A stretch of DNA of 62,604 nt from Candidatus Multiplicimicrobium inquinatum (GTDB lineage Bacteria > Omnitrophota > Omnitrophia > Omnitrophales > Aquincolibacteriaceae), in NCBI GenBank assembly GCA_002344825.1, contig DDUN01000034.1:15171-77774 (forward strand), written 5' to 3'. The notes beneath the pieces were generated by a model that was not told the origin of the DNA, did not search any database, and was given only the letters and a program-made list of their open reading frames with translations. The number at the start of each line of letters is the position of its first letter. Position 1 is the first letter of the stretch. Position numbers and translations under genes: made by a program. Shown in pieces: positions 1 to 62,604 of this stretch.

Positions 1-3000
1 CGCCGGACGAACTCAAAAATTGCCCCACATCAAACACTGCAACTGCAGCTGAAAGCTCAGCCTCTTCTTGTTTATCTAAAAATGAATCAAGAGCCTGAAG
101 CCTTCGCCCCCATTCAACCCACGCCTCATGTCTCTTTACATACGTCCAAATAGCTTCCGCCAAAATATCAACCATGCGGTCAACAATCTTTTCATTTATT
201 TTGTCTACCGTAAAACTGTGTCCCTGCTCTTGTCCGTAACTCTCAGCCAATGCCAGCATCTCTTCTTTGTCAGACTGGAGCAAAGCAAGGAGATCTGCAT
301 CATTTAAACCGATTTTTTCTTTCTCACGCAATTCTTGAGTATTAAACACACTACGTTCTCCATTTCCAATTTTATTGGGAATAAAACCATTCTGCTGAAT
401 AAGCTGTCTAAGCTCTGCTGCAACATTTGAAATTTCTTTTTTTACAATCTTGGCAGCCTCTGAAACATCATTGGCGGCGGCAAGAGCATTGAAAAAATCA
501 TAAGAAACTGGCTCGGTTTGAAGATACCCATTAGAGTCAAGAAAAACCCGCATTTCGGAACGAGCACGAAGCGCTTTTGAAAAACCATCAAACCACGATT
601 TAAAATTTGTATCCGTAAATGCACTATCAGACACCATGTTTGTCGGCGACACGTAAGAGCTTAAATCCGCTCTCACTTGAGCAGAAAACTCTACCGCTTT
701 ATCACTCCAAAGATCATGAAATAAATCCGCGGCAATTTGATGCGTATTGATTACCCCATTATCATTTGCAGTCGCCCATAAGGTGTATAAAAAGTAAACC
801 CGATGTTTAGCGCTATCTTCAAGATCAAATCTTGCCCCACCCAAATCAATCAAAATCATTTTTTTTCGATCTTTTTGCCAAATAAAATTTTGATACCGAA
901 TATCCGATGGGGGTTTAAAATCAAGATCTTTTCCAACCCCTAATACGGTCCTCAAGTACCCGCGATATTCATCTAATGTAAGCTCAGATTCTTCCAGAAC
1001 TTCAGAAAACTGAATTCCGTCGATAAACTCTTCTATCATCCAATGAAGCCCGTCTTGTGTTTGACCTTCTGATAAAATCATAGGGACATACTGATGGCTG
1101 ATTTTTTTTAAATCTGCCGTCTCTTCGCTGGGAATAGTCCCGGCTACCCTTTCAACCTTAAACATAAGTGAAAGCGATCTCCCTGATACACGGCCAAAAT
1201 CAATTCGAAAGCCATACTTACTCGTTCCGTCGTATCCATTAAAAATTCTAGCGGTTCCATTTAAATTTAAATCTAATTCCTCATATCCAAGCCGCCTGAA
1301 GAACTCTTTTACATTTTCTATATCCTGAAACCGTGGGGAGCGCAGAACATTCATCACTGACCGGGTCGTCGCTCCCGGAACTCCTCCGTCCAAAAATGAA
1401 AGCGTGTCAACTTCGTACCGCATTTCGGAGCGGCGCTGATCAAGTGAACTTCTTTCGGCATCCGGCCAAAGAAGCGGCCTGTTTTTCCCGGTAAAATTCA
1501 GCCTGAATTTTACCGGGTTGTCTTTGTCGCGCCGCAAAACTAAGTGAGAACGGGAAACCGAAGCGTCTTGGACAATTAAGTCATTGCTGCTGCCCCGTCC
1601 GATCAAAACTTCATTTTTATTTCGCGCGGCGGTAAACTTAGATTGTTGACCGGAAACTTGGACGATCACATCAAGTTCGCCGGCATAGCCTCCATTTCTG
1701 ATTCTCATGACGGAGTTGCTGTTTGAAAGCTGAAACAAAAACGGCAGTAAAGCAGGATCCCAAAGAATGCCTTTTTCGCCCGCGCTCTTTAAAGCGATCA
1801 TAAAAGCAAGGTTCAAATCGCGCACAAACTGATTTCGAAATGAATGGCCTTCCGCATCAAATTTTGGCTCCATCTCATACTCCTCGTTCGGATCACGACG
1901 GACGCCAAAAGCCTCAAAAGCAAGTTTCAGCACTTGCTCTTTAAGAGCGGTGGAAACACCGTACTGAACGGCGGCGGTTCTTCGCTCAAAAAAATCTAAA
2001 TTTTTGTTAAATTCAGACTCCGGGTTCGCATCATTTAAATTGAAGTAATCGTAATATTGGGGAAGATCGGCTAAAAACTCTGTGTTTTGCATGCCATATC
2101 CCAACAAACTATCAAGCATAGACTTCGCAAACCACTTACCCGCATCATATTCTTTGCGTGCACGCAAAACACTAAGCACAGCGTGAAAGCGCTCAACCGG
2201 AAATTCCCGCATGAAAAGGGGGTAATTGCTGAATGGCCCTGGAAAACCGGCCGCCGACCATTCCTCTGTCTTATTTTTAGTACCTTGGCTTAAATCCACC
2301 ACCCAGTCAGCAATTTCTTCGGGCGATTGATCCGCCACGCGCATTTCGGAGCGCCCCTTCGACCTGGCTACGATCACATACGGAGGTGTTTTTTGGCCGA
2401 CTCCAAAACCGGTTGTTCCGCCATCGACAAACATCGCTGATTCGATACTATTGCGGGAAAGCCAGGCGTGAAGCTCCGTCATAAATGAATCTGTGGACAT
2501 CCCCATTTTTCCCATAAAATCAGGTCCGTAAAACTCCTTGAAGAAAAATCTGCCTAAGCGGTCATATCCAATCGCAACGCGCCGCCCCCCCTGAAGCCCC
2601 TTATGCCAAACTTCAATTCCCAGGTTGAGATCTTCCCCGATTTTGATCCAAGGTCCGGCCTGAAATCCGATCGGGTACAACTGCACTCCATAAAGTTCAG
2701 GATTTTCAGCATATTTTTGGTAGTCAAAAATATGCGGCCTGCCGGTACCATCAATAAAAAACATCGCTTTAGCCATCGCTTTTTCCGAGAGGTTGTGATT
2801 AAAATCAACGATAGGTTCTTCTTCCTGAAGTCTCAAAAATCCGGTGGGCTGCTTATCTTCTAAAAAGAAATTTGCGGGTGAAATAATTTGAGCGTCGGAA
2901 TCATTTTGCGCGTCTTCAAAACGCATGACCTCAATATTCCAAGACCGAAGATCAAAAAAGAGATCTCCCGAAGATGTGGTTGACGCTAAATCGGGCGAAT

Positions 3001-6000
3001 TGATGCCGATATTGACTTGCTTGAGACCATAATTAGCTACAAGTCCACCCGTTCCAATGCCAGCCGCGAACAGCAAAGACCGACGGATAGCTTCCCGGCG
3101 AGTTAGCGGCTGAGCAACTCCACGTGCTTCAGAGCGCGCGGAAACAACCTCTTTTTCACTTCTTGGTTTTGGCGCAAAAGCCTCCCTGGGTAAAAATCCT
3201 TTAGCGAAAACTCGCCCCAAAGCGAATTCTTTTCCATACTTTATTTTTCCAAAAATAAGCATTGCGAAAAAAATCAAAATTGGAGCTTCAATAACCATCA
3301 CAAGTTCTGCTGTGGTTAATCTGCCAATGAGGATATTGGTTCCTATCCATTTATTAGCTAACTCAACCCCAACAACCGAATACGCGTACACGGATCCGGA
3401 TAAAGCCAAAGACATTGAAGATCTTCCGACAGCTGTTGTCATATTCGAATAGCTTGACGGAGTCTTTTTAAAATTGAATATTGCTGCACGGAAAAGTGCT
3501 CCTATCAAATAAAGCACCGCTCCGGCAAAGAAGACCTGCACAGGAAGCCCTCCGTCGGGCGCAATACGGGCAGCCCACTGCGCAAACGGTAAAGCAATTT
3601 CTCTTTGATACCAACTTAAATTAGCAGAAGGGACTTGGTTTTCAACTTGTGCTAATTCAGACGAGAAAACTTCAAGCGGAACCGTAGCAACCAACTCAGA
3701 CTCAACGGCCGACGGTGTCCGAGCAACCGCGGGTAAATCCTGACGCGCGACCGCAGGCTGATCAAGAGTCGGAAACAATAAACTTTCCTCAAGAAACCCT
3801 CTTTCAGAATCCCACTTAGGAAGAGCCAGAATTTCATCCACGCTCGCCACTCTCGAACTTGTATTAGCTTGAGGCTCAGAAACAGCGGTCGCGAGCACAA
3901 CATTCCAGCCCTGTCTCCCGCCGTAGCCGAAGGTGTGATCTTTGATCGCGTCCGCTATCTCTTGCTTTTTTGAAGCCGGGCTCGGTTTTGTCCGAAAATA
4001 TTTGTCATTGAAAACTCCATCCTCAAGGTTTTGTGCCATATCCCGAAGGGTATCTCCGTTTTTTGCCATTCTTGACTTTACACGCTTCTCTTTTACAAAA
4101 AAGAAAAATGCATCCAACTCATAATCATCCATAAGGTCAAGTTGCATCACTCGATAAGCTAGGGCTCGGGCAATATATTCCGCCTGAAGACCAGCATCGT
4201 TTGGAAACCTCTTGATCGCCGCCTCCCGTAACTCAACAATCGCTTTGTAAGAAGGCTGACTTTCCCCCTGCGATGTTAGCTCAAGTTTTTTAGCAAGAAA
4301 CTCCTGGTCAATTCGGCGGACATCTCCTTCTTTGGAGGGATATCCAAGCCAGGTCATCACATGATCTCCCAGGGTTCTGGAACGCGTTACTTCATGCTGA
4401 AAAATACCTTTGGCAATATCAATCGAAGGATGCCCGGCTTCCTTCCAATTCTTCTGATCGGCATACTGAAAAAGTCCCGACTCCATTCCGGTTTGAAATA
4501 GGGCAAGGTCGTGAAGGTCTTTCTTCTCTTGTTCGCTCGCGGAAGGGTAAATTTGATCGATCACACTCATAATCGAACCGGAAACAAGTTTCGCGTTTTC
4601 ACTAAAATTTCGGCTGCCTAAATTGGCTTCAACCTGCAAAGCCATTGCAGCCGTTTTGTCTTTTTGCTGTCCTTGCGCCAAAAAGTCTCCGACTGAAATG
4701 GCGTGCACTACCGTCATAACAAGAAAATAACCCAAAGCGAGTACGATATAAATCCAGGGCTTGATTTTTTCTTGAAGAATTTGCTCCGGTGTTCCGGGAA
4801 TTAAAACTTCAAGTCGAATTCCTTCTTTGACCCCAACCTTCTTCTCAGAATTTGAGGTTCCTGCGCCCCACCACTCCGTTAATGTTTGGACCGCCCCGAC
4901 CACAAGCGCAATCCCCGCAAGATAAACGCCGACAAGAGGGGCAAACTTTGCCAAAGCAATCATGATTACCGCGGCAATCGCCGCTTTCTTTAAAAAAGGA
5001 ATTACTCGCGCCTCGGAGCGGCTTGCTTCTAACGAGATAGTTTCATTCAGTTTCTGCTCAGGAGAAATCGCGCTTACATCCGCTTGCTTCTCTTCAATTC
5101 CAAGGCGCTGCAATAAAAATTGCGCTACCCATTGAAGTGTCGTTTGCGTGTTGGGATTTAAAGATGACGCCTTCAGACTTTTGATGTGGTTACGCGTAAA
5201 ATAAATCAACCCGCCGATAACACCTGCCGCAACGACCAAGGCTGTCAGATAAGGCGCAAAAGCAAACACCGCCGGTAGAATCAACCCCAAACCACCCACT
5301 GCTCCAAGCGCCCCAAGCAACACCGGGACGACATAAGCTTGTTCTGATGAGTCTCTCTCTATTTGAGGATTGAGCCGCAGCATGTCGCCGATAATTTCTC
5401 TTTTCAAACTATCACTGTACTCTGCTTCAAGACGGGCAAGCCCGATTGTAATTCGGCTGACCAACTCACCTTCAAATAAGTGCTTTCTTCCAAATGCTGT
5501 GGTAAGCGCCTCGGCATCCCCATATCGCTGCTCATTGACCGCAGTAATCATTTTCTGAATTTCTTCAAAAATAGAGTCAGGGTCAAAGTCCTCATCCCGT
5601 ATTTCAGAGCGCGCAGGAGTTAGTTCATACAGCCCCACTGCGTAATTTGTGGTTTTATATCCATCTGCTCTCTCAATCGTATAATTTTTTTCAGTATCCT
5701 CCCAAATCTCACCCATGCTCACTTCCGGAAGAATTAAAAATACCTTTCCATTTGGTTTCAAGTACTGAGAGGCTTCGCCAAGGAATCGGCGGAGCGTTTC
5801 AAATCCGGGGTCATTTTTTGCGAGAGCTAAGTTTCCGCCGGACGCTTCTGAATACCAAGGCGGATTCCAAAAAATAACATCAAACTTTTCTCCGTCGCGC
5901 ACGGCTGAAAAAAGATCGCTTTCACGCGCGTCAAACTCATCGCCAAGCGCCTCTTTTGCGGCTTGCACCGCGCTGGGGTTAATATCAAAACCGATAAATT

Positions 6001-9000
6001 GAATTTGTTGCGGATTGCGCACTGCGGACTGCAACTCTTTTGTTAACACCCCCGAACCAATCCCCATCTCCAACACCCGAATATTGTCATTCCCCTGTTT
6101 TCCGGCGGACTGCACTATTTGAGCAATCACTCCGCGGACCAGCCCAGTAATCTGATCACCCTTGTTGATCAAAACAGGGACGACTTGTCCCGCTTGTTGC
6201 GGTCGCATCTCAGAGCGCACATCAAACTTAGAAAATTTTTCGGCAAACCCGCGAGCCGCTATAATCGCTTTAATTTGGTCGTTACGCGGTTTATCGAAAG
6301 CTTTACTCAGTTCCGCAATCCGCCCTTGAGGAATAAGCCCTTTCATTTCCGCCCAATACTCTTCCGTCGCGCTTCCATAATCTTTCAGCTTGGCTGATGA
6401 GGCTGCTTTTAACTCTGCGGTTTGGAGTTTTTCGCCCACCAAATTTTCAAGATAAAGATAGTTTTTAACAAACCTCTCAGCTGGCAATAAATTCCAATCT
6501 TGCCGTAAAATTCTTTTTGCCGAACCTATATCAAGTTCCGCTGTTTCCTGTTGTGCCAGTTTCGAACTCGAGGCGGTTATCAGCGGAATATCGATCCTTA
6601 GAAAAGGTTGATCTTGTCCTTCGCTCAAGCGTAACGCCAACCGGCGCATAACCAGAGGCTGTCTCTGCCCCTTTATAACCCTTCTGAACCCCGACCGAGG
6701 CAATTCGACGTTAAAGAAATATTGAGGCCATAAGCGTACGAGCTCGTCTTCTACCATTTCCACAGGATTAATCGGAACGATGCTTTCGGGAACCGCCAAA
6801 ACCATGTCCAGGTCATTGATTAACCGTGTATCAATTTTTCCGTCGGCTTCGAGAGAAGCAGCAGAACCGTCGATAAAAATAACCGCCCCCGGCAAAACAG
6901 CCTGTACCGCTTGATCAACCGCAGCAAGCAAATTTTCCAAGTTAAGAATTCCGTCTTCGCTAATAACTTCTCCGGGTCGCGCTTCGGAACGAACCCGATC
7001 TGCTTCACTTCCAATTAACCCAGTAAACCATGCTGTGTTTTTTAGTTTTATAGAAAAAGCTGTAAAAATAGAAATGGTTGCGATAAATTCAATAATAATG
7101 GGTATTTTAGAAATAAGAGGATCACCAAGACCTATACCTAATAAAATAAACGAGTTTGTCAAGGAATGCATAGCCATCGGAGCAAGAAGATTTCCTGTCC
7201 GATGATAGAGATAAGCATAAGTGACCCCTGCGGAAAAAAGCTGTAAAAAAATATAGGCTGTAACAGCAATTCCACCCGCTCCAAATAAAACACCATGAAT
7301 AACAGCAAAGAGAAAAGCACTCGCACTTGCTGAAGCTAAAAATCCCATTCCTGAATCCATCATTTTCTTAAAAATTAACTTCCTAAACATTATTTCTTCA
7401 ATGATGGGCGCCAGAATAATCGAAGAAAGAATACTTGCTGTTGCTGCACTCAGCCCTAAAGCCCCCAACAAGGAAAGAGACACGGGAATCACAACGATAA
7501 GCATGAAAACTATGACGAGAGCTGGAGCAAAAACACGAATCTGCTCTCGGACAAATTGAAATTCTGTGTTTATTCTGTTTTTAAGAATCGACCCAATGTT
7601 ACTCCATGAAACAGCACCTTCCGCGGGCATTTCAGAGCGGCCCCCGAGCACCTCTTCGACAGACTCAGAACTTTGAGTCCCAGCGGAAGAGGTTAACTCT
7701 GTCCGAGCTTCGGAGCGGAAAGAAGCTGCCAGCGCCTTAAGTTCTTCTATTCCGCTAAAAATTTCTCGCGCTTCCCGAATCAACTCATTGTCTTCTCCAT
7801 CCGGAATACTCCAATTTTCTTTAAATTCACTCCATGTTTGATTTTGAGAAGCAACGGACAGCTCGAAAAAGAGCCGTTCTTTTAACTTTCCACGAAAAAA
7901 ATCCAGATCCGCAAGGATTTTCCGATTCTCAGGAGTGGCAAGTAATTTGAAGATGGCTCGTACTTGCACAGCTTCTTGATCTCCAACCGGGTCAGCTGCA
8001 TCCAGGCCCGCTTTCATTAGCGCCACTGTTTGCTCTTGTGGAGTTAAGCCATACCTGAAAATTGCCCGAAGGCCTCGCAAAGCCCGATTAAGGCTAACAG
8101 AGCCTGTCCCGCCCCATATAAGTCTTAAATTCGAAAGATCATCCAACGCATTTGAAATTATTTTGAAATCAGAGCTTGAGCCAACATCATCATCCAATTT
8201 AATTTGAAGATATTTTTGTCCGCCATTTTCTTTAACTTGAACATTTAAAAAAAGTTGATTGATTGTATAATTTTGCTGTGTCAATTCATCAAGCCACTCT
8301 ACCGGTGTAATTCGCGCGGCAAACGCGCTCAAAGCATCTGCCACATCATGCTCGCCCGGATTTTGTCGAACAACCAAGTCAAGATCGGACGCAATATCTT
8401 TAAGAGGACTTTCTTTTAAAGCCCCGCGCGCTGCTAGCAAAAAATAAATAGCAGCGCTTCCAAAAATAGTAATCGAAGTTCCGCTTTGTAGTTTTAATAA
8501 GCTTTCTTCAAGTTCTTGATCTAACCAAATTTTGATGCTTTCATTTCCAGAAGAATGTGCGATTTCATATTCTTGAACCCATGCAGGCGCTCGAAATTCG
8601 GAGCGAGATTTCAACAGCATATTTACGCTAATCGGATAAATCTCTCCTTTACTGATGGCATATTGAATCAGTTTGCTTCGTAAAGTTTTTTGAAAAACAA
8701 CCATTTCACGCAACTCGGACACAAATTGTTTAAGCACTCTATTTTCAAAAATAGTCACGCCAACAGCACCTTCATTGATCTCGCTTGAATTCACCCTGAC
8801 AATCAACCTGGCCACACTCTCTAAAAATTGTGTCTGCTCTGCGGCAACCTGTTCAGCGGCAGCAGCAGCTATGCTGACATTTGCCGTAGTGCCGGAGGCC
8901 TGATACTGAAGGTGCTTTCTCGGGAGTTTTACCCAAGTCATATTCTGAGGTGTTTTAAACTCAGTGAAGCCTGCTTGTTTTCCTATAAAAATATTCTTTA

Positions 9001-11902
9001 TAAAAATTTGAAAGCTCTTCCAAAGCATGACAAATATATTAAGATTAACCCACTCTCTCCATTGGCCCGCTATAGAGTCTGATAGAGTTGTTACGAATAT
9101 TTCAGGATCCGTAAAATTTACCGCGCTTTCATTTTGAGGCTGAATCGCGGCATACATTATCTTCGCCGCCGTTTCTGCTTCTCGCTCAGTTAGGGTATCA
9201 ATATCCATACCCAAATTTTGATAAATTTGGAGCAAAACAAATTCTCCCACATAATGGAAAAATCCATAATCTGCATCACGCGCCATTTCAATCATTTGAT
9301 TCACAAACGACGCGCCTAAAACCAAGTTCTTTTTTCCCGCAAAAACAACAAGCTCTTCAATAAGCTTTTTTTGATTTTCAGAATTTATCCGCAAATCATT
9401 AAGCTCTTGTATAGATAGGCCCTTTTCTCTGATAAAGCTTAAAAGTAATTCGCCTATTGCCGCATTCGCTCTGAATTTTCCTGAATTAAATTTAGACTGT
9501 TTTACTTTTACTACATTTTCAAAAGCAAGCGCATAAGCCTCCATGACACCCAGGTTCATTGTTTGCTTTGGTATGTCAAACCCATAGTAAGTATGAAGAG
9601 CATGCCCAAATTCATGCGCAAGTGATTGTGAGATTAAAGAGTCGCGACTGTTTTCACGATCAATTGTCATCCTGGAGCCCCGCATATATGAGCCTCCTCC
9701 ATCCATGAAACGCATATCTATTTCTTCCAAAATAGCGCGGTGCTCTTTATCAGGTATTAAAACTAAGCTCATAAGATATCGAAAAAGATCATGCGCCTGC
9801 CGTACAGCGACTTGATAACCGGGCTCATTTTTTTGGTTTTTTATTGCGTTATTAAAAGCCGCTATTGAGCCCTCCTGTGCTTCAGAACGAAATTTAATTT
9901 CAAATTTGCGGCCGTTATATAAAATTTCAAATTTTTGTCCGTTAAACAGCCCTTTGTTCAATTGCGCCGCAATTCGATTTCCGTCAAAATTCTTTCCCTT
10001 CAAAGCATCACGGATTGCATACTCAATTTGTTCGACAGAAAAACCGGCTTGATCTGGATTCAGCCCTGCTTGATTCAAGAGCGACCAAATTTCTACAGTT
10101 TGATTATCAACCGCCTGACGCTGCCCGCTAAAATTCGATTTTCCAAGCATGACATCTCGATAAAGGTTTGATTTCTCAACTTGCGTGAGCCGCGGAGTAA
10201 TCGTCCCGTAACTGATTTCTTTTTCGCGGAAGATCTCACGGAGACCTTCGGTGTGAAATCCGCCGGTCATTAAAATCGCTCGGTCGGTGGTCTCGAGCTC
10301 TTTCGCCATTTTTTCATAAAAAACTTCATCACGCCTAATCGCAAGATCGTAGAAAGAAAAGGCATTCTCAAAAGCGGTTAAAATTTGTTGCTGATAATCG
10401 CTATGACCGGAGCCCGAAACCCCAAGAGTGCGCAGCTCTTTAGTCCCCTCCGGTGTCTGGCCTTGGACCTCTTGGCTAAGCGATTTCACCCTTTGAAAAA
10501 GATCGGCGGGAGCCAATGCCTCTTTTCGTGAAATCACTTTTTGCCATTCCTCACGCGAAAGCTCAAGGTTGAGAAGTTTACGCACAAGTTCCGCATCTTG
10601 AAAAAGATTGATTAAATCTTTTTCGCGACCAGAGGCAGGAGCCCTGAGCCCCGAAGATCCTTCCTCTGCACTCCGGTCTCCGGCATCCGGGCTTGTTTCA
10701 AGCAATCTATCAAAAAGCTTTCTTATCTCCCCAAATAACGCGGTCGGTTCAATCTCATATTTCAAAATCAAATAGCCTGTGTAGAGTGCGAAGTTCGGAT
10801 AATTCGAAAACTTCAGCCCCTTCGGTCCCGCTTCTTCCACCAACTTCTCAACAAAAAATCGCGGCAAACTTTCCATCTTTCCCGAGCTCGCGCGGATGCG
10901 GTTCATGTTGATGCTCTTTTCATCAAACCTTTCCAAACCTTCGATCAGCTCTGATGAAACGCCATTCGCCTTGAGCCAGTCCAACATTTGTTTCTTTTCA
11001 ACTTCGGCAGCTTCATGAGCCCGGAGCCCAGAACCCCGAACCCCGAGAGTGCTCAGCTCTTTAGTCCCCTCCGGTCTCTGGCCTCCTGTCTTCGACCTAG
11101 ATTGTTGGTTCAATTTTTTTTCCATGTTCTGCAGAACCAACAATCTCGTCAGTTGCGGCCATTCGATCTGAGAATACAATCCCCGCAAATCAAGCTCTGC
11201 GCTTTCCTTCGCAAGCCTGGCTAAGCCCTCCACAAATGGAATAAATTCACGATGCCCTTTCTCAAATTTTTTCCACTCCGCAATAACTTTACGGGTTTCA
11301 GGCGGCAGAGTTTTGCTCGCTAATTTGTCTAATTCACTTTCAAGTCCGCTGACAAACTTCGCCGTCTCGGCTTCCCGGCTGTATACCGCTTTCAACGCTT
11401 CGTAGTTCTGACGATAAAGATCCGCGTTTTCAATACCCACTCCCCTCGCTCCGCCTTTCTCATCGCTTAGCAAAAACCAATCCGCGCCTGTGATTTGTCC
11501 GCGTTTCGCAAGCTCATCCCAAAGCTTCTTGTTTGTCTCTGCGTCAGAAAACAATTTTAAATAATCGGGGTTTAATTCTTCGGAAGCGCCTTCTACAAAA
11601 ATCGTCTTAAACCCATAGTTTTGATTGAGATAACTCATTAAATCGCGGATCTTGCTTTGTGCTTCGTAATTGGTGTGCGCGTTTTGAATCTGTAGAATCA
11701 TTTTCGGGTTGGGCCGCGCGGGTGCTTCCCAAAACTCCTCCACACTTGCAAGTTCAGCGGGGATATCGATTTGAATCAGTTTGGGTATTTCCGTTTTGGC
11801 TGAAAATTCAATACCCATTCCGGCAACATCCGCGAAGCAGGTGTTCACCGTAAACAAACTCAAAACCAAAACTGAAATTAGCTTTTTAAACCAAACGTTC
11901 AT
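1..11902 (-). CDS. Giant multidomain secreted/membrane protein A. The 5' end is complete and the 3' end runs off the window (at least 3,967 aa).
   Basis: Not in the ORF track. ATG at 11902..11900, with an in-frame stop upstream at 11924..11926. I read every plus-strand triplet starting at positions equal to 2 mod 3, from 11900 down to 2, and found no TTA, CTA or TCA. The N-terminus MNVWFKKLISVLVLSLFTVNTCFA looks like a signal peptide. Motifs seen, in N-to-C order: IQNAH (His codon 11675..11677) and GGFHT (His 10253..10255), both shared with giant B; HEFGH zinc-peptidase motif at 9602..9616; CPBP intramembrane protease motifs EExxxR at 7394..7399, FxxxH (His 7295..7297) and HxxxN (7154..7168); class I SAM methyltransferase motifs VLEMGIGSG at 6050..6076 and NPPW at 5855..5866; several TM blocks around 3200-5350; an internal Tat-like TRREAIRR plus hydrophobic stretch at 3035..3103; a NAGPA-like phosphodiester glycosidase pattern (RRVAIGYD...GMSTDSF..ELHAWL...AMFVDGGTTG) at about 2380..3020; an FHA signature (LIGRGSSNDLIVQDASVSRSHLVL) at about 1466..1708; and a kinase-like fold (EEFIDG hinge, SDIRYQN, IDLGGA) at about 620..1400. 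Confidence 0.85.
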   Translation of the reverse strand, partial: MNVWFKKLISVLVLSLFTVNTCFADVAGMGIEFSAKTEIPKLIQIDIPAELASVEEFWEAPARPNPKMILQIQNAHTNYEAQSKIRDLMSYLNQNYGFKTIFVEGASEELNPDYLKLFSDAETNKKLWDELAKRGQITGADWFLLSDEKGGARGVGIENADLYRQNYEALKAVYSREAETAKFVSGLESELDKLASKTLPPETRKVIAEWKKFEKGHREFIPFVEGLARLAKESAELDLRGLYSQIEWPQLTRLLVLQNMEKKLNQQSRSKTGGQRPEGTKELSTLGVRGSGLRAHEAAEVEKKQMLDWLKANGVSSELIEGLERFDEKSINMNRIRASSGKMESLPRFFVEKLVEEAGPKGLKFSNYPNFALYTGYLILKYEIEPTALFGEIRKLFDRLLETSPDAGDRSAEEGSSGLRAPASGREKDLINLFQDAELVRKLLNLELSREEWQKVISRKEALAPADLFQRVKSLSQEVQGQTPEGTKELRTLGVSGSGHSDYQQQILTAFENAFSFYDLAIRRDEVFYEKMAKELETTDRAILMTGGFHTEGLREIFREKEISYGTITPRLTQVEKSNLYRDVMLGKSNFSGQRQAVDNQTVEIWSLLNQAGLNPDQAGFSVEQIEYAIRDALKGKNFDGNRIAAQLNKGLFNGQKFEILYNGRKFEIKFRSEAQEGSIAAFNNAIKNQKNEPGYQVAVRQAHDLFRYLMSLVLIPDKEHRAILEEIDMRFMDGGGSYMRGSRMTIDRENSRDSLISQSLAHEFGHALHTYYGFDIPKQTMNLGVMEAYALAFENVVKVKQSKFNSGKFRANAAIGELLLSFIREKGLSIQELNDLRINSENQKKLIEELVVFAGKKNLVLGASFVNQMIEMARDADYGFFHYVGEFVLLQIYQNLGMDIDTLTEREAETAAKIMYAAIQPQNESAVNFTDPEIFVTTLSDSIAGQWREWVNLNIFVMLWKSFQIFIKNIFIGKQAGFTEFKTPQNMTWVKLPRKHLQYQASGTTANVSIAAAAAEQVAAEQTQFLESVARLIVRVNSSEINEGAVGVTIFENRVLKQFVSELREMVVFQKTLRSKLIQYAISKGEIYPISVNMLLKSRSEFRAPAWVQEYEIAHSSGNESIKIWLDQELEESLLKLQSGTSITIFGSAAIYFLLAARGALKESPLKDIASDLDLVVRQNPGEHDVADALSAFAARITPVEWLDELTQQNYTINQLFLNVQVKENGGQKYLQIKLDDDVGSSSDFKIISNALDDLSNLRLIWGGTGSVSLNRALRGLRAIFRYGLTPQEQTVALMKAGLDAADPVGDQEAVQVRAIFKLLATPENRKILADLDFFRGKLKERLFFELSVASQNQTWSEFKENWSIPDGEDNELIREAREIFSGIEELKALAASFRSEARTELTSSAGTQSSESVEEVLGGRSEMPAEGAVSWSNIGSILKNRINTEFQFVREQIRVFAPALVIVFMLIVVIPVSLSLLGALGLSAATASILSSIILAPIIEEIMFRKLIFKKMMDSGMGFLASASASAFLFAVIHGVLFGAGGIAVTAYIFLQLFSAGVTYAYLYHRTGNLLAPMAMHSLTNSFILLGIGLGDPLISKIPIIIEFIATISIFTAFSIKLKNTAWFTGLIGSEADRVRSEARPGEVISEDGILNLENLLAAVDQAVQAVLPGAVIFIDGSAASLEADGKIDTRLINDLDMVLAVPESIVPINPVEMVEDELVRLWPQYFFNVELPRSGFRRVIKGQRQPLVMRRLALRLSEGQDQPFLRIDIPLITASSSKLAQQETAELDIGSAKRILRQDWNLLPAERFVKNYLYLENLVGEKLQTAELKAASSAKLKDYGSATEEYWAEMKGLIPQGRIAELSKAFDKPRNDQIKAIIAARGFAEKFSKFDVRSEMRPQQAGQVVPVLINKGDQITGLVRGVIAQIVQSAGKQGNDNIRVLEMGIGSGVLTKELQSAVRNPQQIQFIGFDINPSAVQAAKEALGDEFDARESDLFSAVRDGEKFDVIFWNPPWYSEASGGNLALAKNDPGFETLRRFLGEASQYLKPNGKVFLILPEVSMGEIWEDTEKNYTIERADGYKTTNYAVGLYELTPARSEIRDEDFDPDSIFEEIQKMITAVNEQRYGDAEALTTAFGRKHLFEGELVSRITIGLARLEAEYSDSLKREIIGDMLRLNPQIERDSSEQAYVVPVLLGALGAVGGLGLILPAVFAFAPYLTALVVAAGVIGGLIYFTRNHIKSLKASSLNPNTQTTLQWVAQFLLQRLGIEEKQADVSAISPEQKLNETISLEASRSEARVIPFLKKAAIAAVIMIALAKFAPLVGVYLAGIALVVGAVQTLTEWWGAGTSNSEKKVGVKEGIRLEVLIPGTPEQILQEKIKPWIYIVLALGYFLVMTVVHAISVGDFLAQGQQKDKTAAMALQVEANLGSRNFSENAKLVSGSIMSVIDQIYPSASEQEKKDLHDLALFQTGMESGLFQYADQKNWKEAGHPSIDIAKGIFQHEVTRSRTLGDHVMTWLGYPSKEGDVRRIDQEFLAKKLELTSQGESQPSYKAIVELREAAIKRFPNDAGLQAEYIARALAYRVMQLDLMDDYELDAFFFFVKEKRVKSRMAKNGDTLRDMAQNLEDGVFNDKYFRTKPSPASKKQEIADAIKDHTFGYGGRQGWNVVLATAVSEPQANTSSRVASVDEILALPKWDSERGFLEESLLFPTLDQPAVARQDLPAVARTPSAVESELVATVPLEVFSSELAQVENQVPSANLSWYQREIALPFAQWAARIAPDGGLPVQVFFAGAVLYLIGALFRAAIFNFKKTPSSYSNMTTAVGRSSMSLALSGSVYAYSVVGVELANKWIGTNILIGRLTTAELVMVIEAPILIFFAMLIFGKIKYGKEFALGRVFAKGFLPREAFAPKPRSEKEVVSARSEARGVAQPLTRREAIRRSLLFAAGIGTGGLVANYGLKQVNIGINSPDLASTTSSGDLFFDLRSWNIEVMRFEDAQNDSDAQIISPANFFLEDKQPTGFLRLQEEEPIVDFNHNLSEKAMAKAMFFIDGTGRPHIFDYQKYAENPELYGVQLYPIGFQAGPWIKIGEDLNLGIEVWHKGLQGGRRVAIGYDRLGRFFFKEFYGPDFMGKMGMSTDSFMTELHAWLSRNSIESAMFVDGGTTGFGVGQKTPPYVIVARSKGRSEMRVADQSPEEIADWVVDLSQGTKNKTEEWSAAGFPGPFSNYPLFMREFPVERFHAVLSVLRARKEYDAGKWFAKSMLDSLLGYGMQNTEFLADLPQYYDYFNLNDANPESEFNKNLDFFERRTAAVQYGVSTALKEQVLKLAFEAFGVRRDPNEEYEMEPKFDAEGHSFRNQFVRDLNLAFMIALKSAGEKGILWDPALLPFLFQLSNSNSVMRIRNGGYAGELDVIVQVSGQQSKFTAARNKNEVLIGRGSSNDLIVQDASVSRSHLVLRRDKDNPVKFRLNFTGKNRPLLWPDAERSSLDQRRSEMRYEVDTLSFLDGGVPGATTRSVMNVLRSPRFQDIENVKEFFRRLGYEELDLNLNGTARIFNGYDGTSKYGFRIDFGRVSGRSLSLMFKVERVAGTIPSEETADLKKISHQYVPMILSEGQTQDGLHWMIEEFIDGIQFSEVLEESELTLDEYRGYLRTVLGVGKDLDFKPPSDIRYQNFIWQKDRKKMILIDLGGARFDLEDSAKHRVYFLYTLWATANDNGVINTHQIAADLFHDLWSDKAVEFSAQVRADLSSYVSPTNMVSDSAFTDTNFKSWFDGFSKALRARSEMRVFLDSNGYLQTEPVSYDFFNALAAANDVSEAAKIVKKEISNVAAELRQLIQQNGFIPNKIGNGERSVFNTQELREKEKIGLNDADLLALLQSDKEEMLALAESYGQEQGHSFTVDKINEKIVDRMVDILAEAIWTYVKRHEAWVEWGRRLQALDSFLDKQEEAELSAAVAVFDVGQFLSSSG

Positions 11903-12167
11903 TATCTTTTTTGTGCCAACACACTATATATGCGGTTAACTAAGTTTCTCTTTCTTAAAAAAATATAACCAATGGAATTATTAAAATAAATTAAAAATGC
12001 TAAAATGATAGTTTTTGATAGTTAATGCTATATATAAATCACGCTTTTGACCAAATCCAATCCCTCCCTTGAGCTTACCTACTCTTGACCCCCAATTTAC
12101 ATGTTTTGCCAAGACAGAGGCCGATACATGAGGCGAGAATGCCGCACTTAAAAAAAGGAGGATTCCT

Positions 12168-12281
12168 ATGGGTTTAAATTGGCTGCTCGGGTTAGCCGCG
12201 TGGTTTGTCGATATGGAAATGAAGAGAACGGAAAATGGTTCAAGTCTGATGGATCAAATCTTTGAACTGACTGAAATCTAA
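12168..12281 (+). CDS. Small hypothetical protein (37 aa)
   Basis: AAGGAGG Shine-Dalgarno about 7 nt upstream of the ATG. Product MGLNWLLGLAAWFVDMEMKRTENGSSLMDQIFELTEI. Too short for the track's 60-aa cutoff. I recognised no homology. Confidence 0.3.
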   Translation: MGLNWLLGLAAWFVDMEMKRTENGSSLMDQIFELTEI

Positions 12282-12296
12282 AACAAAGAGGTCTTT

Positions 12297-12428
12297 ATGA
12301 TCGACTTCAAGTGGCTGAATGATTTGATTTTGCTCGGCGGGGCAACCCAGCTTTCTCTGCCGGCCAAAACATTATGCTGTATGGATCCTGAAACGGAAGA
12401 AGACGGCGAAGAGGAAACGATTATTTAA
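12297..12428 (+). CDS. Small hypothetical acidic-tailed protein (43 aa)
   Basis: AAAGAGG precedes the ATG at 12297. Product MIDFKWLNDLILLGGATQLSLPAKTLCCMDPETEEDGEEETII. It lies in tandem with the previous small ORF, and its stop abuts the stop of the convergent gene at 12429. Confidence 0.3.
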   Translation: MIDFKWLNDLILLGGATQLSLPAKTLCCMDPETEEDGEEETII

Positions 12429-13271
12429 TTAACGTTTCTTGAAATGGCGGACCGGCTTTTTCTTGGGAGGCGGCGTCCATTTTCGGCGTAACGTATTTTT
12501 AGGCTCTTGTGTATAAGGAATGAAAGTTCGCAGTTTATTTACGCATGCCTGAAGCTCCTCTGACAACGGAGCTTCTATTTTAAGAGGCGCTCCCGTTACC
12601 GGATGCTCAAAGGCAAGACTGGAAGCATGCAAAAAAAGTCTTCGCAGTCCCATCAATTTCTGCAAAGTTCGATTCCACTTAAAATCACCGTACAAACGAT
12701 CCCCCGCCACGGGATGTCCGTGGCTCGCGCATTGAATACGGATTTGATGAAACTTTCCGGTCACAAGCTTCACTGCCAGCAAGGTCATGCGTGAGCTTTC
12801 ATAATACTCCTGAACGTTGTAGCTCATAATGGCATTCGGGGACTGGTTTTTTTTGATTCCTGCGCGGCGCATGCGATTCATACGGCGTGTCTCAACATGA
12901 TCAAGCCATTTTCCGGTCGGAGGCGAAACACGTCCGCCGCCCACAAGCACCTGGTAGATTTTCTGCAAAGCATGCTTTTCAAAAATCAAACGCAGTTTGG
13001 TCGCCACAGCCGCGGATTTCGCCGCGAGCAAAACACCGGAAGCTTCCTGATCAAGGCGATGCAGCAGCCAAATCGTTCCTTTGGGCGTCTCAAAAGTACG
13101 CTGCTCGAAATCATAATGTCCGAGAAAAGCGGCACGGCCTTCTTGCCCTTCAAGCCGTTTCTTTTCATTAACCGGATTGGGGTGCGAAAGAATGCCGGAT
13201 GGCTTATTGATCAGCAAAAGATGCGCGTCTTCGAAGATAATCGGAAACTCGGTATAGACGGGTTGATTCAT
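12429..13271 (-). CDS. RluA-family 23S rRNA/tRNA pseudouridine synthase
   Basis: 280-aa ORF carrying the catalytic HRLDQEASGVLL motif and KFHQIRIQ, both typical of the RluA family. Confidence 0.9.
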   Translation of the reverse strand: MNQPVYTEFPIIFEDAHLLLINKPSGILSHPNPVNEKKRLEGQEGRAAFLGHYDFEQRTFETPKGTIWLLHRLDQEASGVLLAAKSAAVATKLRLIFEKHALQKIYQVLVGGGRVSPPTGKWLDHVETRRMNRMRRAGIKKNQSPNAIMSYNVQEYYESSRMTLLAVKLVTGKFHQIRIQCASHGHPVAGDRLYGDFKWNRTLQKLMGLRRLFLHASSLAFEHPVTGAPLKIEAPLSEELQACVNKLRTFIPYTQEPKNTLRRKWTPPPKKKPVRHFKKR

Positions 13272-13418
13272 GGAAGCATTGTACTCTAAGCCAACAGTCG
13301 TTCAAAACGGTTTGGATGCAATGAACAAACGAGTGGCTGAGGAGGCGTAGTGAAACCTACGCCGCACGAATGCCACGAAGTTTGTGAAGCCGCAGACAAG
13401 CCGTTTTCAACGACCTGT

Positions 13419-15245
13419 TTACTTCTTCTCGTTACGCTTGCGTTCGTTTTCGTCCAAGTAACGTTTACGCAGACGAATGTTTTTCGGCGTAATTTCCACC
13501 AACTCATCGTCGGCAATAAATTCGAGCGCGAAATCCAAAGTCATTTCGCGGGGCGGAACCAACTGAATCGCTTCATCGGCACCGGAAGAACGCATGTTGG
13601 TTAATTTCTTTTCGCGGTTGGCATTTACGACAAGGTCATTGCCTTTATTGTTTACGCCCACGATCATGCCGGTATACATATCCTCACCGACATGGATAAA
13701 AATTTCGCCGCGTTCCTGCAAGCCCCAAAGACCGTAAGCAACGGCTTTGGCGTTGTTCTGGGAAATCAGAACCGCAACCTGACGATTTTCGATTTCGCCG
13801 CGGAAAGGTTCATAGTCGTGAAAGATCTGGTTGAGTACCGCGGTACCGCGGGTCAACTGCAGCAATTCGCTGCGCAGACCGATCAAAGCGCGCGAAGGAA
13901 TCAAATATTCGAGACGCACGGTTCCGACCGCGCTGTTAATCATGGCTTTCAAGTCGGCTTTACGGCCGCCGAGACGCTCAATGACGGTGCCCTGAAATTC
14001 AGGATCAACTTCAATTACCAACTCTTCGATCGGCTCCATTTTTACGCCATCCACATCTTTAAAAATAACCTGCGGGCGCGAAACTTCAAGCTCATAACCT
14101 TCACGGCGCATCATTTCAATCAAGATGGCCAAATGCAATTCACCGCGTCCGGAAACTTTGAAGCGATCTTCATTCGGAACCGGCTCCACTTTGATACCGA
14201 CGTTCACTTTCGCTTCATGCTCAAGGCGTTCACGAATGTGGCGTGAAGTTAAAAACTTACCGCCGTCTTTACCGGCCAAGGGGCTGGTGTTGTGCGAGAA
14301 AAACATCGAGATCGTCGGCTCATCGATATGAATCGCGGGCAAAGCTTCAGGCTTATCCGGGGAAGTCAATGTATCCGCAACGCGCACATCTCCAGCGCCC
14401 GCGATATGAACGATATCACCCGCCAAAGCTTCCTGAACTTCAACCTTAGGGAGACCTTTGTGCTTCAAAATTTTTGTAACTTTGCCGCGCTCAACCGTGC
14501 CATCCGCGCGCTTCACAAGCATAATCGGATCGCCCACTTTAATTTTACCCGTGGCTACGCGGCCGATCGCAACGTGTCCGACATAAGGGTCATAAGCAAG
14601 CATCGTCACGAGCATTTGAAACGGGGCTTCAACATCCGCAACCGGCGGAAGAACACGGTGCATAATCGTTTCAAGCAAAGGCGTAATATCTTTCGACTCA
14701 TCTTCCAAATTCATTTTCGCCCAGCCTTCTTTGCCTGAAGCGTAAACGATCGGAAAATCAAGCTGTTCGGGAGTCGCGTTCAATTCGCAGAAAAGGTCAA
14801 ACGCCATATTTTCAACTTCTTTGGGACGCGCGTTCGGACGATCCACTTTATTCACCACAAGAATCGGTTTCAAGTGAAGCTCAAGTGATTTACGCAACAC
14901 AAATTTGGTTTGTGGCATCGGACCATCAAGTGCGTCGACGAGCAAAAGCACGCCGTCAACCATACGCAAAATACGTTCAACTTCGGAACCGAAGTCGGCG
15001 TGACCGGGAGTATCCACAATGTTAAAAGTAATTCCCTTGTACACCAAGGACGCGTTTTTAGAAAAAATGGTAATACCGCGCTCACGCTCGAGCGGGTTAA
15101 AGTCCATCACGGTATCTTCGCCTTCTTTGAAAGCATAAGCATTACCCGCTTTAAGCAAAGCATCCACCAGAGTCGTTTTACCGTGGTCAACGTGAGCCAC
15201 AATTGCGAAATTACGTACGTCTTGTCTTCTTTTTTGAATCGTCAT
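13419..15245 (-). CDS. typA: Translational GTPase TypA/BipA
   Basis: 608-aa ORF with G1 AHVDHGKTT, DTPGHADF and NKVDR motifs, and an EF-G-like C-terminal architecture. Confidence 0.97.
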   Translation of the reverse strand: MTIQKRRQDVRNFAIVAHVDHGKTTLVDALLKAGNAYAFKEGEDTVMDFNPLERERGITIFSKNASLVYKGITFNIVDTPGHADFGSEVERILRMVDGVLLLVDALDGPMPQTKFVLRKSLELHLKPILVVNKVDRPNARPKEVENMAFDLFCELNATPEQLDFPIVYASGKEGWAKMNLEDESKDITPLLETIMHRVLPPVADVEAPFQMLVTMLAYDPYVGHVAIGRVATGKIKVGDPIMLVKRADGTVERGKVTKILKHKGLPKVEVQEALAGDIVHIAGAGDVRVADTLTSPDKPEALPAIHIDEPTISMFFSHNTSPLAGKDGGKFLTSRHIRERLEHEAKVNVGIKVEPVPNEDRFKVSGRGELHLAILIEMMRREGYELEVSRPQVIFKDVDGVKMEPIEELVIEVDPEFQGTVIERLGGRKADLKAMINSAVGTVRLEYLIPSRALIGLRSELLQLTRGTAVLNQIFHDYEPFRGEIENRQVAVLISQNNAKAVAYGLWGLQERGEIFIHVGEDMYTGMIVGVNNKGNDLVVNANREKKLTNMRSSGADEAIQLVPPREMTLDFALEFIADDELVEITPKNIRLRKRYLDENERKRNEKK

Positions 15246-15572
15246 CTGTTCCTTTTAGCTCTGAGCCTTCCGGCTCAACCGCGAGCATAGAAGTCCTTTT
15301 ATTCTTCTGATTATAAAAATACTAATCCAATTCCGTCTGCTTGAAAGGGCGACTTGAAGAGGAGTTCGAAGCCGCGGATTATATCAGACAACCGCCCATA
15401 GGCAAACGACAATACACGCTTAATGATATTTTTTTAATAAAACAAAAATGTTAGTTTTTGCGTCTTGGAACCAACCTCACCACTGCTACGCTTTAATTAG
15501 GAAGCATTCGCTCTTTCGTTCGAGGGGGCGGAAACCCGTGCTTTGAGGGTTTCAAACTGAAAGGATGAGGCC

Positions 15573-15749
15573 ATGAAAACGAATCTCGATACGACACATC
15601 GTCTGATTCGGCTGGTCTTGGGGGTAGCTCTGGTAGTTGCCGAGTATCAATTGAAAGTCCATATCGGACTTTTCTATTTCGGCATTTTACTGGCATTAAC
15701 GGGGATTTTTGGTTTTTGCCCGCTTAAAGCGCTCTTTAAGAAGAGCTAA
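15573..15749 (+). CDS. DUF2892 (YgaP-like) small membrane protein, 58 aa
   Basis: Unlisted because it is shorter than 60 aa. AAAGGA lies upstream of the ATG. Product MKTNLDTTHRLIRLVLGVALVVAEYQLKVHIGLFYFGILLALTGIFGFCPLKALFKKS, with the characteristic G-F-C-P-L motif. Confidence 0.6.
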   Translation: MKTNLDTTHRLIRLVLGVALVVAEYQLKVHIGLFYFGILLALTGIFGFCPLKALFKKS

Positions 15750-15766
15750 GCATCAGACTCAAAATG

Positions 15767-15799
15767 GGGGCAGAGCATTCGCGCTCTGCCCCTATTTTC
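15767..15799. terminator. Intergenic hairpin, possibly a bidirectional terminator
   Basis: Stem GGGGCAGAGC (15767..15776) pairs with GCTCTGCCCC (15783..15792), leaving a 6-nt loop, with A/T-rich flanks. It sits between the convergent genes ending at 15749 (+) and 15803 (-). Confidence 0.5.
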
Positions 15800-15802
15800 A
15801 TT

Positions 15803-17539
15803 TTACCCGGTAACAACGAGGCGGATCTCGGCAGGTAACTTTCGCGCCAACGCGCGAAAAACTTCCCCGCGAATCATATTCACCAAAGCACTTTTCTTCG
15901 TCGTTCCGATCACCACGGTCTTAACACTTAATGCTTTTGCGGCATCCGCAATCAACCGTCCGGGATCCGCGCCAATTTGCCAAACCGGTATCGCAGTGAT
16001 GCCATTCTTTTCTAATTCCGCTTGCGCTGTTGAGAAAACGTGAATCGATTCGGGAGAAGGCTCCACTTCATCCAGCAGCACCGAGCTTGCCGGAGCATCA
16101 TCCACGTAACTTAAATAGACCGTGTTTTCCCCTTTGGCAGTAGCGCGCATCACGGCTTCTTCAATTAAGTTCATATTCATATATTTAAGAGCCACCATCG
16201 TCGAAGCTGGATAAAGAGAGGCGAGCTCGCCGGCCTCTTCGACTGTCAAAACATTCAGCATGCCTTCGGCTTCTTCCACTGGAGTCTTCACAGGAACACG
16301 TTTCGAAAGCGCACTAATCAAAAATCCGCCGCCCACAATCGCGACAGCAAACAAAAGCGCCTTAGGCTTTTGCATACAAATCGTTAACTCCACCAAAAGC
16401 ATAATCAGCGCGGAGCCGCGCAGCAAAATCTTTTCCCACGGCTTCATGCTTAACCGGGAATTAGTCGCGCAAAAAGCTAAATTAAGCCCAATCGCACCCA
16501 CAACGCCCACGGCATAAAGTTCAGCCAAACCCAAAACATTCGGCTCAACGACAAGCACAATCACGGGAATTAGAGTTCCAATCGCAAGCGGAAGCCAGGG
16601 CATCCCAAAACGATTCAGCTGCGTAAAAACAGACGGCAATTCACGGTCTTTCGCGAGCGAAAATTGAATATTTACAAGCGCGCCAATCGCGGTGTTTGCG
16701 GCCGAAAGCAAAAGCAAACCAAAAGTGACCGCGATCACCTGCCCATACAAGGGACCCGCGTAATGTTCCGCGATCGTGCGCATCATTGCCTCGGCATGGT
16801 TTCCAATTTCGAGACCGGGAATCGCATTCATCGCAATTCCCAACAAAAAAGTCAAAATGGAAACTTCAAGAAGAACGGGAAAAATAGCTTTCTTGGCTGT
16901 TTTTTCAACGGGGTTTTGCATAATGCCGGTCATATTCGCCACTGCTTCAACCCCGGAGAGAGCCAAAACAATGCCAACAAAAGAACTCCAGTTCTCAAGC
17001 AAACTTCCCTTCGGCATGGTCAATTCGACCTGAGGTAATCCGGGAACAGTGTAGAAAAATAAAACAAAAGCAGACAAGGAAGCGGCGATCGCAATCAAGG
17101 CGGCAAAACTACCGACTTTCCCGGGACCAATCCAATTAATCAATCCAATAATCACGATTGAAATAACAGCCCATAATTCCGGATCGGGAACGCGTAAATA
17201 GTGGAAAGCTTCAATTGCGCTGATAGCCGCCGTAACGGTATACCCCGCTACAAGCAAAAATGCGCCGACCATGGCAAGAACTCTTGACCGGCTTTTTGCG
17301 GCGGAGTAAACCCCGCCTCCATCAGGAAAGAGCCGGCAAATAATCACATAACAAACGCCCACTGCGGCTGTCAACAAAGACATTAGTCCAAGAAAAAACC
17401 AAGAGGCGTGGCCGGATAAAGCGAATGCGATACCGAGCACATACGCTTTGCTCGTACCCCAATCGCCGTAAAGAAGAGCTCCCGCCTGATACCATTTAAG
17501 GTCGCGCGGGCGGTTAACCCTTTTCAGCATCAATGCCAT
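15803..17539 (-). CDS. APC-superfamily permease with a C-terminal universal stress protein (Usp) domain
   Basis: 578-aa ORF with about 12 hydrophobic segments. It has FPDGGGVYSAAK and LYGDWGTSKAYV motifs reminiscent of the KimA/APC family. The C-terminal roughly 140 aa end in VVIGTTKKS...GEVF...RLVV, which is Usp-like. Confidence 0.8.
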   Translation of the reverse strand: MALMLKRVNRPRDLKWYQAGALLYGDWGTSKAYVLGIAFALSGHASWFFLGLMSLLTAAVGVCYVIICRLFPDGGGVYSAAKSRSRVLAMVGAFLLVAGYTVTAAISAIEAFHYLRVPDPELWAVISIVIIGLINWIGPGKVGSFAALIAIAASLSAFVLFFYTVPGLPQVELTMPKGSLLENWSSFVGIVLALSGVEAVANMTGIMQNPVEKTAKKAIFPVLLEVSILTFLLGIAMNAIPGLEIGNHAEAMMRTIAEHYAGPLYGQVIAVTFGLLLLSAANTAIGALVNIQFSLAKDRELPSVFTQLNRFGMPWLPLAIGTLIPVIVLVVEPNVLGLAELYAVGVVGAIGLNLAFCATNSRLSMKPWEKILLRGSALIMLLVELTICMQKPKALLFAVAIVGGGFLISALSKRVPVKTPVEEAEGMLNVLTVEEAGELASLYPASTMVALKYMNMNLIEEAVMRATAKGENTVYLSYVDDAPASSVLLDEVEPSPESIHVFSTAQAELEKNGITAIPVWQIGADPGRLIADAAKALSVKTVVIGTTKKSALVNMIRGEVFRALARKLPAEIRLVVTG

Positions 17540-17588
17540 GAGAAATCAGCTCCGGAAATTCCGGATTGAACCGAGTCTTTCAATGAAA

Positions 17589-17723
17589 TCAGCCGTTGGC
17601 CGGCTTATCTCCCTCGGTGTGGGAAGCGGCGTTGTCGGGACCATGTCCGGAACAAGCCAGCGCAGAAACCTGAGTCAAAATCAAACAAGCAGCAAGAACC
17701 AATGCAATTTTAAATGAGTTCAT
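17589..17723 (-). CDS. Small putative lipoprotein (44 aa)
   Basis: A perfect AGGAGG lies 6 nt upstream of the ATG at 17723. Product MNSFKIALVLAACLILTQVSALACSGHGPDNAASHTEGDKPANG, with a lipobox-like ALAC. It sits immediately upstream of the permease gene. Confidence 0.4.
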   Translation of the reverse strand: MNSFKIALVLAACLILTQVSALACSGHGPDNAASHTEGDKPANG

Positions 17724-18160
17724 ATCCCCTCCTGAAAGGTAATGATCAATATAGCAGAAAGAGGCGGCAAATCAATAAGCGGCTCAAAATGACGGCTCTA
17801 TTGTTAATAAAAATTTAATTTTTCCTGCTTTTTCTATTGGAAGAATTCCGTGCGCGAACCTTACGGAGACTTTTCCGAATGACACGAGCTTTTTTTAATG
17901 CCGGTAAAGGAGCGGAACCGCCATCACCTCTTGAGAATAATCCGGCCCGGTGCCGGGCGTCCGTTTCAGAAAAAACAAACGCACCGCTGTAAGCTTCGGA
18001 GCAAGAGTAAAACCCGGTCCTTATGATTTGCGAATCCGAGAATTTCTCGCGTTTCAAAAAAAACTCCTTAGCTATCCAAAAAAAGGCGTCTCCATCCGCC
18101 CGCCATCCCCCGGGGGAAGGGGGTTGAGGGACAGCGAAACGGATGAAGCGCTTAAAATCA

Positions 18161-21100
18161 TTATGCTGAAGTTTGAGTTACCTTCACAACGTCATAGAGC
18201 TGACTAATCCATGCTGAAATCTGAATCCAACGCATTCCGGGCAAGTTTAACCGCTGCGGCTGACCTAAAACTAAAACGTGTCCCGCTGCCATCGGCGCGG
18301 AAAGCAAAAGCATTTCATCATCGGCCTCAGAGGGTTTTTCTGGTGATTCAACCTGAATCACATTTGTCGGATCAAACTCTGCCCCCAAATAATTTCGCAT
18401 CCAGCTTTCAGAAGATGCCTCCGAAAACTCAAAACTAAAAATGCCACGGCGTATTTCAGCGGCCAGCTCACGCGAATAAAGCGCTCTGTCGATTACGTTT
18501 TCCGCGGGCGCCCGCATAACAATCCGAACTCCAGCAGGCATCTTCGCCATAAACCGGCGAATCCATTTCGGATCATAAGGACGTTCAAAAATCACAACGC
18601 CGCTGTCTGAAATCTGATTGCCCAAAATGCGCGACGAAGCTTCCTGTAAAGTTCGCTTCGGCAATGCCATTAGCTCACGCATTTCAGAACGCATCTGATC
18701 AGCCTTGATACCGGAACGCATTGCGTCTTGCGCCTGCAAACCAGATAACAAGCCCGCCCCTTTCACTTCTGATCTCTCCGCAAGAGAAACTTGTCTAACT
18801 TCACTGCGGCTAAATAACTGATAAGCCACAGCCTTCACAAACTCCTTCGGCTGCGAACGATATCGGTCAAAAAAATCCGCCATCTCATCCGGCTTTATTT
18901 TTTCTCCGTACGCGTTCTCATCCGAATGTAAAGCAGCTGACAAAGAAACAAGCTTTTGCCGATAGGGCTCTGCGATTTCAGGCTCCATTCCGTTTAACCC
19001 GCGTGAGTCTAGTTCTCGCCGAATAAATTCGGCCGTCGCATATTGAATCTCCGGTTTAGCCGAAATCCGGCCGCCTTCAAAGCGCACCTCTTTTTCTACT
19101 TCCGCAAATTGGCGTTCTTTTTCTTGAATAAATTCTCGCTGAGCTTTTTCTAAGGCAGCCTGAGCCTCTTGAATCGCACGATCCATGGCATCAAGACGCG
19201 GATTTTTCTTCATGCGCGGCGCGGATTGAGCGGGCGGACCTTTCCGATTGGGATCAGGAAAGTGCATATAGTCCGGCGGCTCAATGCGTTTAGGCTCTAG
19301 CCCTTCGATCCGAATCGGCCGCAAGATACTGTCCATGACCTGTAAATGCGGCAAAAGATGGTCCGCAGACCGTGGTGACGCGGTCGTGTGCGTTCCCGCG
19401 CCGGAACGTGTATTGTTCGGGTTAAACTTAACGATATAGCTCCAGGGGCGATACCAAACCGGGCGCGCGGTATAAGCGGCAATACTGTGAATCAAAACAT
19501 ACCCGGAAAGAACCAAACGAAAATCATCCAACGCCAACCCAAACAACTGCTGAGCCAATCTTCTCTTGGAAATATCTCCTTTAGTGGCTGTGCTAATCGT
19601 AATATGCTGCTGTGAAGCTTTTTCACTTTTGGATCCTTCGTCACCGATTAAAACATTGTGCGCCCCCACCAACGACAGACCGAATAAATAAGAGTAAGGA
19701 AACAAAACCTGCGAAAGAATCGTAATCAATTGCTTGAAAACCATTTGAAGCGCATCGAGGTCATCCGCCAAGGCCGGCACACCGCTTTTATTAAGAAAGC
19801 CAAGATTAATCCAAGCTCGGTTTCCGCCAATTTGATCATCTAACATTCTATCCGCGCTGGTTGCCTCCGCATGAGCTCCATTAATCCCATAAGATTGAGA
19901 AAAGCTTTTACGGAACACTGTTTCTAAAATCTTGCCCACTTCTTCCTGAACTCCGACAAAAGAAAAAAACTTCATTCCGCCGCGATCAAAAAAACTTCTA
20001 GTATTCCCATCCCGCAAGCTTACAAGCCACCGATAACCCAAAGTAAAAATGGGAAAAGCAAAAAACATATAAAAAAGAGCGTCGCCCAATCCCGGAAGGA
20101 AAAATATCTGGGCAGCAAAAAAAGTCAGGGAAAAAGTCCAGACGGCCGCTTTTTGATAGTCGCGTGTCTTGCCTGAAAACGCATGACGCTGGGTTGATTG
20201 ATAAACGGCGATACTCCATGCCGTAATTGCAATCACGGTAAAAATAGCCAAAAATAAAGTAACCGGAGAAAGCGCTAAAACGGCAGACACATAGCCTCCC
20301 AAACCATGCAATACCGCAAATAGACTGGGCACTTTCCCAGCCACGGTTAAGCCGATATAAACCCATGCCGCCGCCAAAGAAACAGTGCTCTCTGAGATGC
20401 GGCGCCCAAATGATTTTCCGGCTTTGACTAAGTTCGTATGCGTATTTTCGTCATCGCTTTTTTGACCCAACACCGCGGGAGCTGTTTGATCAATAAAATG
20501 ATCCCATTCTTTTTCAAGAAAATTAATATCGTCATCCGTAAACTCACTTCCAAAAATCGGCCGCCCGGCGATTTGGGAAGGCAAGCTCCGCACAGCTGAT
20601 GAAACGAGCTCCATAAAAGTTGCGCGGGTAGAGGCGTAGGCCCCCATTCCCAGTTCCGTCGGACTCCACTCGGTCCGTATAATTAAAGTTCGCTCAAGTC
20701 CCACAGCGCGGCTCATTTGACTGTGCTCATCCGCCGTCGCGACAAAAAGCTCTTCGATCACACGCGCAAGCATGAGAGCCCCTGTCGAAGAGTTAAAATG
20801 CTGCCCGGATCCGGAAGAAGCAATCGCAACCACAAAAGGATTGGTCAGGCTCAGCTGCTCTTTAAAGCCTTCCACATCCATCTCTCCCGGAGGCAAAAGT
20901 TTTGAAGCATCCTCTTTATCTCTTAAATGCGCATTCGCTTCGCGGTCAATCTCGTTGGAATCGTAAACACGTGTCTGAAAATGCGGGTAAACTTTTTTTA
21001 GAATTTTTTCAATCATTTTCAAAATTTGCTCATTTTTTTCTTTTCCGAAAAAAACCGCGTCATAACTGTGATGAGGCTCTTCGTCTGCTTGCGGCAGGAA

Positions 21101-24100
21101 CGACTGAATCAACTGAAAATCCAGCCGATTCTCCTTCAAAGCGTTCAGCAGCGGCTCTTGGCTTTTCAATAAATTAGCGGCCGCTAAATCTCGATAGTCA
21201 GATAAGTCGTATTCCGACAATAATTTAATTGAAAATTCTGTCACAGCATTTCTTATGGTTTCCTGGGAAATAGATTCTTGATTATGAGATGAATTCAAAT
21301 GCCTTCCCGCGATTTCCAAAGCAAAAGGCTTGAGCACGCTTTTCACTACATCAGGATTCACGATTAAATTACTGATATCACGGCGGAACGCGGCCACCAA
21401 AATTTGTCTCGCCGACTTTTTTTGCTCTTCCGTCGCATTTACCAAGCCCAAATCCGCTAAAAATGATTCCATTTTGACTTCCGCCCATTTCATAAAAACA
21501 TCGTCTCCCAGCCCGCTTTCAATACCGACGCGGCTCTGCCGCATAATCAACCGTCCGATTGGCCCGGCAAGAATCACTTTGATAATTTCCAGCATCACAA
21601 AGAAATTATGTTTCTCTGCCGTGTAAGGAGGCATTTTGGGACGCCTCAAATCGCGCGGGTCTTTAAATTCATCGCGGATAACTTTCAAATAAGCCGGAAT
21701 GGAATTTAATTCAAGCTGCGCGGGGTCTTTGTTTTGAGAAACTTCAATCGGCTTAGCGGGACGGAGCCGGGCATAGATTTCATCCTGGGTTAAAAATCGC
21801 CCGGATGCGCCGTTTTCATCTTTCAGCGTCAGCGAATAAACTTTGATACCGATAGTCTCCCCGTCATGCGTCACCTCAGCAACTTCACCCAGCCCGTTTA
21901 AATCCAAAAGAAACTCATACCCATCCACGCGCCCGGCATTGGCCTCAGAGTTAGACCCTACCTGAACCATGCCGTTTTTTTTACCAAAACCCAAAGTAAT
22001 GTTTTGTCCCAGCGAAAAAGAAATTTTTGTGCGCGGCTGAAGCGAAGAATACGCGTTAACACCGGCCGAACCGCGCACATTTTTGGAAATATAAATCCAA
22101 GAATTTAAAAGGTTATGTCGCAGAAAAGCATAAACGGCCGTTTCAATGAATTGCGCGCTTTCCTTTTCACCCATTTGTTTGAAAAGAGCCTGAGCAGAGC
22201 CGGAAGCTTGATTCATTTGAGTTAAAATTTTTTCCTGCAAACCGCCCAAGTCCTCGTCCGAAATGTCGGCCAAATCCGTAAGACCGCGAATTTTGTCCAT
22301 TCCGCCTGCTTGAGCAAAAGCTTGTTCAAGAAATGCGGCTAAAACTTTCACTTCGCCCGGTTTTAATGCGTGGTTGGGAGCTTGTGCTTCTTCAGCATCG
22401 TTTTTGGGAATAAAACCGCCGAAGTAATATTCAAGATCGGGCGCCACCGAGGCGTAATGGGCAAACTGTACCGTGTCTTCCCAGCGGCCCTGAACATAAA
22501 CTAAATCCTGAACCCCTGATAATTTGGGAGAGTCTCCCGTTGTCGGATTGTAAATACCTTTTATTCTTTTGAGCACCCAGGCAATTTGCTGATTCGAATA
22601 AGCTTTTCCATCCAACTCTATTTCGAGCGCTTCTTTCTGTCTGCGGGAAAAGAAGGCGCGAATCCGCTCAGAAAAAGTTTTTACCAAGTCATTAAAATCG
22701 CCGTTATGCCCCAAAACGACATAAACTTTTTTAACAATATATTCAAACCCTTTCGCGGTGCCGGTTAAAACTTTAGACTCACGCTGTCCCACCCAGCCAT
22801 GCGGATGCGCACCGTTTTCAATCGCGGTAATTGAAAAATCGCCTTTTTTGGCACCTGCGGTCGGAAAACGCAAATGGTCGCCAATATGAATGTAAAAAGG
22901 AATCTTCATCGCTCTGGCTCTTTTTAAAACAAGCGGCTTAAATTGATTCTCAAAAACATCTGCGGCGGTTTGCCGGGAATCAATGTAGTATTTTTCGTGA
23001 ACGATCTCCTGGTTTCCGTTTAAATCTTCCATAATGGCAAAAAATCCGATGGCGATTTTTCCGCGTTTTTCAGTAACGATGATACTTTCTTTCAAACGGG
23101 CGAGATATTTATCTAAGTCCGCCGGCTTTTTCACAAATCCCATGATGGAGGTATTACCGCAAGCCGCAAGCCAGTCCTCGCTCGGCGGATTAAAAATATC
23201 GGAAATAGAAGCGGCAATCTTGGCGAGAATGCCGCCCGAGACACCTGTGTAAAAAAACATAATCGGAATAAATAAAAGCAAAGTTTTTCCGAAGAAAATA
23301 ACCAGTGCGGCAAAAGCCATCACGCCCAAAACAAAACCCGCGATTCTTACGGCTCCAACCCCTTTTGTTTCAGATTGATCCAATTGGACATAAGCGGAGG
23401 GCATAGGCGTAAACGGCATCAACCCTGCTAAGAGTCTGAAAATATTACGATTACCGGTCCAGTTGTGAAAATTTTTTATGGTTTTTACCTTCCCCATAAA
23501 AGCGCTGGCAATCAAATGCCCCCACTCGTTAAGCATCATCCCCGCTAAGTAACCGGCACGCAGAGAAATCAAAAGAAGCGCTCCCGCCGCGGCTGTAAGT
23601 CCGCTTGTTGATAAAGCAGCGGCTAAATCCAAACCTAAAACAACGGGCAAAGTCATACCTAAAAACGGAAGGCTCAAAAAGGAAACGACTGCGACAGTAA
23701 GCACAATTTCAAAAACCGGAAACGTCCAACTGCTTGTCTTACCCGAAAAAACAGGCTCTGTATCAAGCTCGGCGGTATTCAACCCATCATCCGTAACCTT
23801 CTCATCCAACTCAACGGGAATGGTATCGGGAACTCCCTGCCGTATATGTTTCATGCGCGCTACTACGGCCTCCCAATACTCAAGAGCACCCGCGCCAAAA
23901 CCCTCCGGATTAAGGTTTTGAATTTTTGACAGCCTCTTGCTGATTTCTTCCAATTTTTCAAATCCTTCGTCACCCCCCCATGTTTTAATAACCGCGAGAT
24001 CCGGCAAGCCTTCAAACCACCGACCTGCCTCTAAAGAACCGCCTCTTTCTGCTTCGGTTAAGATCGTTTTATGAGGCAAAACAGGTGCCTCCTCTACAAT

Positions 24101-27013
24101 TTCAGGCAAAAGAATTTTTACACTTTCAGATTGTGCCAGCGGGGCTTCTTTACTTAAGGATTTTTTTTCACCTGCCTGAATTAAGGCTTCAGCCCACAAA
24201 AGAGCTCCATTTTGAAACCCCTCTTTAAAATCTGTCCCTGTTTTTTCGCCCAAAATGATTTTTATGCGCCCATAACGCAATAAAAAATCAGGAATTTCTG
24301 CCTGAAGCAGCTGCGCTTCTATTTCCCCCAAATTAAGCCGGCGGATCATTTCAGCGGACATCTCTTTCTCAGCGAAAGAAAGTGCCTGGCGCCAATTTTC
24401 TATTTCATCGGGAGAACTCGGAAGATCTATTTGCCGTCCGGTTTTGCCCCCCTCTTGAATCAGTCGATTGTGCTCTCCCAGCAAATCAAAAACAGAGAAA
24501 CTATTTTTTTTATCGTTAACACCCGCTGCGCTCAAAGCGGCCAACGAAAAAATTAAATTCTGCCACAAATCTCTTTTTTCAACTAAAACCTGAGAATCTA
24601 AAAAACGCGGCACAAAATTATCTTCAACTATCCGATTTGTGAACCGCTTGGCAACGCGTTCCGCAACCGCCGCGGCATGCACTCCCTGACTGTGAATGAG
24701 GCTCATCCCGCTCAAATATTCTTCCCAGTAAATAAGCATCATAGCCCGCACCGCCGCGGAGCGATCTTTCCAGTTAGTCGAAAAGCGGATAATTTCAACC
24801 CTGCCGTTTTCATACTTGAAATCAAGCGCCATTCCCGCGGAAGAAATTTTTTGAATTTCATCCGTATTTTTCAAACGCAAAGATTCGGCAAAAACCTCAA
24901 GACGAAGAGCAAGGGCCCGCTTAAATTTTTCGATCTCTTCCAATGCTTTAAAATCACCTGCCCAAGTTATGCGCGCCAAATCGTCATCGCCCCTTAATTC
25001 GGAGCGGGCGGGTAAACTTCTTTTCCAATTTGGCAAAGCCGCTTCAGGAGAGCTCCCGCCTCTTCGAATCCAAACTTCACGGCCGTCAAACCGCATCATT
25101 GACGCGCCTTTTCCTGCCCGCGTTTTAGCGTGAGGCCCCGCTGAGGTTAAAAGCGGTGTTTGCCCCTCTGTTCCCAAAAACCAGAAAACAGTATCTTGTC
25201 CATCGGGTGAAATCCAAACCCGCGACCGATCTGAAAACGAATCAAGTTCTCTTAGCGCGGCAATCGCTGTATCGGACAAAACAAACGCGGATGATGTTAA
25301 AATTTGCTCAGTTTCCACCGGACGGCCGGAAAGCGCCGCCGCGGTGCCGGAAAGCAGCGCATAAAGCGTTTCCGGAAAATTTTTCTCCATTCGCCGGGGA
25401 GTCTGCAGCTGCAATTGCGAATGCGATTTGAATTGCGCGTCTTCTAAGTTTTCAGGTCTAACCCATTCCAGCTTAGAAAGCTGAGAGCTCATTCGTTTTT
25501 CGTAAATGGTCTGATACTTTGAAAAATCAGTGGTTTTAATTTTGGGGCGCACCACTTCATAACTGATTCCTTGCTCACGCAAAACACGCAAAAGACCGGC
25601 CGTATGAAATCCACCGATTACAAGTGCGCCCACCTTCTGATTCTCTTTCTTCAGTTCGCTTATGAAGTTTTGAGCCAACGCTTCATCACGGCGCATCGCG
25701 ATATGATAAAAACTCATCGCGGCAGTCATAGTTTCCGACAAAACTTTTTTCTCATCCGAGCTAAATACAGTTTGATTCGCTTTCCCCAATGCTTCCGCTT
25801 TAAACTCATCGCGACGCGAAAGAAACTCCTCATAATCTGAGGCCGTTAAACTGAGCATCACCAAAGAACGGGAAATATCAAGATTCTCAAGACGCCGGAC
25901 AATTTCTTTCTGACCGCTTTCCGGGCAGGCTTTTTCGGTTAACTCTTTTTCAAGCCTTGCGACTTCATCGAAAAGCCCTGTTCCTACCCGGCGCATAAGA
26001 TAGGCCGCCTTCAAAGCCGAGACAGTAACCGGGTAGTTTTTAAGCGCCGTAGGGCTTTCCTTCCAAAGTAAAACTTCTGTTTTAAGATCCGCATCAAGCG
26101 ATTCTCCGCGTAAAACTTTCTCACCATATTCCGCCAGCTTGAGTCCAAGCGCCCCCTTTTTCTTTAAACCACGAATTTCACTTTCCATGATTTCCGGGTT
26201 TACTTGATCCGAAAGCTCATGCGCTTTGCGCCAAAAGTCAAACGCCGGATAACGCCCCGTCAAACGATTATCCAATCGCATACTTTGAAGATTCAAAAGA
26301 TGCTTTTGCCAGTCTCCGTTTTCATGAGCCTGACGGGCGTGTTTTCTGAAACGCAAATATTCCACCGGTAAAATCTTCAGAGCTTCTTCTTCCGTTCGGC
26401 TGCGTACGGTATTCAGTATCTTCAGCGCATCATCACGTTCGTTTACAACTTTGAGAAAAGCAACACGGTCCGATTCGTAAAGCCCCATATCTTCAACTCC
26501 GCGAAGCTTAAGCGAGGGATGCTTTGTCATCTGTAAATATTCAGGCCCGCCGATCACAGCTTCTTCAAGCAAAGTTTCGGCAAGCATCGTACGGGCCGCA
26601 CGGTTGGGAAACGCAGCAACCGCGGAATGCGGTAAATCACCTTTGGCTCCCTCAAGACCGACGAACTGAAGTCCTAAGCGGGAAACCCAAAAATCAATAA
26701 TCTTGGCGGCAGATTTCTGAGCTTCAGGAAGCGCGTGAGCGTCCTGAACAATCAGGGCGCGGAAAGGGGCCTTACCGGAAAAAGATTCAACCCGCTCCCC
26801 CATTTGCGAAGGAACCTGAGGGGGATTAACCCAATTCATATCATTCAAAAGGAGCAAATCAGGATGGTTCGAAAAAATAGGGTCAGCTTGTTTTACGGAC
26901 GCGGTTCTTGCAGAAAACCATTCCGCGGCGGGCATACTCCATACCGACTCCGCAAAAAAAACGGGCAGCAGCAATAAAGCGACAAACCTAAAAAATGTCT
27001 TCCCTTCCCCCAT
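18161..27013 (-). CDS. Giant multidomain membrane protein B (about 2,950 aa; the ORF stays open upstream to 27313)
   Basis: The track ORF is 18161..27313. The likely start is the ATG at 27013, which gives MGEGKTFFRFVALLLLPVFFAESVWS (signal-like) and is preceded by a G-rich stretch. The N-terminal module is paralogous to giant A: IVQDAH (His 26735..26737) and IGGFHT (His 25604..25606). A central TM block contains LNEWGHLIAS, which resembles a degenerate M50B-like HExxH. A class-II (Ntn) glutamine amidotransferase-like region begins at AACGNTS (Cys codon 23159..23161) and contains GAHPHGW and GHNGDFNDL. An SIS-like motif VVAIASSGSGQ lies near 20800..20840. Further TM blocks follow, and RSE-x-R motifs occur near the C-terminus. 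Confidence 0.85.
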   Translation of the reverse strand: MGEGKTFFRFVALLLLPVFFAESVWSMPAAEWFSARTASVKQADPIFSNHPDLLLLNDMNWVNPPQVPSQMGERVESFSGKAPFRALIVQDAHALPEAQKSAAKIIDFWVSRLGLQFVGLEGAKGDLPHSAVAAFPNRAARTMLAETLLEEAVIGGPEYLQMTKHPSLKLRGVEDMGLYESDRVAFLKVVNERDDALKILNTVRSRTEEEALKILPVEYLRFRKHARQAHENGDWQKHLLNLQSMRLDNRLTGRYPAFDFWRKAHELSDQVNPEIMESEIRGLKKKGALGLKLAEYGEKVLRGESLDADLKTEVLLWKESPTALKNYPVTVSALKAAYLMRRVGTGLFDEVARLEKELTEKACPESGQKEIVRRLENLDISRSLVMLSLTASDYEEFLSRRDEFKAEALGKANQTVFSSDEKKVLSETMTAAMSFYHIAMRRDEALAQNFISELKKENQKVGALVIGGFHTAGLLRVLREQGISYEVVRPKIKTTDFSKYQTIYEKRMSSQLSKLEWVRPENLEDAQFKSHSQLQLQTPRRMEKNFPETLYALLSGTAAALSGRPVETEQILTSSAFVLSDTAIAALRELDSFSDRSRVWISPDGQDTVFWFLGTEGQTPLLTSAGPHAKTRAGKGASMMRFDGREVWIRRGGSSPEAALPNWKRSLPARSELRGDDDLARITWAGDFKALEEIEKFKRALALRLEVFAESLRLKNTDEIQKISSAGMALDFKYENGRVEIIRFSTNWKDRSAAVRAMMLIYWEEYLSGMSLIHSQGVHAAAVAERVAKRFTNRIVEDNFVPRFLDSQVLVEKRDLWQNLIFSLAALSAAGVNDKKNSFSVFDLLGEHNRLIQEGGKTGRQIDLPSSPDEIENWRQALSFAEKEMSAEMIRRLNLGEIEAQLLQAEIPDFLLRYGRIKIILGEKTGTDFKEGFQNGALLWAEALIQAGEKKSLSKEAPLAQSESVKILLPEIVEEAPVLPHKTILTEAERGGSLEAGRWFEGLPDLAVIKTWGGDEGFEKLEEISKRLSKIQNLNPEGFGAGALEYWEAVVARMKHIRQGVPDTIPVELDEKVTDDGLNTAELDTEPVFSGKTSSWTFPVFEIVLTVAVVSFLSLPFLGMTLPVVLGLDLAAALSTSGLTAAAGALLLISLRAGYLAGMMLNEWGHLIASAFMGKVKTIKNFHNWTGNRNIFRLLAGLMPFTPMPSAYVQLDQSETKGVGAVRIAGFVLGVMAFAALVIFFGKTLLLFIPIMFFYTGVSGGILAKIAASISDIFNPPSEDWLAACGNTSIMGFVKKPADLDKYLARLKESIIVTEKRGKIAIGFFAIMEDLNGNQEIVHEKYYIDSRQTAADVFENQFKPLVLKRARAMKIPFYIHIGDHLRFPTAGAKKGDFSITAIENGAHPHGWVGQRESKVLTGTAKGFEYIVKKVYVVLGHNGDFNDLVKTFSERIRAFFSRRQKEALEIELDGKAYSNQQIAWVLKRIKGIYNPTTGDSPKLSGVQDLVYVQGRWEDTVQFAHYASVAPDLEYYFGGFIPKNDAEEAQAPNHALKPGEVKVLAAFLEQAFAQAGGMDKIRGLTDLADISDEDLGGLQEKILTQMNQASGSAQALFKQMGEKESAQFIETAVYAFLRHNLLNSWIYISKNVRGSAGVNAYSSLQPRTKISFSLGQNITLGFGKKNGMVQVGSNSEANAGRVDGYEFLLDLNGLGEVAEVTHDGETIGIKVYSLTLKDENGASGRFLTQDEIYARLRPAKPIEVSQNKDPAQLELNSIPAYLKVIRDEFKDPRDLRRPKMPPYTAEKHNFFVMLEIIKVILAGPIGRLIMRQSRVGIESGLGDDVFMKWAEVKMESFLADLGLVNATEEQKKSARQILVAAFRRDISNLIVNPDVVKSVLKPFALEIAGRHLNSSHNQESISQETIRNAVTEFSIKLLSEYDLSDYRDLAAANLLKSQEPLLNALKENRLDFQLIQSFLPQADEEPHHSYDAVFFGKEKNEQILKMIEKILKKVYPHFQTRVYDSNEIDREANAHLRDKEDASKLLPPGEMDVEGFKEQLSLTNPFVVAIASSGSGQHFNSSTGALMLARVIEELFVATADEHSQMSRAVGLERTLIIRTEWSPTELGMGAYASTRATFMELVSSAVRSLPSQIAGRPIFGSEFTDDDINFLEKEWDHFIDQTAPAVLGQKSDDENTHTNLVKAGKSFGRRISESTVSLAAAWVYIGLTVAGKVPSLFAVLHGLGGYVSAVLALSPVTLFLAIFTVIAITAWSIAVYQSTQRHAFSGKTRDYQKAAVWTFSLTFFAAQIFFLPGLGDALFYMFFAFPIFTLGYRWLVSLRDGNTRSFFDRGGMKFFSFVGVQEEVGKILETVFRKSFSQSYGINGAHAEATSADRMLDDQIGGNRAWINLGFLNKSGVPALADDLDALQMVFKQLITILSQVLFPYSYLFGLSLVGAHNVLIGDEGSKSEKASQQHITISTATKGDISKRRLAQQLFGLALDDFRLVLSGYVLIHSIAAYTARPVWYRPWSYIVKFNPNNTRSGAGTHTTASPRSADHLLPHLQVMDSILRPIRIEGLEPKRIEPPDYMHFPDPNRKGPPAQSAPRMKKNPRLDAMDRAIQEAQAALEKAQREFIQEKERQFAEVEKEVRFEGGRISAKPEIQYATAEFIRRELDSRGLNGMEPEIAEPYRQKLVSLSAALHSDENAYGEKIKPDEMADFFDRYRSQPKEFVKAVAYQLFSRSEVRQVSLAERSEVKGAGLLSGLQAQDAMRSGIKADQMRSEMRELMALPKRTLQEASSRILGNQISDSGVVIFERPYDPKWIRRFMAKMPAGVRIVMRAPAENVIDRALYSRELAAEIRRGIFSFEFSEASSESWMRNYLGAEFDPTNVIQVESPEKPSEADDEMLLLSAPMAAGHVLVLGQPQRLNLPGMRWIQISAWISQLYDVVKVTQTSA

Positions 27014-27532
27014 AAAGCCCCCCCAGGCTATAACTTCAGACGCGGTTAAATAAACTGCGCCGGATTTTTCATCACAGACTGAATATCCTGACTTGTTGCT
27101 CCGAACCGGCATGCCAACCCCAAAGCGTCTCTTGCTTGTTCGTAGCGTTCGTCCAGCAAGCACTTCCCAAACTGTTGAAGAGCCGTTGTTTTTAAAAAAG
27201 ATTTGAGTCCTAAAATCCGGTGAGAATGTTTCATCTTCATTAAGCACCTCCTTAGCTACAAACTTTTTAAAACAATTTACTTCCTGTTTAATAATAAGCA
27301 TAGACCATGCCAACTTTTAAAATTTCTATAAGTTGTTTTATAGTAATAATTTAAGATAAATAACAAAAATGGAATGGCACAAAAACTACAAGTATCCTTG
27401 GCTAAAATTTTCATTTTTGATGAAAAGAAGGAATGCAGGCAGGAGGTTAAAACCAAGAAATGCTAGAAAAAGATAGAAAGTGCTTTGCGGATTATGAATT
27501 CAATTTTGTGATGAGAACACGGAACAGGGCAA

Positions 27533-27566
27533 TAAAAAAGCCCCGCATCGCTTTCGATGCAGGGCT
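27533..27566 (-). terminator. Rho-independent terminator downstream of the helicase gene
   Basis: An 11-bp stem (27540..27550 pairs with 27555..27565) with a 4-nt loop. The single C/A mismatch becomes a G-U pair on the minus strand. The stem is followed on the minus strand by U6 (A-run at 27534..27539). Confidence 0.7.
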
Positions 27567-27593
27567 CAAAATTTTTTAAATTATTTTAGGCGA

Positions 27594-28922
27594 TCAGCGT
27601 CTTCCGCCCCCGCCGCTGCGGCGCGGCCCAAAAGAACGGCCCCCGCCAAACCCTCCGCCTCCACGACGTCCGCCGCCGAAGCCTCCGCGTCCTCCGCCAA
27701 ATCCGCCGCGTGAGCGCGGATTCAAACGGCTTCCCGAAGGAGCACTGCGGTCCGGAAATTTACCGGATGGAACATCCGGATGTTCAACGACGGCGAGCTG
27801 CTGTTTAATCAGACGCTCGATACGAGCGACTTCCATATACTGATCCGGCATCGCAAGTGTCACGGCACGGCCATGATGTCCTGCGCGTCCCGTTCTTCCG
27901 ATACGGTGAACATAATTATCCAGATCATCCGGAAGATCATAATTCACAACAAGTTCAATCGCCGTTACGTCAATACCGCGCGATGCGATATCGGTTGCGA
28001 CAAGCACGCGATACTTCCCTGTTTTAAAACCATCCAAAGCTTCACGGCGTTGTCCAAGCGTACGGTCCGAATGGATTTGCGCCACGTTAATTCCGGCATG
28101 ATGTAATCCGCGCGCAATTTTCACCGCGCCGATTTTTGTTCTGGAGAAAATCAAAACACTGCCCTTGGAAGTTTCAAGAAGCTTCACGAGCAAACCGTTT
28201 TTGTTTTCTTTGCTGACGATATACAGTTCCTGAGTAACAAGATCCGAAGTCGTTCCGGGCTTTGCGATTTCCACATAAGCCGGAAGGTTCAGATAAGTCG
28301 ACGCAAGCTGCATGATTTTCGGCGGCATGGTTGCCGAGAAAAGCATCGTCTGGCGTTCTTTCGGAATCATCTTCAAAACCTGACGGATTTGAGGCTCGAA
28401 ACCCATGTCAAACATGCGGTCCGCTTCGTCGAGAACTAAAACTTTTACATCGTCGAGACGCACTGTGCGCTGTTCCATGTGGTCAAGCAAGCGGCCCGGC
28501 GTGGCAATAATGATATTGGCACCGCGCCGTAACGACTGAACCTGCATGTGCATGGAAGCTCCACCGATCAAAAGCGCCGTACGCATATTGAACTTCGGTG
28601 TCAGTTTATGAAGAGTCTCTTCAACCTGAGCGGCAAGTTCGCGAGTCGGAACAATCACAAGTCCCTTCCCTTTTAAAGCCGCGAGGCGCTGAACCATCGG
28701 AATAGCGAAGGCCAGGGTTTTACCCGTGCCGGTTTGCGCGATACCGATCAAGTCTTTTCCTTCGATCGCAGCCGGCAATGCCTGGTGCTGAATCGGGGTC
28801 GGATGTTTGAAGTTCAGTTTATCAAGAATATCGAGAATCATCGGCGCAATACCGAGACCGTCAAAAGAATGCTGCTGGATAACCGGAACAGCAATATCCG
28901 GTGTTTTGTTTGTTGTAGTCAT
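27594..28922 (-). CDS. DEAD-box ATP-dependent RNA helicase with an RGG-rich C-terminal tail
   Basis: 442-aa ORF with AQTGTGKT, DEAD, SAT and HRIGRTGR motifs and a Gly/Arg-rich tail. Confidence 0.95.
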   Translation of the reverse strand: MTTTNKTPDIAVPVIQQHSFDGLGIAPMILDILDKLNFKHPTPIQHQALPAAIEGKDLIGIAQTGTGKTLAFAIPMVQRLAALKGKGLVIVPTRELAAQVEETLHKLTPKFNMRTALLIGGASMHMQVQSLRRGANIIIATPGRLLDHMEQRTVRLDDVKVLVLDEADRMFDMGFEPQIRQVLKMIPKERQTMLFSATMPPKIMQLASTYLNLPAYVEIAKPGTTSDLVTQELYIVSKENKNGLLVKLLETSKGSVLIFSRTKIGAVKIARGLHHAGINVAQIHSDRTLGQRREALDGFKTGKYRVLVATDIASRGIDVTAIELVVNYDLPDDLDNYVHRIGRTGRAGHHGRAVTLAMPDQYMEVARIERLIKQQLAVVEHPDVPSGKFPDRSAPSGSRLNPRSRGGFGGGRGGFGGGRRGGGGFGGGRSFGPRRSGGGGRR

Positions 28923-29132
28923 AGGTTCGTTGTATAGGGACGTATTTGTCCGCTATGGATTTTCCTTGTTTTCTTATAGTTAAATTAAACGCTAAGTTTC
29001 AATTTTAACGACCGATTGAAACGGAGCCTTTACCCTGATGGAATCAGGAGGAGGGTTAATGCTATCTCGACAGCAGGAATTTACGGCTCAAAAGTACAAG
29101 TCCGCTTAAAACCGGCAGCACTGCGTACGCGG

Positions 29133-29282
29133 TTAGTAAATCGCGGTGCCTTTGCGGGAGCCGAATCGGTTTTTCAGCGCTACAAGGCGGGCTAACGTGA
29201 GGTTTTTACCGAATATAAACAATCCGGTTTTCATCAAACCAAATATCAGCAGCAGAATGCCCAGATAAAAATTAAAACTCAT
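29133..29282 (-). CDS. Truncated paralog (49 aa) of the adjacent small membrane protein
   Basis: Unlisted. Product MSFNFYLGILLLIFGLMKTGLFIFGKNLTLARLVALKNRFGSRKGTAIY aligns along its whole length with the first 49 aa of the 29348..29569 product. Confidence 0.35.
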   Translation of the reverse strand: MSFNFYLGILLLIFGLMKTGLFIFGKNLTLARLVALKNRFGSRKGTAIY

Positions 29283-29347
29283 TCGCCGACATTATACCAG
29301 TTAACCCCCAAAGCATGGCATTAAAAATGCCTCTTTTTTTTACCGGG

Positions 29348-29569
29348 TTAATGAAGCAAGCGGTATTCGCGGAATAGAATCGCGATACCAAACACAATCG
29401 GCAGCGCGGCGTAAACAAAAAGATAAATCCAAGTCCCCTTACGGCTGCCGAAGCGGGCTTTCAGAGCTTCCAAACGCGAAAGTTTTAAATTTTTTCCAAA
29501 GAGATACATGCCGATTTTCATAATTCCAAAAATGAGCAGCAAGTTTCCGAGAAACAAATTAACAGTCAT
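29348..29569 (-). CDS. Small two-TM membrane protein, hypothetical
   Basis: 73-aa ORF with two hydrophobic helices. It sits 8 nt upstream of the transporter gene start region, and a tandem truncated paralog lies downstream. Confidence 0.5.
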   Translation of the reverse strand: MTVNLFLGNLLLIFGIMKIGMYLFGKNLKLSRLEALKARFGSRKGTWIYLFVYAALPIVFGIAILFREYRLLH

Positions 29570-29579
29570 TTACATCTCC

Positions 29580-31247
29580 CTATTTCATCAGAAAAAGAAT
29601 CAGCAATTCCGCGGCAACAACGCGTAAAATCATCACTAAAGGATAAACCGCCGCGTAGGAAACAATCGGCGCGCTCGAAGCGGCCATTTGATTCGCGTAA
29701 GCTAAAGTTGAAGGGCTTGTATAACAGCCGGCCAGCAGCCCGCACATCGACAGATAATTCATTTTCATTTTTAGCCGCATAAAAAAAGCAGTCAGCATCA
29801 GCGGAACAAGGGTAATCACGGCTCCACAGCCGAGCCACAAAAGCCCCGGTCCGGAAGAAAATGTTTCGACTAACTTGTCGCCCGAACGTAATCCCACACA
29901 AGCCAAGAAAAGCGCGATCCCGATTTCGCGCAGCATCAAACTTCCGCTGGCGGGCAAATACCAAACCAACGGTCCGATTTTACCGATATGGCTTAAAAGC
30001 AGCGCTGCAATTAAAACTCCTCCGGCTAAACCGATTTTAAGCGGCGCGGGAATTCCCGGAATTTGCAGCGGCAAACTCCCCAACAAAACACCCAAAGCCA
30101 AGCAAACAAAAGCAGGTATCAAATGAGGATGATCTAAAACTTTGGGGTGATCACCAAGCATTCCGCGAAATTTTTTCAAATCGTCCTCATGTCCGACCAC
30201 GCTCAAAATATCGCCAAAAGCAATCTTCACGTTTCCGGTGCCCGGAAATTCTAACTCGCCGCGCCGAGCACGGGTAATCGTAACGCCATAGTGAGGCGCA
30301 TCAAGCTCACTGATTGTTTTTCCGGACAATTCCGTCTGAGTAACGACCATGCGGCGCATTTGCACCGAGCTGTCGGGGTGTTTTGCGAAATCCGTTTGCG
30401 CGCCGATCGCAAAACATAAAGCCTCCAATTGAGGCTTGGTTCCGACAGCGCGGACCATGTCTCCCGTATGAATCATCGTCTTAGGCAAGGCCACGCGAAC
30501 TTTTCCCTCATGCACCACGCGGGAGATAATCACATCGCGAAAAGGCAAAATCTCACGGATGCGCATACCGTTTAAATCCGAATTTTCGATTTTTAAATCA
30601 ACCGTTTCAAGCTGGGGATTTTCTTTTAAATGCACCGTTTGATAAGCTTCCGCCTCCACGGAAGGATCGACGCGGCAAAACAAACGAACCGTCACAAAAG
30701 TGATAATCACGCCCAAAATACCGAAAGGATAGGCCACGGCATAACCTAAACCGGGCATTTTAATCATTTCCTCCGTCACGCCCTCAATCCCTTTGAGAAG
30801 CTGTTGCCCTGCCGCAAGACTGGGCGTGTTGGTTACCGCCCCGGAAAAAAGTCCGCCCGCGGCGGCGGCGGGAATATCAAAGTATTTAGCCAGTCCAAAT
30901 GCTAAAAGAGCTCCTGAAGAAACTAAAATAAACGCAATTAAATTCAGCTTCGCGCCTTCTTTGCGCAAAGATGAAAAAAAGGCAGGGCCGACCTCCACGC
31001 CGATGGTGTAAACAAAAAGCATCAAGCCGAATTCGCGGATAAACTCCGCAAGCTCAAGCGAAAAATTGATTTTAAAATGCCCGAGCAAAAGACCCGAAAA
31101 CATCACGCCCGCAACGCCAAACCGCACGCCGCGAAAATTAATTTTTCCGAAAGCCAGCCCCAGCATAATCGTCACACTTAAAACAAGAATCGCCGTAGCG
31201 GCTTCGGAAAGATGAAGAAGCTGAATGAGGTCATTAAAGAAATCCAT
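29580..31247 (-). CDS. YidE/YbjL (AAE) family transporter with two central RCK_C/TrkA-C domains
   Basis: 555-aa ORF with membrane halves at the N- and C-termini flanking two TrkA-C-like repeats (..GMRIREI..., ...GKTISELD...). The overall layout is typical of the aspartate:alanine exchanger family. Confidence 0.8.
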   Translation of the reverse strand: MDFFNDLIQLLHLSEAATAILVLSVTIMLGLAFGKINFRGVRFGVAGVMFSGLLLGHFKINFSLELAEFIREFGLMLFVYTIGVEVGPAFFSSLRKEGAKLNLIAFILVSSGALLAFGLAKYFDIPAAAAGGLFSGAVTNTPSLAAGQQLLKGIEGVTEEMIKMPGLGYAVAYPFGILGVIITFVTVRLFCRVDPSVEAEAYQTVHLKENPQLETVDLKIENSDLNGMRIREILPFRDVIISRVVHEGKVRVALPKTMIHTGDMVRAVGTKPQLEALCFAIGAQTDFAKHPDSSVQMRRMVVTQTELSGKTISELDAPHYGVTITRARRGELEFPGTGNVKIAFGDILSVVGHEDDLKKFRGMLGDHPKVLDHPHLIPAFVCLALGVLLGSLPLQIPGIPAPLKIGLAGGVLIAALLLSHIGKIGPLVWYLPASGSLMLREIGIALFLACVGLRSGDKLVETFSSGPGLLWLGCGAVITLVPLMLTAFFMRLKMKMNYLSMCGLLAGCYTSPSTLAYANQMAASSAPIVSYAAVYPLVMILRVVAAELLILFLMK

Positions 31248-31454
31248 AGGGCATTATATCAAGACTCACCCGCAAAAAGAAATGATCCCTCACTTGCCGG
31301 GCATGGCATGAAAAATGCTCCGGAGGCTACGGTAAATAAAATCGCGGACGATTTTGAAGAGACTTAAAAATAATTCGATTTTTACTTAAAATTGACTTCA
31401 ATTTTTTTTGAATTGCGCCGATGATTTTAGTGGGTAAACATCACGTCTCAACTG

Positions 31455-31808
31455 ATGAGGTTTATGGCCCATAAAAAAGCGCCCGAATGCGGTGATTGGC
31501 TCAAACTCGTTGAGTGCTTCGCGTTAAAAAAGCACGGCGAGTACGGGGAAGAAGTCGCTCAGGGTGATTTTTTTAGATTTCTCGGTCTCAGCGCTGCCGA
31601 AGGTTACGCTGAATGCTACTCCCCGCGGCTCAAAAGCCGCTTCTGGATACGCCTCGATTATCTGATGCCTATTCGCGACGCGGATTTAATCTCTCTCCTG
31701 GAACTCGAAGTTCCGGCGGAATTCAAACGTCCAGTCTCTTCGCCGTCTTCATCCGATTCCCTTTCCTGTTTCGCTGTTCAATTCCAACAAAAAACAAAGG
31801 AGACCTAA
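31455..31808 (+). CDS. Hypothetical protein (117 aa)
   Basis: Track ORF with no motif I recognise. Its TAA overlaps the ATG of the next small ORF (TAATG). Confidence 0.4.
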   Translation: MRFMAHKKAPECGDWLKLVECFALKKHGEYGEEVAQGDFFRFLGLSAAEGYAECYSPRLKSRFWIRLDYLMPIRDADLISLLELEVPAEFKRPVSSPSSSDSLSCFAVQFQQKTKET

Positions 31809-31903
31809 TGCTTCATTCCATTTTAAATGATGAAGCATCATTTAAAAACAAACACTCAGCATTGTACCGATCCCTTTCAAAAACAAACCAGAAGAGGTAC
31901 TAG
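31808..31903 (+). CDS. Possible small ORF (31 aa), translationally coupled to the upstream ORF
   Basis: The ATG at 31808 overlaps the upstream stop, and AAAGGAGA lies upstream. Product MLHSILNDEASFKNKHSALYRSLSKTNQKRY. Support is weak. Confidence 0.2.
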   Translation: MLHSILNDEASFKNKHSALYRSLSKTNQKRY

Positions 31904-31906
31904 CCT

Positions 31907-32056
31907 ATGTCCAACCGCAAACTTCCGAAGAGCTCCCTGTTCACAAAAAAGAAATATTCATTCAAGATCGCGGGCTGTCAGCAGCAGATTAAACGCACCA
32001 TCGTTTCCGTCAAAGGCGACGACGAATGGCTCAAGAAGTTTTTTTACAATAATTAA
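31907..32056 (+). CDS. Possible small basic ORF (49 aa)
   Basis: GAAGAGG lies about 10 nt upstream of the ATG. Product MSNRKLPKSSLFTKKKYSFKIAGCQQQIKRTIVSVKGDDEWLKKFFYNN. Support is weak. Confidence 0.2.
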   Translation: MSNRKLPKSSLFTKKKYSFKIAGCQQQIKRTIVSVKGDDEWLKKFFYNN

Positions 32057-32089
32057 TTAAGCGTCGAAAGAACTCCGGGACGCGCGGGC

Positions 32090-34234
32090 TTATTTCAAAA
32101 TAATCCGCGCATCTAAAACAGAGGCGCCAAGCCCGTCCGCGTGCACCATCAGCGGATTCATATCAATTTCCTGAATCTCAGGATGATCGCAGGCTAATTG
32201 CGAAAGCCTTTCAATGCATTCCGTAATTTTCGCGATATCCGAAGGTTTTTCTCCGCGCACACCTTTCAGCATGCGGTAACCGCGAATCTCTTCAACCATC
32301 AGCTCGGCACTGCGCTCACGCAAGGGCGCCAAACGAAAAGTCACGTCTTTTAAAACTTCGACATAAATTCCGCCCAAACCAAACATCAGCGTCGCGCCCA
32401 AAGCCGCGTCGCGGTTCATGCCCAAAATTACTTCCAAACCCTTGGCTGACATTTTCTGAACAAAAAATCCGTCGAGCTTTCCTTCCGGAAAAACCTGCTT
32501 AAATTTCGCGGTCATCAAATTGCAGGCTTGCGCGACTTCCTGCGCGTCGCTGAGATTTAAACGCACCGCGCCAAAATCAAACTTGTGCACAATTTGCGGC
32601 GAAATGGTTTTCACCACTGCCGGAAAACCAATTTTTTCCGCGAGATTCGCGGCTTCCTGGGGCGTGCGCGCGAAACCATACGGCAAAACCGGAAATCCAT
32701 AAGCTTCGAAAATCGCCATGGCGCGGTCAATCGGCACCATCACTTGTCCGCTTTGCTTGGTTTCCTGAATAATTTTTTTCACCGCCGCGCTGTCCACCTT
32801 AAAAGCTTTCACAGAAGTGCGCGGACGCTGGATCCATTGCTGATACCGATGCATCAACCCTAAAACCTGCCCCGCGTTCTCGGGAAAACGATAATGCGGA
32901 ATCCCGTTTTCTTCCAAAATTTTAACGCCGGCGGAAACATCGGCAATTCCCATGAAGCACGAAATGATCGGAACTTTGATTCCTTTCGCGGCCTTCACGA
33001 TTACCTGCGCGGTTTCTTCAATCGCCGTCATCGCCTGCGGAGTCAAAATAACCAGAATGCTGTCCACATTCGGATCTTTCGCCACAATTTTTAACGCTTC
33101 TTCATAACGGTCCGCGCGCGCGTCACCGATCACATCAATTGGGTTATGAATATTTGCCGTCGGCGGCAGAACTTTGGAAAGCGCGGCTTCGGTCTCGGGT
33201 TTAAATTTTGCAAGGCTCAATCCCGCGCGAATGCAGGTATCCGTCGCCATAATGCCGGGACCGCCGGCATTCGTAATAATCGCCGTATTCGGTCCCTTCG
33301 GAAAAGGCTGCTGCGAAAAAGCGATCGCAAGATCAAACATTTGCTGAATGCTATCCATGCGCAAAACACCGGCCTGCGCGAAAATCGCGTCATACACTTC
33401 GTCCGCGCCCATCAAAGATCCCGTATGCGATTGCGCCGCTTGGGCGCCTTGCGCGGTGCGGCCTGATTTAATGACTAAAATCGGTTTTGATTTTTCAAGT
33501 TCGCCCGTAATCTCACGGCTGGCTTCAATGAAACGTCGCGCGTCGACCAAATCTTCGACATACAGCAAAATCACATGGGTTTTCGGATCATGCTTGAGGT
33601 AAGTAAGCATATCGATTTCATTCAGCGCCGATTTATTCCCCAAACTCACAAATTTTGAAAAACCAATCGCCGCGCCTTTGGCATAATCAAGCACCGCCGT
33701 GCAAAGCGCGCCGCTTTGCGAAATAAAAGCAATATTGCCGGCCACCGGCATCGTGCGGGCAAAACTCGCGTTCACCAAAAAATCCGGGTCGGTATTGATC
33801 ATCCCCAAACAGTTGGGCCCCAGCATCGCAATGCCGTAATCTTGCGCGACCGCGCAAAGTTCATCTTCCAGTTTCCGGCCTTCCGCTCCGATTTCACGGA
33901 AACCCGCCGTAATCACAATCGCGGCTTTGGCACCTTTTTCACCGCAAGCTTTCAGCGTTACCGCGGAAGCGGATGGCGGAACAATCACAACCGCTAAATC
34001 AAAAGATTCGGGAATCGCCTCCACGGAATGAAAACAAGGTAAGCCGCAAATCTCATCAGCTTTGGGATTCACCAAATGAATTTTGCCTTTGAATCCCCCG
34101 CGCAGTAAATTATCGACCATCGCGTAACCGACCGTTTCAGGGCGGCGCGAAGCACCAATCACCGCGATCGAACGGGGCGAAAAAAGATGGGTCAGGTCGG
34201 ATGCGGATGATTTCTTGTCGATAACGTGGTTCAT
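32090..34234 (-). CDS. ADP-forming acetate--CoA ligase family protein (fused alpha/beta subunits)
   Basis: 714-aa ORF with an N-terminal CoA-binding domain (IAVIGASRRP), a succinyl-CoA-synthetase-like ligase domain, and a C-terminal ATP-grasp domain. Confidence 0.9.
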   Translation of the reverse strand: MNHVIDKKSSASDLTHLFSPRSIAVIGASRRPETVGYAMVDNLLRGGFKGKIHLVNPKADEICGLPCFHSVEAIPESFDLAVVIVPPSASAVTLKACGEKGAKAAIVITAGFREIGAEGRKLEDELCAVAQDYGIAMLGPNCLGMINTDPDFLVNASFARTMPVAGNIAFISQSGALCTAVLDYAKGAAIGFSKFVSLGNKSALNEIDMLTYLKHDPKTHVILLYVEDLVDARRFIEASREITGELEKSKPILVIKSGRTAQGAQAAQSHTGSLMGADEVYDAIFAQAGVLRMDSIQQMFDLAIAFSQQPFPKGPNTAIITNAGGPGIMATDTCIRAGLSLAKFKPETEAALSKVLPPTANIHNPIDVIGDARADRYEEALKIVAKDPNVDSILVILTPQAMTAIEETAQVIVKAAKGIKVPIISCFMGIADVSAGVKILEENGIPHYRFPENAGQVLGLMHRYQQWIQRPRTSVKAFKVDSAAVKKIIQETKQSGQVMVPIDRAMAIFEAYGFPVLPYGFARTPQEAANLAEKIGFPAVVKTISPQIVHKFDFGAVRLNLSDAQEVAQACNLMTAKFKQVFPEGKLDGFFVQKMSAKGLEVILGMNRDAALGATLMFGLGGIYVEVLKDVTFRLAPLRERSAELMVEEIRGYRMLKGVRGEKPSDIAKITECIERLSQLACDHPEIQEIDMNPLMVHADGLGASVLDARIILK

Positions 34235-34337
34235 ACTATCCTCCCAAATAAATAAAATTAAGAAGATCTATTATAGCTCGGAATGAGGTTATGTCCTAAA
34301 CAGGAGAAACTGCGGGAAATCAGCGAGAAAAGAAAAG

Positions 34338-34742
34338 TTAAAAGCGGGTTTCCAAATCGTGGATAGCTTCGTCCCGGCTTGTATACGAAGGAAATAAATG
34401 TCCGACCTTCGCCAGCCAGAGCATATTCTGCGGCTGTTCATTCACGTTAATCAAAGCCAGTTTTTGGTAAGACTTCAAATAATCCCTGAGAGTTTTAAGC
34501 AGTGCCGCCACGGTTGAAAAATCAATCTGCGTCACCTCGGCAAAATCGAGTAAAACATGCTTAAAATCATGCCCTTTTCTCTGCTTCATTAAAGTCACAA
34601 ACTGTTCAATTTGAGCCACCGCGGTAATGTCCAAATTGCCTTTAATCTTAAAGATCCTGACTTTCTCGCGCTCTTCAATTTTCTCAATCCACTGTGACAA
34701 ACTGCTTTGTTTCTTAGAGAAAAGTTTCACAATCGCTCCCAT
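34338..34742 (-). CDS. STAS-domain protein (anti-sigma-factor-antagonist-like)
   Basis: 134-aa ORF with the pattern IKGNLD...LLDFAEVTQIDFSTVAALL typical of the STAS/SpoIIAA fold. Confidence 0.75.
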   Translation of the reverse strand: MGAIVKLFSKKQSSLSQWIEKIEEREKVRIFKIKGNLDITAVAQIEQFVTLMKQRKGHDFKHVLLDFAEVTQIDFSTVAALLKTLRDYLKSYQKLALINVNEQPQNMLWLAKVGHLFPSYTSRDEAIHDLETRF

Positions 34743-34859
34743 AAATAAAACATGGTTTACCGGTTTATTAGCAACTCTTGGGATAAGAATGGCATTAAAA
34801 ATACTTTATATCAATAGACTGCTATATCTTGCTATATATTGATATTGAATAAATTGGGG

Positions 34860-35648
34860 TTAAGCCAGTCTGAGGCTCTGTCTCTCACGGGTAAGCCAAC
34901 CATTATAAAGGTCGACCAGCCATTTTTTCTCCACATCAAACAACGGCCGTATTTCGCCCGGGCTCATTTCCCTGAAAACACTGTCCGAATCAGCCGCTAA
35001 AGTCAACGCCCCGAAACGAACCCGATGCAAGCCGCCCTTCCGCACGGGATGCCCAAGCTCGTAAAATATTTTTTTTACCTGATGATGAATTCCCTCGTTA
35101 ATTTCAATCTCAACGCAGGAACTCGCGAAGTTTTTTTCCGGATCGGAAAAAGAAAGGACGCGCGCGCTTTCAACACGCACCTCAACCAAGCTTTCGTTTT
35201 TGGTCGGAATTTTAATTTTTTGAATATTTTTTAAACGCTCCGCATCCATTAACCCTTTGATTTGCGCGCGGTAAACCTTGGTCACTTTCGCACCCGCCTC
35301 ACTAAAATGCGGATTAAGCAAAACCTGATCGATAAATTTGGGGTGCCGATTTCTCTTTGCCAACACCAATAAACCCGATGTGTCTTTATCAAGACGGCCG
35401 AAACAAATCATTTCATCGGGGTTATACTTTTTATCTAACCCCGCCTGCACAAAATAATCGTGCAGTGAAAAACCTTCGCGCTTGGCTGAAGCCGTGCTGA
35501 AGTGGCTGACGTAGCCCTTTGCCGATTGCACGGTCAAACCGGGTTTATGAAAAACAAAAAGAGGGGTCAGGTCTTGAACCGTAATAAACGGAAGCAAATC
35601 AATTTGTTCCCGAAGAAGCTGGCTTGTGGAATGGGTAGTCAAAGCCAA
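34860..35648 (-). CDS. RsuA/RluB/RluF-family pseudouridine synthase
   Basis: 262-aa ORF with the catalytic GRLDKDTSGLLVL motif and GIHHQVKK. This is the second pseudouridine synthase in the window. Confidence 0.85.
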   Translation of the reverse strand: MALTTHSTSQLLREQIDLLPFITVQDLTPLFVFHKPGLTVQSAKGYVSHFSTASAKREGFSLHDYFVQAGLDKKYNPDEMICFGRLDKDTSGLLVLAKRNRHPKFIDQVLLNPHFSEAGAKVTKVYRAQIKGLMDAERLKNIQKIKIPTKNESLVEVRVESARVLSFSDPEKNFASSCVEIEINEGIHHQVKKIFYELGHPVRKGGLHRVRFGALTLAADSDSVFREMSPGEIRPLFDVEKKWLVDLYNGWLTRERQSLRLA

Positions 35649-35770
35649 GACTTGATGTTTTAAGCGGGGTTAAAAGAAACTTTATTCATGCCCGCAGTAT
35701 GCCAGCAGAGCCCTCACTTGTCCCCAGAATTTTAAGGTCGCGCCGCGTAAAGCACAGCGTGAACGCGTAC

Positions 35771-35800
35771 AAAAAAAAGAGCCGGCCCGATGGCCGGCTC
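35771..35800 (-). terminator. Rho-independent terminator
   Basis: Stem GAGCCGGCC (35779..35787) pairs with GGCCGGCTC (35792..35800), with a 4-nt loop, followed on the minus strand by U8 (A-run at 35771..35778). It lies just downstream of the gene ending at 35821. Confidence 0.8.
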
Positions 35801-35820
35801 CTTCGGGGCAAACTTAATTT

Positions 35821-36138
35821 TTAAACTTTAGTGACGGTATCGGCTTTAAATTCGCCGTCAACCCGCGCGCCGGTTTCTACTTCAACTCTGTCGCCGTCTT
35901 CAAGCGCCTCGAGGCCGCTCACACCGACGTAATCAGTCGCAGGCTTCACATTCACTTCCGCAGAACCCGCGGGCACACCCTCGGGGGTCGCGACCAATGT
36001 AAAGCTCTGGTCAGTTGTGTTCACATTTTCAACCGTGCCGCCGATGGTGTCTTCATCTGCCGCCCATACGGATGTTGCCAACAGTAACCCTGCCGCTAAA
36101 GCCATTGCACTAAAACCGTAACGCTTGATCTGATTCAT
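35821..36138 (-). CDS. Secreted hypothetical protein (105 aa)
   Basis: Signal peptide MNQIKRYGFSAMALAAGLLLATSVWA. The mature part is acidic with no recognised domain. Confidence 0.6.
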   Translation of the reverse strand: MNQIKRYGFSAMALAAGLLLATSVWAADEDTIGGTVENVNTTDQSFTLVATPEGVPAGSAEVNVKPATDYVGVSGLEALEDGDRVEVETGARVDGEFKADTVTKV

Positions 36139-36150
36139 ATATTCCTTTTT

Positions 36151-36324
36151 TTAATTTTTCTTTCGCATAGTGCGCATAAACTTGTCGACGGTATTAGCCG
36201 TGAATTCTTTTACTTTTCCCGCGGTTTCATCCGCCTGGCCTTCATCTTTTAATTGCTGATTGTCCGTCAACTCGCCCGCCGCTTTTTTAAACCGGCCTTT
36301 CATTTGATCTGTCTTGCCTGCCAT
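36151..36324 (-). CDS. CsbD-family stress-response protein (57 aa)
   Basis: Unlisted. Product MAGKTDQMKGRFKKAAGELTDNQQLKDEGQADETAGKVKEFTANTVDKFMRTMRKKN matches the CsbD pattern (KG..K...G.LT.d..l...G..d...GK.qe). Confidence 0.7.
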   Translation of the reverse strand: MAGKTDQMKGRFKKAAGELTDNQQLKDEGQADETAGKVKEFTANTVDKFMRTMRKKN

Positions 36325-36342
36325 ATTCCAACTCCCTGCTTT

Positions 36343-36540
36343 TTATAGATCAACGGTCGGGCTGTTTCCACGCAAACTTCCGATAACGCCAAAACCCTGC
36401 AAAAGCCAAATCACCACAACGATAACCACCACAATGTTCAAAATCGATTTGATTTTGGAATCCATCGGTATGTACCGGTTAATCGCCCAAAGAATAACGC
36501 CGACAACAATCAATGTAATAACAACAGTAATAAGATCCAT
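36343..36540 (-). CDS. Small membrane protein (Thivi_2564-like family)
   Basis: 65-aa ORF MDLITVVITLIVVGVILWAINRYIPMDSKIKSILNIVVVIVVVIWLLQGFG..., a widespread two-TM small protein pattern. Confidence 0.65.
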   Translation of the reverse strand: MDLITVVITLIVVGVILWAINRYIPMDSKIKSILNIVVVIVVVIWLLQGFGVIGSLRGNSPTVDL

Positions 36541-36842
36541 AATTTCTCCCAGCTTAAAAAGTTACGTGCCCAAATTAAAATTGAGCACGCCAAAGCATAG
36601 CCATTACCCGGTCCGCTTTCTATAGGGTGTTCCCCTACTATGGCGCAGAGTAAAGATATAAGGAGAGTTAAGAAACAGCAGATCGTAGAGGGGAAATGAA
36701 GCCTAACAAACGCAAATCGGGACACCTGCTACCGCGGGGTCAAGATACCAGCCCAGACAACCGATACTCTTATCATCAATTTAGGTTCTTTTAGATCCCG
36801 CACGTTTCTATGAACGCAACGCTGACAGTAAATGGAGAAAAA

Positions 36843-37670
36843 ATGAAAAAGCTCACTGCCCTCATGACCTGTTTACTCATGTTTTTTTCCATGCAATGCC
36901 TGACGCCCTCCGTTTTCGGAGCGACTGTGGGAGCGAACAGTGATATCTCAAGCCCTGAAGGATGGCTGGACATCCCCAAAGTCGGCAAGAGTCCTTTGAA
37001 GGCGAGCTACATTTATGAGTATGAAAGGCGTCTTCTGAGGCCCTCGACAGGGGGCCCGAGAGCTCAAGTAAACTGGAACCTTGCCAAACTTGCGATCGCT
37101 CTGGGAGGTCGAGTCGAACCCTACGTCGAGCTGGGCAGTGCACAAGTTTTGATCGAGGAACCTGTTAACCGCGGTTTTGGGCTTGATACAGATGCTTTTC
37201 AATTTGAGCGCAGTTTTGCCTGGGGCATCGGAACCAAAGTCCTTCTTTGGCAGCAACAGATCTTTCGCAATCAGAAAAAACTTCAATTTTTCACCGATGT
37301 AAAATATCGCAGAACACGCGCCAATAATGACACGGTTACCGGGCAGAAAATATCCCTCGGTTCGGACACACTCACGTTCAATGAGTGGCAGGCGGCCATC
37401 GGTGTTTCTCAAGAGTTTCGAATTTCTAAACATCTTTCGGTTACCCCCTATTTCGGCGGCAAATACTCGGATGTCGAGATGGTCAGCAAGGGATCATTTG
37501 CGCTGCAGGACAACGGCGGTCTTGCGGGAAAAACTCATTATCAGAGCCACAAAAAATTCGGGCCGTTTGTGGGTGTTGATATGGGAATCGGAAAGTGTGT
37601 CACCGTTTTTGCCGAAGGCCGGTTCGTTGATGAATACGGCGTATCGGCGGGCGCAACCGTTCGGTTCTAA
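36843..37670 (+). CDS. Outer-membrane beta-barrel protein
   Basis: The track ORF starts at 36810. The better start is the ATG at 36843, which follows GGAGA and gives the signal peptide MKKLTALMTCLLMFFSMQCLTPSVFGA. The product has alternating beta-strand patterns and a C-terminal ...GATVRF with a terminal Phe. Confidence 0.7.
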   Translation: MKKLTALMTCLLMFFSMQCLTPSVFGATVGANSDISSPEGWLDIPKVGKSPLKASYIYEYERRLLRPSTGGPRAQVNWNLAKLAIALGGRVEPYVELGSAQVLIEEPVNRGFGLDTDAFQFERSFAWGIGTKVLLWQQQIFRNQKKLQFFTDVKYRRTRANNDTVTGQKISLGSDTLTFNEWQAAIGVSQEFRISKHLSVTPYFGGKYSDVEMVSKGSFALQDNGGLAGKTHYQSHKKFGPFVGVDMGIGKCVTVFAEGRFVDEYGVSAGATVRF

Positions 37671-37894
37671 TTTCCTAGCGACAGACTAAAGACCAAAGAC
37701 TGAAGACTACAGACTGACGACAACCGCAAACCCGGCACTTTTGGAAATGTTCCGAACTCTGCTAACGTCTCCCCGTGGACGGCGTCCGGTTTTCCGCAAG
37801 CTGCTTTACCACTCCACTGGTCAATTTTCACGTGACGAATACCTTTTGGTAGTCCGTCAGCTAAAAAGATTGTTATTTTTTTACCGTTACTCAT
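37667..37894 (-). pseudogene. Probable remnant of a GIY-YIG/DUF4357-type nuclease gene (N-terminal fragment only)
   Basis: The first 33 or so aa (MSNGKKITIFLADGLPKGIRHVKIDQWSGKAA) match, from memory, the conserved N-terminus of restriction-associated GIY-YIG/DUF4357 proteins. The rest is unrelated low-complexity sequence, and the ORF overlaps the convergent OMP gene by 4 nt. Confidence 0.35.
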
Positions 37895-39060
37895 TTTTGC
37901 TTCTTGGGTTTCATGCGTAAAATTAATTCGGAGGATTTCATACGAGATTTACGACGGACATTATTTCCACCCAGAGTACTAAAAACACCGGAAGAAAGCT
38001 TGCTTTCAGAAATTGTAAAATGCTTTCTTGCGATTCTCTCAATCTGCCTACCAGAAAGGCCATTTGAGCTTTTCTTTTCGGGAAATGTAAGGATGACATT
38101 AGCTTTACGAGACGATAGCGTCTTAAGCAAATCCTTAATTGCTTCTTTAGATTTTGATCTACTGCTGTAATCAGACTGTGGTCGTTCCTGAATAGACGGA
38201 TAGCGCCCCACACCAGTACTTTCGGAGATTTTCCCATGGGCAATTGTCTCGAGCACATGATAGAACCGGCTGTACTGCACATCCGAATACGGTGGATCAA
38301 TAAAAACAAGAGCTCCTTCGTTTATAGTCTTAGCAATTTCATTAGCATCACCGGAAATAACTTCGCCTTTCTTCTTCGAAAACTGCTTGCTGATTTCAAC
38401 CAAAGCTTCTTTTGTTTTTTTCACCACATCTTGCCGCCACGCAACATAAATCCATTTACGACCGGATTTTGTTGGTTGAAAAGGTTGGGCGGTATGACCG
38501 GGCGCAGCAGCGCAACGACTTGCAGCTTGAATTAAAGCGGCCAGACAAGCACGCGACACAGAATTGTTTTTTGGGAGAGTTGTTCGCAATGCATCGATCC
38601 ACAAAGCTTGAAGCGGGCTAAAATAATGTCCGCCGTAAGCCTGGGTAATGGGACAGTCTTTTACTTTTTCTGAAAAGATTCTAGCGTTTGTAACAGTTTT
38701 TCTTCTAAAAGCATTCCCTTCACTGCAATGCAACTTATTTGCTTTTCTAAAATAAGTTGCCCATGGCTCTCTTCTACTCACCGCATTAGCTCTTTTCTCC
38801 CACGCCTTCCAACATGAATTAGCATAAATACGTTTTGTGCGACCGATAACAGCATCTGTAAAAACTGCTGAAAATTTCTGCAAATCAACTGCCGTAACTT
38901 TTAAATCAAAATTCTGCGAAACAAATTTTGAGACTTCACCTGATCCGCTAAATAAATCGACAAATTCTTCGGCCTCAGGCACCGCTTTTCTAAGCATTGT
39001 GCCCAAACCGTTCATAAGCATATATTTTTTAGACCCCATGTATTTCATATTAAAAGACAC
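37891..39060 (-). CDS. D12-class (Dam-like) N6-adenine DNA methyltransferase
   Basis: 389-aa ORF with YMGSKKYM near the N-terminus and FIDPPY as catalytic motif IV. It overlaps the upstream gene by 11 nt and the downstream remnant by 4 nt. Confidence 0.85.
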   Translation of the reverse strand: MSFNMKYMGSKKYMLMNGLGTMLRKAVPEAEEFVDLFSGSGEVSKFVSQNFDLKVTAVDLQKFSAVFTDAVIGRTKRIYANSCWKAWEKRANAVSRREPWATYFRKANKLHCSEGNAFRRKTVTNARIFSEKVKDCPITQAYGGHYFSPLQALWIDALRTTLPKNNSVSRACLAALIQAASRCAAAPGHTAQPFQPTKSGRKWIYVAWRQDVVKKTKEALVEISKQFSKKKGEVISGDANEIAKTINEGALVFIDPPYSDVQYSRFYHVLETIAHGKISESTGVGRYPSIQERPQSDYSSRSKSKEAIKDLLKTLSSRKANVILTFPEKKSSNGLSGRQIERIARKHFTISESKLSSGVFSTLGGNNVRRKSRMKSSELILRMKPKKQK

Positions 39061-39916
39061 TAGCCATTTTTGACTTACCTACAAGCCTATGAGATTTACC
39101 GTAAATAATTGTCTGCATTATTTTTCTTTTCCGGCTTCCTGAGGGCTTGAGATTGGTTAGAGAATCCGTTCTTAGTCCAAAATGCTTCGCATAAAAAAAA
39201 GACAGTTCAATCATGTTCAGCATAACATCATATTGAATTTTTAAATCGCCAGGCAATGTTGCCAAAAAATTCCGACTTCTGAAATTTTTCTGAAAACCTA
39301 CCATCATATTAATCGACTGAAAAGAGTCATAATTAAGATCGTTTCGTTTATCAATAAGCCAAGTTCTGTTCGTGCCAAGAACGGGCGAAATAGCAACGTT
39401 CCATCTCTTATGTAGAGGTAAGGATGGAATCAAGTTGGTCATCAATGAATAAAACACATCCCAAAATTTTCTATGCGGCCCCTGGTAAGTTGAAAGTCCA
39501 TTGACATATGGTTTGGTCTGTTTGAATGTAATTTTCTGAAATCCAGGCGTTCCGTTTTCAACATAAGCAACTACGCTCCCCGGATGGCCGAAATGGACCC
39601 ACGCACCAAACATAGCCAAAAGAGATAATGCAGCATAATAAGAGCCATAATACATTGTAGTATGTGCCCATGCGCAGGAGCTTCCTGCTAACAAATCATA
39701 GCTCTTTTTATAGTGCACTGCAGACAAGAACAAAAGCCGCTCAGACTCACGCAGCAAACCATCTCTGAATTCATTGAATTCAACAGTTCCTTCTACAAAA
39801 GAAGTGTCTGAGCCTAGCCCACACAAATGAGATTTAAATGACGCGGAAGAATACAGAGAAGTTTTAGTAAAATGACCGCAATAGTGCTTTGCTTCGGGGA
39901 CTGAAAAAATATTCAT
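39050..39916 (-). CDS. Hypothetical protein (288 aa) within the DGQHR/methyltransferase operon
   Basis: Track ORF with no motif I recognise. It is tightly packed between the DGQHR gene (14-nt gap) and the methyltransferase gene (overlap). Confidence 0.6.
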   Translation of the reverse strand: MNIFSVPEAKHYCGHFTKTSLYSSASFKSHLCGLGSDTSFVEGTVEFNEFRDGLLRESERLLFLSAVHYKKSYDLLAGSSCAWAHTTMYYGSYYAALSLLAMFGAWVHFGHPGSVVAYVENGTPGFQKITFKQTKPYVNGLSTYQGPHRKFWDVFYSLMTNLIPSLPLHKRWNVAISPVLGTNRTWLIDKRNDLNYDSFQSINMMVGFQKNFRSRNFLATLPGDLKIQYDVMLNMIELSFFYAKHFGLRTDSLTNLKPSGSRKRKIMQTIIYGKSHRLVGKSKMASVF

Positions 39917-39930
39917 ATACTTGAACAGCC

Positions 39931-40896
39931 TTAAAAAATCTGTTTTTTAATTTCATCGTAAATTGCCTTCATACCTGCAGCCCCTTGTTTTTCTATAATT
40001 TTTTCTTTTCTCAAAGAGTCTGCATTAATTTTTCTCAAATACTTTGAAAAGTGTTCCATTTTTATATGTGACAAATCTTTAATTTTAAGATCAGACAAAA
40101 TCTCAGGCAATAATTGAATAAGTTTTCTTAACACTCTTGTTGCATAAAATGGTGAGGTCCCATGCTTCCAACCAGAATTATCGAGGGTTTTGATCGCGGC
40201 CAGATAAATAATAAGCACATTAACCTGCGCTTGAAAATCACCATCGCTAAAAAGTCCTTTTTTGGAAACAATGTTTTTTATCTCAGGTGCCAATGAACCT
40301 TGGCTAACACTATTATCCGGAGCTTCTCCAGTTAGATCTATCCTTTGAAACAATGGACTCTCTTCGTTATTGTAAAGTTCAAAAACCAATTCTACTGCCA
40401 CAATTGCATCATGATCATCTTCAGGACGAACAAGCCTAACTAAATCCCATCTAAGTGAAGATGGAACCCTCTTTTGCGTATCATTTATTTCGAGAAAAAG
40501 CTTTGCCATGCTGGGCTTATCCAATCCACAATGCAAAATGCAAGCATATTGGGCATCAAATTCAGAAAATTTTTGCGAATAGAGCCGATGTTGCCCATCA
40601 ACAACGAGAAATTCGAGACTATTTTCCAACGTAAGCTTTCCACCTCGGATTGGCAAAGTTTTTCTTTGTGTCGCTAGGATAATCGCATTGGGAAATGTGC
40701 GATGATTATCTAATACTGCCGCCGCAATTTGCTTAGCTCTATCAATTTTAACAACTCGCTGAAACCCCTTTTCGGGATTTTCTGATCGCCAATCTGGCCG
40801 GGAATGCTTAAGAAGCCAATTACCACTTATAGTAGCAATATATATAGGTGGATCAGTTTGCAATACAAGGCTATCTACTTGAATGCTTCCGCTCAT
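39931..40896 (-). CDS. DGQHR-domain (DndB-like, ParB/Srx superfamily) protein
   Basis: 321-aa ORF with a literal VVDGQHRL motif, plus upstream GFQR...R and FPNAIILA, as in the DndB/DGQHR family. Confidence 0.85.
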   Translation of the reverse strand: MSGSIQVDSLVLQTDPPIYIATISGNWLLKHSRPDWRSENPEKGFQRVVKIDRAKQIAAAVLDNHRTFPNAIILATQRKTLPIRGGKLTLENSLEFLVVDGQHRLYSQKFSEFDAQYACILHCGLDKPSMAKLFLEINDTQKRVPSSLRWDLVRLVRPEDDHDAIVAVELVFELYNNEESPLFQRIDLTGEAPDNSVSQGSLAPEIKNIVSKKGLFSDGDFQAQVNVLIIYLAAIKTLDNSGWKHGTSPFYATRVLRKLIQLLPEILSDLKIKDLSHIKMEHFSKYLRKINADSLRKEKIIEKQGAAGMKAIYDEIKKQIF

Positions 40897-41157
40897 TGTT
40901 TTTTCCTTCAGAGTAAAAGTGTTTCTAAAGACTTGGACTATTCTATGCTAAAAATATTCTGTTCGCATATAAAAAACAAACCTGAAATTTTCAATCGTTA
41001 CGTTTGGTTTCATCGAATACAGGTCGTGCAAACAGGCGCTCAAAAGGGCTTAGATGCAAGGAGCGGACGAATAATCGAGGAGGCGTATGTGCTAATACGT
41101 TGACGAGAATTGTGAGGATCGCGACGCCGCAGATGAGCCGTTTTCAGCGTCTCGTGC

Positions 41158-41376
41158 TTAAGGACGCTTAAGCGTTTTAACTGCCCATACTATAAAGCGC
41201 AGAATTAAAAACGCAGGATAACTATACAGCCCCGCCCAGAAAAGAAAAGGCACCAATTTCTCTCCCATTTCTCCGAAAACGGAAAAATTAATCATCGCGA
41301 TAAAACACAAAACGCCCCAGGCCACAAACCCGATCAAGATCAACCCTTCCCTGGCCACCGTTTTTTTAAATCCCAT
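41158..41376 (-). CDS. Small two-TM membrane protein, hypothetical
   Basis: 72-aa track ORF with two hydrophobic helices. Confidence 0.45.
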   Translation of the reverse strand: MGFKKTVAREGLILIGFVAWGVLCFIAMINFSVFGEMGEKLVPFLFWAGLYSYPAFLILRFIVWAVKTLKRP

Positions 41377-41462
41377 TTATGATTTTCCGGTTATTGATCG
41401 CGTGTTTTGGTTCTTAAGCTCGAAAACATTTCTCCTAGCTCCGAAGATTATACTGCAAAGGT

Positions 41463-41527
41463 GGTCGCAGTTTGTGACTCCCAGTCATAAAGGTTATCGC
41501 AAATTGCGATAACCTCCCCTTATGACT
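41463..41527. repeat. Nested palindromes upstream of the ORF6N gene
   Basis: Three elements: GGTCGCAGTTTGTGACT (41463..41479); GGTTATCGCAAATTGCGATAACC (41492..41514, perfect); and an outer pair AGTCATAA (41483..41490) with TTATGACT (41520..41527). Confidence 0.7.
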
Positions 41528-41580
41528 ACTTGCTGATTAATTATATTTACATATGATTAATACGCATATATAATTTAGGC

Positions 41581-42093
41581 ATGAGTAAAACAAGTCCAGC
41601 TAACCCAATTGAGCCAAAGATTCATCTCATCCGCGGGCAGAGAGTCATGCTTGACCACGACTTGGCAGAGCTCTATGGAGTAGAGACCAAAGTTTTAAAA
41701 CAAACAATTAAAAGAAACCGCGAAAGGTTTCCAAGTGACTTCATGCTTGAACTTACCCCACAAGAATTACAAATCTTGAGGTCACAAATTGTGACCTCAA
41801 GTTGGGGCGGACACAGATATCTTCCATTTGCTTTTACAGAACAAGGCGTTTCTATGCTCTCCTCCGTTCTTAAAAGTAAACGCGCGATTCAAGTAAATAT
41901 TGAAATCATGCGAACATTTGTCCGAATTAGGCAAATTGCCCTTACCCACCAAGAACTCTCTGCCAAACTATCTGCACTTGAATCTAAAGTGGGAAAGCAC
42001 GACGAAGACATTCAAGGGATTATTAGAGCCATTCAGCGACTTCTTATCCAAGAAGAAAAGCCCAAACGCAGAATGGGGTTTCACCCAGATTAA
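41581..42093 (+). CDS. ORF6N-domain protein
   Basis: 170-aa ORF. IHLIRGQRVMLDHDLAELYGVETKVLKQTIKRNRERFPSDFMLELT matches the ORF6N/KilA-N-related DNA-binding domain. The gene contains a 27-nt perfect palindrome at 41775..41801. Confidence 0.8.
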   Translation: MSKTSPANPIEPKIHLIRGQRVMLDHDLAELYGVETKVLKQTIKRNRERFPSDFMLELTPQELQILRSQIVTSSWGGHRYLPFAFTEQGVSMLSSVLKSKRAIQVNIEIMRTFVRIRQIALTHQELSAKLSALESKVGKHDEDIQGIIRAIQRLLIQEEKPKRRMGFHPD

Positions 42094-42097
42094 TTTT

Positions 42098-42169
42098 CAA
42101 GGTCGCAAAATGCGACCTTGATGTTCCACTTTGGAACATCAAGTATTAATTGGAAGTGCCAAATTGGCA
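42098..42169. repeat. Three consecutive hairpins downstream of the ORF6N gene
   Basis: CAAGGTCGCAAAATGCGACCTTG (42098..42120), GATGTTCCACTTTGGAACATC (42120..42140) and TGCCAAATTGGCA (42157..42169). The first shares its core with the upstream palindromes. Confidence 0.7.
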
Positions 42170-42205
42170 TCTCCATTCGGGGAGTAAAACGAAGATAAAA
42201 GAGAC

Positions 42206-42595
42206 TTAGTTGCCGGCTAAATCGCGCAGAATGTTGGCAAACTCTTTCTTTCTGAGCTTTCCATTTGCCATCGACAAGGTTGCGGAAAGAAGCATCTGCT
42301 TAGGGTCGTGAAGAGAAATTTCATTAATTTCTAAAAATACCAAAGCTGTGGCTAATGCAGTGCGCTTATTACCATCAACGCAGGGGTGGTTTTGACAGAT
42401 GTGAAAGGCATAAGCTGCAGCCATCTCAAATAAATCTTTGTGAAGAAACTCACCGCCAAAAGCCGACTCGGCTTGCGCAACAGCGGACTCAAGCGCGTTG
42501 ATGTCGCGAATATGCGGATCGCCGCCATAGCGAGCAATTTGATCCGCATGGATCTCAACAACTTCTGCCAAAGTCAAAAAAATCGGCTCTTCCAC
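42206..42595 (-). CDS. doc: Doc (death-on-curing) Fic-family toxin
   Basis: 129-aa ORF with an HPCVDGNKRTA Fic/Doc motif. Confidence 0.9.
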   Translation of the reverse strand: MEEPIFLTLAEVVEIHADQIARYGGDPHIRDINALESAVAQAESAFGGEFLHKDLFEMAAAYAFHICQNHPCVDGNKRTALATALVFLEINEISLHDPKQMLLSATLSMANGKLRKKEFANILRDLAGN

Positions 42596-42601
42596 GGAAG
42601 T

Positions 42602-42829
42602 TTACTTCGCGAGCTCTTTTAAAGTTTTTCCATGCCGCTTATTTACTTTAGCAAGCGCCTGTCGCATCCGCTTTTCACGGCCGGAGTCGATAACCGGTGA
42701 AATAATCAAATTCTTGCCGTCAGTTGAAACCTCAAGAGGCGTTTTCTGATCGATTTTCAGAATTTGCAAAATTGCCTTATCAATCACAAGTGCTGAGCTG
42801 TTGCCATGAGCCGTTAAGTGCTTAATCAT
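42602..42829 (-). CDS. AbrB/MazE-fold antitoxin, cognate to Doc
   Basis: 75-aa ORF 6 nt upstream of doc, with an N-terminal SpoVT/AbrB-like swapped-hairpin pattern (GNSSALVIDKAIL...L.VS.DG..LII.P). Confidence 0.75.
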   Translation of the reverse strand: MIKHLTAHGNSSALVIDKAILQILKIDQKTPLEVSTDGKNLIISPVIDSGREKRMRQALAKVNKRHGKTLKELAK

Positions 42830-42897
42830 ATTAACTTCCTTTGTTACTACAAAGTATATACACCGTTATAACCCCCGTCAAGCACGGGAATGACAAA

Positions 42898-43590
42898 TCA
42901 ACGGGCAGTATCTGACAAAACTTCGAGCCCTGCTCCAAAACTCACGATTCTCGAAGCAATCCCCTCGACCACAGCAGGCTCATGCGTAACAATCAACATC
43001 GTCATTCCCTCGCTCGCAAGATCGCTCATGGCGCGCACAATTTCGCCTTTCATTTCAGGGTCGAGACTGGAAGTAGGCTCATCAAACAAAATAGCTTTGG
43101 GTTTCATGGCAAGCGCACGGGCAATACCCACGCGCTGACGCTGTCCGCCGGATAATTGCTCGGGGTGAAAATTCGCTTTCTCTTCCAGCCCCACTTTCTT
43201 CAAAAGTTTTTGGGCGTCTTCCAACGCTTCTTCTTTTGATTTTCTCAAAACCTGAATGGGCGCCAACGTTAAATTTTCAATCACGGTTAAATGCGGAAAT
43301 AAATTGAAAAACTGAAACACAAAGCCAAGCTGAGTTCTGACAGCGCGAATCGTTTCGCGTTCTTTGCGGCGGTCGAGATTCGCGTTTAAAACATATTTGC
43401 CGACTTCAATACTGCCTTTCTGAAAAGGCTCGAGATAAGTCAGCGAGCGCAATAATGTGCTTTTACCGATACCGGAAGGGCCTTTAAAAACAATCACCTC
43501 GCCTGAATTGATATCTAAAGACAAATCGCGGATGATTTCGTTTTTTCCGTAACTTTTGCCCAAATTTTTAATTTTAATGTACGGAAGCAT
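42898..43590 (-). CDS. Amino-acid ABC transporter ATP-binding protein
   Basis: 230-aa ORF with Walker A GPSGIGKST, signature LSGGQRQRV and Walker B ILFDEPTS. It resembles GlnQ/polar amino acid transporters. Confidence 0.95.
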   Translation of the reverse strand: MLPYIKIKNLGKSYGKNEIIRDLSLDINSGEVIVFKGPSGIGKSTLLRSLTYLEPFQKGSIEVGKYVLNANLDRRKERETIRAVRTQLGFVFQFFNLFPHLTVIENLTLAPIQVLRKSKEEALEDAQKLLKKVGLEEKANFHPEQLSGGQRQRVGIARALAMKPKAILFDEPTSSLDPEMKGEIVRAMSDLASEGMTMLIVTHEPAVVEGIASRIVSFGAGLEVLSDTAR

Positions 43591-45046
43591 GCTTTTGGTT
43601 TTCCATTCTTCTCGACCACAAAGACAAAGGGAAGCTCATCAAAAAATAAAGCGCCGCGGTGGCGAGACCGAGCTCCAGAAAACGATAAGTCGTTGTCGCG
43701 GCGGTTGTGTACGCGCGCGTCAGTTCCATGACGGTAATAATAGAAACCAGCGAAGTATCTTTAAACAGCGCGATAAAATCATTGGTCGAAGGCGGCAAAA
43801 TAGTGCGCACAGCCTGCGGCACCAATACAAAGCGATGCGCCTGCCAGCCTGTCATACCAAGCGATCGGGCGGCCTCTTCCTGCCCCTTGGGAAGAGAAAG
43901 CAGCCCCGCACGATAGATTTCAGCCTCATAAGCCGCATAGTTAAACCCAAGCCCCAATACGGCCGCGGCAAAGGCCGGTAGCTGAATACCGAGATTGGGC
44001 AAGCCGTAATAAAGCAAATAAAGCTGAATGAGAAGCGGCGTGCCGCGCACGACCTCGACATACACATTGCAGACAGCGCGCACGAAAAAGTTACCGTAAA
44101 GTTTGCCCGCGCAAATCGCGGAACCAACAATGACCGCGATCGCCATCGACAGAAAAGAAAGAATTAATGTCATGCCCGCGCCCAAAAGCAAAAGCTTGCT
44201 GAATTTCATAACGGGATTTTTTTCATGCGCTCTTTTAACATCCCATTGTTTGGGGTCGGCAAGCTTATCTTGCTTTTCATTCCACATATTCCATTTAAGA
44301 TAAATTTCTTTGAGCTCGCCAGATTGAATCAACTGGATCAAAGCTTCATTGATTTTCATTTTCAATTGCGGTGAATCTTTGCGTACGCCCGCGGCGTAAA
44401 TTCCCTCGCCCGCGAGATCGGAAAGGTTCTTTAGTTTGGGATTACCCGCGGCATAAAACGCGGCGATGGGAACATCCATAAACACGGCATCGAGGCGACC
44501 GATTTCAAGATCACGGTAGGCTTCCACCGGTGAGGGATAACCGACGGCGGTGATGTTGCCATCGTCTTCGAGAATTTTATGCGCAAGCGTGGCGGAAAGC
44601 GTGCCGACTTTTTTTCCGTGCAAATCATTGAATGTGCGGATGGCATTATTTTCGGCGCGCACGGTAATTTGCTCTGAGAAAAAATAATACGGAATCGAAA
44701 AATCAATTGCGGCAAGGCGGTCTTGCGTTACTTCAAGGCCGTTAAACACGGCGTCAAAATCATCGCGCAAAAGCGCGGGAACCAGCTGATCCCATTGCAC
44801 GCTGACGAACTTGGCTTGAACACCCAGTTTTTTAGCGAGAGCTTCAACGAGATCAATTTCAAAGCCAATAAGGTTATCGGGCTGATCGGCATCGGGGAAA
44901 ACATAAGGCGCGCCGCCCGCGGCATCGCCACCCCAGCGCAATTCGCCTGTTTTCTGGACACGATCCCAGGCCTCTTCACTATGCGCAAGCACAGGAAAGC
45001 AAAACACCCACATTAAAAGAAAAATCAAATATCGTTTCATAGACAA
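43574..45046 (-). CDS. Fused amino-acid ABC transporter substrate-binding and permease protein
   Basis: 490-aa ORF with a signal peptide, a periplasmic family-3 binding domain, and a C-terminal HisM/GlnP-type permease carrying an EAA-like loop (EAARSLGMTGWQ). It overlaps the ATPase gene by 17 nt. Confidence 0.9.
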   Translation of the reverse strand: MSMKRYLIFLLMWVFCFPVLAHSEEAWDRVQKTGELRWGGDAAGGAPYVFPDADQPDNLIGFEIDLVEALAKKLGVQAKFVSVQWDQLVPALLRDDFDAVFNGLEVTQDRLAAIDFSIPYYFFSEQITVRAENNAIRTFNDLHGKKVGTLSATLAHKILEDDGNITAVGYPSPVEAYRDLEIGRLDAVFMDVPIAAFYAAGNPKLKNLSDLAGEGIYAAGVRKDSPQLKMKINEALIQLIQSGELKEIYLKWNMWNEKQDKLADPKQWDVKRAHEKNPVMKFSKLLLLGAGMTLILSFLSMAIAVIVGSAICAGKLYGNFFVRAVCNVYVEVVRGTPLLIQLYLLYYGLPNLGIQLPAFAAAVLGLGFNYAAYEAEIYRAGLLSLPKGQEEAARSLGMTGWQAHRFVLVPQAVRTILPPSTNDFIALFKDTSLVSIITVMELTRAYTTAATTTYRFLELGLATAALYFLMSFPLSLWSRRMENQKHASVH

Positions 45047-45183
45047 CGAAAATTATAGCTTAAAGGTCAAAGGTTAAATCTAAAAACCACAGTCCAAATC
45101 CCAAAACTGTCCAAGCCACCTTTAACTTTTGAGCTATAGTTCTAACCTTTGAGTTTTAACCTTAAACCTATTAGAATACGCCC

Positions 45184-45552
45184 ATGAGCACCGCCAAAAA
45201 TGTCCTCGGAACCGAACTTAAAAGCTGTTGCCAAGATCCCCTCACAGGCTTTTACCGCGACGGATTTTGCAATACCGGACCCGATGATCATGGCTTGCAT
45301 ATCGTTTGCATAGTCGCCACCGCGGAGTTTCTTGAGTTTTCAAAAGCACGGGGCAATGATCTTTCCACCCCTGTAGAAGAATGGGGTTTTCCCGGACTCA
45401 AACCGGGCGATAAGTGGTGTTTATGCGCGTTGCGCTGGAAAGAAGCTTATGACGCGGGCAAAGCGCCGCAGGTAGATTTGGAAGCCACGCATATTTCCGC
45501 TCTCGAACATCTCGATTTATCCGCTCTCAAGCAATTTGCCGTTCAGAAGTAG
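45184..45552 (+). CDS. DUF2237-family protein
   Basis: 122-aa ORF with the pattern NVLGTELKSCC.DPLTGFYRDGFC.TGP.D.G.H.VC typical of DUF2237. Confidence 0.8.
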   Translation: MSTAKNVLGTELKSCCQDPLTGFYRDGFCNTGPDDHGLHIVCIVATAEFLEFSKARGNDLSTPVEEWGFPGLKPGDKWCLCALRWKEAYDAGKAPQVDLEATHISALEHLDLSALKQFAVQK

Positions 45553-45553
45553 T

Positions 45554-45652
45554 TTACTTCTCGCAACATTTCTTTTTGCGCCGGTTTTTCCAAATCAAAT
45601 AAATTATTGCTGCGGCAACAATCCCTAACGCGATAACTTCCGAGATATCCAT
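45554..45652 (-). CDS. FeoB-associated Cys-rich small membrane protein (32 aa)
   Basis: Unlisted. Product MDISEVIALGIVAAAIIYLIWKNRRKKKCCEK has one TM helix followed by a basic, Cys-containing tail. It is the last gene of the feo cluster. Confidence 0.55.
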   Translation of the reverse strand: MDISEVIALGIVAAAIIYLIWKNRRKKKCCEK

Positions 45653-45655
45653 TTT

Positions 45656-45763
45656 TTATCCGCAACCTGGTGAGCCGTAATTAAAATCTTGTCCACACTT
45701 CGGGCATTCGCCTTTTTTAAAAGCCTCATCGTCAATTTCAGCTTTACAGTTGCGGCATTCCAT
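45656..45763 (-). CDS. Small zinc-ribbon protein (35 aa), translationally coupled to feoB
   Basis: Unlisted. Product MECRNCKAEIDDEAFKKGECPKCGQDFNYGSPGCG has two CxxC pairs. Its ATG overlaps the feoB TGA (TGATG). Confidence 0.45.
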   Translation of the reverse strand: MECRNCKAEIDDEAFKKGECPKCGQDFNYGSPGCG

Positions 45764-47733
45764 CAAAACCCCAGCAACTTACCTATCTGATGGACGGCGA
45801 ACGCGCCAAGCCATGCGAGCACGGTCATATACCCAACCATGAAAAGCGGCCAACCCCATCCGCCGGTTTCGCGCTTCACAATCGCCACGGTCGACATGCA
45901 TTGGCAAGCCAACACAAAGAAAACCATAATGCCCACGGCCACGAGCGGCGTATAAACAGGCTCGCCAGTAACAGGGTCTTTTTCCTTACGCAATGCGTCC
46001 ATTAAATCGACCGAATTTTCATCCGCTTCGTCGCCGACATTATAAATAATGGCGAGCGTACTCACTAAAACTTCACGCGCGGCGAAAGAAGAAACCAGAC
46101 CAATGCCGATTTTCCAATCAAACCCGAGCGGACGGATCACAGGCTCGATAAAATGCCCAAGCTTGCCCGCGAAACTGGCTTTCAGCTGTTCACTCGCCTC
46201 TTCATGGTCGATCAGGTGCAATTTTGTTTTTAAATCATCGGCCTGCATCGACTGCGCGGCGTCTTTGCGCTGAACTTCATAACGGAAAGCAATGTCGGAA
46301 CTTTTCGGATAACTCGCCAAAAACCAAAGAATGATCGAAAGCACAAAAATCGTCGTTCCCGCGTTTTTGATAAATTCGCGGCCGCGATCCCACATGACTA
46401 ACAGCACATTTTGAAAACGCGGCACGCGGTATGGCGGCATTTCCAGCAGAAACGGCGTACGGTTGCCTTTTAAAAGCGTCTTTTTAAAAATAGCGGCAAC
46501 GGTTAAGCCCGCAAAAATACTGAGAAAATACATCGCAAAAAGCGTTACGCCTTTGAGATTAAAAATTCCAAAAACTTTTTCCGCGGGAATAAACGCGCCG
46601 ATCATCAGCGCGTAAACGGGCAAGCGCGCACTGCAGCTCATAAGCGGTGCCGTCATAATCGTGGCAATGCGATCATTTTTGTCGGGAATCGTGCGGGCCG
46701 CCATAATGCCCGGAATTGCGCAGGCAAAAGAACTGAGTAAAGGCAAAAAGGCTTTCCCGTTTAGCCCCACTTTTTTCATAAGGCGGTCGAGCACAAACGC
46801 GGCGCGTGCCATGTAACCGAAGTCTTCAAAAAATGCGATAAAGAAAAACAGGAGGAAAATCTGCGGCACAAAAACGATCACATTGCCTACACCGGCAATC
46901 ACCCCATCCACAACCAAACTTTCCAGTTGTCCGTCGGGAAGAATATTCGCCGCAAATCGCCCCACCATATCGACACCATTTGAAATCAAATCCATCAGCG
47001 GAGTTGCCCACGAGAAAATCGACTGAAAGATCACGGCCATCACGGCGCAGAAAATAATCCAGCCAAAAAAAGGATGCGTTAAAACATCGTCGATTTTATG
47101 TGAAAGCGTTTTGACGGCAATGCCGGGCTCTTTCACAAACCGGGCGGTCAGCTCATCCACTTTTTGATAAATTTCGGCCGGGGTTTTGCTCGTCACATCA
47201 AAAGGCAATACCGGGCGCCGGGGCTGATTCAATCCGGCCGTAATCGCACGCCGCAACCCTTCAATTCCGATACCCAAAGCACCTTCAGTGACAACCGTTT
47301 CCAAACCAAAAGTGTTTTTGATTTGCTCCAAATCAATCTGCTTACCGCTTTGCTGAGCCTCGTCCCACATATTTAAAACCAAAATCGCGGGCAACCCGGA
47401 TGCCATCACTTGCAACGCGAAATAAAGATTACGGCTGAAATTATTCGCATCCATCACGATCACGATTAAATCGGGTTTTTCCGCGCCGTCCTGCTTGCCT
47501 TCCAAAACATTGCGCACAATTTCTTCGTCGGGAGATTGCGGATGCAAACTGTAGGCTCCGGGTAAATCAAAAATATCGGTATGATCAGCGCCCTTAAGTC
47601 TGCCCCATTTTTTTTCGACCGTAACGCCGGGATAGTTCGCGGTAGTGTGGCGCAGACCGGTTAAAGCATTAAAGAGCGTGGTTTTGCCCACATTGGGATT
47701 GCCGAGCAAAGCGACGGTTTGGATGTGGCTCAT
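45763..47733 (-). CDS. feoB: Ferrous iron transporter FeoB
   Basis: 656-aa ORF with an N-terminal G-domain (GNPNVGKTTLFNALTG) and a C-terminal polytopic membrane domain. Confidence 0.95.
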   Translation of the reverse strand: MSHIQTVALLGNPNVGKTTLFNALTGLRHTTANYPGVTVEKKWGRLKGADHTDIFDLPGAYSLHPQSPDEEIVRNVLEGKQDGAEKPDLIVIVMDANNFSRNLYFALQVMASGLPAILVLNMWDEAQQSGKQIDLEQIKNTFGLETVVTEGALGIGIEGLRRAITAGLNQPRRPVLPFDVTSKTPAEIYQKVDELTARFVKEPGIAVKTLSHKIDDVLTHPFFGWIIFCAVMAVIFQSIFSWATPLMDLISNGVDMVGRFAANILPDGQLESLVVDGVIAGVGNVIVFVPQIFLLFFFIAFFEDFGYMARAAFVLDRLMKKVGLNGKAFLPLLSSFACAIPGIMAARTIPDKNDRIATIMTAPLMSCSARLPVYALMIGAFIPAEKVFGIFNLKGVTLFAMYFLSIFAGLTVAAIFKKTLLKGNRTPFLLEMPPYRVPRFQNVLLVMWDRGREFIKNAGTTIFVLSIILWFLASYPKSSDIAFRYEVQRKDAAQSMQADDLKTKLHLIDHEEASEQLKASFAGKLGHFIEPVIRPLGFDWKIGIGLVSSFAAREVLVSTLAIIYNVGDEADENSVDLMDALRKEKDPVTGEPVYTPLVAVGIMVFFVLACQCMSTVAIVKRETGGWGWPLFMVGYMTVLAWLGAFAVHQIGKLLGF

Positions 47734-47966
47734 ACCGCGATCACCGGGCTGACAAGAATTTGACGGGCATCTTCTTTACGGATGGCGAGGCTGTAGCCGC
47801 GGACAATGATTTCAAGCGGATCGCCCAGGGGCGCAAAGCGTTTTAAAAGCACGCGCGTGCCGGGCACGATGCCAAGCTCCATGAGCCGTTCCTGCAAAAG
47901 GCTGTTACCCTGCTGAAAGCCCGTAATCACGGCCTGATCTTTAATTTTAAGGTCGGTCAGAAACAT
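47730..47966 (-). CDS. feoA: Ferrous iron transport protein FeoA
   Basis: The track ORF extends to 48017. The likely start is the ATG at 47966 (MFLTDLKIKDQAVITGF...). The product is an SH3-like FeoA pattern ending ...GDPLEIIVRGYSLAIRKEDA. It overlaps feoB by 4 nt. Confidence 0.85.
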   Translation of the reverse strand: MFLTDLKIKDQAVITGFQQGNSLLQERLMELGIVPGTRVLLKRFAPLGDPLEIIVRGYSLAIRKEDARQILVSPVIAV

Positions 47967-48062
47967 AAACCTATTCCGTAGAGAGAAAAAAGAGCCAATT
48001 AAGATTAAATCCGACACATTCTAGGGGGTGAAAGGCCTTCTGGCAAGACAGAGACAGGATGA

Positions 48063-48533
48063 TTATGAATGCGACAAATCGTCGGAAAGCTCGTTACGGT
48101 CGCCGGCAATAGAGGGGAAATGCGCCGCCAGCGGCTGACCCAGAGTCTGAATCGCGCGGGACACACCTTCCAGAAAAAGCCCTTTGCGAAAATCAGCTTC
48201 CATCACTGCCGTCGTATCGGCCCAAAAACCCTGCGGTACGCGGGAATCAATGCCCTTATCCCCCAACACGGCAAACTCATGCGTGTCGGTGCAAATAAAA
48301 ATAAGCACGCCATTACGCGCGCCGGTTTTCGTCATGCCGATTGCTTCAAACGCGGCGCGAGCCTGCGTCATCAAGTCCATTTTCAAATTTCTTCTTTCAA
48401 CATGCACACGCAGCTCCGCCGAAGTTGATTTTTCTAATTCCGAAATAACTTCGCTGATTTTCAGCTTCTCTTTCTTCGAGAAAAAAAACTTCGGCGAGTC
48501 ATCCCTGTCCGGCAGCCATTGAAATTTCAACAT
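48063..48533 (-). CDS. TPM-domain protein
   Basis: 156-aa ORF with patterns such as ELRVHVE...NGVLIFI typical of TPM/TLP18.3 phosphatase-like domains. Confidence 0.75.
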   Translation of the reverse strand: MLKFQWLPDRDDSPKFFFSKKEKLKISEVISELEKSTSAELRVHVERRNLKMDLMTQARAAFEAIGMTKTGARNGVLIFICTDTHEFAVLGDKGIDSRVPQGFWADTTAVMEADFRKGLFLEGVSRAIQTLGQPLAAHFPSIAGDRNELSDDLSHS

Positions 48534-48721
48534 CTTATAATCTCTCTATTCTTCAGTGCGAGTTTACGAGCACAAATCTATTACAGACAAAGTTCCGCTT
48601 ACCTGCCTAACATTCCACGCCGACGGGGCGACCGAAGCAGAAACAGTCTTCATGCGAGTTATGCGCCGTAAGGACGCATCTGTCTGAGCAGGAAGACTGG
48701 TTCTGTCTGGGAGTCCTTGCA

Positions 48722-49519
48722 CTACCATCTGCCACTCGCCCCGCCGCCCCCAAAACTTCCGCCGCCTCCCGAAAACCCTCCTCCGGAAGATCCGCCGCCG
48801 CTCGACCATCCGCGACCGCCGGAACGCAAAGAGCTTTCGATTACGATTCTGAGAATAAACCAAAAAACAGCAAAAAGGAAAAACCACTCCCAAAAGCCGT
48901 ACCGTTTCGCGGACGAATGAGTTTGCGCGTAAAAACCGTAACGAATCAAATCAACGCCGAAAATAATTCCCGCAATGATGAAAAAAATATAAAAGGCCGC
49001 GCCATTATTCTCCGGCACAGCGGTTGTCATGGGCTGATATTCACCGCGCGCGGCATCTATAATCGCCCTCACACCTTCATAAATTCCCCGCTCATAATCT
49101 CCGGCACGAAAATGCGGAACCACATCATTACGGATAATTTGACTGCTCAGCAAATCCGTCAAAACGCCTTCTAAACCGTATCCGACTTCAATACGCATTT
49201 GACGGTCATCGCGAAAAACAACGAAGAGTACGCCGTTATCGCGGTCTTTTTGTCCGATTTTCCATTTTTCGGCGATGCGGATGGAAACATCTTCCAGCGA
49301 AGAACCACCCAGTGTCGGGAAAATGGCGAGCACAATTTGATTCGAAGTTTCTTTTTCGTACTGACTTAAAACGCTTTCGATTTGAACACGGATTTGCGGG
49401 GAAAGAAGTCCGGCATGATCGGTCACATAGCCGTCCGGCTTTTCGGGAATTTGAAATTCAGCCCAGAGAGATGAGGCAAACAGCCCAACCGCAATGAGAG
49501 TAAAGCAGATGCGTCTCAT
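48722..49519 (-). CDS. TPM-domain protein (YgcG-like) with a TM anchor and a Gly-rich tail
   Basis: 265-aa ORF with a signal peptide, a TPM domain (YVTDHAGLLS...NGVLFVV...), two TM helices and a GGGSSGGGFSGGGG tail. Confidence 0.85.
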   Translation of the reverse strand: MRRICFTLIAVGLFASSLWAEFQIPEKPDGYVTDHAGLLSPQIRVQIESVLSQYEKETSNQIVLAIFPTLGGSSLEDVSIRIAEKWKIGQKDRDNGVLFVVFRDDRQMRIEVGYGLEGVLTDLLSSQIIRNDVVPHFRAGDYERGIYEGVRAIIDAARGEYQPMTTAVPENNGAAFYIFFIIAGIIFGVDLIRYGFYAQTHSSAKRYGFWEWFFLFAVFWFILRIVIESSLRSGGRGWSSGGGSSGGGFSGGGGSFGGGGASGRW

Positions 49520-49562
49520 TTAAATTGGCTTCAGCGGTTGAGACGAAGTCTCAGAGCCATTA

Positions 49563-50159
49563 TTAAAACTGTACCTGCGGAGCTTTCTCGGCGCCTTTGT
49601 CGGCCTCAAAGTAAGTTTTTTCTTTAAAGCCCATCCAGCCGGCGAGAATTACCGTAGGAAAAGTGCGGCGCAAAGTATTGAAAGACTGCGCTGCCTCATT
49701 GTAGCGGCCTCGCTCAACCGAAATACGATTTTCGGTGCCTTCGAGCTGGGCCTGTAAATCGAGAAAATTCTGATTGGCTTTTAAATCAGGATAACGCTCC
49801 GACACCATTAAAAGGCGGGAAAGAAAAGAAGTGAGCTGCCCCTGTGATTCCTGAAACTTTTGAAACGCTTCGGGGTTATTCACCACATCGGAAGTGACAT
49901 TCATCTGCCCGACACTCGCGCGGGCTTTGGTGATGCCTTCGAGAGTTTCTTTTTCATGTGAAGCATACCCTTTCACCGTTTCCACCAAATTGGGAATCAA
50001 ATCTAAACGGCGCTGATAAACATTTTCAACCTGCGACCAGGCTTTCTTCACATTTTCTTCGGAAACAACGAGTTTGTTGTATGTTCCGCCAAAAATCGAA
50101 AAGAACAAAACGCCAAGCAAAACAACAATTCCAAGCCCAATCAATAATCCCTTTTTCAT
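49563..50159 (-). CDS. lemA: LemA-family protein
   Basis: 198-aa ORF with an N-terminal TM helix and the motifs YNKLV, VENVYQRR, DLIPNLV and FPT.ILA. Confidence 0.95.
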   Translation of the reverse strand: MKKGLLIGLGIVVLLGVLFFSIFGGTYNKLVVSEENVKKAWSQVENVYQRRLDLIPNLVETVKGYASHEKETLEGITKARASVGQMNVTSDVVNNPEAFQKFQESQGQLTSFLSRLLMVSERYPDLKANQNFLDLQAQLEGTENRISVERGRYNEAAQSFNTLRRTFPTVILAGWMGFKEKTYFEADKGAEKAPQVQF

Positions 50160-50203
50160 AAATCACCTCTTTGATAAGTAAAAAAACGAAGCTGTATTAT
50201 ACC

Positions 50204-50502
50204 CTAGGTCGTGTTGACATTGTTTATGCATTGGCGTTGTGAGCGCCATAGCCGACTTCTCCCAGGCGTGACGACGAAAGCTTGTCCGATGCGACAAGTC
50301 GAGGAGGAGCAACGCCGGAGAATCGGCTATGCCGCCACAACCCGATCTATTCCTACTTTGGGGGACAGGACGGGTTGCTACGCATCACTGCGTCTCTCGG
50401 GTCGTCGACGCACCGCAAAGGGTGCGCCTTCCTCCTCGTTCCTTGCGCTGCTTGCAAGCCGTTCCTGTCGCCAGCGCAGAAACAATATCAACACGACCTA
50501 AG
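50204..50502. ncRNA. Unclassified, highly structured GC-rich element (candidate ncRNA or cis-regulatory leader; strand uncertain, minus slightly favoured)
   Basis: A 20-bp closing helix pairs 50205..50224 with 50481..50500; its one mismatch becomes G-U on the minus strand. A helix of about 27 bp pairs 50236..50262 with 50317..50341, with two bulges. Nested hairpins occur at 50281..50298, 50380..50393, 50409..50426 and 50444..50478. GAGGAGG (50301..50307) is complementary to CCTCCTC (50431..50437). All three plus-strand frames are open only because of composition, and none looks like a protein. Confidence 0.4.
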
Positions 50503-51682
50503 ATAAGCTTTGTGATTCCGGCATGGTTAAACCGGACTCGGGCTTAATTTTGTTTTGATCAGACAAGTCTTCGACAGACACGGGGCTTGGAGCCGGAGAA
50601 ATGAAAATATTTTTTAGCTCCGGCGCCTCAACCAAATTTCCGTAATAAAAGATAACGCAACCACGGCTTCCTTCCCGCTCACAAGCTTCCCAAACCCCGT
50701 CAAATCCGGAGGGATTTTCCAAAAATTTATACGTCCCTACCGCCAAATAAACTTTGCCGAAATCAGCTGTTTTCTTTCTCGCGCCTTCCACGTATTTTTT
50801 AAATTCATCCAAGTCATCCGGATAATTCATCATCGTCACAAAGTCAACATACCCGAGATTAATCCATTCCGCCCAGTCCTGAAAAGCCTCTTCGCGGGCG
50901 CGTACATAAGGCGCGCAGCCTGTCGCTGAGACCTGAATCTGAGAATTCACGCTTCGCGCGCGAGCGACAGCAAGCCTGACAAGCTCCGTCACCTGATCAC
51001 GCTTCCACTTCCGCCAAACTTCCGTTTTTTCGTTGAAGCTTGTCTGCTCCGTCGCGCGTGCAAACCTCTTTAAATTTTCCATCGTATGCCCGTAAGCGGG
51101 CTCGGTGTCGGGGTAACGGATATAATCAAGCTGAATACCGTCCAAATCGGAATAAGTTTTCACGATTTCGACCACGAGCTTCACAAGCTCGGAGCGAACA
51201 CGCAAATCACCCGGCTCAAGCCAATACTGATTATCGATCAAATAATCCGTGATTTCTTTTTTATCTTTTTTGTTGCGGGTCAAAATTTCACGCCCATATC
51301 TTTTCAAAATCGGCGCGTCCGCGTTGGAGCCCAAACTCATCATATTGATCCAGGCATGCACTTCTAAATCCGCTGCGTGCGCCTCACGTATCAAAAGCGC
51401 AAAAGGATCCTCGCCGACTTTTTCAAACGCGCTCTGATAAGGCGCGGAATCACCCAGGGCTGAGGGAAACCATGCTTTGCCCTCACGGTAAATCTGAACA
51501 AAAAGTTTTTTGATCCCCGCCTTTTTAGCAAAGGCAATCATTTCAAGCATGGCATCACGGCTGGTTAGAACAGGCGGGTTTTCAATCACCGAAACAAAAA
51601 GACCGCGCTCGGGAACGTCCGCGAATAAAGAAAGCGGAGTGAGACAGAGAGTCAAAAGAATAAGAAGGCGCTGAAAAATCAT
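50498..51682 (-). CDS. GHL10-family (YngK-like) putative glycoside hydrolase, secreted
   Basis: The track ORF runs to 51988. The likely start is the ATG at 51682, which gives the signal peptide MIFQRLLILLTLCLTPLSLFA. The product has TIM-barrel GHL10 patterns (LFVQIY, EVHAWINMM, GIQLDYIRYPD). Confidence 0.75.
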   Translation of the reverse strand: MIFQRLLILLTLCLTPLSLFADVPERGLFVSVIENPPVLTSRDAMLEMIAFAKKAGIKKLFVQIYREGKAWFPSALGDSAPYQSAFEKVGEDPFALLIREAHAADLEVHAWINMMSLGSNADAPILKRYGREILTRNKKDKKEITDYLIDNQYWLEPGDLRVRSELVKLVVEIVKTYSDLDGIQLDYIRYPDTEPAYGHTMENLKRFARATEQTSFNEKTEVWRKWKRDQVTELVRLAVARARSVNSQIQVSATGCAPYVRAREEAFQDWAEWINLGYVDFVTMMNYPDDLDEFKKYVEGARKKTADFGKVYLAVGTYKFLENPSGFDGVWEACEREGSRGCVIFYYGNLVEAPELKNIFISPAPSPVSVEDLSDQNKIKPESGLTMPESQSLS

Positions 51683-51758
51683 GCCAAATGGTACTGGTTT
51701 CAATCGCTTAAAGTCAATCACACTCGAAAAAACAGAAAACACCCGATCAACAAAAAAA

Positions 51759-53480
51759 TTAAAATCCAACGCGAGCGGAAAGATGAATCTGATTACGGTT
51801 TTTGTCAGAGGATGGGTCTCCAAGGGGAATGCCGTAATCAAACTGAATATTGAAATCCGGTGAAACATAAAACCGCGCGCCAAATCCCGTGCCGGCCAGA
51901 GTTTTGGTGGTTTCAGATCCGGCATTCTGCCGTTTATAATTGAAAACTTGTCCCCCTTCGATAAAACCAACCAGCGAAAAAGCATCACGCATTTTTTTAT
52001 TTTTCATTCCCGGTACATTCCAGCTATGCGGAATAAAATAAGGCGGTACGCGTAATTCGGTCGAAAAACTGTACCCACTGTCGCCCGAACTGTCATTTTC
52101 AGGATACCCACGAATGGAAAACATACCGCCCATATTCATCTGCTCTAATGAATTTAACGGCGAAGGGCTGTATTGTCCCGATGCCTGCATCACCAAAATA
52201 GATTGATAAGGTAAGCGCTGTAAACGCGCGACATTCGCGGTTCCGTAAACAAATTGCCCGCCGGAATCAAGCCGGCTCGCGGCGCCGTCATATTTCGACG
52301 AACCGCCCATAAAATGCGGAATCCCGACATGTAAATCAGCCGCGCCGAATGTCTGCCCCCATTTATCATAATAGCCCGCGCGCGGTCCGATCACAACGGC
52401 CCGTGAACGGTCAAAGGACAACTGCTGATCGCTGATTAAAGTGCGCGAATCTTTTACTTCAAACCGCAAAGCTCCGTCCAAATAAAAACGATCGGTGCGG
52501 ATAAAATTCTGAGTTACGCCGGGAATCACACTCCAGGATTTTCCCTGAACGTCAAACTCACGTAGACTTTTTTGCAGACGGCTTTGTGCCACCGATGCCG
52601 CCAAACTGAAAATGGTTCCGGTCCTCAAAATAGGAAATTCATAATAAGCCGCACTTCCGACAATAGCCCCCTGTTCTGCCAGAGTAAAATTTGCCTGAAG
52701 ACTGTCGCCAAAGCCCAGCAAATTATTGTGCGTTAAATGCGCCATATGCCGCGCACGATGCGTCAGTTTCGTACCGCGCAAATTAAATTCATAAGAAAGA
52801 TGCACCGGAAATTTGTCTTTTGCCTTCAGCGTAATATTTGTTGTACCTGTTTCTTCGCCGGGCTCCAGATAAGCTTTTACTGCGCGGTCGGGTTCGAGAT
52901 TAATACTGCGCAAAGCGCCTTCAAGCTCAGACATTTCAAAAAAATCACCCGCTGCCAGAGCGATCCCGCCCAAATAAACCTTCTTTTTGAACCAACGATT
53001 ACCTTCAACATCCACTTTTCCCACGCGCCCTTCCATGACTTGGATAGTCACAATCCCGTCTTTCACTTTCTGCGGCGGAATATAAGCTTTTGTGGTCGTG
53101 TATCCATAGTGACGGTAATACGCTGTGACCAAATCAGCCAGACGCTCCAAATCACCGAAAGAATTTTTTTTATCTTCAAAGGGCTGGGCTAAAGCATGAA
53201 CCTCTTGTTCGGGAATCAAAGTAGATCCTTCGATCACAATTTTTTTAACGAGAAAAACAGGTCCTTCGTCTTTTTTAGGCTTTTCCTCTTTTTCTTCCTC
53301 TTCAATGACAGGTTCCTGAGAAGTTTTAAGAAAACGATCTTCGTTCTGTTTTAAAAGGTCAGTTTGGGTTACAAGATCGCGAGTTGCACGCTCGGAATCA
53401 ATTTGCTGGGAAAAAACAGAGGTTGCACTTACTAAAACAATTCCCGTAATCAAACAGAAAAATTTTATCGTTCTAAACAT
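51759..53480 (-). CDS. TpsB (ShlB/FhaC-family) two-partner secretion outer-membrane transporter
   Basis: The track ORF extends to 53528. The ATG at 53480 follows AAGGAAA and gives the signal peptide MFRTIKFFCLITGIVLVSATSVFS. POTRA-like repeats are present (VKKIVIEGSTL..., GIVTIQVMEGRVGKVDVEG). The C-terminal barrel ends ...HLSARVGF. Confidence 0.9.
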   Translation of the reverse strand: MFRTIKFFCLITGIVLVSATSVFSQQIDSERATRDLVTQTDLLKQNEDRFLKTSQEPVIEEEEKEEKPKKDEGPVFLVKKIVIEGSTLIPEQEVHALAQPFEDKKNSFGDLERLADLVTAYYRHYGYTTTKAYIPPQKVKDGIVTIQVMEGRVGKVDVEGNRWFKKKVYLGGIALAAGDFFEMSELEGALRSINLEPDRAVKAYLEPGEETGTTNITLKAKDKFPVHLSYEFNLRGTKLTHRARHMAHLTHNNLLGFGDSLQANFTLAEQGAIVGSAAYYEFPILRTGTIFSLAASVAQSRLQKSLREFDVQGKSWSVIPGVTQNFIRTDRFYLDGALRFEVKDSRTLISDQQLSFDRSRAVVIGPRAGYYDKWGQTFGAADLHVGIPHFMGGSSKYDGAASRLDSGGQFVYGTANVARLQRLPYQSILVMQASGQYSPSPLNSLEQMNMGGMFSIRGYPENDSSGDSGYSFSTELRVPPYFIPHSWNVPGMKNKKMRDAFSLVGFIEGGQVFNYKRQNAGSETTKTLAGTGFGARFYVSPDFNIQFDYGIPLGDPSSDKNRNQIHLSARVGF

Positions 53481-53588
53481 GCTGATTTCCTTATTAAATC
53501 CGCAAACGAGTGTGGCGAAGCTTGTCAAATTATATGGATCGAGCCGAATGGCGCTATCAAAATCTTATGAAATATCTGCGGCAATTTA

Positions 53589-56500
53589 TTAAGCACCTAT
53601 CGGTAAAGAACCGCCGCTAGTAAAAGAAATATCACCGGTACATTCACCGGAACCTGCGCAAGTAACCTGGGTTGCAAAAGTATGCCCGCTGACGCCGTTA
53701 CCGTAAATCGGACCTTCTGCGCCTTCAGCTTGCGAAATTCCATTTTCATCTGTGTTTTTATTTTGCTCTGAAGATGGTTCGTCACTGCTACTGCTATTTC
53801 CACTTTCGTCTGTTGAATGAGAGCTTGGGCTTGAGTTTGATTTGGATCCTGAACCGGAACTATTTCCTTGATCCTTTACAGTAGAAGCATTTCCATAACC
53901 GCTCATTGTGCTAATAAATTGATTGCCAATAATTTCTTGGGGTCTGTTATCGGCAATCTCATTCAAAATAACCTCAAAACCATTATCAGAAGAAGGTTCT
54001 GTCAAGAATACCGGCAAAGGAATTCTGACTTCATCCTGCCAGAGAAAATAAGGCAAACTCGCCTCATCCGCATCAGGAACTTCATCAATTTTCCAAATCG
54101 TGTCAAAATCCCAACCCGCGTCGGTAAAATTTTCTTTTACGATCATTTCTGAAGTTGCTAATCCTGTCAGTCCGGCGATACCCAGCACACCTGTTTCATG
54201 AACATTATCAAAAAAACTATTCACATAAGTGCCCAGCAAATCTCCAGAAAAAGAAGCTGATACTGCGCCGGACGAATAAGCATTGGTAACACTTCCACCC
54301 GTGTTCGTTCCTACAAAACCACCGAAAGTGCTGGCACCCGTTCCTGTGACTCCACCCGTTGCATAGGCATTTACAATCGTGCCTGTATTTTTACCAACAA
54401 AGCCGCCGACAGAACTCAAACCCGTGACAAGGCTATTTGAAAACGCCCGCAAAATATCTCCGGCGTTCTGCCCGATAAATCCGCCGACAAAATTTCCCGT
54501 GGCTGTTACCTCTCCGAGAGAATACGATTCGGATATTTCACCCGTATCATTATATCCGGCAAAGCCGCCGACATAGTTTCTTCCTTCAACATCACGATTG
54601 GAATAAGAACCTGCAATATCACCCGACTCATTGTAGCCGATAAAACCGCCCACATAATCGCGGCCTTCGATCGGGTCATTGACTTCAGATTGATTGGGAA
54701 GGCCTTCATTTAAAATGACCGTACGCGCGCTGGAATCTGAAATAGTGCCGCTTTCGTTATAGCCGATGAAACCGCCGACATAATCACCGGTCGCGGTCAC
54801 GTTATTATGGATGTCAAAACCGGAAACCGTGGTGCTGTTAACGTAACCCACCAAACCGCCGGCATAATTCACTCCCGTGACGGTTCCAAGCTCCGGCAAA
54901 TCTCCATCAAAAGAAATTGAGCCGCCTATACTAATACCAATCAGTCCGCCCGCGTAATTACCGTCAGCCTCAACATCACCCGTCGCGTAAGAATCGATAA
55001 TATTGCCGGCTTGATGTCCTCCCATCAACCCGCCGACAGCGTTCGTGCCGCTGATATTTCCGGTTGCGTAAGAGTCGGATATATTGCCGGCATGGCTGCG
55101 GCCGATAAGACCGCCGACATATTCAAGACCCGTTACATCGCCTTCCGCGTAAGAATCTTCAATCGTCCCATTCACATGACGGCCGATAAGACCGCCGACA
55201 TAATAAGCGCCTTCATTATTAACATCGCCGGTCGCGTAGACATCAGAAATGTTGCCGCTATTGTTGTAACCGATTAACCCGCCCGCGTAATCATCAACCG
55301 CTTCAACATTGCCTGTGGCGTGAGAATCCGAAACAGCGCCGCTGTTGTTATAACCCAATAAACCGCCCGCATAGCCGCCGGTCGCCGTCACGGTTTTATC
55401 CGTGAAATAACCTGAAATATCCGCGCTGTCGTTGTAGCCAATGAGACCACCGACATAATTACGGCCGGACACTTCACCGGCTGTCGATAATTCGCCGCTG
55501 AATTCAACACTGTCCGCGCCGTTGCGTCCAATAAGACCGCCGACATAATCGCGACCCGTCACATCGCCGGTGGCATAACTGTCCGTCAACGGACTATTCT
55601 CGCTTAAACCGATAAGACCCCCAACGTAGTCGTTACCTGTCACCTCACCGGTTGCGTAAGAATTCGAAACGATGCCGCTCGCTTTATAACCTGTGAGACC
55701 ACCGACATAATCAACATTCTCCGCATCAACATCGCCGGTCGCGTAAGAATCCGTAATCGAGCCGCTATTGTTGTAACCCAAAAGACCGCCAGCATAATCA
55801 TCACTGCCTGTCGCCGTCACGTCGCCGGTGGCATAAGACCTTAAAATCGCGCCCGAAGTATGGGAGCCAACGAGTCCGCCGACATTACCCAAACCGGTGA
55901 CATCACGCGTTGAATAAGAATCCGTGATATCGCCCGATTGGTTTAACCCGATGAAGCCGCCAATATAATTGGCTCCGGCTACGCTGATGGCGGTTCCCGT
56001 CGTATAAGAATTCGAGATATCGCCGCTGTCGTTTTGGCCGATGAAACCGCCGGTCTGCGCGCCCGTCGCGGTAATGTCATTATTGGTATGGAAACCGGAA
56101 ATATTGGAGCTGTTGTTATAACCGATAAAACCGCCGACATAATTCGTTCCTTCCACGTCGCCGAAATCGGAAAGCTCGCCTTCAAAGCTAATCGTGCCGC
56201 TATTGTTGTAGCCGATGAAACCGCCCGCGTAGCTGGAGCTCGCGGTCACATCACCGGTGGAATACGAATCCGTAATAGCGCCGGCGTTATGATATCCGAT
56301 AAAACCGCCGACACGATCGGCGCCGGAAACATCACCGGTCGCGTAAGAATCCGAGGTCTCGCCTCCGTTGCTGCGCCCGATGAGACCGCCCGCAATCGAA
56401 CTGCTCGCTGTGACATCGCCGGTCGCGTAGGATCCGGAAACATCGCCCGATTCATTGATGCCGATAAGGCCGCCTATAGTTCCGCCGCCGCTCACATTGC

Positions 56501-59500
56501 GCGCGGAATAAGAATCCGTAACAGACCCCGTATTATTCGACCCGATTAAACCGCCGGTATTTCCGTTCGTGCCCGTAATCGCGGTCCCCGTGGTATAAGA
56601 ATTCGAAACTTGGCCGCTATTGTTATAGCCGAGCAGGCCGCCGACATGATCGCCGGTCGCGGTAATCGCGGCGTTTGTATGAAAACCCGAAATATTCGCG
56701 CTGTCGTTGTAACCGATCATTCCGCCGATATAGGTCGCGCCGCTCACATCACCATAATTCTGCCATACTAATTCGCTATCATATGTAATGGTGCCGTGAT
56801 TATTGCGGCCGATAAAACCGCCGGCATAATTTACGGCTGTCACATCGCCCGTCGAATAAGAATCCGTAATATTTCCGTTGTCATGAAAGCCCATGAACCC
56901 GCCGACATACTCATCCCCCGAAACATCGCGTGTCGAATAAGAGTCTGTGATATTGCCGCTAACGTGATAACCGATGAGCCCGCCGACATAATCGCCGTCG
57001 CCTTCAATTTCAGTTCCGGTTGAGTAAGAATTGAGAATATTTGCGTTGGTGTTATACCCGATCAAACCGCCGGCATAACTGCCGGTAGCAATCACATCAT
57101 TGTTGGTGAAAAATCCATCCAGATTGGAGTTTGCATTTCGTCCGATGAAACCGCCGACATACTCTCCACCGCCGACACTGCCAAAATCGGGCAAGCCGCC
57201 TTCCATACTCTCAGGGTCAAATGTAATGATGCCGCCGTTGTTATAGCCGATAAAACCACCGACATAACTTTCCCGATAGACAAACTCTTCTTCATCTTCA
57301 TCATAATAACCCGCTTTAACATCACCGGTGCTGTACGAGTCGGTAATATTTCCGGCCTGATGTTCACCAATAAATCCGCCGACATAACTTCCATCCGCTG
57401 TCACATTGCCTGTCGAATACGAATCCGTAATATTGCCGTTGCTATTGGTTCCAATAAAACCGCCCACCCAATAATCGGTTGCGATCACATTTCCGGTCGC
57501 GTAGGAATCTGAAATATCTCCTCCATTTTGATAGCCGATGAAACCGCCGACCCAACTGTCTCCGTCAATATCACCTGTCGCATAAGAATTCATAATCGTG
57601 CCGCTATCATGCTCTCCAATAAATCCGCCGATATAATCTCTGCCGGTAGCATCCGCCAATGAATGGGAGTTTGAAATAGTCCCGCTCGAATGACGGCCGG
57701 TAAAACCACCGACATAATAATCGCCTTCAACCGCGCCGCCGGCTCCTACATAAGAATTGGTAATATTTCCTCCGGAGTGATACCCAATAAAACCACCGGC
57801 ATAATCTTCATCCGTAGAGACAGAAACATTCGCTCCAACAAAAGAATTAGAAATATCGCCGCTTGCGTGATAGCCAATCAAGCCGCCAACATACTCATCG
57901 TCCGCTTGCACCACAGCACTAGCTCCGACAGACGATCCGGAAATACCGCCGACATTGTGCCCAACCAAGCCGCCGGCCATGTCGCCATCCGCCGTAGTAT
58001 CCCAAGCTCCGTCATAATAAGAGTCATATTCACGCGAATCATCATTCGCGGTTACTTCAGAACTTGCACCCACAGAAGAATCAGAGATTGTGCCGCCTTC
58101 TTTATAACCCACCAAACCACCGGTTCTCAAACCGCCTGTCACGGTTCCCTGAAAAGAAGAGTTTGAAATGGAGCTATTTTCATCCATGCGGCCGATCATG
58201 CCGCCCGTGCGAATACCTCCGGTAATATTGAAATTACTTAAAACTAAATTGGTAATCGCTGAACCGATGGCCATCCCAATAAAACCGGAATTAATGTAAT
58301 TTTCATTATCCGAAATCAAGCCCGACAAAATTTCACTGCCGCCGTCAAAAGCATTCACGCGCAAAGTCGGAATCATAAAATAATGTGTTGTTGATAAATC
58401 AATTGCGTCCGTAATGAGAAAATCAAGGTTTTCACTTGTGCCGGTATTCACAAACGGCAAAATATTTTTTAAATCCTGCAAACTCGTAATTAAATAATTG
58501 CCATCCCCGTCCGTCCCGAGATAGTCATCAATATCAAGCGCAGCGCGACCGCCGCCAATCCAATCATCGAATTGCCCTTCATAAATTCCAAACGCGTTGA
58601 CTCGATTTTCAACTCCGTTCCCCGCATCACCATCACTGTCAATCAAGACATCATTAATGTTGTAATAAGAATTAGTAATGCTGTCATTGTCCGTGTAAAA
58701 ACTTCCGACAAATCCATAGGCATTCCCCTCATTCGCGCTGACATCTCCAAGGCTGTAAGAACCGCCAATAGTGCCGTCATTGTCGCCCACAAATCCGCCG
58801 ACATTAAACCGTCCACTTACGCTCAGCTCCGTGTGAGAATCCTGAATATCGCCGTCATTGTTCCCAACCAACCCGCCGACATATTTTCCGCCGCTAACAC
58901 TCCCTGAGATTAAATGCAAATCAGTTACATCGCTGACATTGTGACTAATAAAACCAACATTCACAAAGTCATCCATATCTAAAGCCAGGTTTGAAATATT
59001 GAATCCGCCGCCGTCGAACTCCGCGACATTTAAATAAGGAATTGTAAAATTAAGTTCATCCATATCGATATTGGCTGTAATCGCGAAAGATAAAGCGCTC
59101 GAGCTGCCGGCAAAAGCCAAAAAGTCTTTTAGATTGGTTAAAGTACCAATTTCATAGTAGCCGCCGTTTAAAGTCAAATAATCCGCCACATCAAGCGCGA
59201 CATAGCTTCCATCAACCCAATCCTGGTATTGCGCGTCATAAATTCCGAAACGAGTAACACGGCTTTCTCCGTTGATATCAACTTCATCGATGTTGTAATA
59301 AGAATTTGTTACTGTGCCGCCGCTGTTGCCGATAAGACCGCCCCCATAGTTGTAGTCATACCGATTACTGCCGTCGATGGTGACATTGCCGGATGAGTAA
59401 GAGTTTTGAACCGTTCCGTTATTGCCTCCCGCTAAACCGCCGGCATAAACGTCCGCACGAACAGTTCCGGTTGCATAAGAACCTGAAATCGTTCCGCTGT

Positions 59501-62210
59501 TCCAACCAACCAATCCGCCGGCATATTCGCCGTCATCGTAATCATCACCATCCTGAGTATTGCGATCCGCCTCGACCGTTGCCGAAGAATAAGAATTTGA
59601 AATAATTGCATCTGAGCTTGTGTAACCAACGAGCCCCCCAACATAATCATCACCATACGCGCTGCCCGTAGAATAAGATGCTGAAACAGTTCCATGCACC
59701 TGTCCTCCAATCAAGCCGCCAACATAATCTGATCCTAAAACAGCTCCTTCAGCATAAGAGTTCGTAATATTCGTATTCGTAGCATGATAACCAACCAGTC
59801 CGCCGACATAAAATGATTCATCGTCATTGTCGTTATAACCGGTTACATCTCCCGTGGCATGCGAACCGGAAATAGCACTTGAGTTATGTCCGACTAACCC
59901 TCCAAGATAATTCGCGCTTGAATTACTTTGAATCGATACATTTCCATCCGCGTAGACATTCGTCAATGCGCTGCCTGATTCATTCTGACCAATCAAACCG
60001 CCGACCTGGTGGCGGCCGCGAACATTTCCGGTAGCATGAGAGTCTTCAATGGCGCTGCCCGACGCGTTATATCCAACCAGCCCGCCAACATTATCAGCAT
60101 CGAAACCATTTTCATTGCTCACATTACCGGTGGCATAAACGTCCGTGAGCGCGCTGTAATTGGTACCAATAAGACCGCCGGTACGACTCCGGCCCGTGAC
60201 AGTTCCCGTGGCATAAACTAAGGTGAGCGCATTGCCAGTCGCATTTTCGCCGATAAGGCCTCCGGTGTGGCTGCGTCCCGTCACATTTCCGGTTGCATAC
60301 ACATCGGTCACCGTCGAACTGTCTTCATTGCGGCCGATAAGACCGCCTGTGTAATCCTCGCCGGAAACAGTCCCGGTAGCATACGATCCGTCGATCGTGT
60401 CATAATTTCTTCCAACGAGACCGCCGGTGAAATACCCTCCGGTAACAGAGGCCGTGGAATAAGAATCTTCAATCGTTCCGTCATTGCGCCCGACGAGACC
60501 GCCGGTATGGTAACCGCCGCTCACGCTGCCGGTCACATAAGAATTGGAAATTGAACCTTCGTTGAAGCCGGTAACACCGCCCGTGTACTGTCCGCCGCTG
60601 ATCGAAACCGTCGTCAACCGGACATCATCAATCACACCCGCGGATCCCACGGAGGCGAATAACCCTATATATTCAGTACCCGAACGATTGATAGTCAGAT
60701 TTGAAATTGTCTTGCCATTACCGTCGAAACTTCCTATAAATTGGCTCGCAGAGCTTCCAATTGGATCAAAATTAAAATCAGAACCATTGATGTTGTTGGC
60801 CAGCCTGTAATATGCGCCCATGCTGGAAATATTCTGTAGCTGGGAAATGTCATGAATGATGTAAGGCGCGCCCATGGTCCCGAGCCCAACTGTCTTCACA
60901 AAAAGAACCGCGAGTTTTGTGAGGAAAGTTGCCACACTGATATCATTGACGGTGGTGGAAGAAGTAAATGTCGGCGTAGAACCATTCTGACTTCTTTCCA
61001 GCGTTAAAGTGCCGATCCCAGACAAAATCCCTACCGTGGAATCTTCCGAAGCACGCAAAGTTAAATCATGCGCATTGCCGGTAATTGTCGCTGTGGAATC
61101 CATGAGAAAAGCGCCGGAACCATTCTGATCACTGTCCGCCCAAAAAGTCGTATCACCTGTCATATTCAGCGTCACGCCCGCGTTAATCACTATGTTGATC
61201 TCATCGCTGATGGCTCCGGACACATCTGTGTCATCAGTATAGGTAATCGCGTTATCAAGATTATTAATCGAAGATTGATCGACTTCAAAAATACCACCCA
61301 CATTAAAACTTGCGCCTTCTTCATGCAGAAAATTGGTCCTGAGCGTTCCTTTGGAATCAATACCCCCGTCGGCCACAAACTCAACCTGACCATCACGCTC
61401 AACCGCGCGGCCAGCCTGCACAACACCTTCATTATTCACAATGCGGTTTAAAGTTTTATTGAGCAACTTTGCCGTCATTTCAACTTTTCCGCCGTCCGCG
61501 CGTATCTCTCCGGTATTCGTAATTTGATCTACCGTATTTCCATCTGCATCTTTCAATTCATGCTGAAGTCCCTCATCCACGACAAGGTTGATTAGCCCCT
61601 GCTGATCGAAGCTGACAGAAATTTTTTCTCCGGAACCTAAAGCAACACTGCCGAGATAAGCCGTGATTTTTCCGGTGTTCTGAATTTTATCGGCAAGAAA
61701 AATAATATATCCGCCATCCGCGGCTTGAATATCCGCCTGATTAAGAATCTCGGCGGCATTCGCGCCCTGCATTTTTTCAAATGAAAACTGATTCGTAAGA
61801 AATAATTCGTTTTGAATATTCAATGTGGAAGCAATCAAAGAGGCAACGTTGATATTCGCGGCCTGCGCGATGTAAACACCCTGCGTGTTCACCAAAACGA
61901 TTTTGCCTTCAGCCAGAAGAGAGCCGATCCAGTTTGTCTGACTGCCTGTCATATCGCGCAAAAGTGCGTCATTGTTTCCGACGAAGCGAACGGTTTCATG
62001 CGCGAGAATGCTGGTGTCGCCTTCAAAAACCGCGCGGCTATTCATCGTGACAGTAGTGATATCTCCCTCTTTTGAAATAACCGCGTCGCCTTCCGTAACC
62101 TGAACATCGAAAGCAAAGGCAGCATGGGGAAAAATATTCCAGAAAATAAAAATAAATGCGGTCAGAAAAGCAGCGGCGCGTTTAAACCATGTGTTTGAAG
62201 TCATCATCAT
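53589..62210 (-). CDS. TpsA-type giant exoprotein (2,873 aa) with an N-terminal TPS domain and a GLUG-motif repeat array
   Basis: Signal-like N-terminus, followed by a haemagglutination-activity/TPS-like region (VRFVGNN..., KIVLVNTQGVYI in place of NPNG). More than 80 degenerate repeats of the type Y(V/A)GG(L/F)IG.N..G.I..SY(A/S)TG.V.G follow. The C-terminal roughly 200 aa are Ser/Asn/Glu-rich low complexity. Confidence 0.9.
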   Translation of the reverse strand: MMMTSNTWFKRAAAFLTAFIFIFWNIFPHAAFAFDVQVTEGDAVISKEGDITTVTMNSRAVFEGDTSILAHETVRFVGNNDALLRDMTGSQTNWIGSLLAEGKIVLVNTQGVYIAQAANINVASLIASTLNIQNELFLTNQFSFEKMQGANAAEILNQADIQAADGGYIIFLADKIQNTGKITAYLGSVALGSGEKISVSFDQQGLINLVVDEGLQHELKDADGNTVDQITNTGEIRADGGKVEMTAKLLNKTLNRIVNNEGVVQAGRAVERDGQVEFVADGGIDSKGTLRTNFLHEEGASFNVGGIFEVDQSSINNLDNAITYTDDTDVSGAISDEINIVINAGVTLNMTGDTTFWADSDQNGSGAFLMDSTATITGNAHDLTLRASEDSTVGILSGIGTLTLERSQNGSTPTFTSSTTVNDISVATFLTKLAVLFVKTVGLGTMGAPYIIHDISQLQNISSMGAYYRLANNINGSDFNFDPIGSSASQFIGSFDGNGKTISNLTINRSGTEYIGLFASVGSAGVIDDVRLTTVSISGGQYTGGVTGFNEGSISNSYVTGSVSGGYHTGGLVGRNDGTIEDSYSTASVTGGYFTGGLVGRNYDTIDGSYATGTVSGEDYTGGLIGRNEDSSTVTDVYATGNVTGRSHTGGLIGENATGNALTLVYATGTVTGRSRTGGLIGTNYSALTDVYATGNVSNENGFDADNVGGLVGYNASGSAIEDSHATGNVRGRHQVGGLIGQNESGSALTNVYADGNVSIQSNSSANYLGGLVGHNSSAISGSHATGDVTGYNDNDDESFYVGGLVGYHATNTNITNSYAEGAVLGSDYVGGLIGGQVHGTVSASYSTGSAYGDDYVGGLVGYTSSDAIISNSYSSATVEADRNTQDGDDYDDGEYAGGLVGWNSGTISGSYATGTVRADVYAGGLAGGNNGTVQNSYSSGNVTIDGSNRYDYNYGGGLIGNSGGTVTNSYYNIDEVDINGESRVTRFGIYDAQYQDWVDGSYVALDVADYLTLNGGYYEIGTLTNLKDFLAFAGSSSALSFAITANIDMDELNFTIPYLNVAEFDGGGFNISNLALDMDDFVNVGFISHNVSDVTDLHLISGSVSGGKYVGGLVGNNDGDIQDSHTELSVSGRFNVGGFVGDNDGTIGGSYSLGDVSANEGNAYGFVGSFYTDNDSITNSYYNINDVLIDSDGDAGNGVENRVNAFGIYEGQFDDWIGGGRAALDIDDYLGTDGDGNYLITSLQDLKNILPFVNTGTSENLDFLITDAIDLSTTHYFMIPTLRVNAFDGGSEILSGLISDNENYINSGFIGMAIGSAITNLVLSNFNITGGIRTGGMIGRMDENSSISNSSFQGTVTGGLRTGGLVGYKEGGTISDSSVGASSEVTANDDSREYDSYYDGAWDTTADGDMAGGLVGHNVGGISGSSVGASAVVQADDEYVGGLIGYHASGDISNSFVGANVSVSTDEDYAGGFIGYHSGGNITNSYVGAGGAVEGDYYVGGFTGRHSSGTISNSHSLADATGRDYIGGFIGEHDSGTIMNSYATGDIDGDSWVGGFIGYQNGGDISDSYATGNVIATDYWVGGFIGTNSNGNITDSYSTGNVTADGSYVGGFIGEHQAGNITDSYSTGDVKAGYYDEDEEEFVYRESYVGGFIGYNNGGIITFDPESMEGGLPDFGSVGGGEYVGGFIGRNANSNLDGFFTNNDVIATGSYAGGLIGYNTNANILNSYSTGTEIEGDGDYVGGLIGYHVSGNITDSYSTRDVSGDEYVGGFMGFHDNGNITDSYSTGDVTAVNYAGGFIGRNNHGTITYDSELVWQNYGDVSGATYIGGMIGYNDSANISGFHTNAAITATGDHVGGLLGYNNSGQVSNSYTTGTAITGTNGNTGGLIGSNNTGSVTDSYSARNVSGGGTIGGLIGINESGDVSGSYATGDVTASSSIAGGLIGRSNGGETSDSYATGDVSGADRVGGFIGYHNAGAITDSYSTGDVTASSSYAGGFIGYNNSGTISFEGELSDFGDVEGTNYVGGFIGYNNSSNISGFHTNNDITATGAQTGGFIGQNDSGDISNSYTTGTAISVAGANYIGGFIGLNQSGDITDSYSTRDVTGLGNVGGLVGSHTSGAILRSYATGDVTATGSDDYAGGLLGYNNSGSITDSYATGDVDAENVDYVGGLTGYKASGIVSNSYATGEVTGNDYVGGLIGLSENSPLTDSYATGDVTGRDYVGGLIGRNGADSVEFSGELSTAGEVSGRNYVGGLIGYNDSADISGYFTDKTVTATGGYAGGLLGYNNSGAVSDSHATGNVEAVDDYAGGLIGYNNSGNISDVYATGDVNNEGAYYVGGLIGRHVNGTIEDSYAEGDVTGLEYVGGLIGRSHAGNISDSYATGNISGTNAVGGLMGGHQAGNIIDSYATGDVEADGNYAGGLIGISIGGSISFDGDLPELGTVTGVNYAGGLVGYVNSTTVSGFDIHNNVTATGDYVGGFIGYNESGTISDSSARTVILNEGLPNQSEVNDPIEGRDYVGGFIGYNESGDIAGSYSNRDVEGRNYVGGFAGYNDTGEISESYSLGEVTATGNFVGGFIGQNAGDILRAFSNSLVTGLSSVGGFVGKNTGTIVNAYATGGVTGTGASTFGGFVGTNTGGSVTNAYSSGAVSASFSGDLLGTYVNSFFDNVHETGVLGIAGLTGLATSEMIVKENFTDAGWDFDTIWKIDEVPDADEASLPYFLWQDEVRIPLPVFLTEPSSDNGFEVILNEIADNRPQEIIGNQFISTMSGYGNASTVKDQGNSSGSGSKSNSSPSSHSTDESGNSSSSDEPSSEQNKNTDENGISQAEGAEGPIYGNGVSGHTFATQVTCAGSGECTGDISFTSGGSLPIGA
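54290..60800 (-). repeat. Degenerate tandem coding repeats (GLUG-motif units, about 20-25 codons each)
   Basis: CCGCCGACATAAT-like and GTAACC/GATAAAACCGCC-like strings recur on the plus strand throughout this interval. The protein-level periodicity is visible in the track translation. Confidence 0.85.
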
Positions 62211-62417
62211 GAAAACCTGCTCATTTATTACAAAGATGAGAGTTGTTTTAATTCTTACAAAAGTAATTTTAATTAACTATTATTAATTTTTCAACCCTTT
62301 TTATATAAAAATATAACTTTAATAATCTCTAAAGACCTACTGTGTCAAAATGAGTCATTTCTAGAGACTCAAAGACTAAAAACAACCCGCAAGACTATTA
62401 ATCTACCGCCTTAAAGT

Positions 62418-62604
62418 TTAAAACCCAATGCGTGCGGAAAGATGAATTTGATTGCGGTCACCGTCGGTGGAAGGATCGCCAATGGGAATACCGTAGTCGA
62501 ATTCAATATTAAAATCGGGCGAAATATAAAAACGCGCTCCAAAACCGGTTCCCACAAGCGCGCGGTTTTTCTCCGAAGACGGAAGCTGACGTTTTTGGTT
62601 AAAA
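62418..62604 (-). CDS. Second TpsB-family transporter, C-terminal 61 codons only (5' end lies off the window)
   Basis: Unlisted because it is open at the window edge. The translation ...LVGTGFGARFYISPDFNIEFDYGIPIGDPSTDGDRNQIHLSARIGF* is nearly identical in pattern to the C-terminus of the 51759..53480 product (...AGTGFGARFYVSPDFNIQFDYGIPLGDPSSDKNRNQIHLSARVGF*). Confidence 0.8.
   Translation of the reverse strand, partial: FNQKRQLPSSEKNRALVGTGFGARFYISPDFNIEFDYGIPIGDPSTDGDRNQIHLSARIGF

Follow-up and report, generated by a model that had tools for sequence, protein, structure and literature searches.

The Correia elements (CREE/NEMIS) of Neisseria are small, non-autonomous repeats of about 100-155 bp that lie at gene borders, duplicate TA, and have inverted ends that pair in the transcript as a long duplex. 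Cleavage of Correia transcripts by RNase III at these paired ends has been reported, and both Correia and ERIC elements are reported to work at the RNA level, as processing or stability structures in transcripts (PMC10969869, PMC2649163). ERIC, YPAL, and BOX are dispersed repeats whose transcripts fold stably and which, at the 3' ends of genes, can alter mRNA level (PMC10969869, PMC2229807). Bacterial MITEs are described as typically AT-rich (PMC10969869). HEARO/IscB omega RNA and the IS605-orfB RNAs, examples of Rfam's structured RNAs associated with mobile elements, are about 300 nt long, occur in several copies per genome, and have a conserved secondary structure. The published features of the IS427 group of the IS5 family are a length of 832-865 bp, a pair of overlapping ORFs, and direct repeats of 2 bp (PMC3281130, Table 2).

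The stretch of DNA analysed here, the window, is 62,604 nt long and contains, at 50205-50500, an element that has something in common with each of these systems. Like the Correia elements, it is small and non-autonomous, stands at a gene border, duplicates TA, and has inverted ends that would form a long duplex in a transcript; Correia elements, however, are Neisseria-specific, carry an IHF site and promoter-forming ends, and are unrelated to it in sequence. ERIC, YPAL, and BOX are likewise dispersed and stably folding, but they are shorter and mostly simple stem-loops, whereas the window element is G+C-rich and branched and has invariant internal loops. HEARO and the IS605-orfB RNAs resemble it in size, copy number, and conserved structure but lack the terminal inverted repeats and the target duplication that it has, while it has neither an Rfam match nor an adjacent nuclease or transposase gene. 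We put the probability at roughly nine in ten that the element is a non-autonomous DNA transposon (MITE) of Omnitrophota, with IS5-family ends and a core that is conserved in its fold. A full-text literature search found nothing on MITE families in Omnitrophota, and such a family is apparently documented here for the first time.

The element and its surroundings

The element stands out from the window in its composition. Its G+C content is 57.5%, compared with 46.4% for the whole window, and a sliding profile gives values of 0.565-0.60 within it and 0.365-0.47 alongside. Three mutually overlapping ORFs are present on the plus strand (50211..50501, 50282..50506, and 50329..50547), but their frames are not conserved, given indels of 1, 2, and 17 nt between copies. 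The initial annotation was thus right on both counts, that the interval is richer in G+C than its surroundings and that it has no convincing coding frame despite its ORFs. The copies range in size from 138 to 298 nt and contain no transposase or other conserved coding frame, and a protein search with the longest ORF (96 aa), aimed at copies mis-called as proteins, returned a single match.

From GG to CC the element is 294 bp long, to which the duplicated TA is added. Its ends pair as the initial annotation had described, in a helix of about 20 bp: the inverted repeat joins 50205-50225 to 50480-50500, where none is expected by chance, and with wider limits it reaches 37 nt at 84% (50200-50236 / 50469-50505). 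The inverted ends are conserved in all copies of the family. The window itself contains one copy of the element, and no other long inverted repeat like it. On the minus strand, the upstream neighbour is a GHL10-family gene (ORF 50498..51988), whose TAG stop at 50498..50500 is made of the last three bases of the element, so that the 3' arm does overlap the stop codon. The downstream neighbour, lemA, starts 45 nt past the other end, which places the element directly 5' of lemA, again as annotated. The intervening spacer (50160..50204, minus strand; GGGTATAAT..T7..AAAGAGGTGATTT) lies outside the element and is conserved, being near-identical in relatives that lack the element at this site. A promoter-like site on the plus strand of this AT-rich spacer (50171-50200) is specific to the window locus and probably due to chance.

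Insertion into a stop codon and dispersal of the family

The site without the element is found in relatives of the window. These empty sites were reached by a LemA protein search followed by contig look-ups; a genome scan with LemA gave only distant relatives, the best of them 66% identical, and no empty site. The window is Omnitrophota-like, its LemA being closest to that of Ca. Taenariivivens baikalensis. Contigs encoding a LemA 89-93% identical to it keep the order GHL10-lemA-TPM-TPM-FeoA-FeoB, and the gap from GHL10 to lemA on them is 39-45 nt. On the minus strand the window reads ...agcttatct TA[GGTCGTG...CACGACC]TA gggtataatacagcttcg, with the element in brackets, and two of the empty sites read ...agcttgtct TAA ggtataatacggcttcg (L307) and ...gacttgtct TAG agtataatacagcttcg (L309). 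Just after the TA copy the window has gggtataat; after TAA or TAG, the empty sites have ggtataat (L307) and agtataat (L309). A single TA is present in L307, L308, and L309 where the window has TA-element-TA, and removal of 294 nt (GG to CC) and one TA from the window gives exactly the length of the empty site. Thus, the element inserted precisely into the stop codon of the GHL10 gene, with a 2-bp duplication of TA whose left copy is 50205..50206 and whose right copy is 50499..50500.

The stop codon survived this event. It is TAA or TAG in the empty sites (L307 and L309, respectively), and in the window the TA copy next to the gene is followed by the first G of the element, which regenerates TAG. 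Since the element begins with G, the GHL10 protein was left unharmed. The locus provides a clear example of how a G-starting, TA-duplicating element can sit in a stop codon at no cost to the gene. The lemA gene differs by 16.4% from that of the empty-site lineage L307 and by 7.3% (first 300 nt) from that of a lineage that shares the insertion. Judged from these sequences, the insertion can be dated between the two lineage splits. L305, likewise an empty site, comes from an assembly in which a copy of the element lies elsewhere (L004).

A target preference is seen across the family. TA is present at 10 of 14 left ends and 12 of 14 right ends; a pyrimidine precedes it in 11 of the 14 copies, and in every one of them the next base is a purine. 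This makes the target Y-TA-R, a sequence that includes the stop codons TAA and TAG. At five independent loci (the window, L003, L009/L018, L010, and L012) the terminal TAG of the element serves as the stop of an adjacent gene, and at three further loci a neighbouring ORF extends a few codons into the element. A 4-bp YTAR duplication, as in the model for IS5 proper, was rejected because matching 4-mers are absent in most copies.

Exact-pattern scans with the terminal 21-mer and a conserved internal motif uncovered at least 14 related copies in Omnitrophota MAGs and metagenome contigs, at 72-93% identity. Similarity among them is bounded exactly by TAGG...CCTA, and the flanks are unrelated. Two MAGs (SRP135725_co2_92 and GFS_12873) have two copies apiece, and single sequencing runs yield element contigs with several different flanks. 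Copies lie in both orientations beside genes for photolyase, ComEC, a glycosyltransferase, a TPR protein, and others; no gene recurs near them except for the spurious ORFs of the element itself, and no transposase was found within 8-kb neighbourhoods. Full-length copies have 52-58% G+C regardless of the G+C content of the host. Deletion derivatives of 237, 205, 199, and 138 nt are also present, some of which are missing one or the other of the two arms described below. A second element type (L013 5050-5308; L017) has the outer terminus and the whole of arm A in common with the window's type and nothing else; its terminal helix and second arm are different. Two pattern matches outside Omnitrophota (L001, L002) are chance matches inside coding sequence. 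In viral contigs, two patterns gave 20 and 63 single matches, all put down to chance, and one further pattern gave none; plasmids gave no match.

The termini of the element, GGTYSTGTTGACAT, are the ends of 807-841-bp ISs that are found in many phyla and belong to the IS5 family, with likeness to the IS427 group. The left terminal inverted repeat (50207..50222, GGTCGTGTTGACATTG) is of the IS5/IS427-group type and matches the right end, and the consensus GGTTCTGTTGACAT bounds the 807-841-bp ISs. A scan with the 16-mer TAGGTTCTGTTGACAT matched at least 120 loci; those listed include Poribacteria, Chloroflexota, Methylococcales, Acidobacteriota, Latescibacterota, Rickettsiales, cyanobacteria, and others. 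Among the matches listed, 35 have a second, inverted terminus nearby, spaced 807-841 bp away in 13 cases and 104-556 bp away in 22. C-TA...TA-G flanks are present in both the long and the short elements. In the long ones, two frames together encode a DUF4096 portion at the N terminus and a DDE_Tnp_1 portion with the catalytic function; two frames of L148, and also L175, match NF033580 (NCBIfam 'IS5 family transposase') with 111-166 bits, together with PF13340 and PF01609. These autonomous ISs thus match the published features of the IS427 group, and the window element shares with that group the GGTTCTGTTGACAT(TT) termini, the flanking TA, the C before it, and the G or A after it. A very widespread type of terminus is in this way tied to a MITE family of Omnitrophota.

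The window element also differs from the ISs. It has no transposase, and two positions per terminus are changed (GGTCGTG in the window's subfamily vs GGTTCTG), at both ends in concert. Its 230-nt core is dissimilar, with no detectable similarity either to the 807-841-bp ISs or to other short elements with the same ends, so it is not a simple internal-deletion derivative. Among the matches listed (at least 120 loci) none is from Omnitrophota, so that no autonomous IS with such termini is seen there, and therefore we infer the cognate transposase from other phyla. MAGs lose repeats, which bears on this absence. A resemblance of the ends to IS6/IS26 termini was considered and is rejected, since the ISs carrying them encode IS5-family transposases. 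An IS630/mariner origin is rejected because the autonomous relatives belong to the IS5 family.

Together, the dispersed copies, the empty site with its TA duplication, and the IS5-family termini bear out one of the identities offered by the initial annotation, a MITE-like element with terminal inverted repeats; it had named multiple dispersed identical copies with target-site duplications as the mark of a mobile element. In mechanistic terms, an IS427-group-like DDE transposase, acting in trans, would move the element into Y-TA-R sites with a 2-bp duplication of TA. In the window it entered the GHL10 stop codon at its TA, which sets it between GHL10 and lemA and leaves the protein intact.

Covariation in the fold

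In the proposed structure, a terminal helix, P1, bears two long arms and a small hairpin at a three-way junction. P1 is formed by 50206..50235 and 50470..50499, the second of which contains the right terminal inverted repeat (50483-50498); 17 of its 28 pairs are changed on both sides among 14 copies. Arm A (50236..50341) begins with a base helix, 50236-50261 with 50318-50341, in which 9 of 21 pairs have double changes. Its internal loop contains the near-invariant GGCGTGACGACGA (50265-50277) and CGAGGAGGAGCAACG (50300-50314), and the hairpin at its tip (50280-50286 / 50293-50299) has double changes in five of seven pairs, e.g. from CTTGTC/GACAAG to CGTAGT/ACTACG; four different paired sequences are found there among the copies. 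The small junction hairpin (50342..50363) is variable in the alignments and is reduced to CCC-TTCG-GGG in short variants.

Arm B (50364..50469) has a base helix, 50364-50378 with 50454-50469, in which three pairs have double changes and the others are invariant. Its tip hairpin (50409-50414 / 50421-50426) has double changes in two pairs and a GCAAAG loop whose sequence differs between copies; it is followed by a conserved pyrimidine tract (50427-50444). The middle helix of arm B (50382-50388 / 50445-50451) is 89% paired and is regarded as doubtful because it is broken in the orthologous copy, four of whose changes fall there. The long internal helix and the further hairpins that the initial annotation had pointed out, including the one with the GCAAAG loop, are all present. 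In the case of its long-range GAGGAGG/CCTCCTC pairing, the complementarity stands and is longer than stated: 50300..50308 (CGAGGAGGA) and 50430-50438 (TCCTCCTCG) are perfect 9-nt complements, and both sides are conserved. The pairing itself is a candidate pseudoknot or tertiary contact. Only one-sided (G-U) changes are seen in it, and the loop-loop pairs show no compensatory change in the 14 copies, in which these loops vary too little for compensation to show. The two large internal loops are also complementary through CGACGA/TCGTCG (50272-50277/50402-50407).

Folding energy contributes less to the case than might be supposed from the whole element, for which z is -8.2 (+ strand) and -8.75 (- strand) relative to shuffles. 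When 35 nt are removed from each end, the core has a z of about -2.2; most of the energy is supplied by the terminal helix. Thus, the description of the element as extensively base-paired is upheld, with its support coming mainly from covariation. The element folds equally well in both orientations.

Standard pairs make up 94.8% of the cells when the proposed structure is laid over the 14 copies. Changes on both sides affect 38 of 99 pairs, compared with 21.8 +/- 2.6 in shuffles, none of 500 of which reaches the observed number; in a control in which the partners were slid, 4-18 pairs have such changes. The first seven sequences alone already give 30 of 98 compensatory pairs. The covariation among homologous loci that the initial annotation had proposed to look for is therefore present, above both controls. 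It is not confined to the ends to which a transposase would bind: the affected sites include the distal part of the arm A base helix, the tip of arm A, arm B and its tip, and the inner half of P1, where the sequence is not IS-like. Between these stems are near-invariant internal loops and junction segments, among them GCGTTGTGAGCGCCATG, GGCGTGACGACGA, CGAGGAGGARCAACG, CATGCCGCCACAACCC, GGGACAG, GTCGTCGACGCACC, CCTTCCTCCTCGTTCCTTG, and CTGCTTGCAA. The initial annotation had set mobility against structure, such that dispersed copies would speak against a structured element. Both hold for the element in the window.

The copy that occupies the orthologous site in another lineage (L311; also run X3) provides a second line of evidence. 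It differs from the window by 18 bases and one gap in 296 nt, or 6.1%. In the same comparison, 17 of 100 third codon positions in lemA have changed, as have 52 of 330 positions in the GHL10 tail and 0 of 45 in the promoter/RBS-like spacer upstream of lemA. Twelve of the 18 changes in the element lie within its 98 unpaired positions; of the 18, one restores a pair of the terminal helix. This argues for purifying selection on the fold of the inserted copy; gene conversion among copies could alternatively account for the slow divergence. The point of interest is that a non-autonomous transposon seems to keep a branched, G+C-rich fold by compensation and to be constrained after fixation.

Possible roles of the folded core

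On the proposed model the core, which is not IS-derived, consists of the terminal helix, the two long arms, and the small hairpin, and selection would maintain its fold. What the fold is for can be stated only tentatively. We lean, with less than even confidence, toward an action in cis as RNA, after read-through from neighbouring genes. In the read-through transcript, the arms and the terminal duplex of 30 bp could then serve as a processing, stability, or insulation structure in either orientation, much as is reported for Correia and ERIC elements. Should the fold work at the RNA level, elements of this kind would offer the host prefabricated modules, usable in either orientation, for rewiring the transcripts of operons, and this in a phylum about whose gene regulation hardly anything is known.

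A somewhat unlikely alternative is that the fold serves transposition at the DNA level: a hairpin or cruciform formed in single-stranded or supercoiled DNA would bring the ends close to each other or attract the transposase or a host factor, and lineages with an intact fold would replicate more than the rest. Several observations suit this idea. The pairs are nearly all Watson-Crick. In helices common to the folds of both strands, G-U mismatches (12) and A-C mismatches (14) are both rare and equally so, which means that no strand can be named; a mismatch pattern that is neutral as to strand would be expected of a constraint that acts on DNA or irrespective of strand. P1 covaries in its inner half too, even though that half lies outside the IS-type repeat. 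Finally, three short elements with the same ends (L183, L210, and L220) also have foldable cores, with z from -3.7 to -7.4. On the other hand, a copy fixed at one locus in two lineages has diverged slowly and mainly in its loops, for which selection for mobility offers no explanation, and invariant internal loops between covarying stems resemble the design of an RNA or of a protein-recognition structure. Nor are DDE cut-and-paste elements of the IS5 family known to need internal hairpins.

It is also possible, if unlikely, that the core has no function now. Its fold would be a relic of the captured sequence, and the constraint would be apparent, a product of concerted evolution or of the youth of the copies. 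Such a relic would be consistent with a core energy about 2 sd below shuffles, with helix mismatches of all kinds, as in the neutral decay of single copies, and with the decay of the arm B middle helix in the ortholog. It is hard to reconcile with 38 double-change pairs, far above both the shuffled and the slid controls, with the four different paired sequences at the tip of arm A, or with a divergence of 6.1% beside 17% at third positions, in which two thirds of the changes fall in the unpaired third of the positions.

Two related and less probable ideas make the core an RNA in its own right. We consider it doubtful that the core is a bona fide RNA, with a three-way junction and two invariant internal loops paired to each other, that was captured between IS5-type ends, thereby spreads among the genomes of Omnitrophota as a 'mobile ncRNA gene', and acts in trans, or was exapted by hosts as an orientation-independent module. 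The narrower form, in which the MITE would be the vehicle of a trans-acting structured RNA gene (a protein-binding scaffold, or ribozyme-like) with the loops as a pseudoknotted core, is slightly more doubtful still. The architecture would fit: stems covary, loops vary, and junctions and internal loops are invariant; the internal loops are mutually complementary (CGACGA/TCGTCG and CGAGGAGGA/TCCTCCTCG); the arm A module recurs in the second element type; and the copies are G+C-rich irrespective of the G+C content of their hosts. Related copies are also present in metatranscriptome assemblies from several studies.

The RNA data, however, do not favour an independent gene. In the metatranscriptome assemblies, the contigs are unstranded and of low depth and either end at the edges of the repeat or run into its flanks. 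The element is no deeper in them than the flanks, they give no evidence of a discrete transcript, and no splice-like joints were seen in RNA or DNA runs. The Rfam scan suggested by the initial annotation matched no family: with 4227 models there is no match at gathering score in the window and only chance-level matches at E<=10, and copies in six other loci have none at E<=1. ARAGORN finds nothing in the element; in the window it reports only a doubtful tRNA-Pyl, inside the GHL10 ORF. No conserved promoter or intrinsic terminator was found in the element. The mixed orientation relative to neighbouring genes, the lack of compensatory change in the pseudoknot pairs, and the persistence of deletion derivatives without either arm also speak against a trans-acting RNA. 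Of the structured ncRNA that the initial annotation had proposed, then, the structure is retained, in that compensatory changes keep the fold, while the RNA gene is left with no Rfam match, no strand signal, and no evidence of a discrete transcript.

Last, it is hardly credible that the lemA operon has here a gene-specific riboswitch or cis-regulatory leader, or that the element is an ncRNA gene fixed in single copy: the element is indeed strongly structured, and on the transcribed strand 45 nt separate it from lemA downstream, but relatives with 89-93% identical LemA keep the GHL10-lemA operon without it, and other copies lie beside unrelated genes (photolyase, ComEC, glycosyltransferase, TPR protein, etc.) in both orientations, so that empty sites and variable contexts refute the leader that the initial annotation had considered. 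This removes a false lead, since the stretch 50205-50500 is not a new riboswitch and is not a housekeeping RNA gene either. As to the contexts of the copies, one copy of the window's type (type 1) abuts the end of the second element type (L013 5050-5308 and L017).

The lemA-upstream spacer and genes beside other copies

Relatives with a lemA that differs by 16-18% have nearly the same minus-strand spacer upstream of this gene (GGGTATAATACAGCTTCGTTTTTTTACTTATCAAAGAGGTGATTT; window positions 50160-50204). Within the spacer lie a perfect TATAAT and a run of seven T residues (T7), together with a strong Shine-Dalgarno sequence. Insertion of the MITE, the structured element between GHL10 and lemA, took place directly upstream of this TATAAT; thus, the -35 element of a lemA promoter, if there is any, has been shifted by ~300 bp.

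Copies of the element in other contigs also lie close to genes. In L004, an upstream ORF on the minus strand (5991-6554) reaches 65 nt into the element. If this gene is real, its C-terminus (…LLGRVDIVSALATGTACKQHKE) would be encoded by the MITE, and therefore its original tail would be replaced by the insertion. In L005, the copy is located ~135 nt from a tRNA gene (2742-2812, minus strand; Rfam, 50.7 bits).

IS5/IS427-type elements, their short derivatives, and a second structured element

Among the matches listed (L122-L241), IS5/IS427-type ISs have the termini GGTTCTGTTGACATTT and C-TA-G flanks, and their hosts belong to many phyla, one Bathyarchaeia contig included. Examples of long elements with such termini are found at L148 1675-2481, L175 3249-4066, and L199 3979-4813. 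Among the same matches, these ISs have also spawned many short, unrelated elements of 104-556 bp (for example, L183 6645-6989 and L220 3124-3384); some, such as that in L220 (z about -7), have strongly foldable cores. A 113-bp element is present in contig IMGVR_UViG_3300003817_000010, which is classed as viral (L253 13414-13526). Its ends are GGTCCTGTTGACATTT...AAATGTCAACACGACC, its flanks are C-TA...TA-G, and its terminus is the GGTC(C/G)TG variant, as in the window's subfamily.

A second, related type of structured element (type 2; L013 5050-5308, minus strand) has the same outer terminus as the window's family (TAGGCTCTGC...GCAGAGCCTA) and also contains that family's entire arm A module (a base helix, an internal loop, and a tip hairpin; window positions 50236..50341). 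Its terminal helix, GAAACAATAAGTGATCCATTTG / CAAATGGATCACTTATTGTTTC, and its second half are unlike those of the window's family. In L017, the end of a type-2 copy (1509-1573) is directly adjoined by a type-1 copy, that is, one of the window's type.

A tRNA call and giant ORFs in the window

ARAGORN reports a 94-nt 'tRNA-Pyl' with anticodon CTA at 51511-51604 on the minus strand, inside the GHL10-family ORF. It is probably a false positive, since Rfam detects no tRNA in the window at the gathering score.

The window also contains three giant minus-strand ORFs: one of at least 3974 aa that extends past the window start (2-11923), one of 3050 aa (18161-27313), and one of 2873 aa (53589-62210). 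The last of these has numerous GG(L/F)(I/V)G-type repeats and is situated downstream from the gene for a ShlB/FhaC-type transporter (51759-53528), an arrangement resembling that of a two-partner secretion system.
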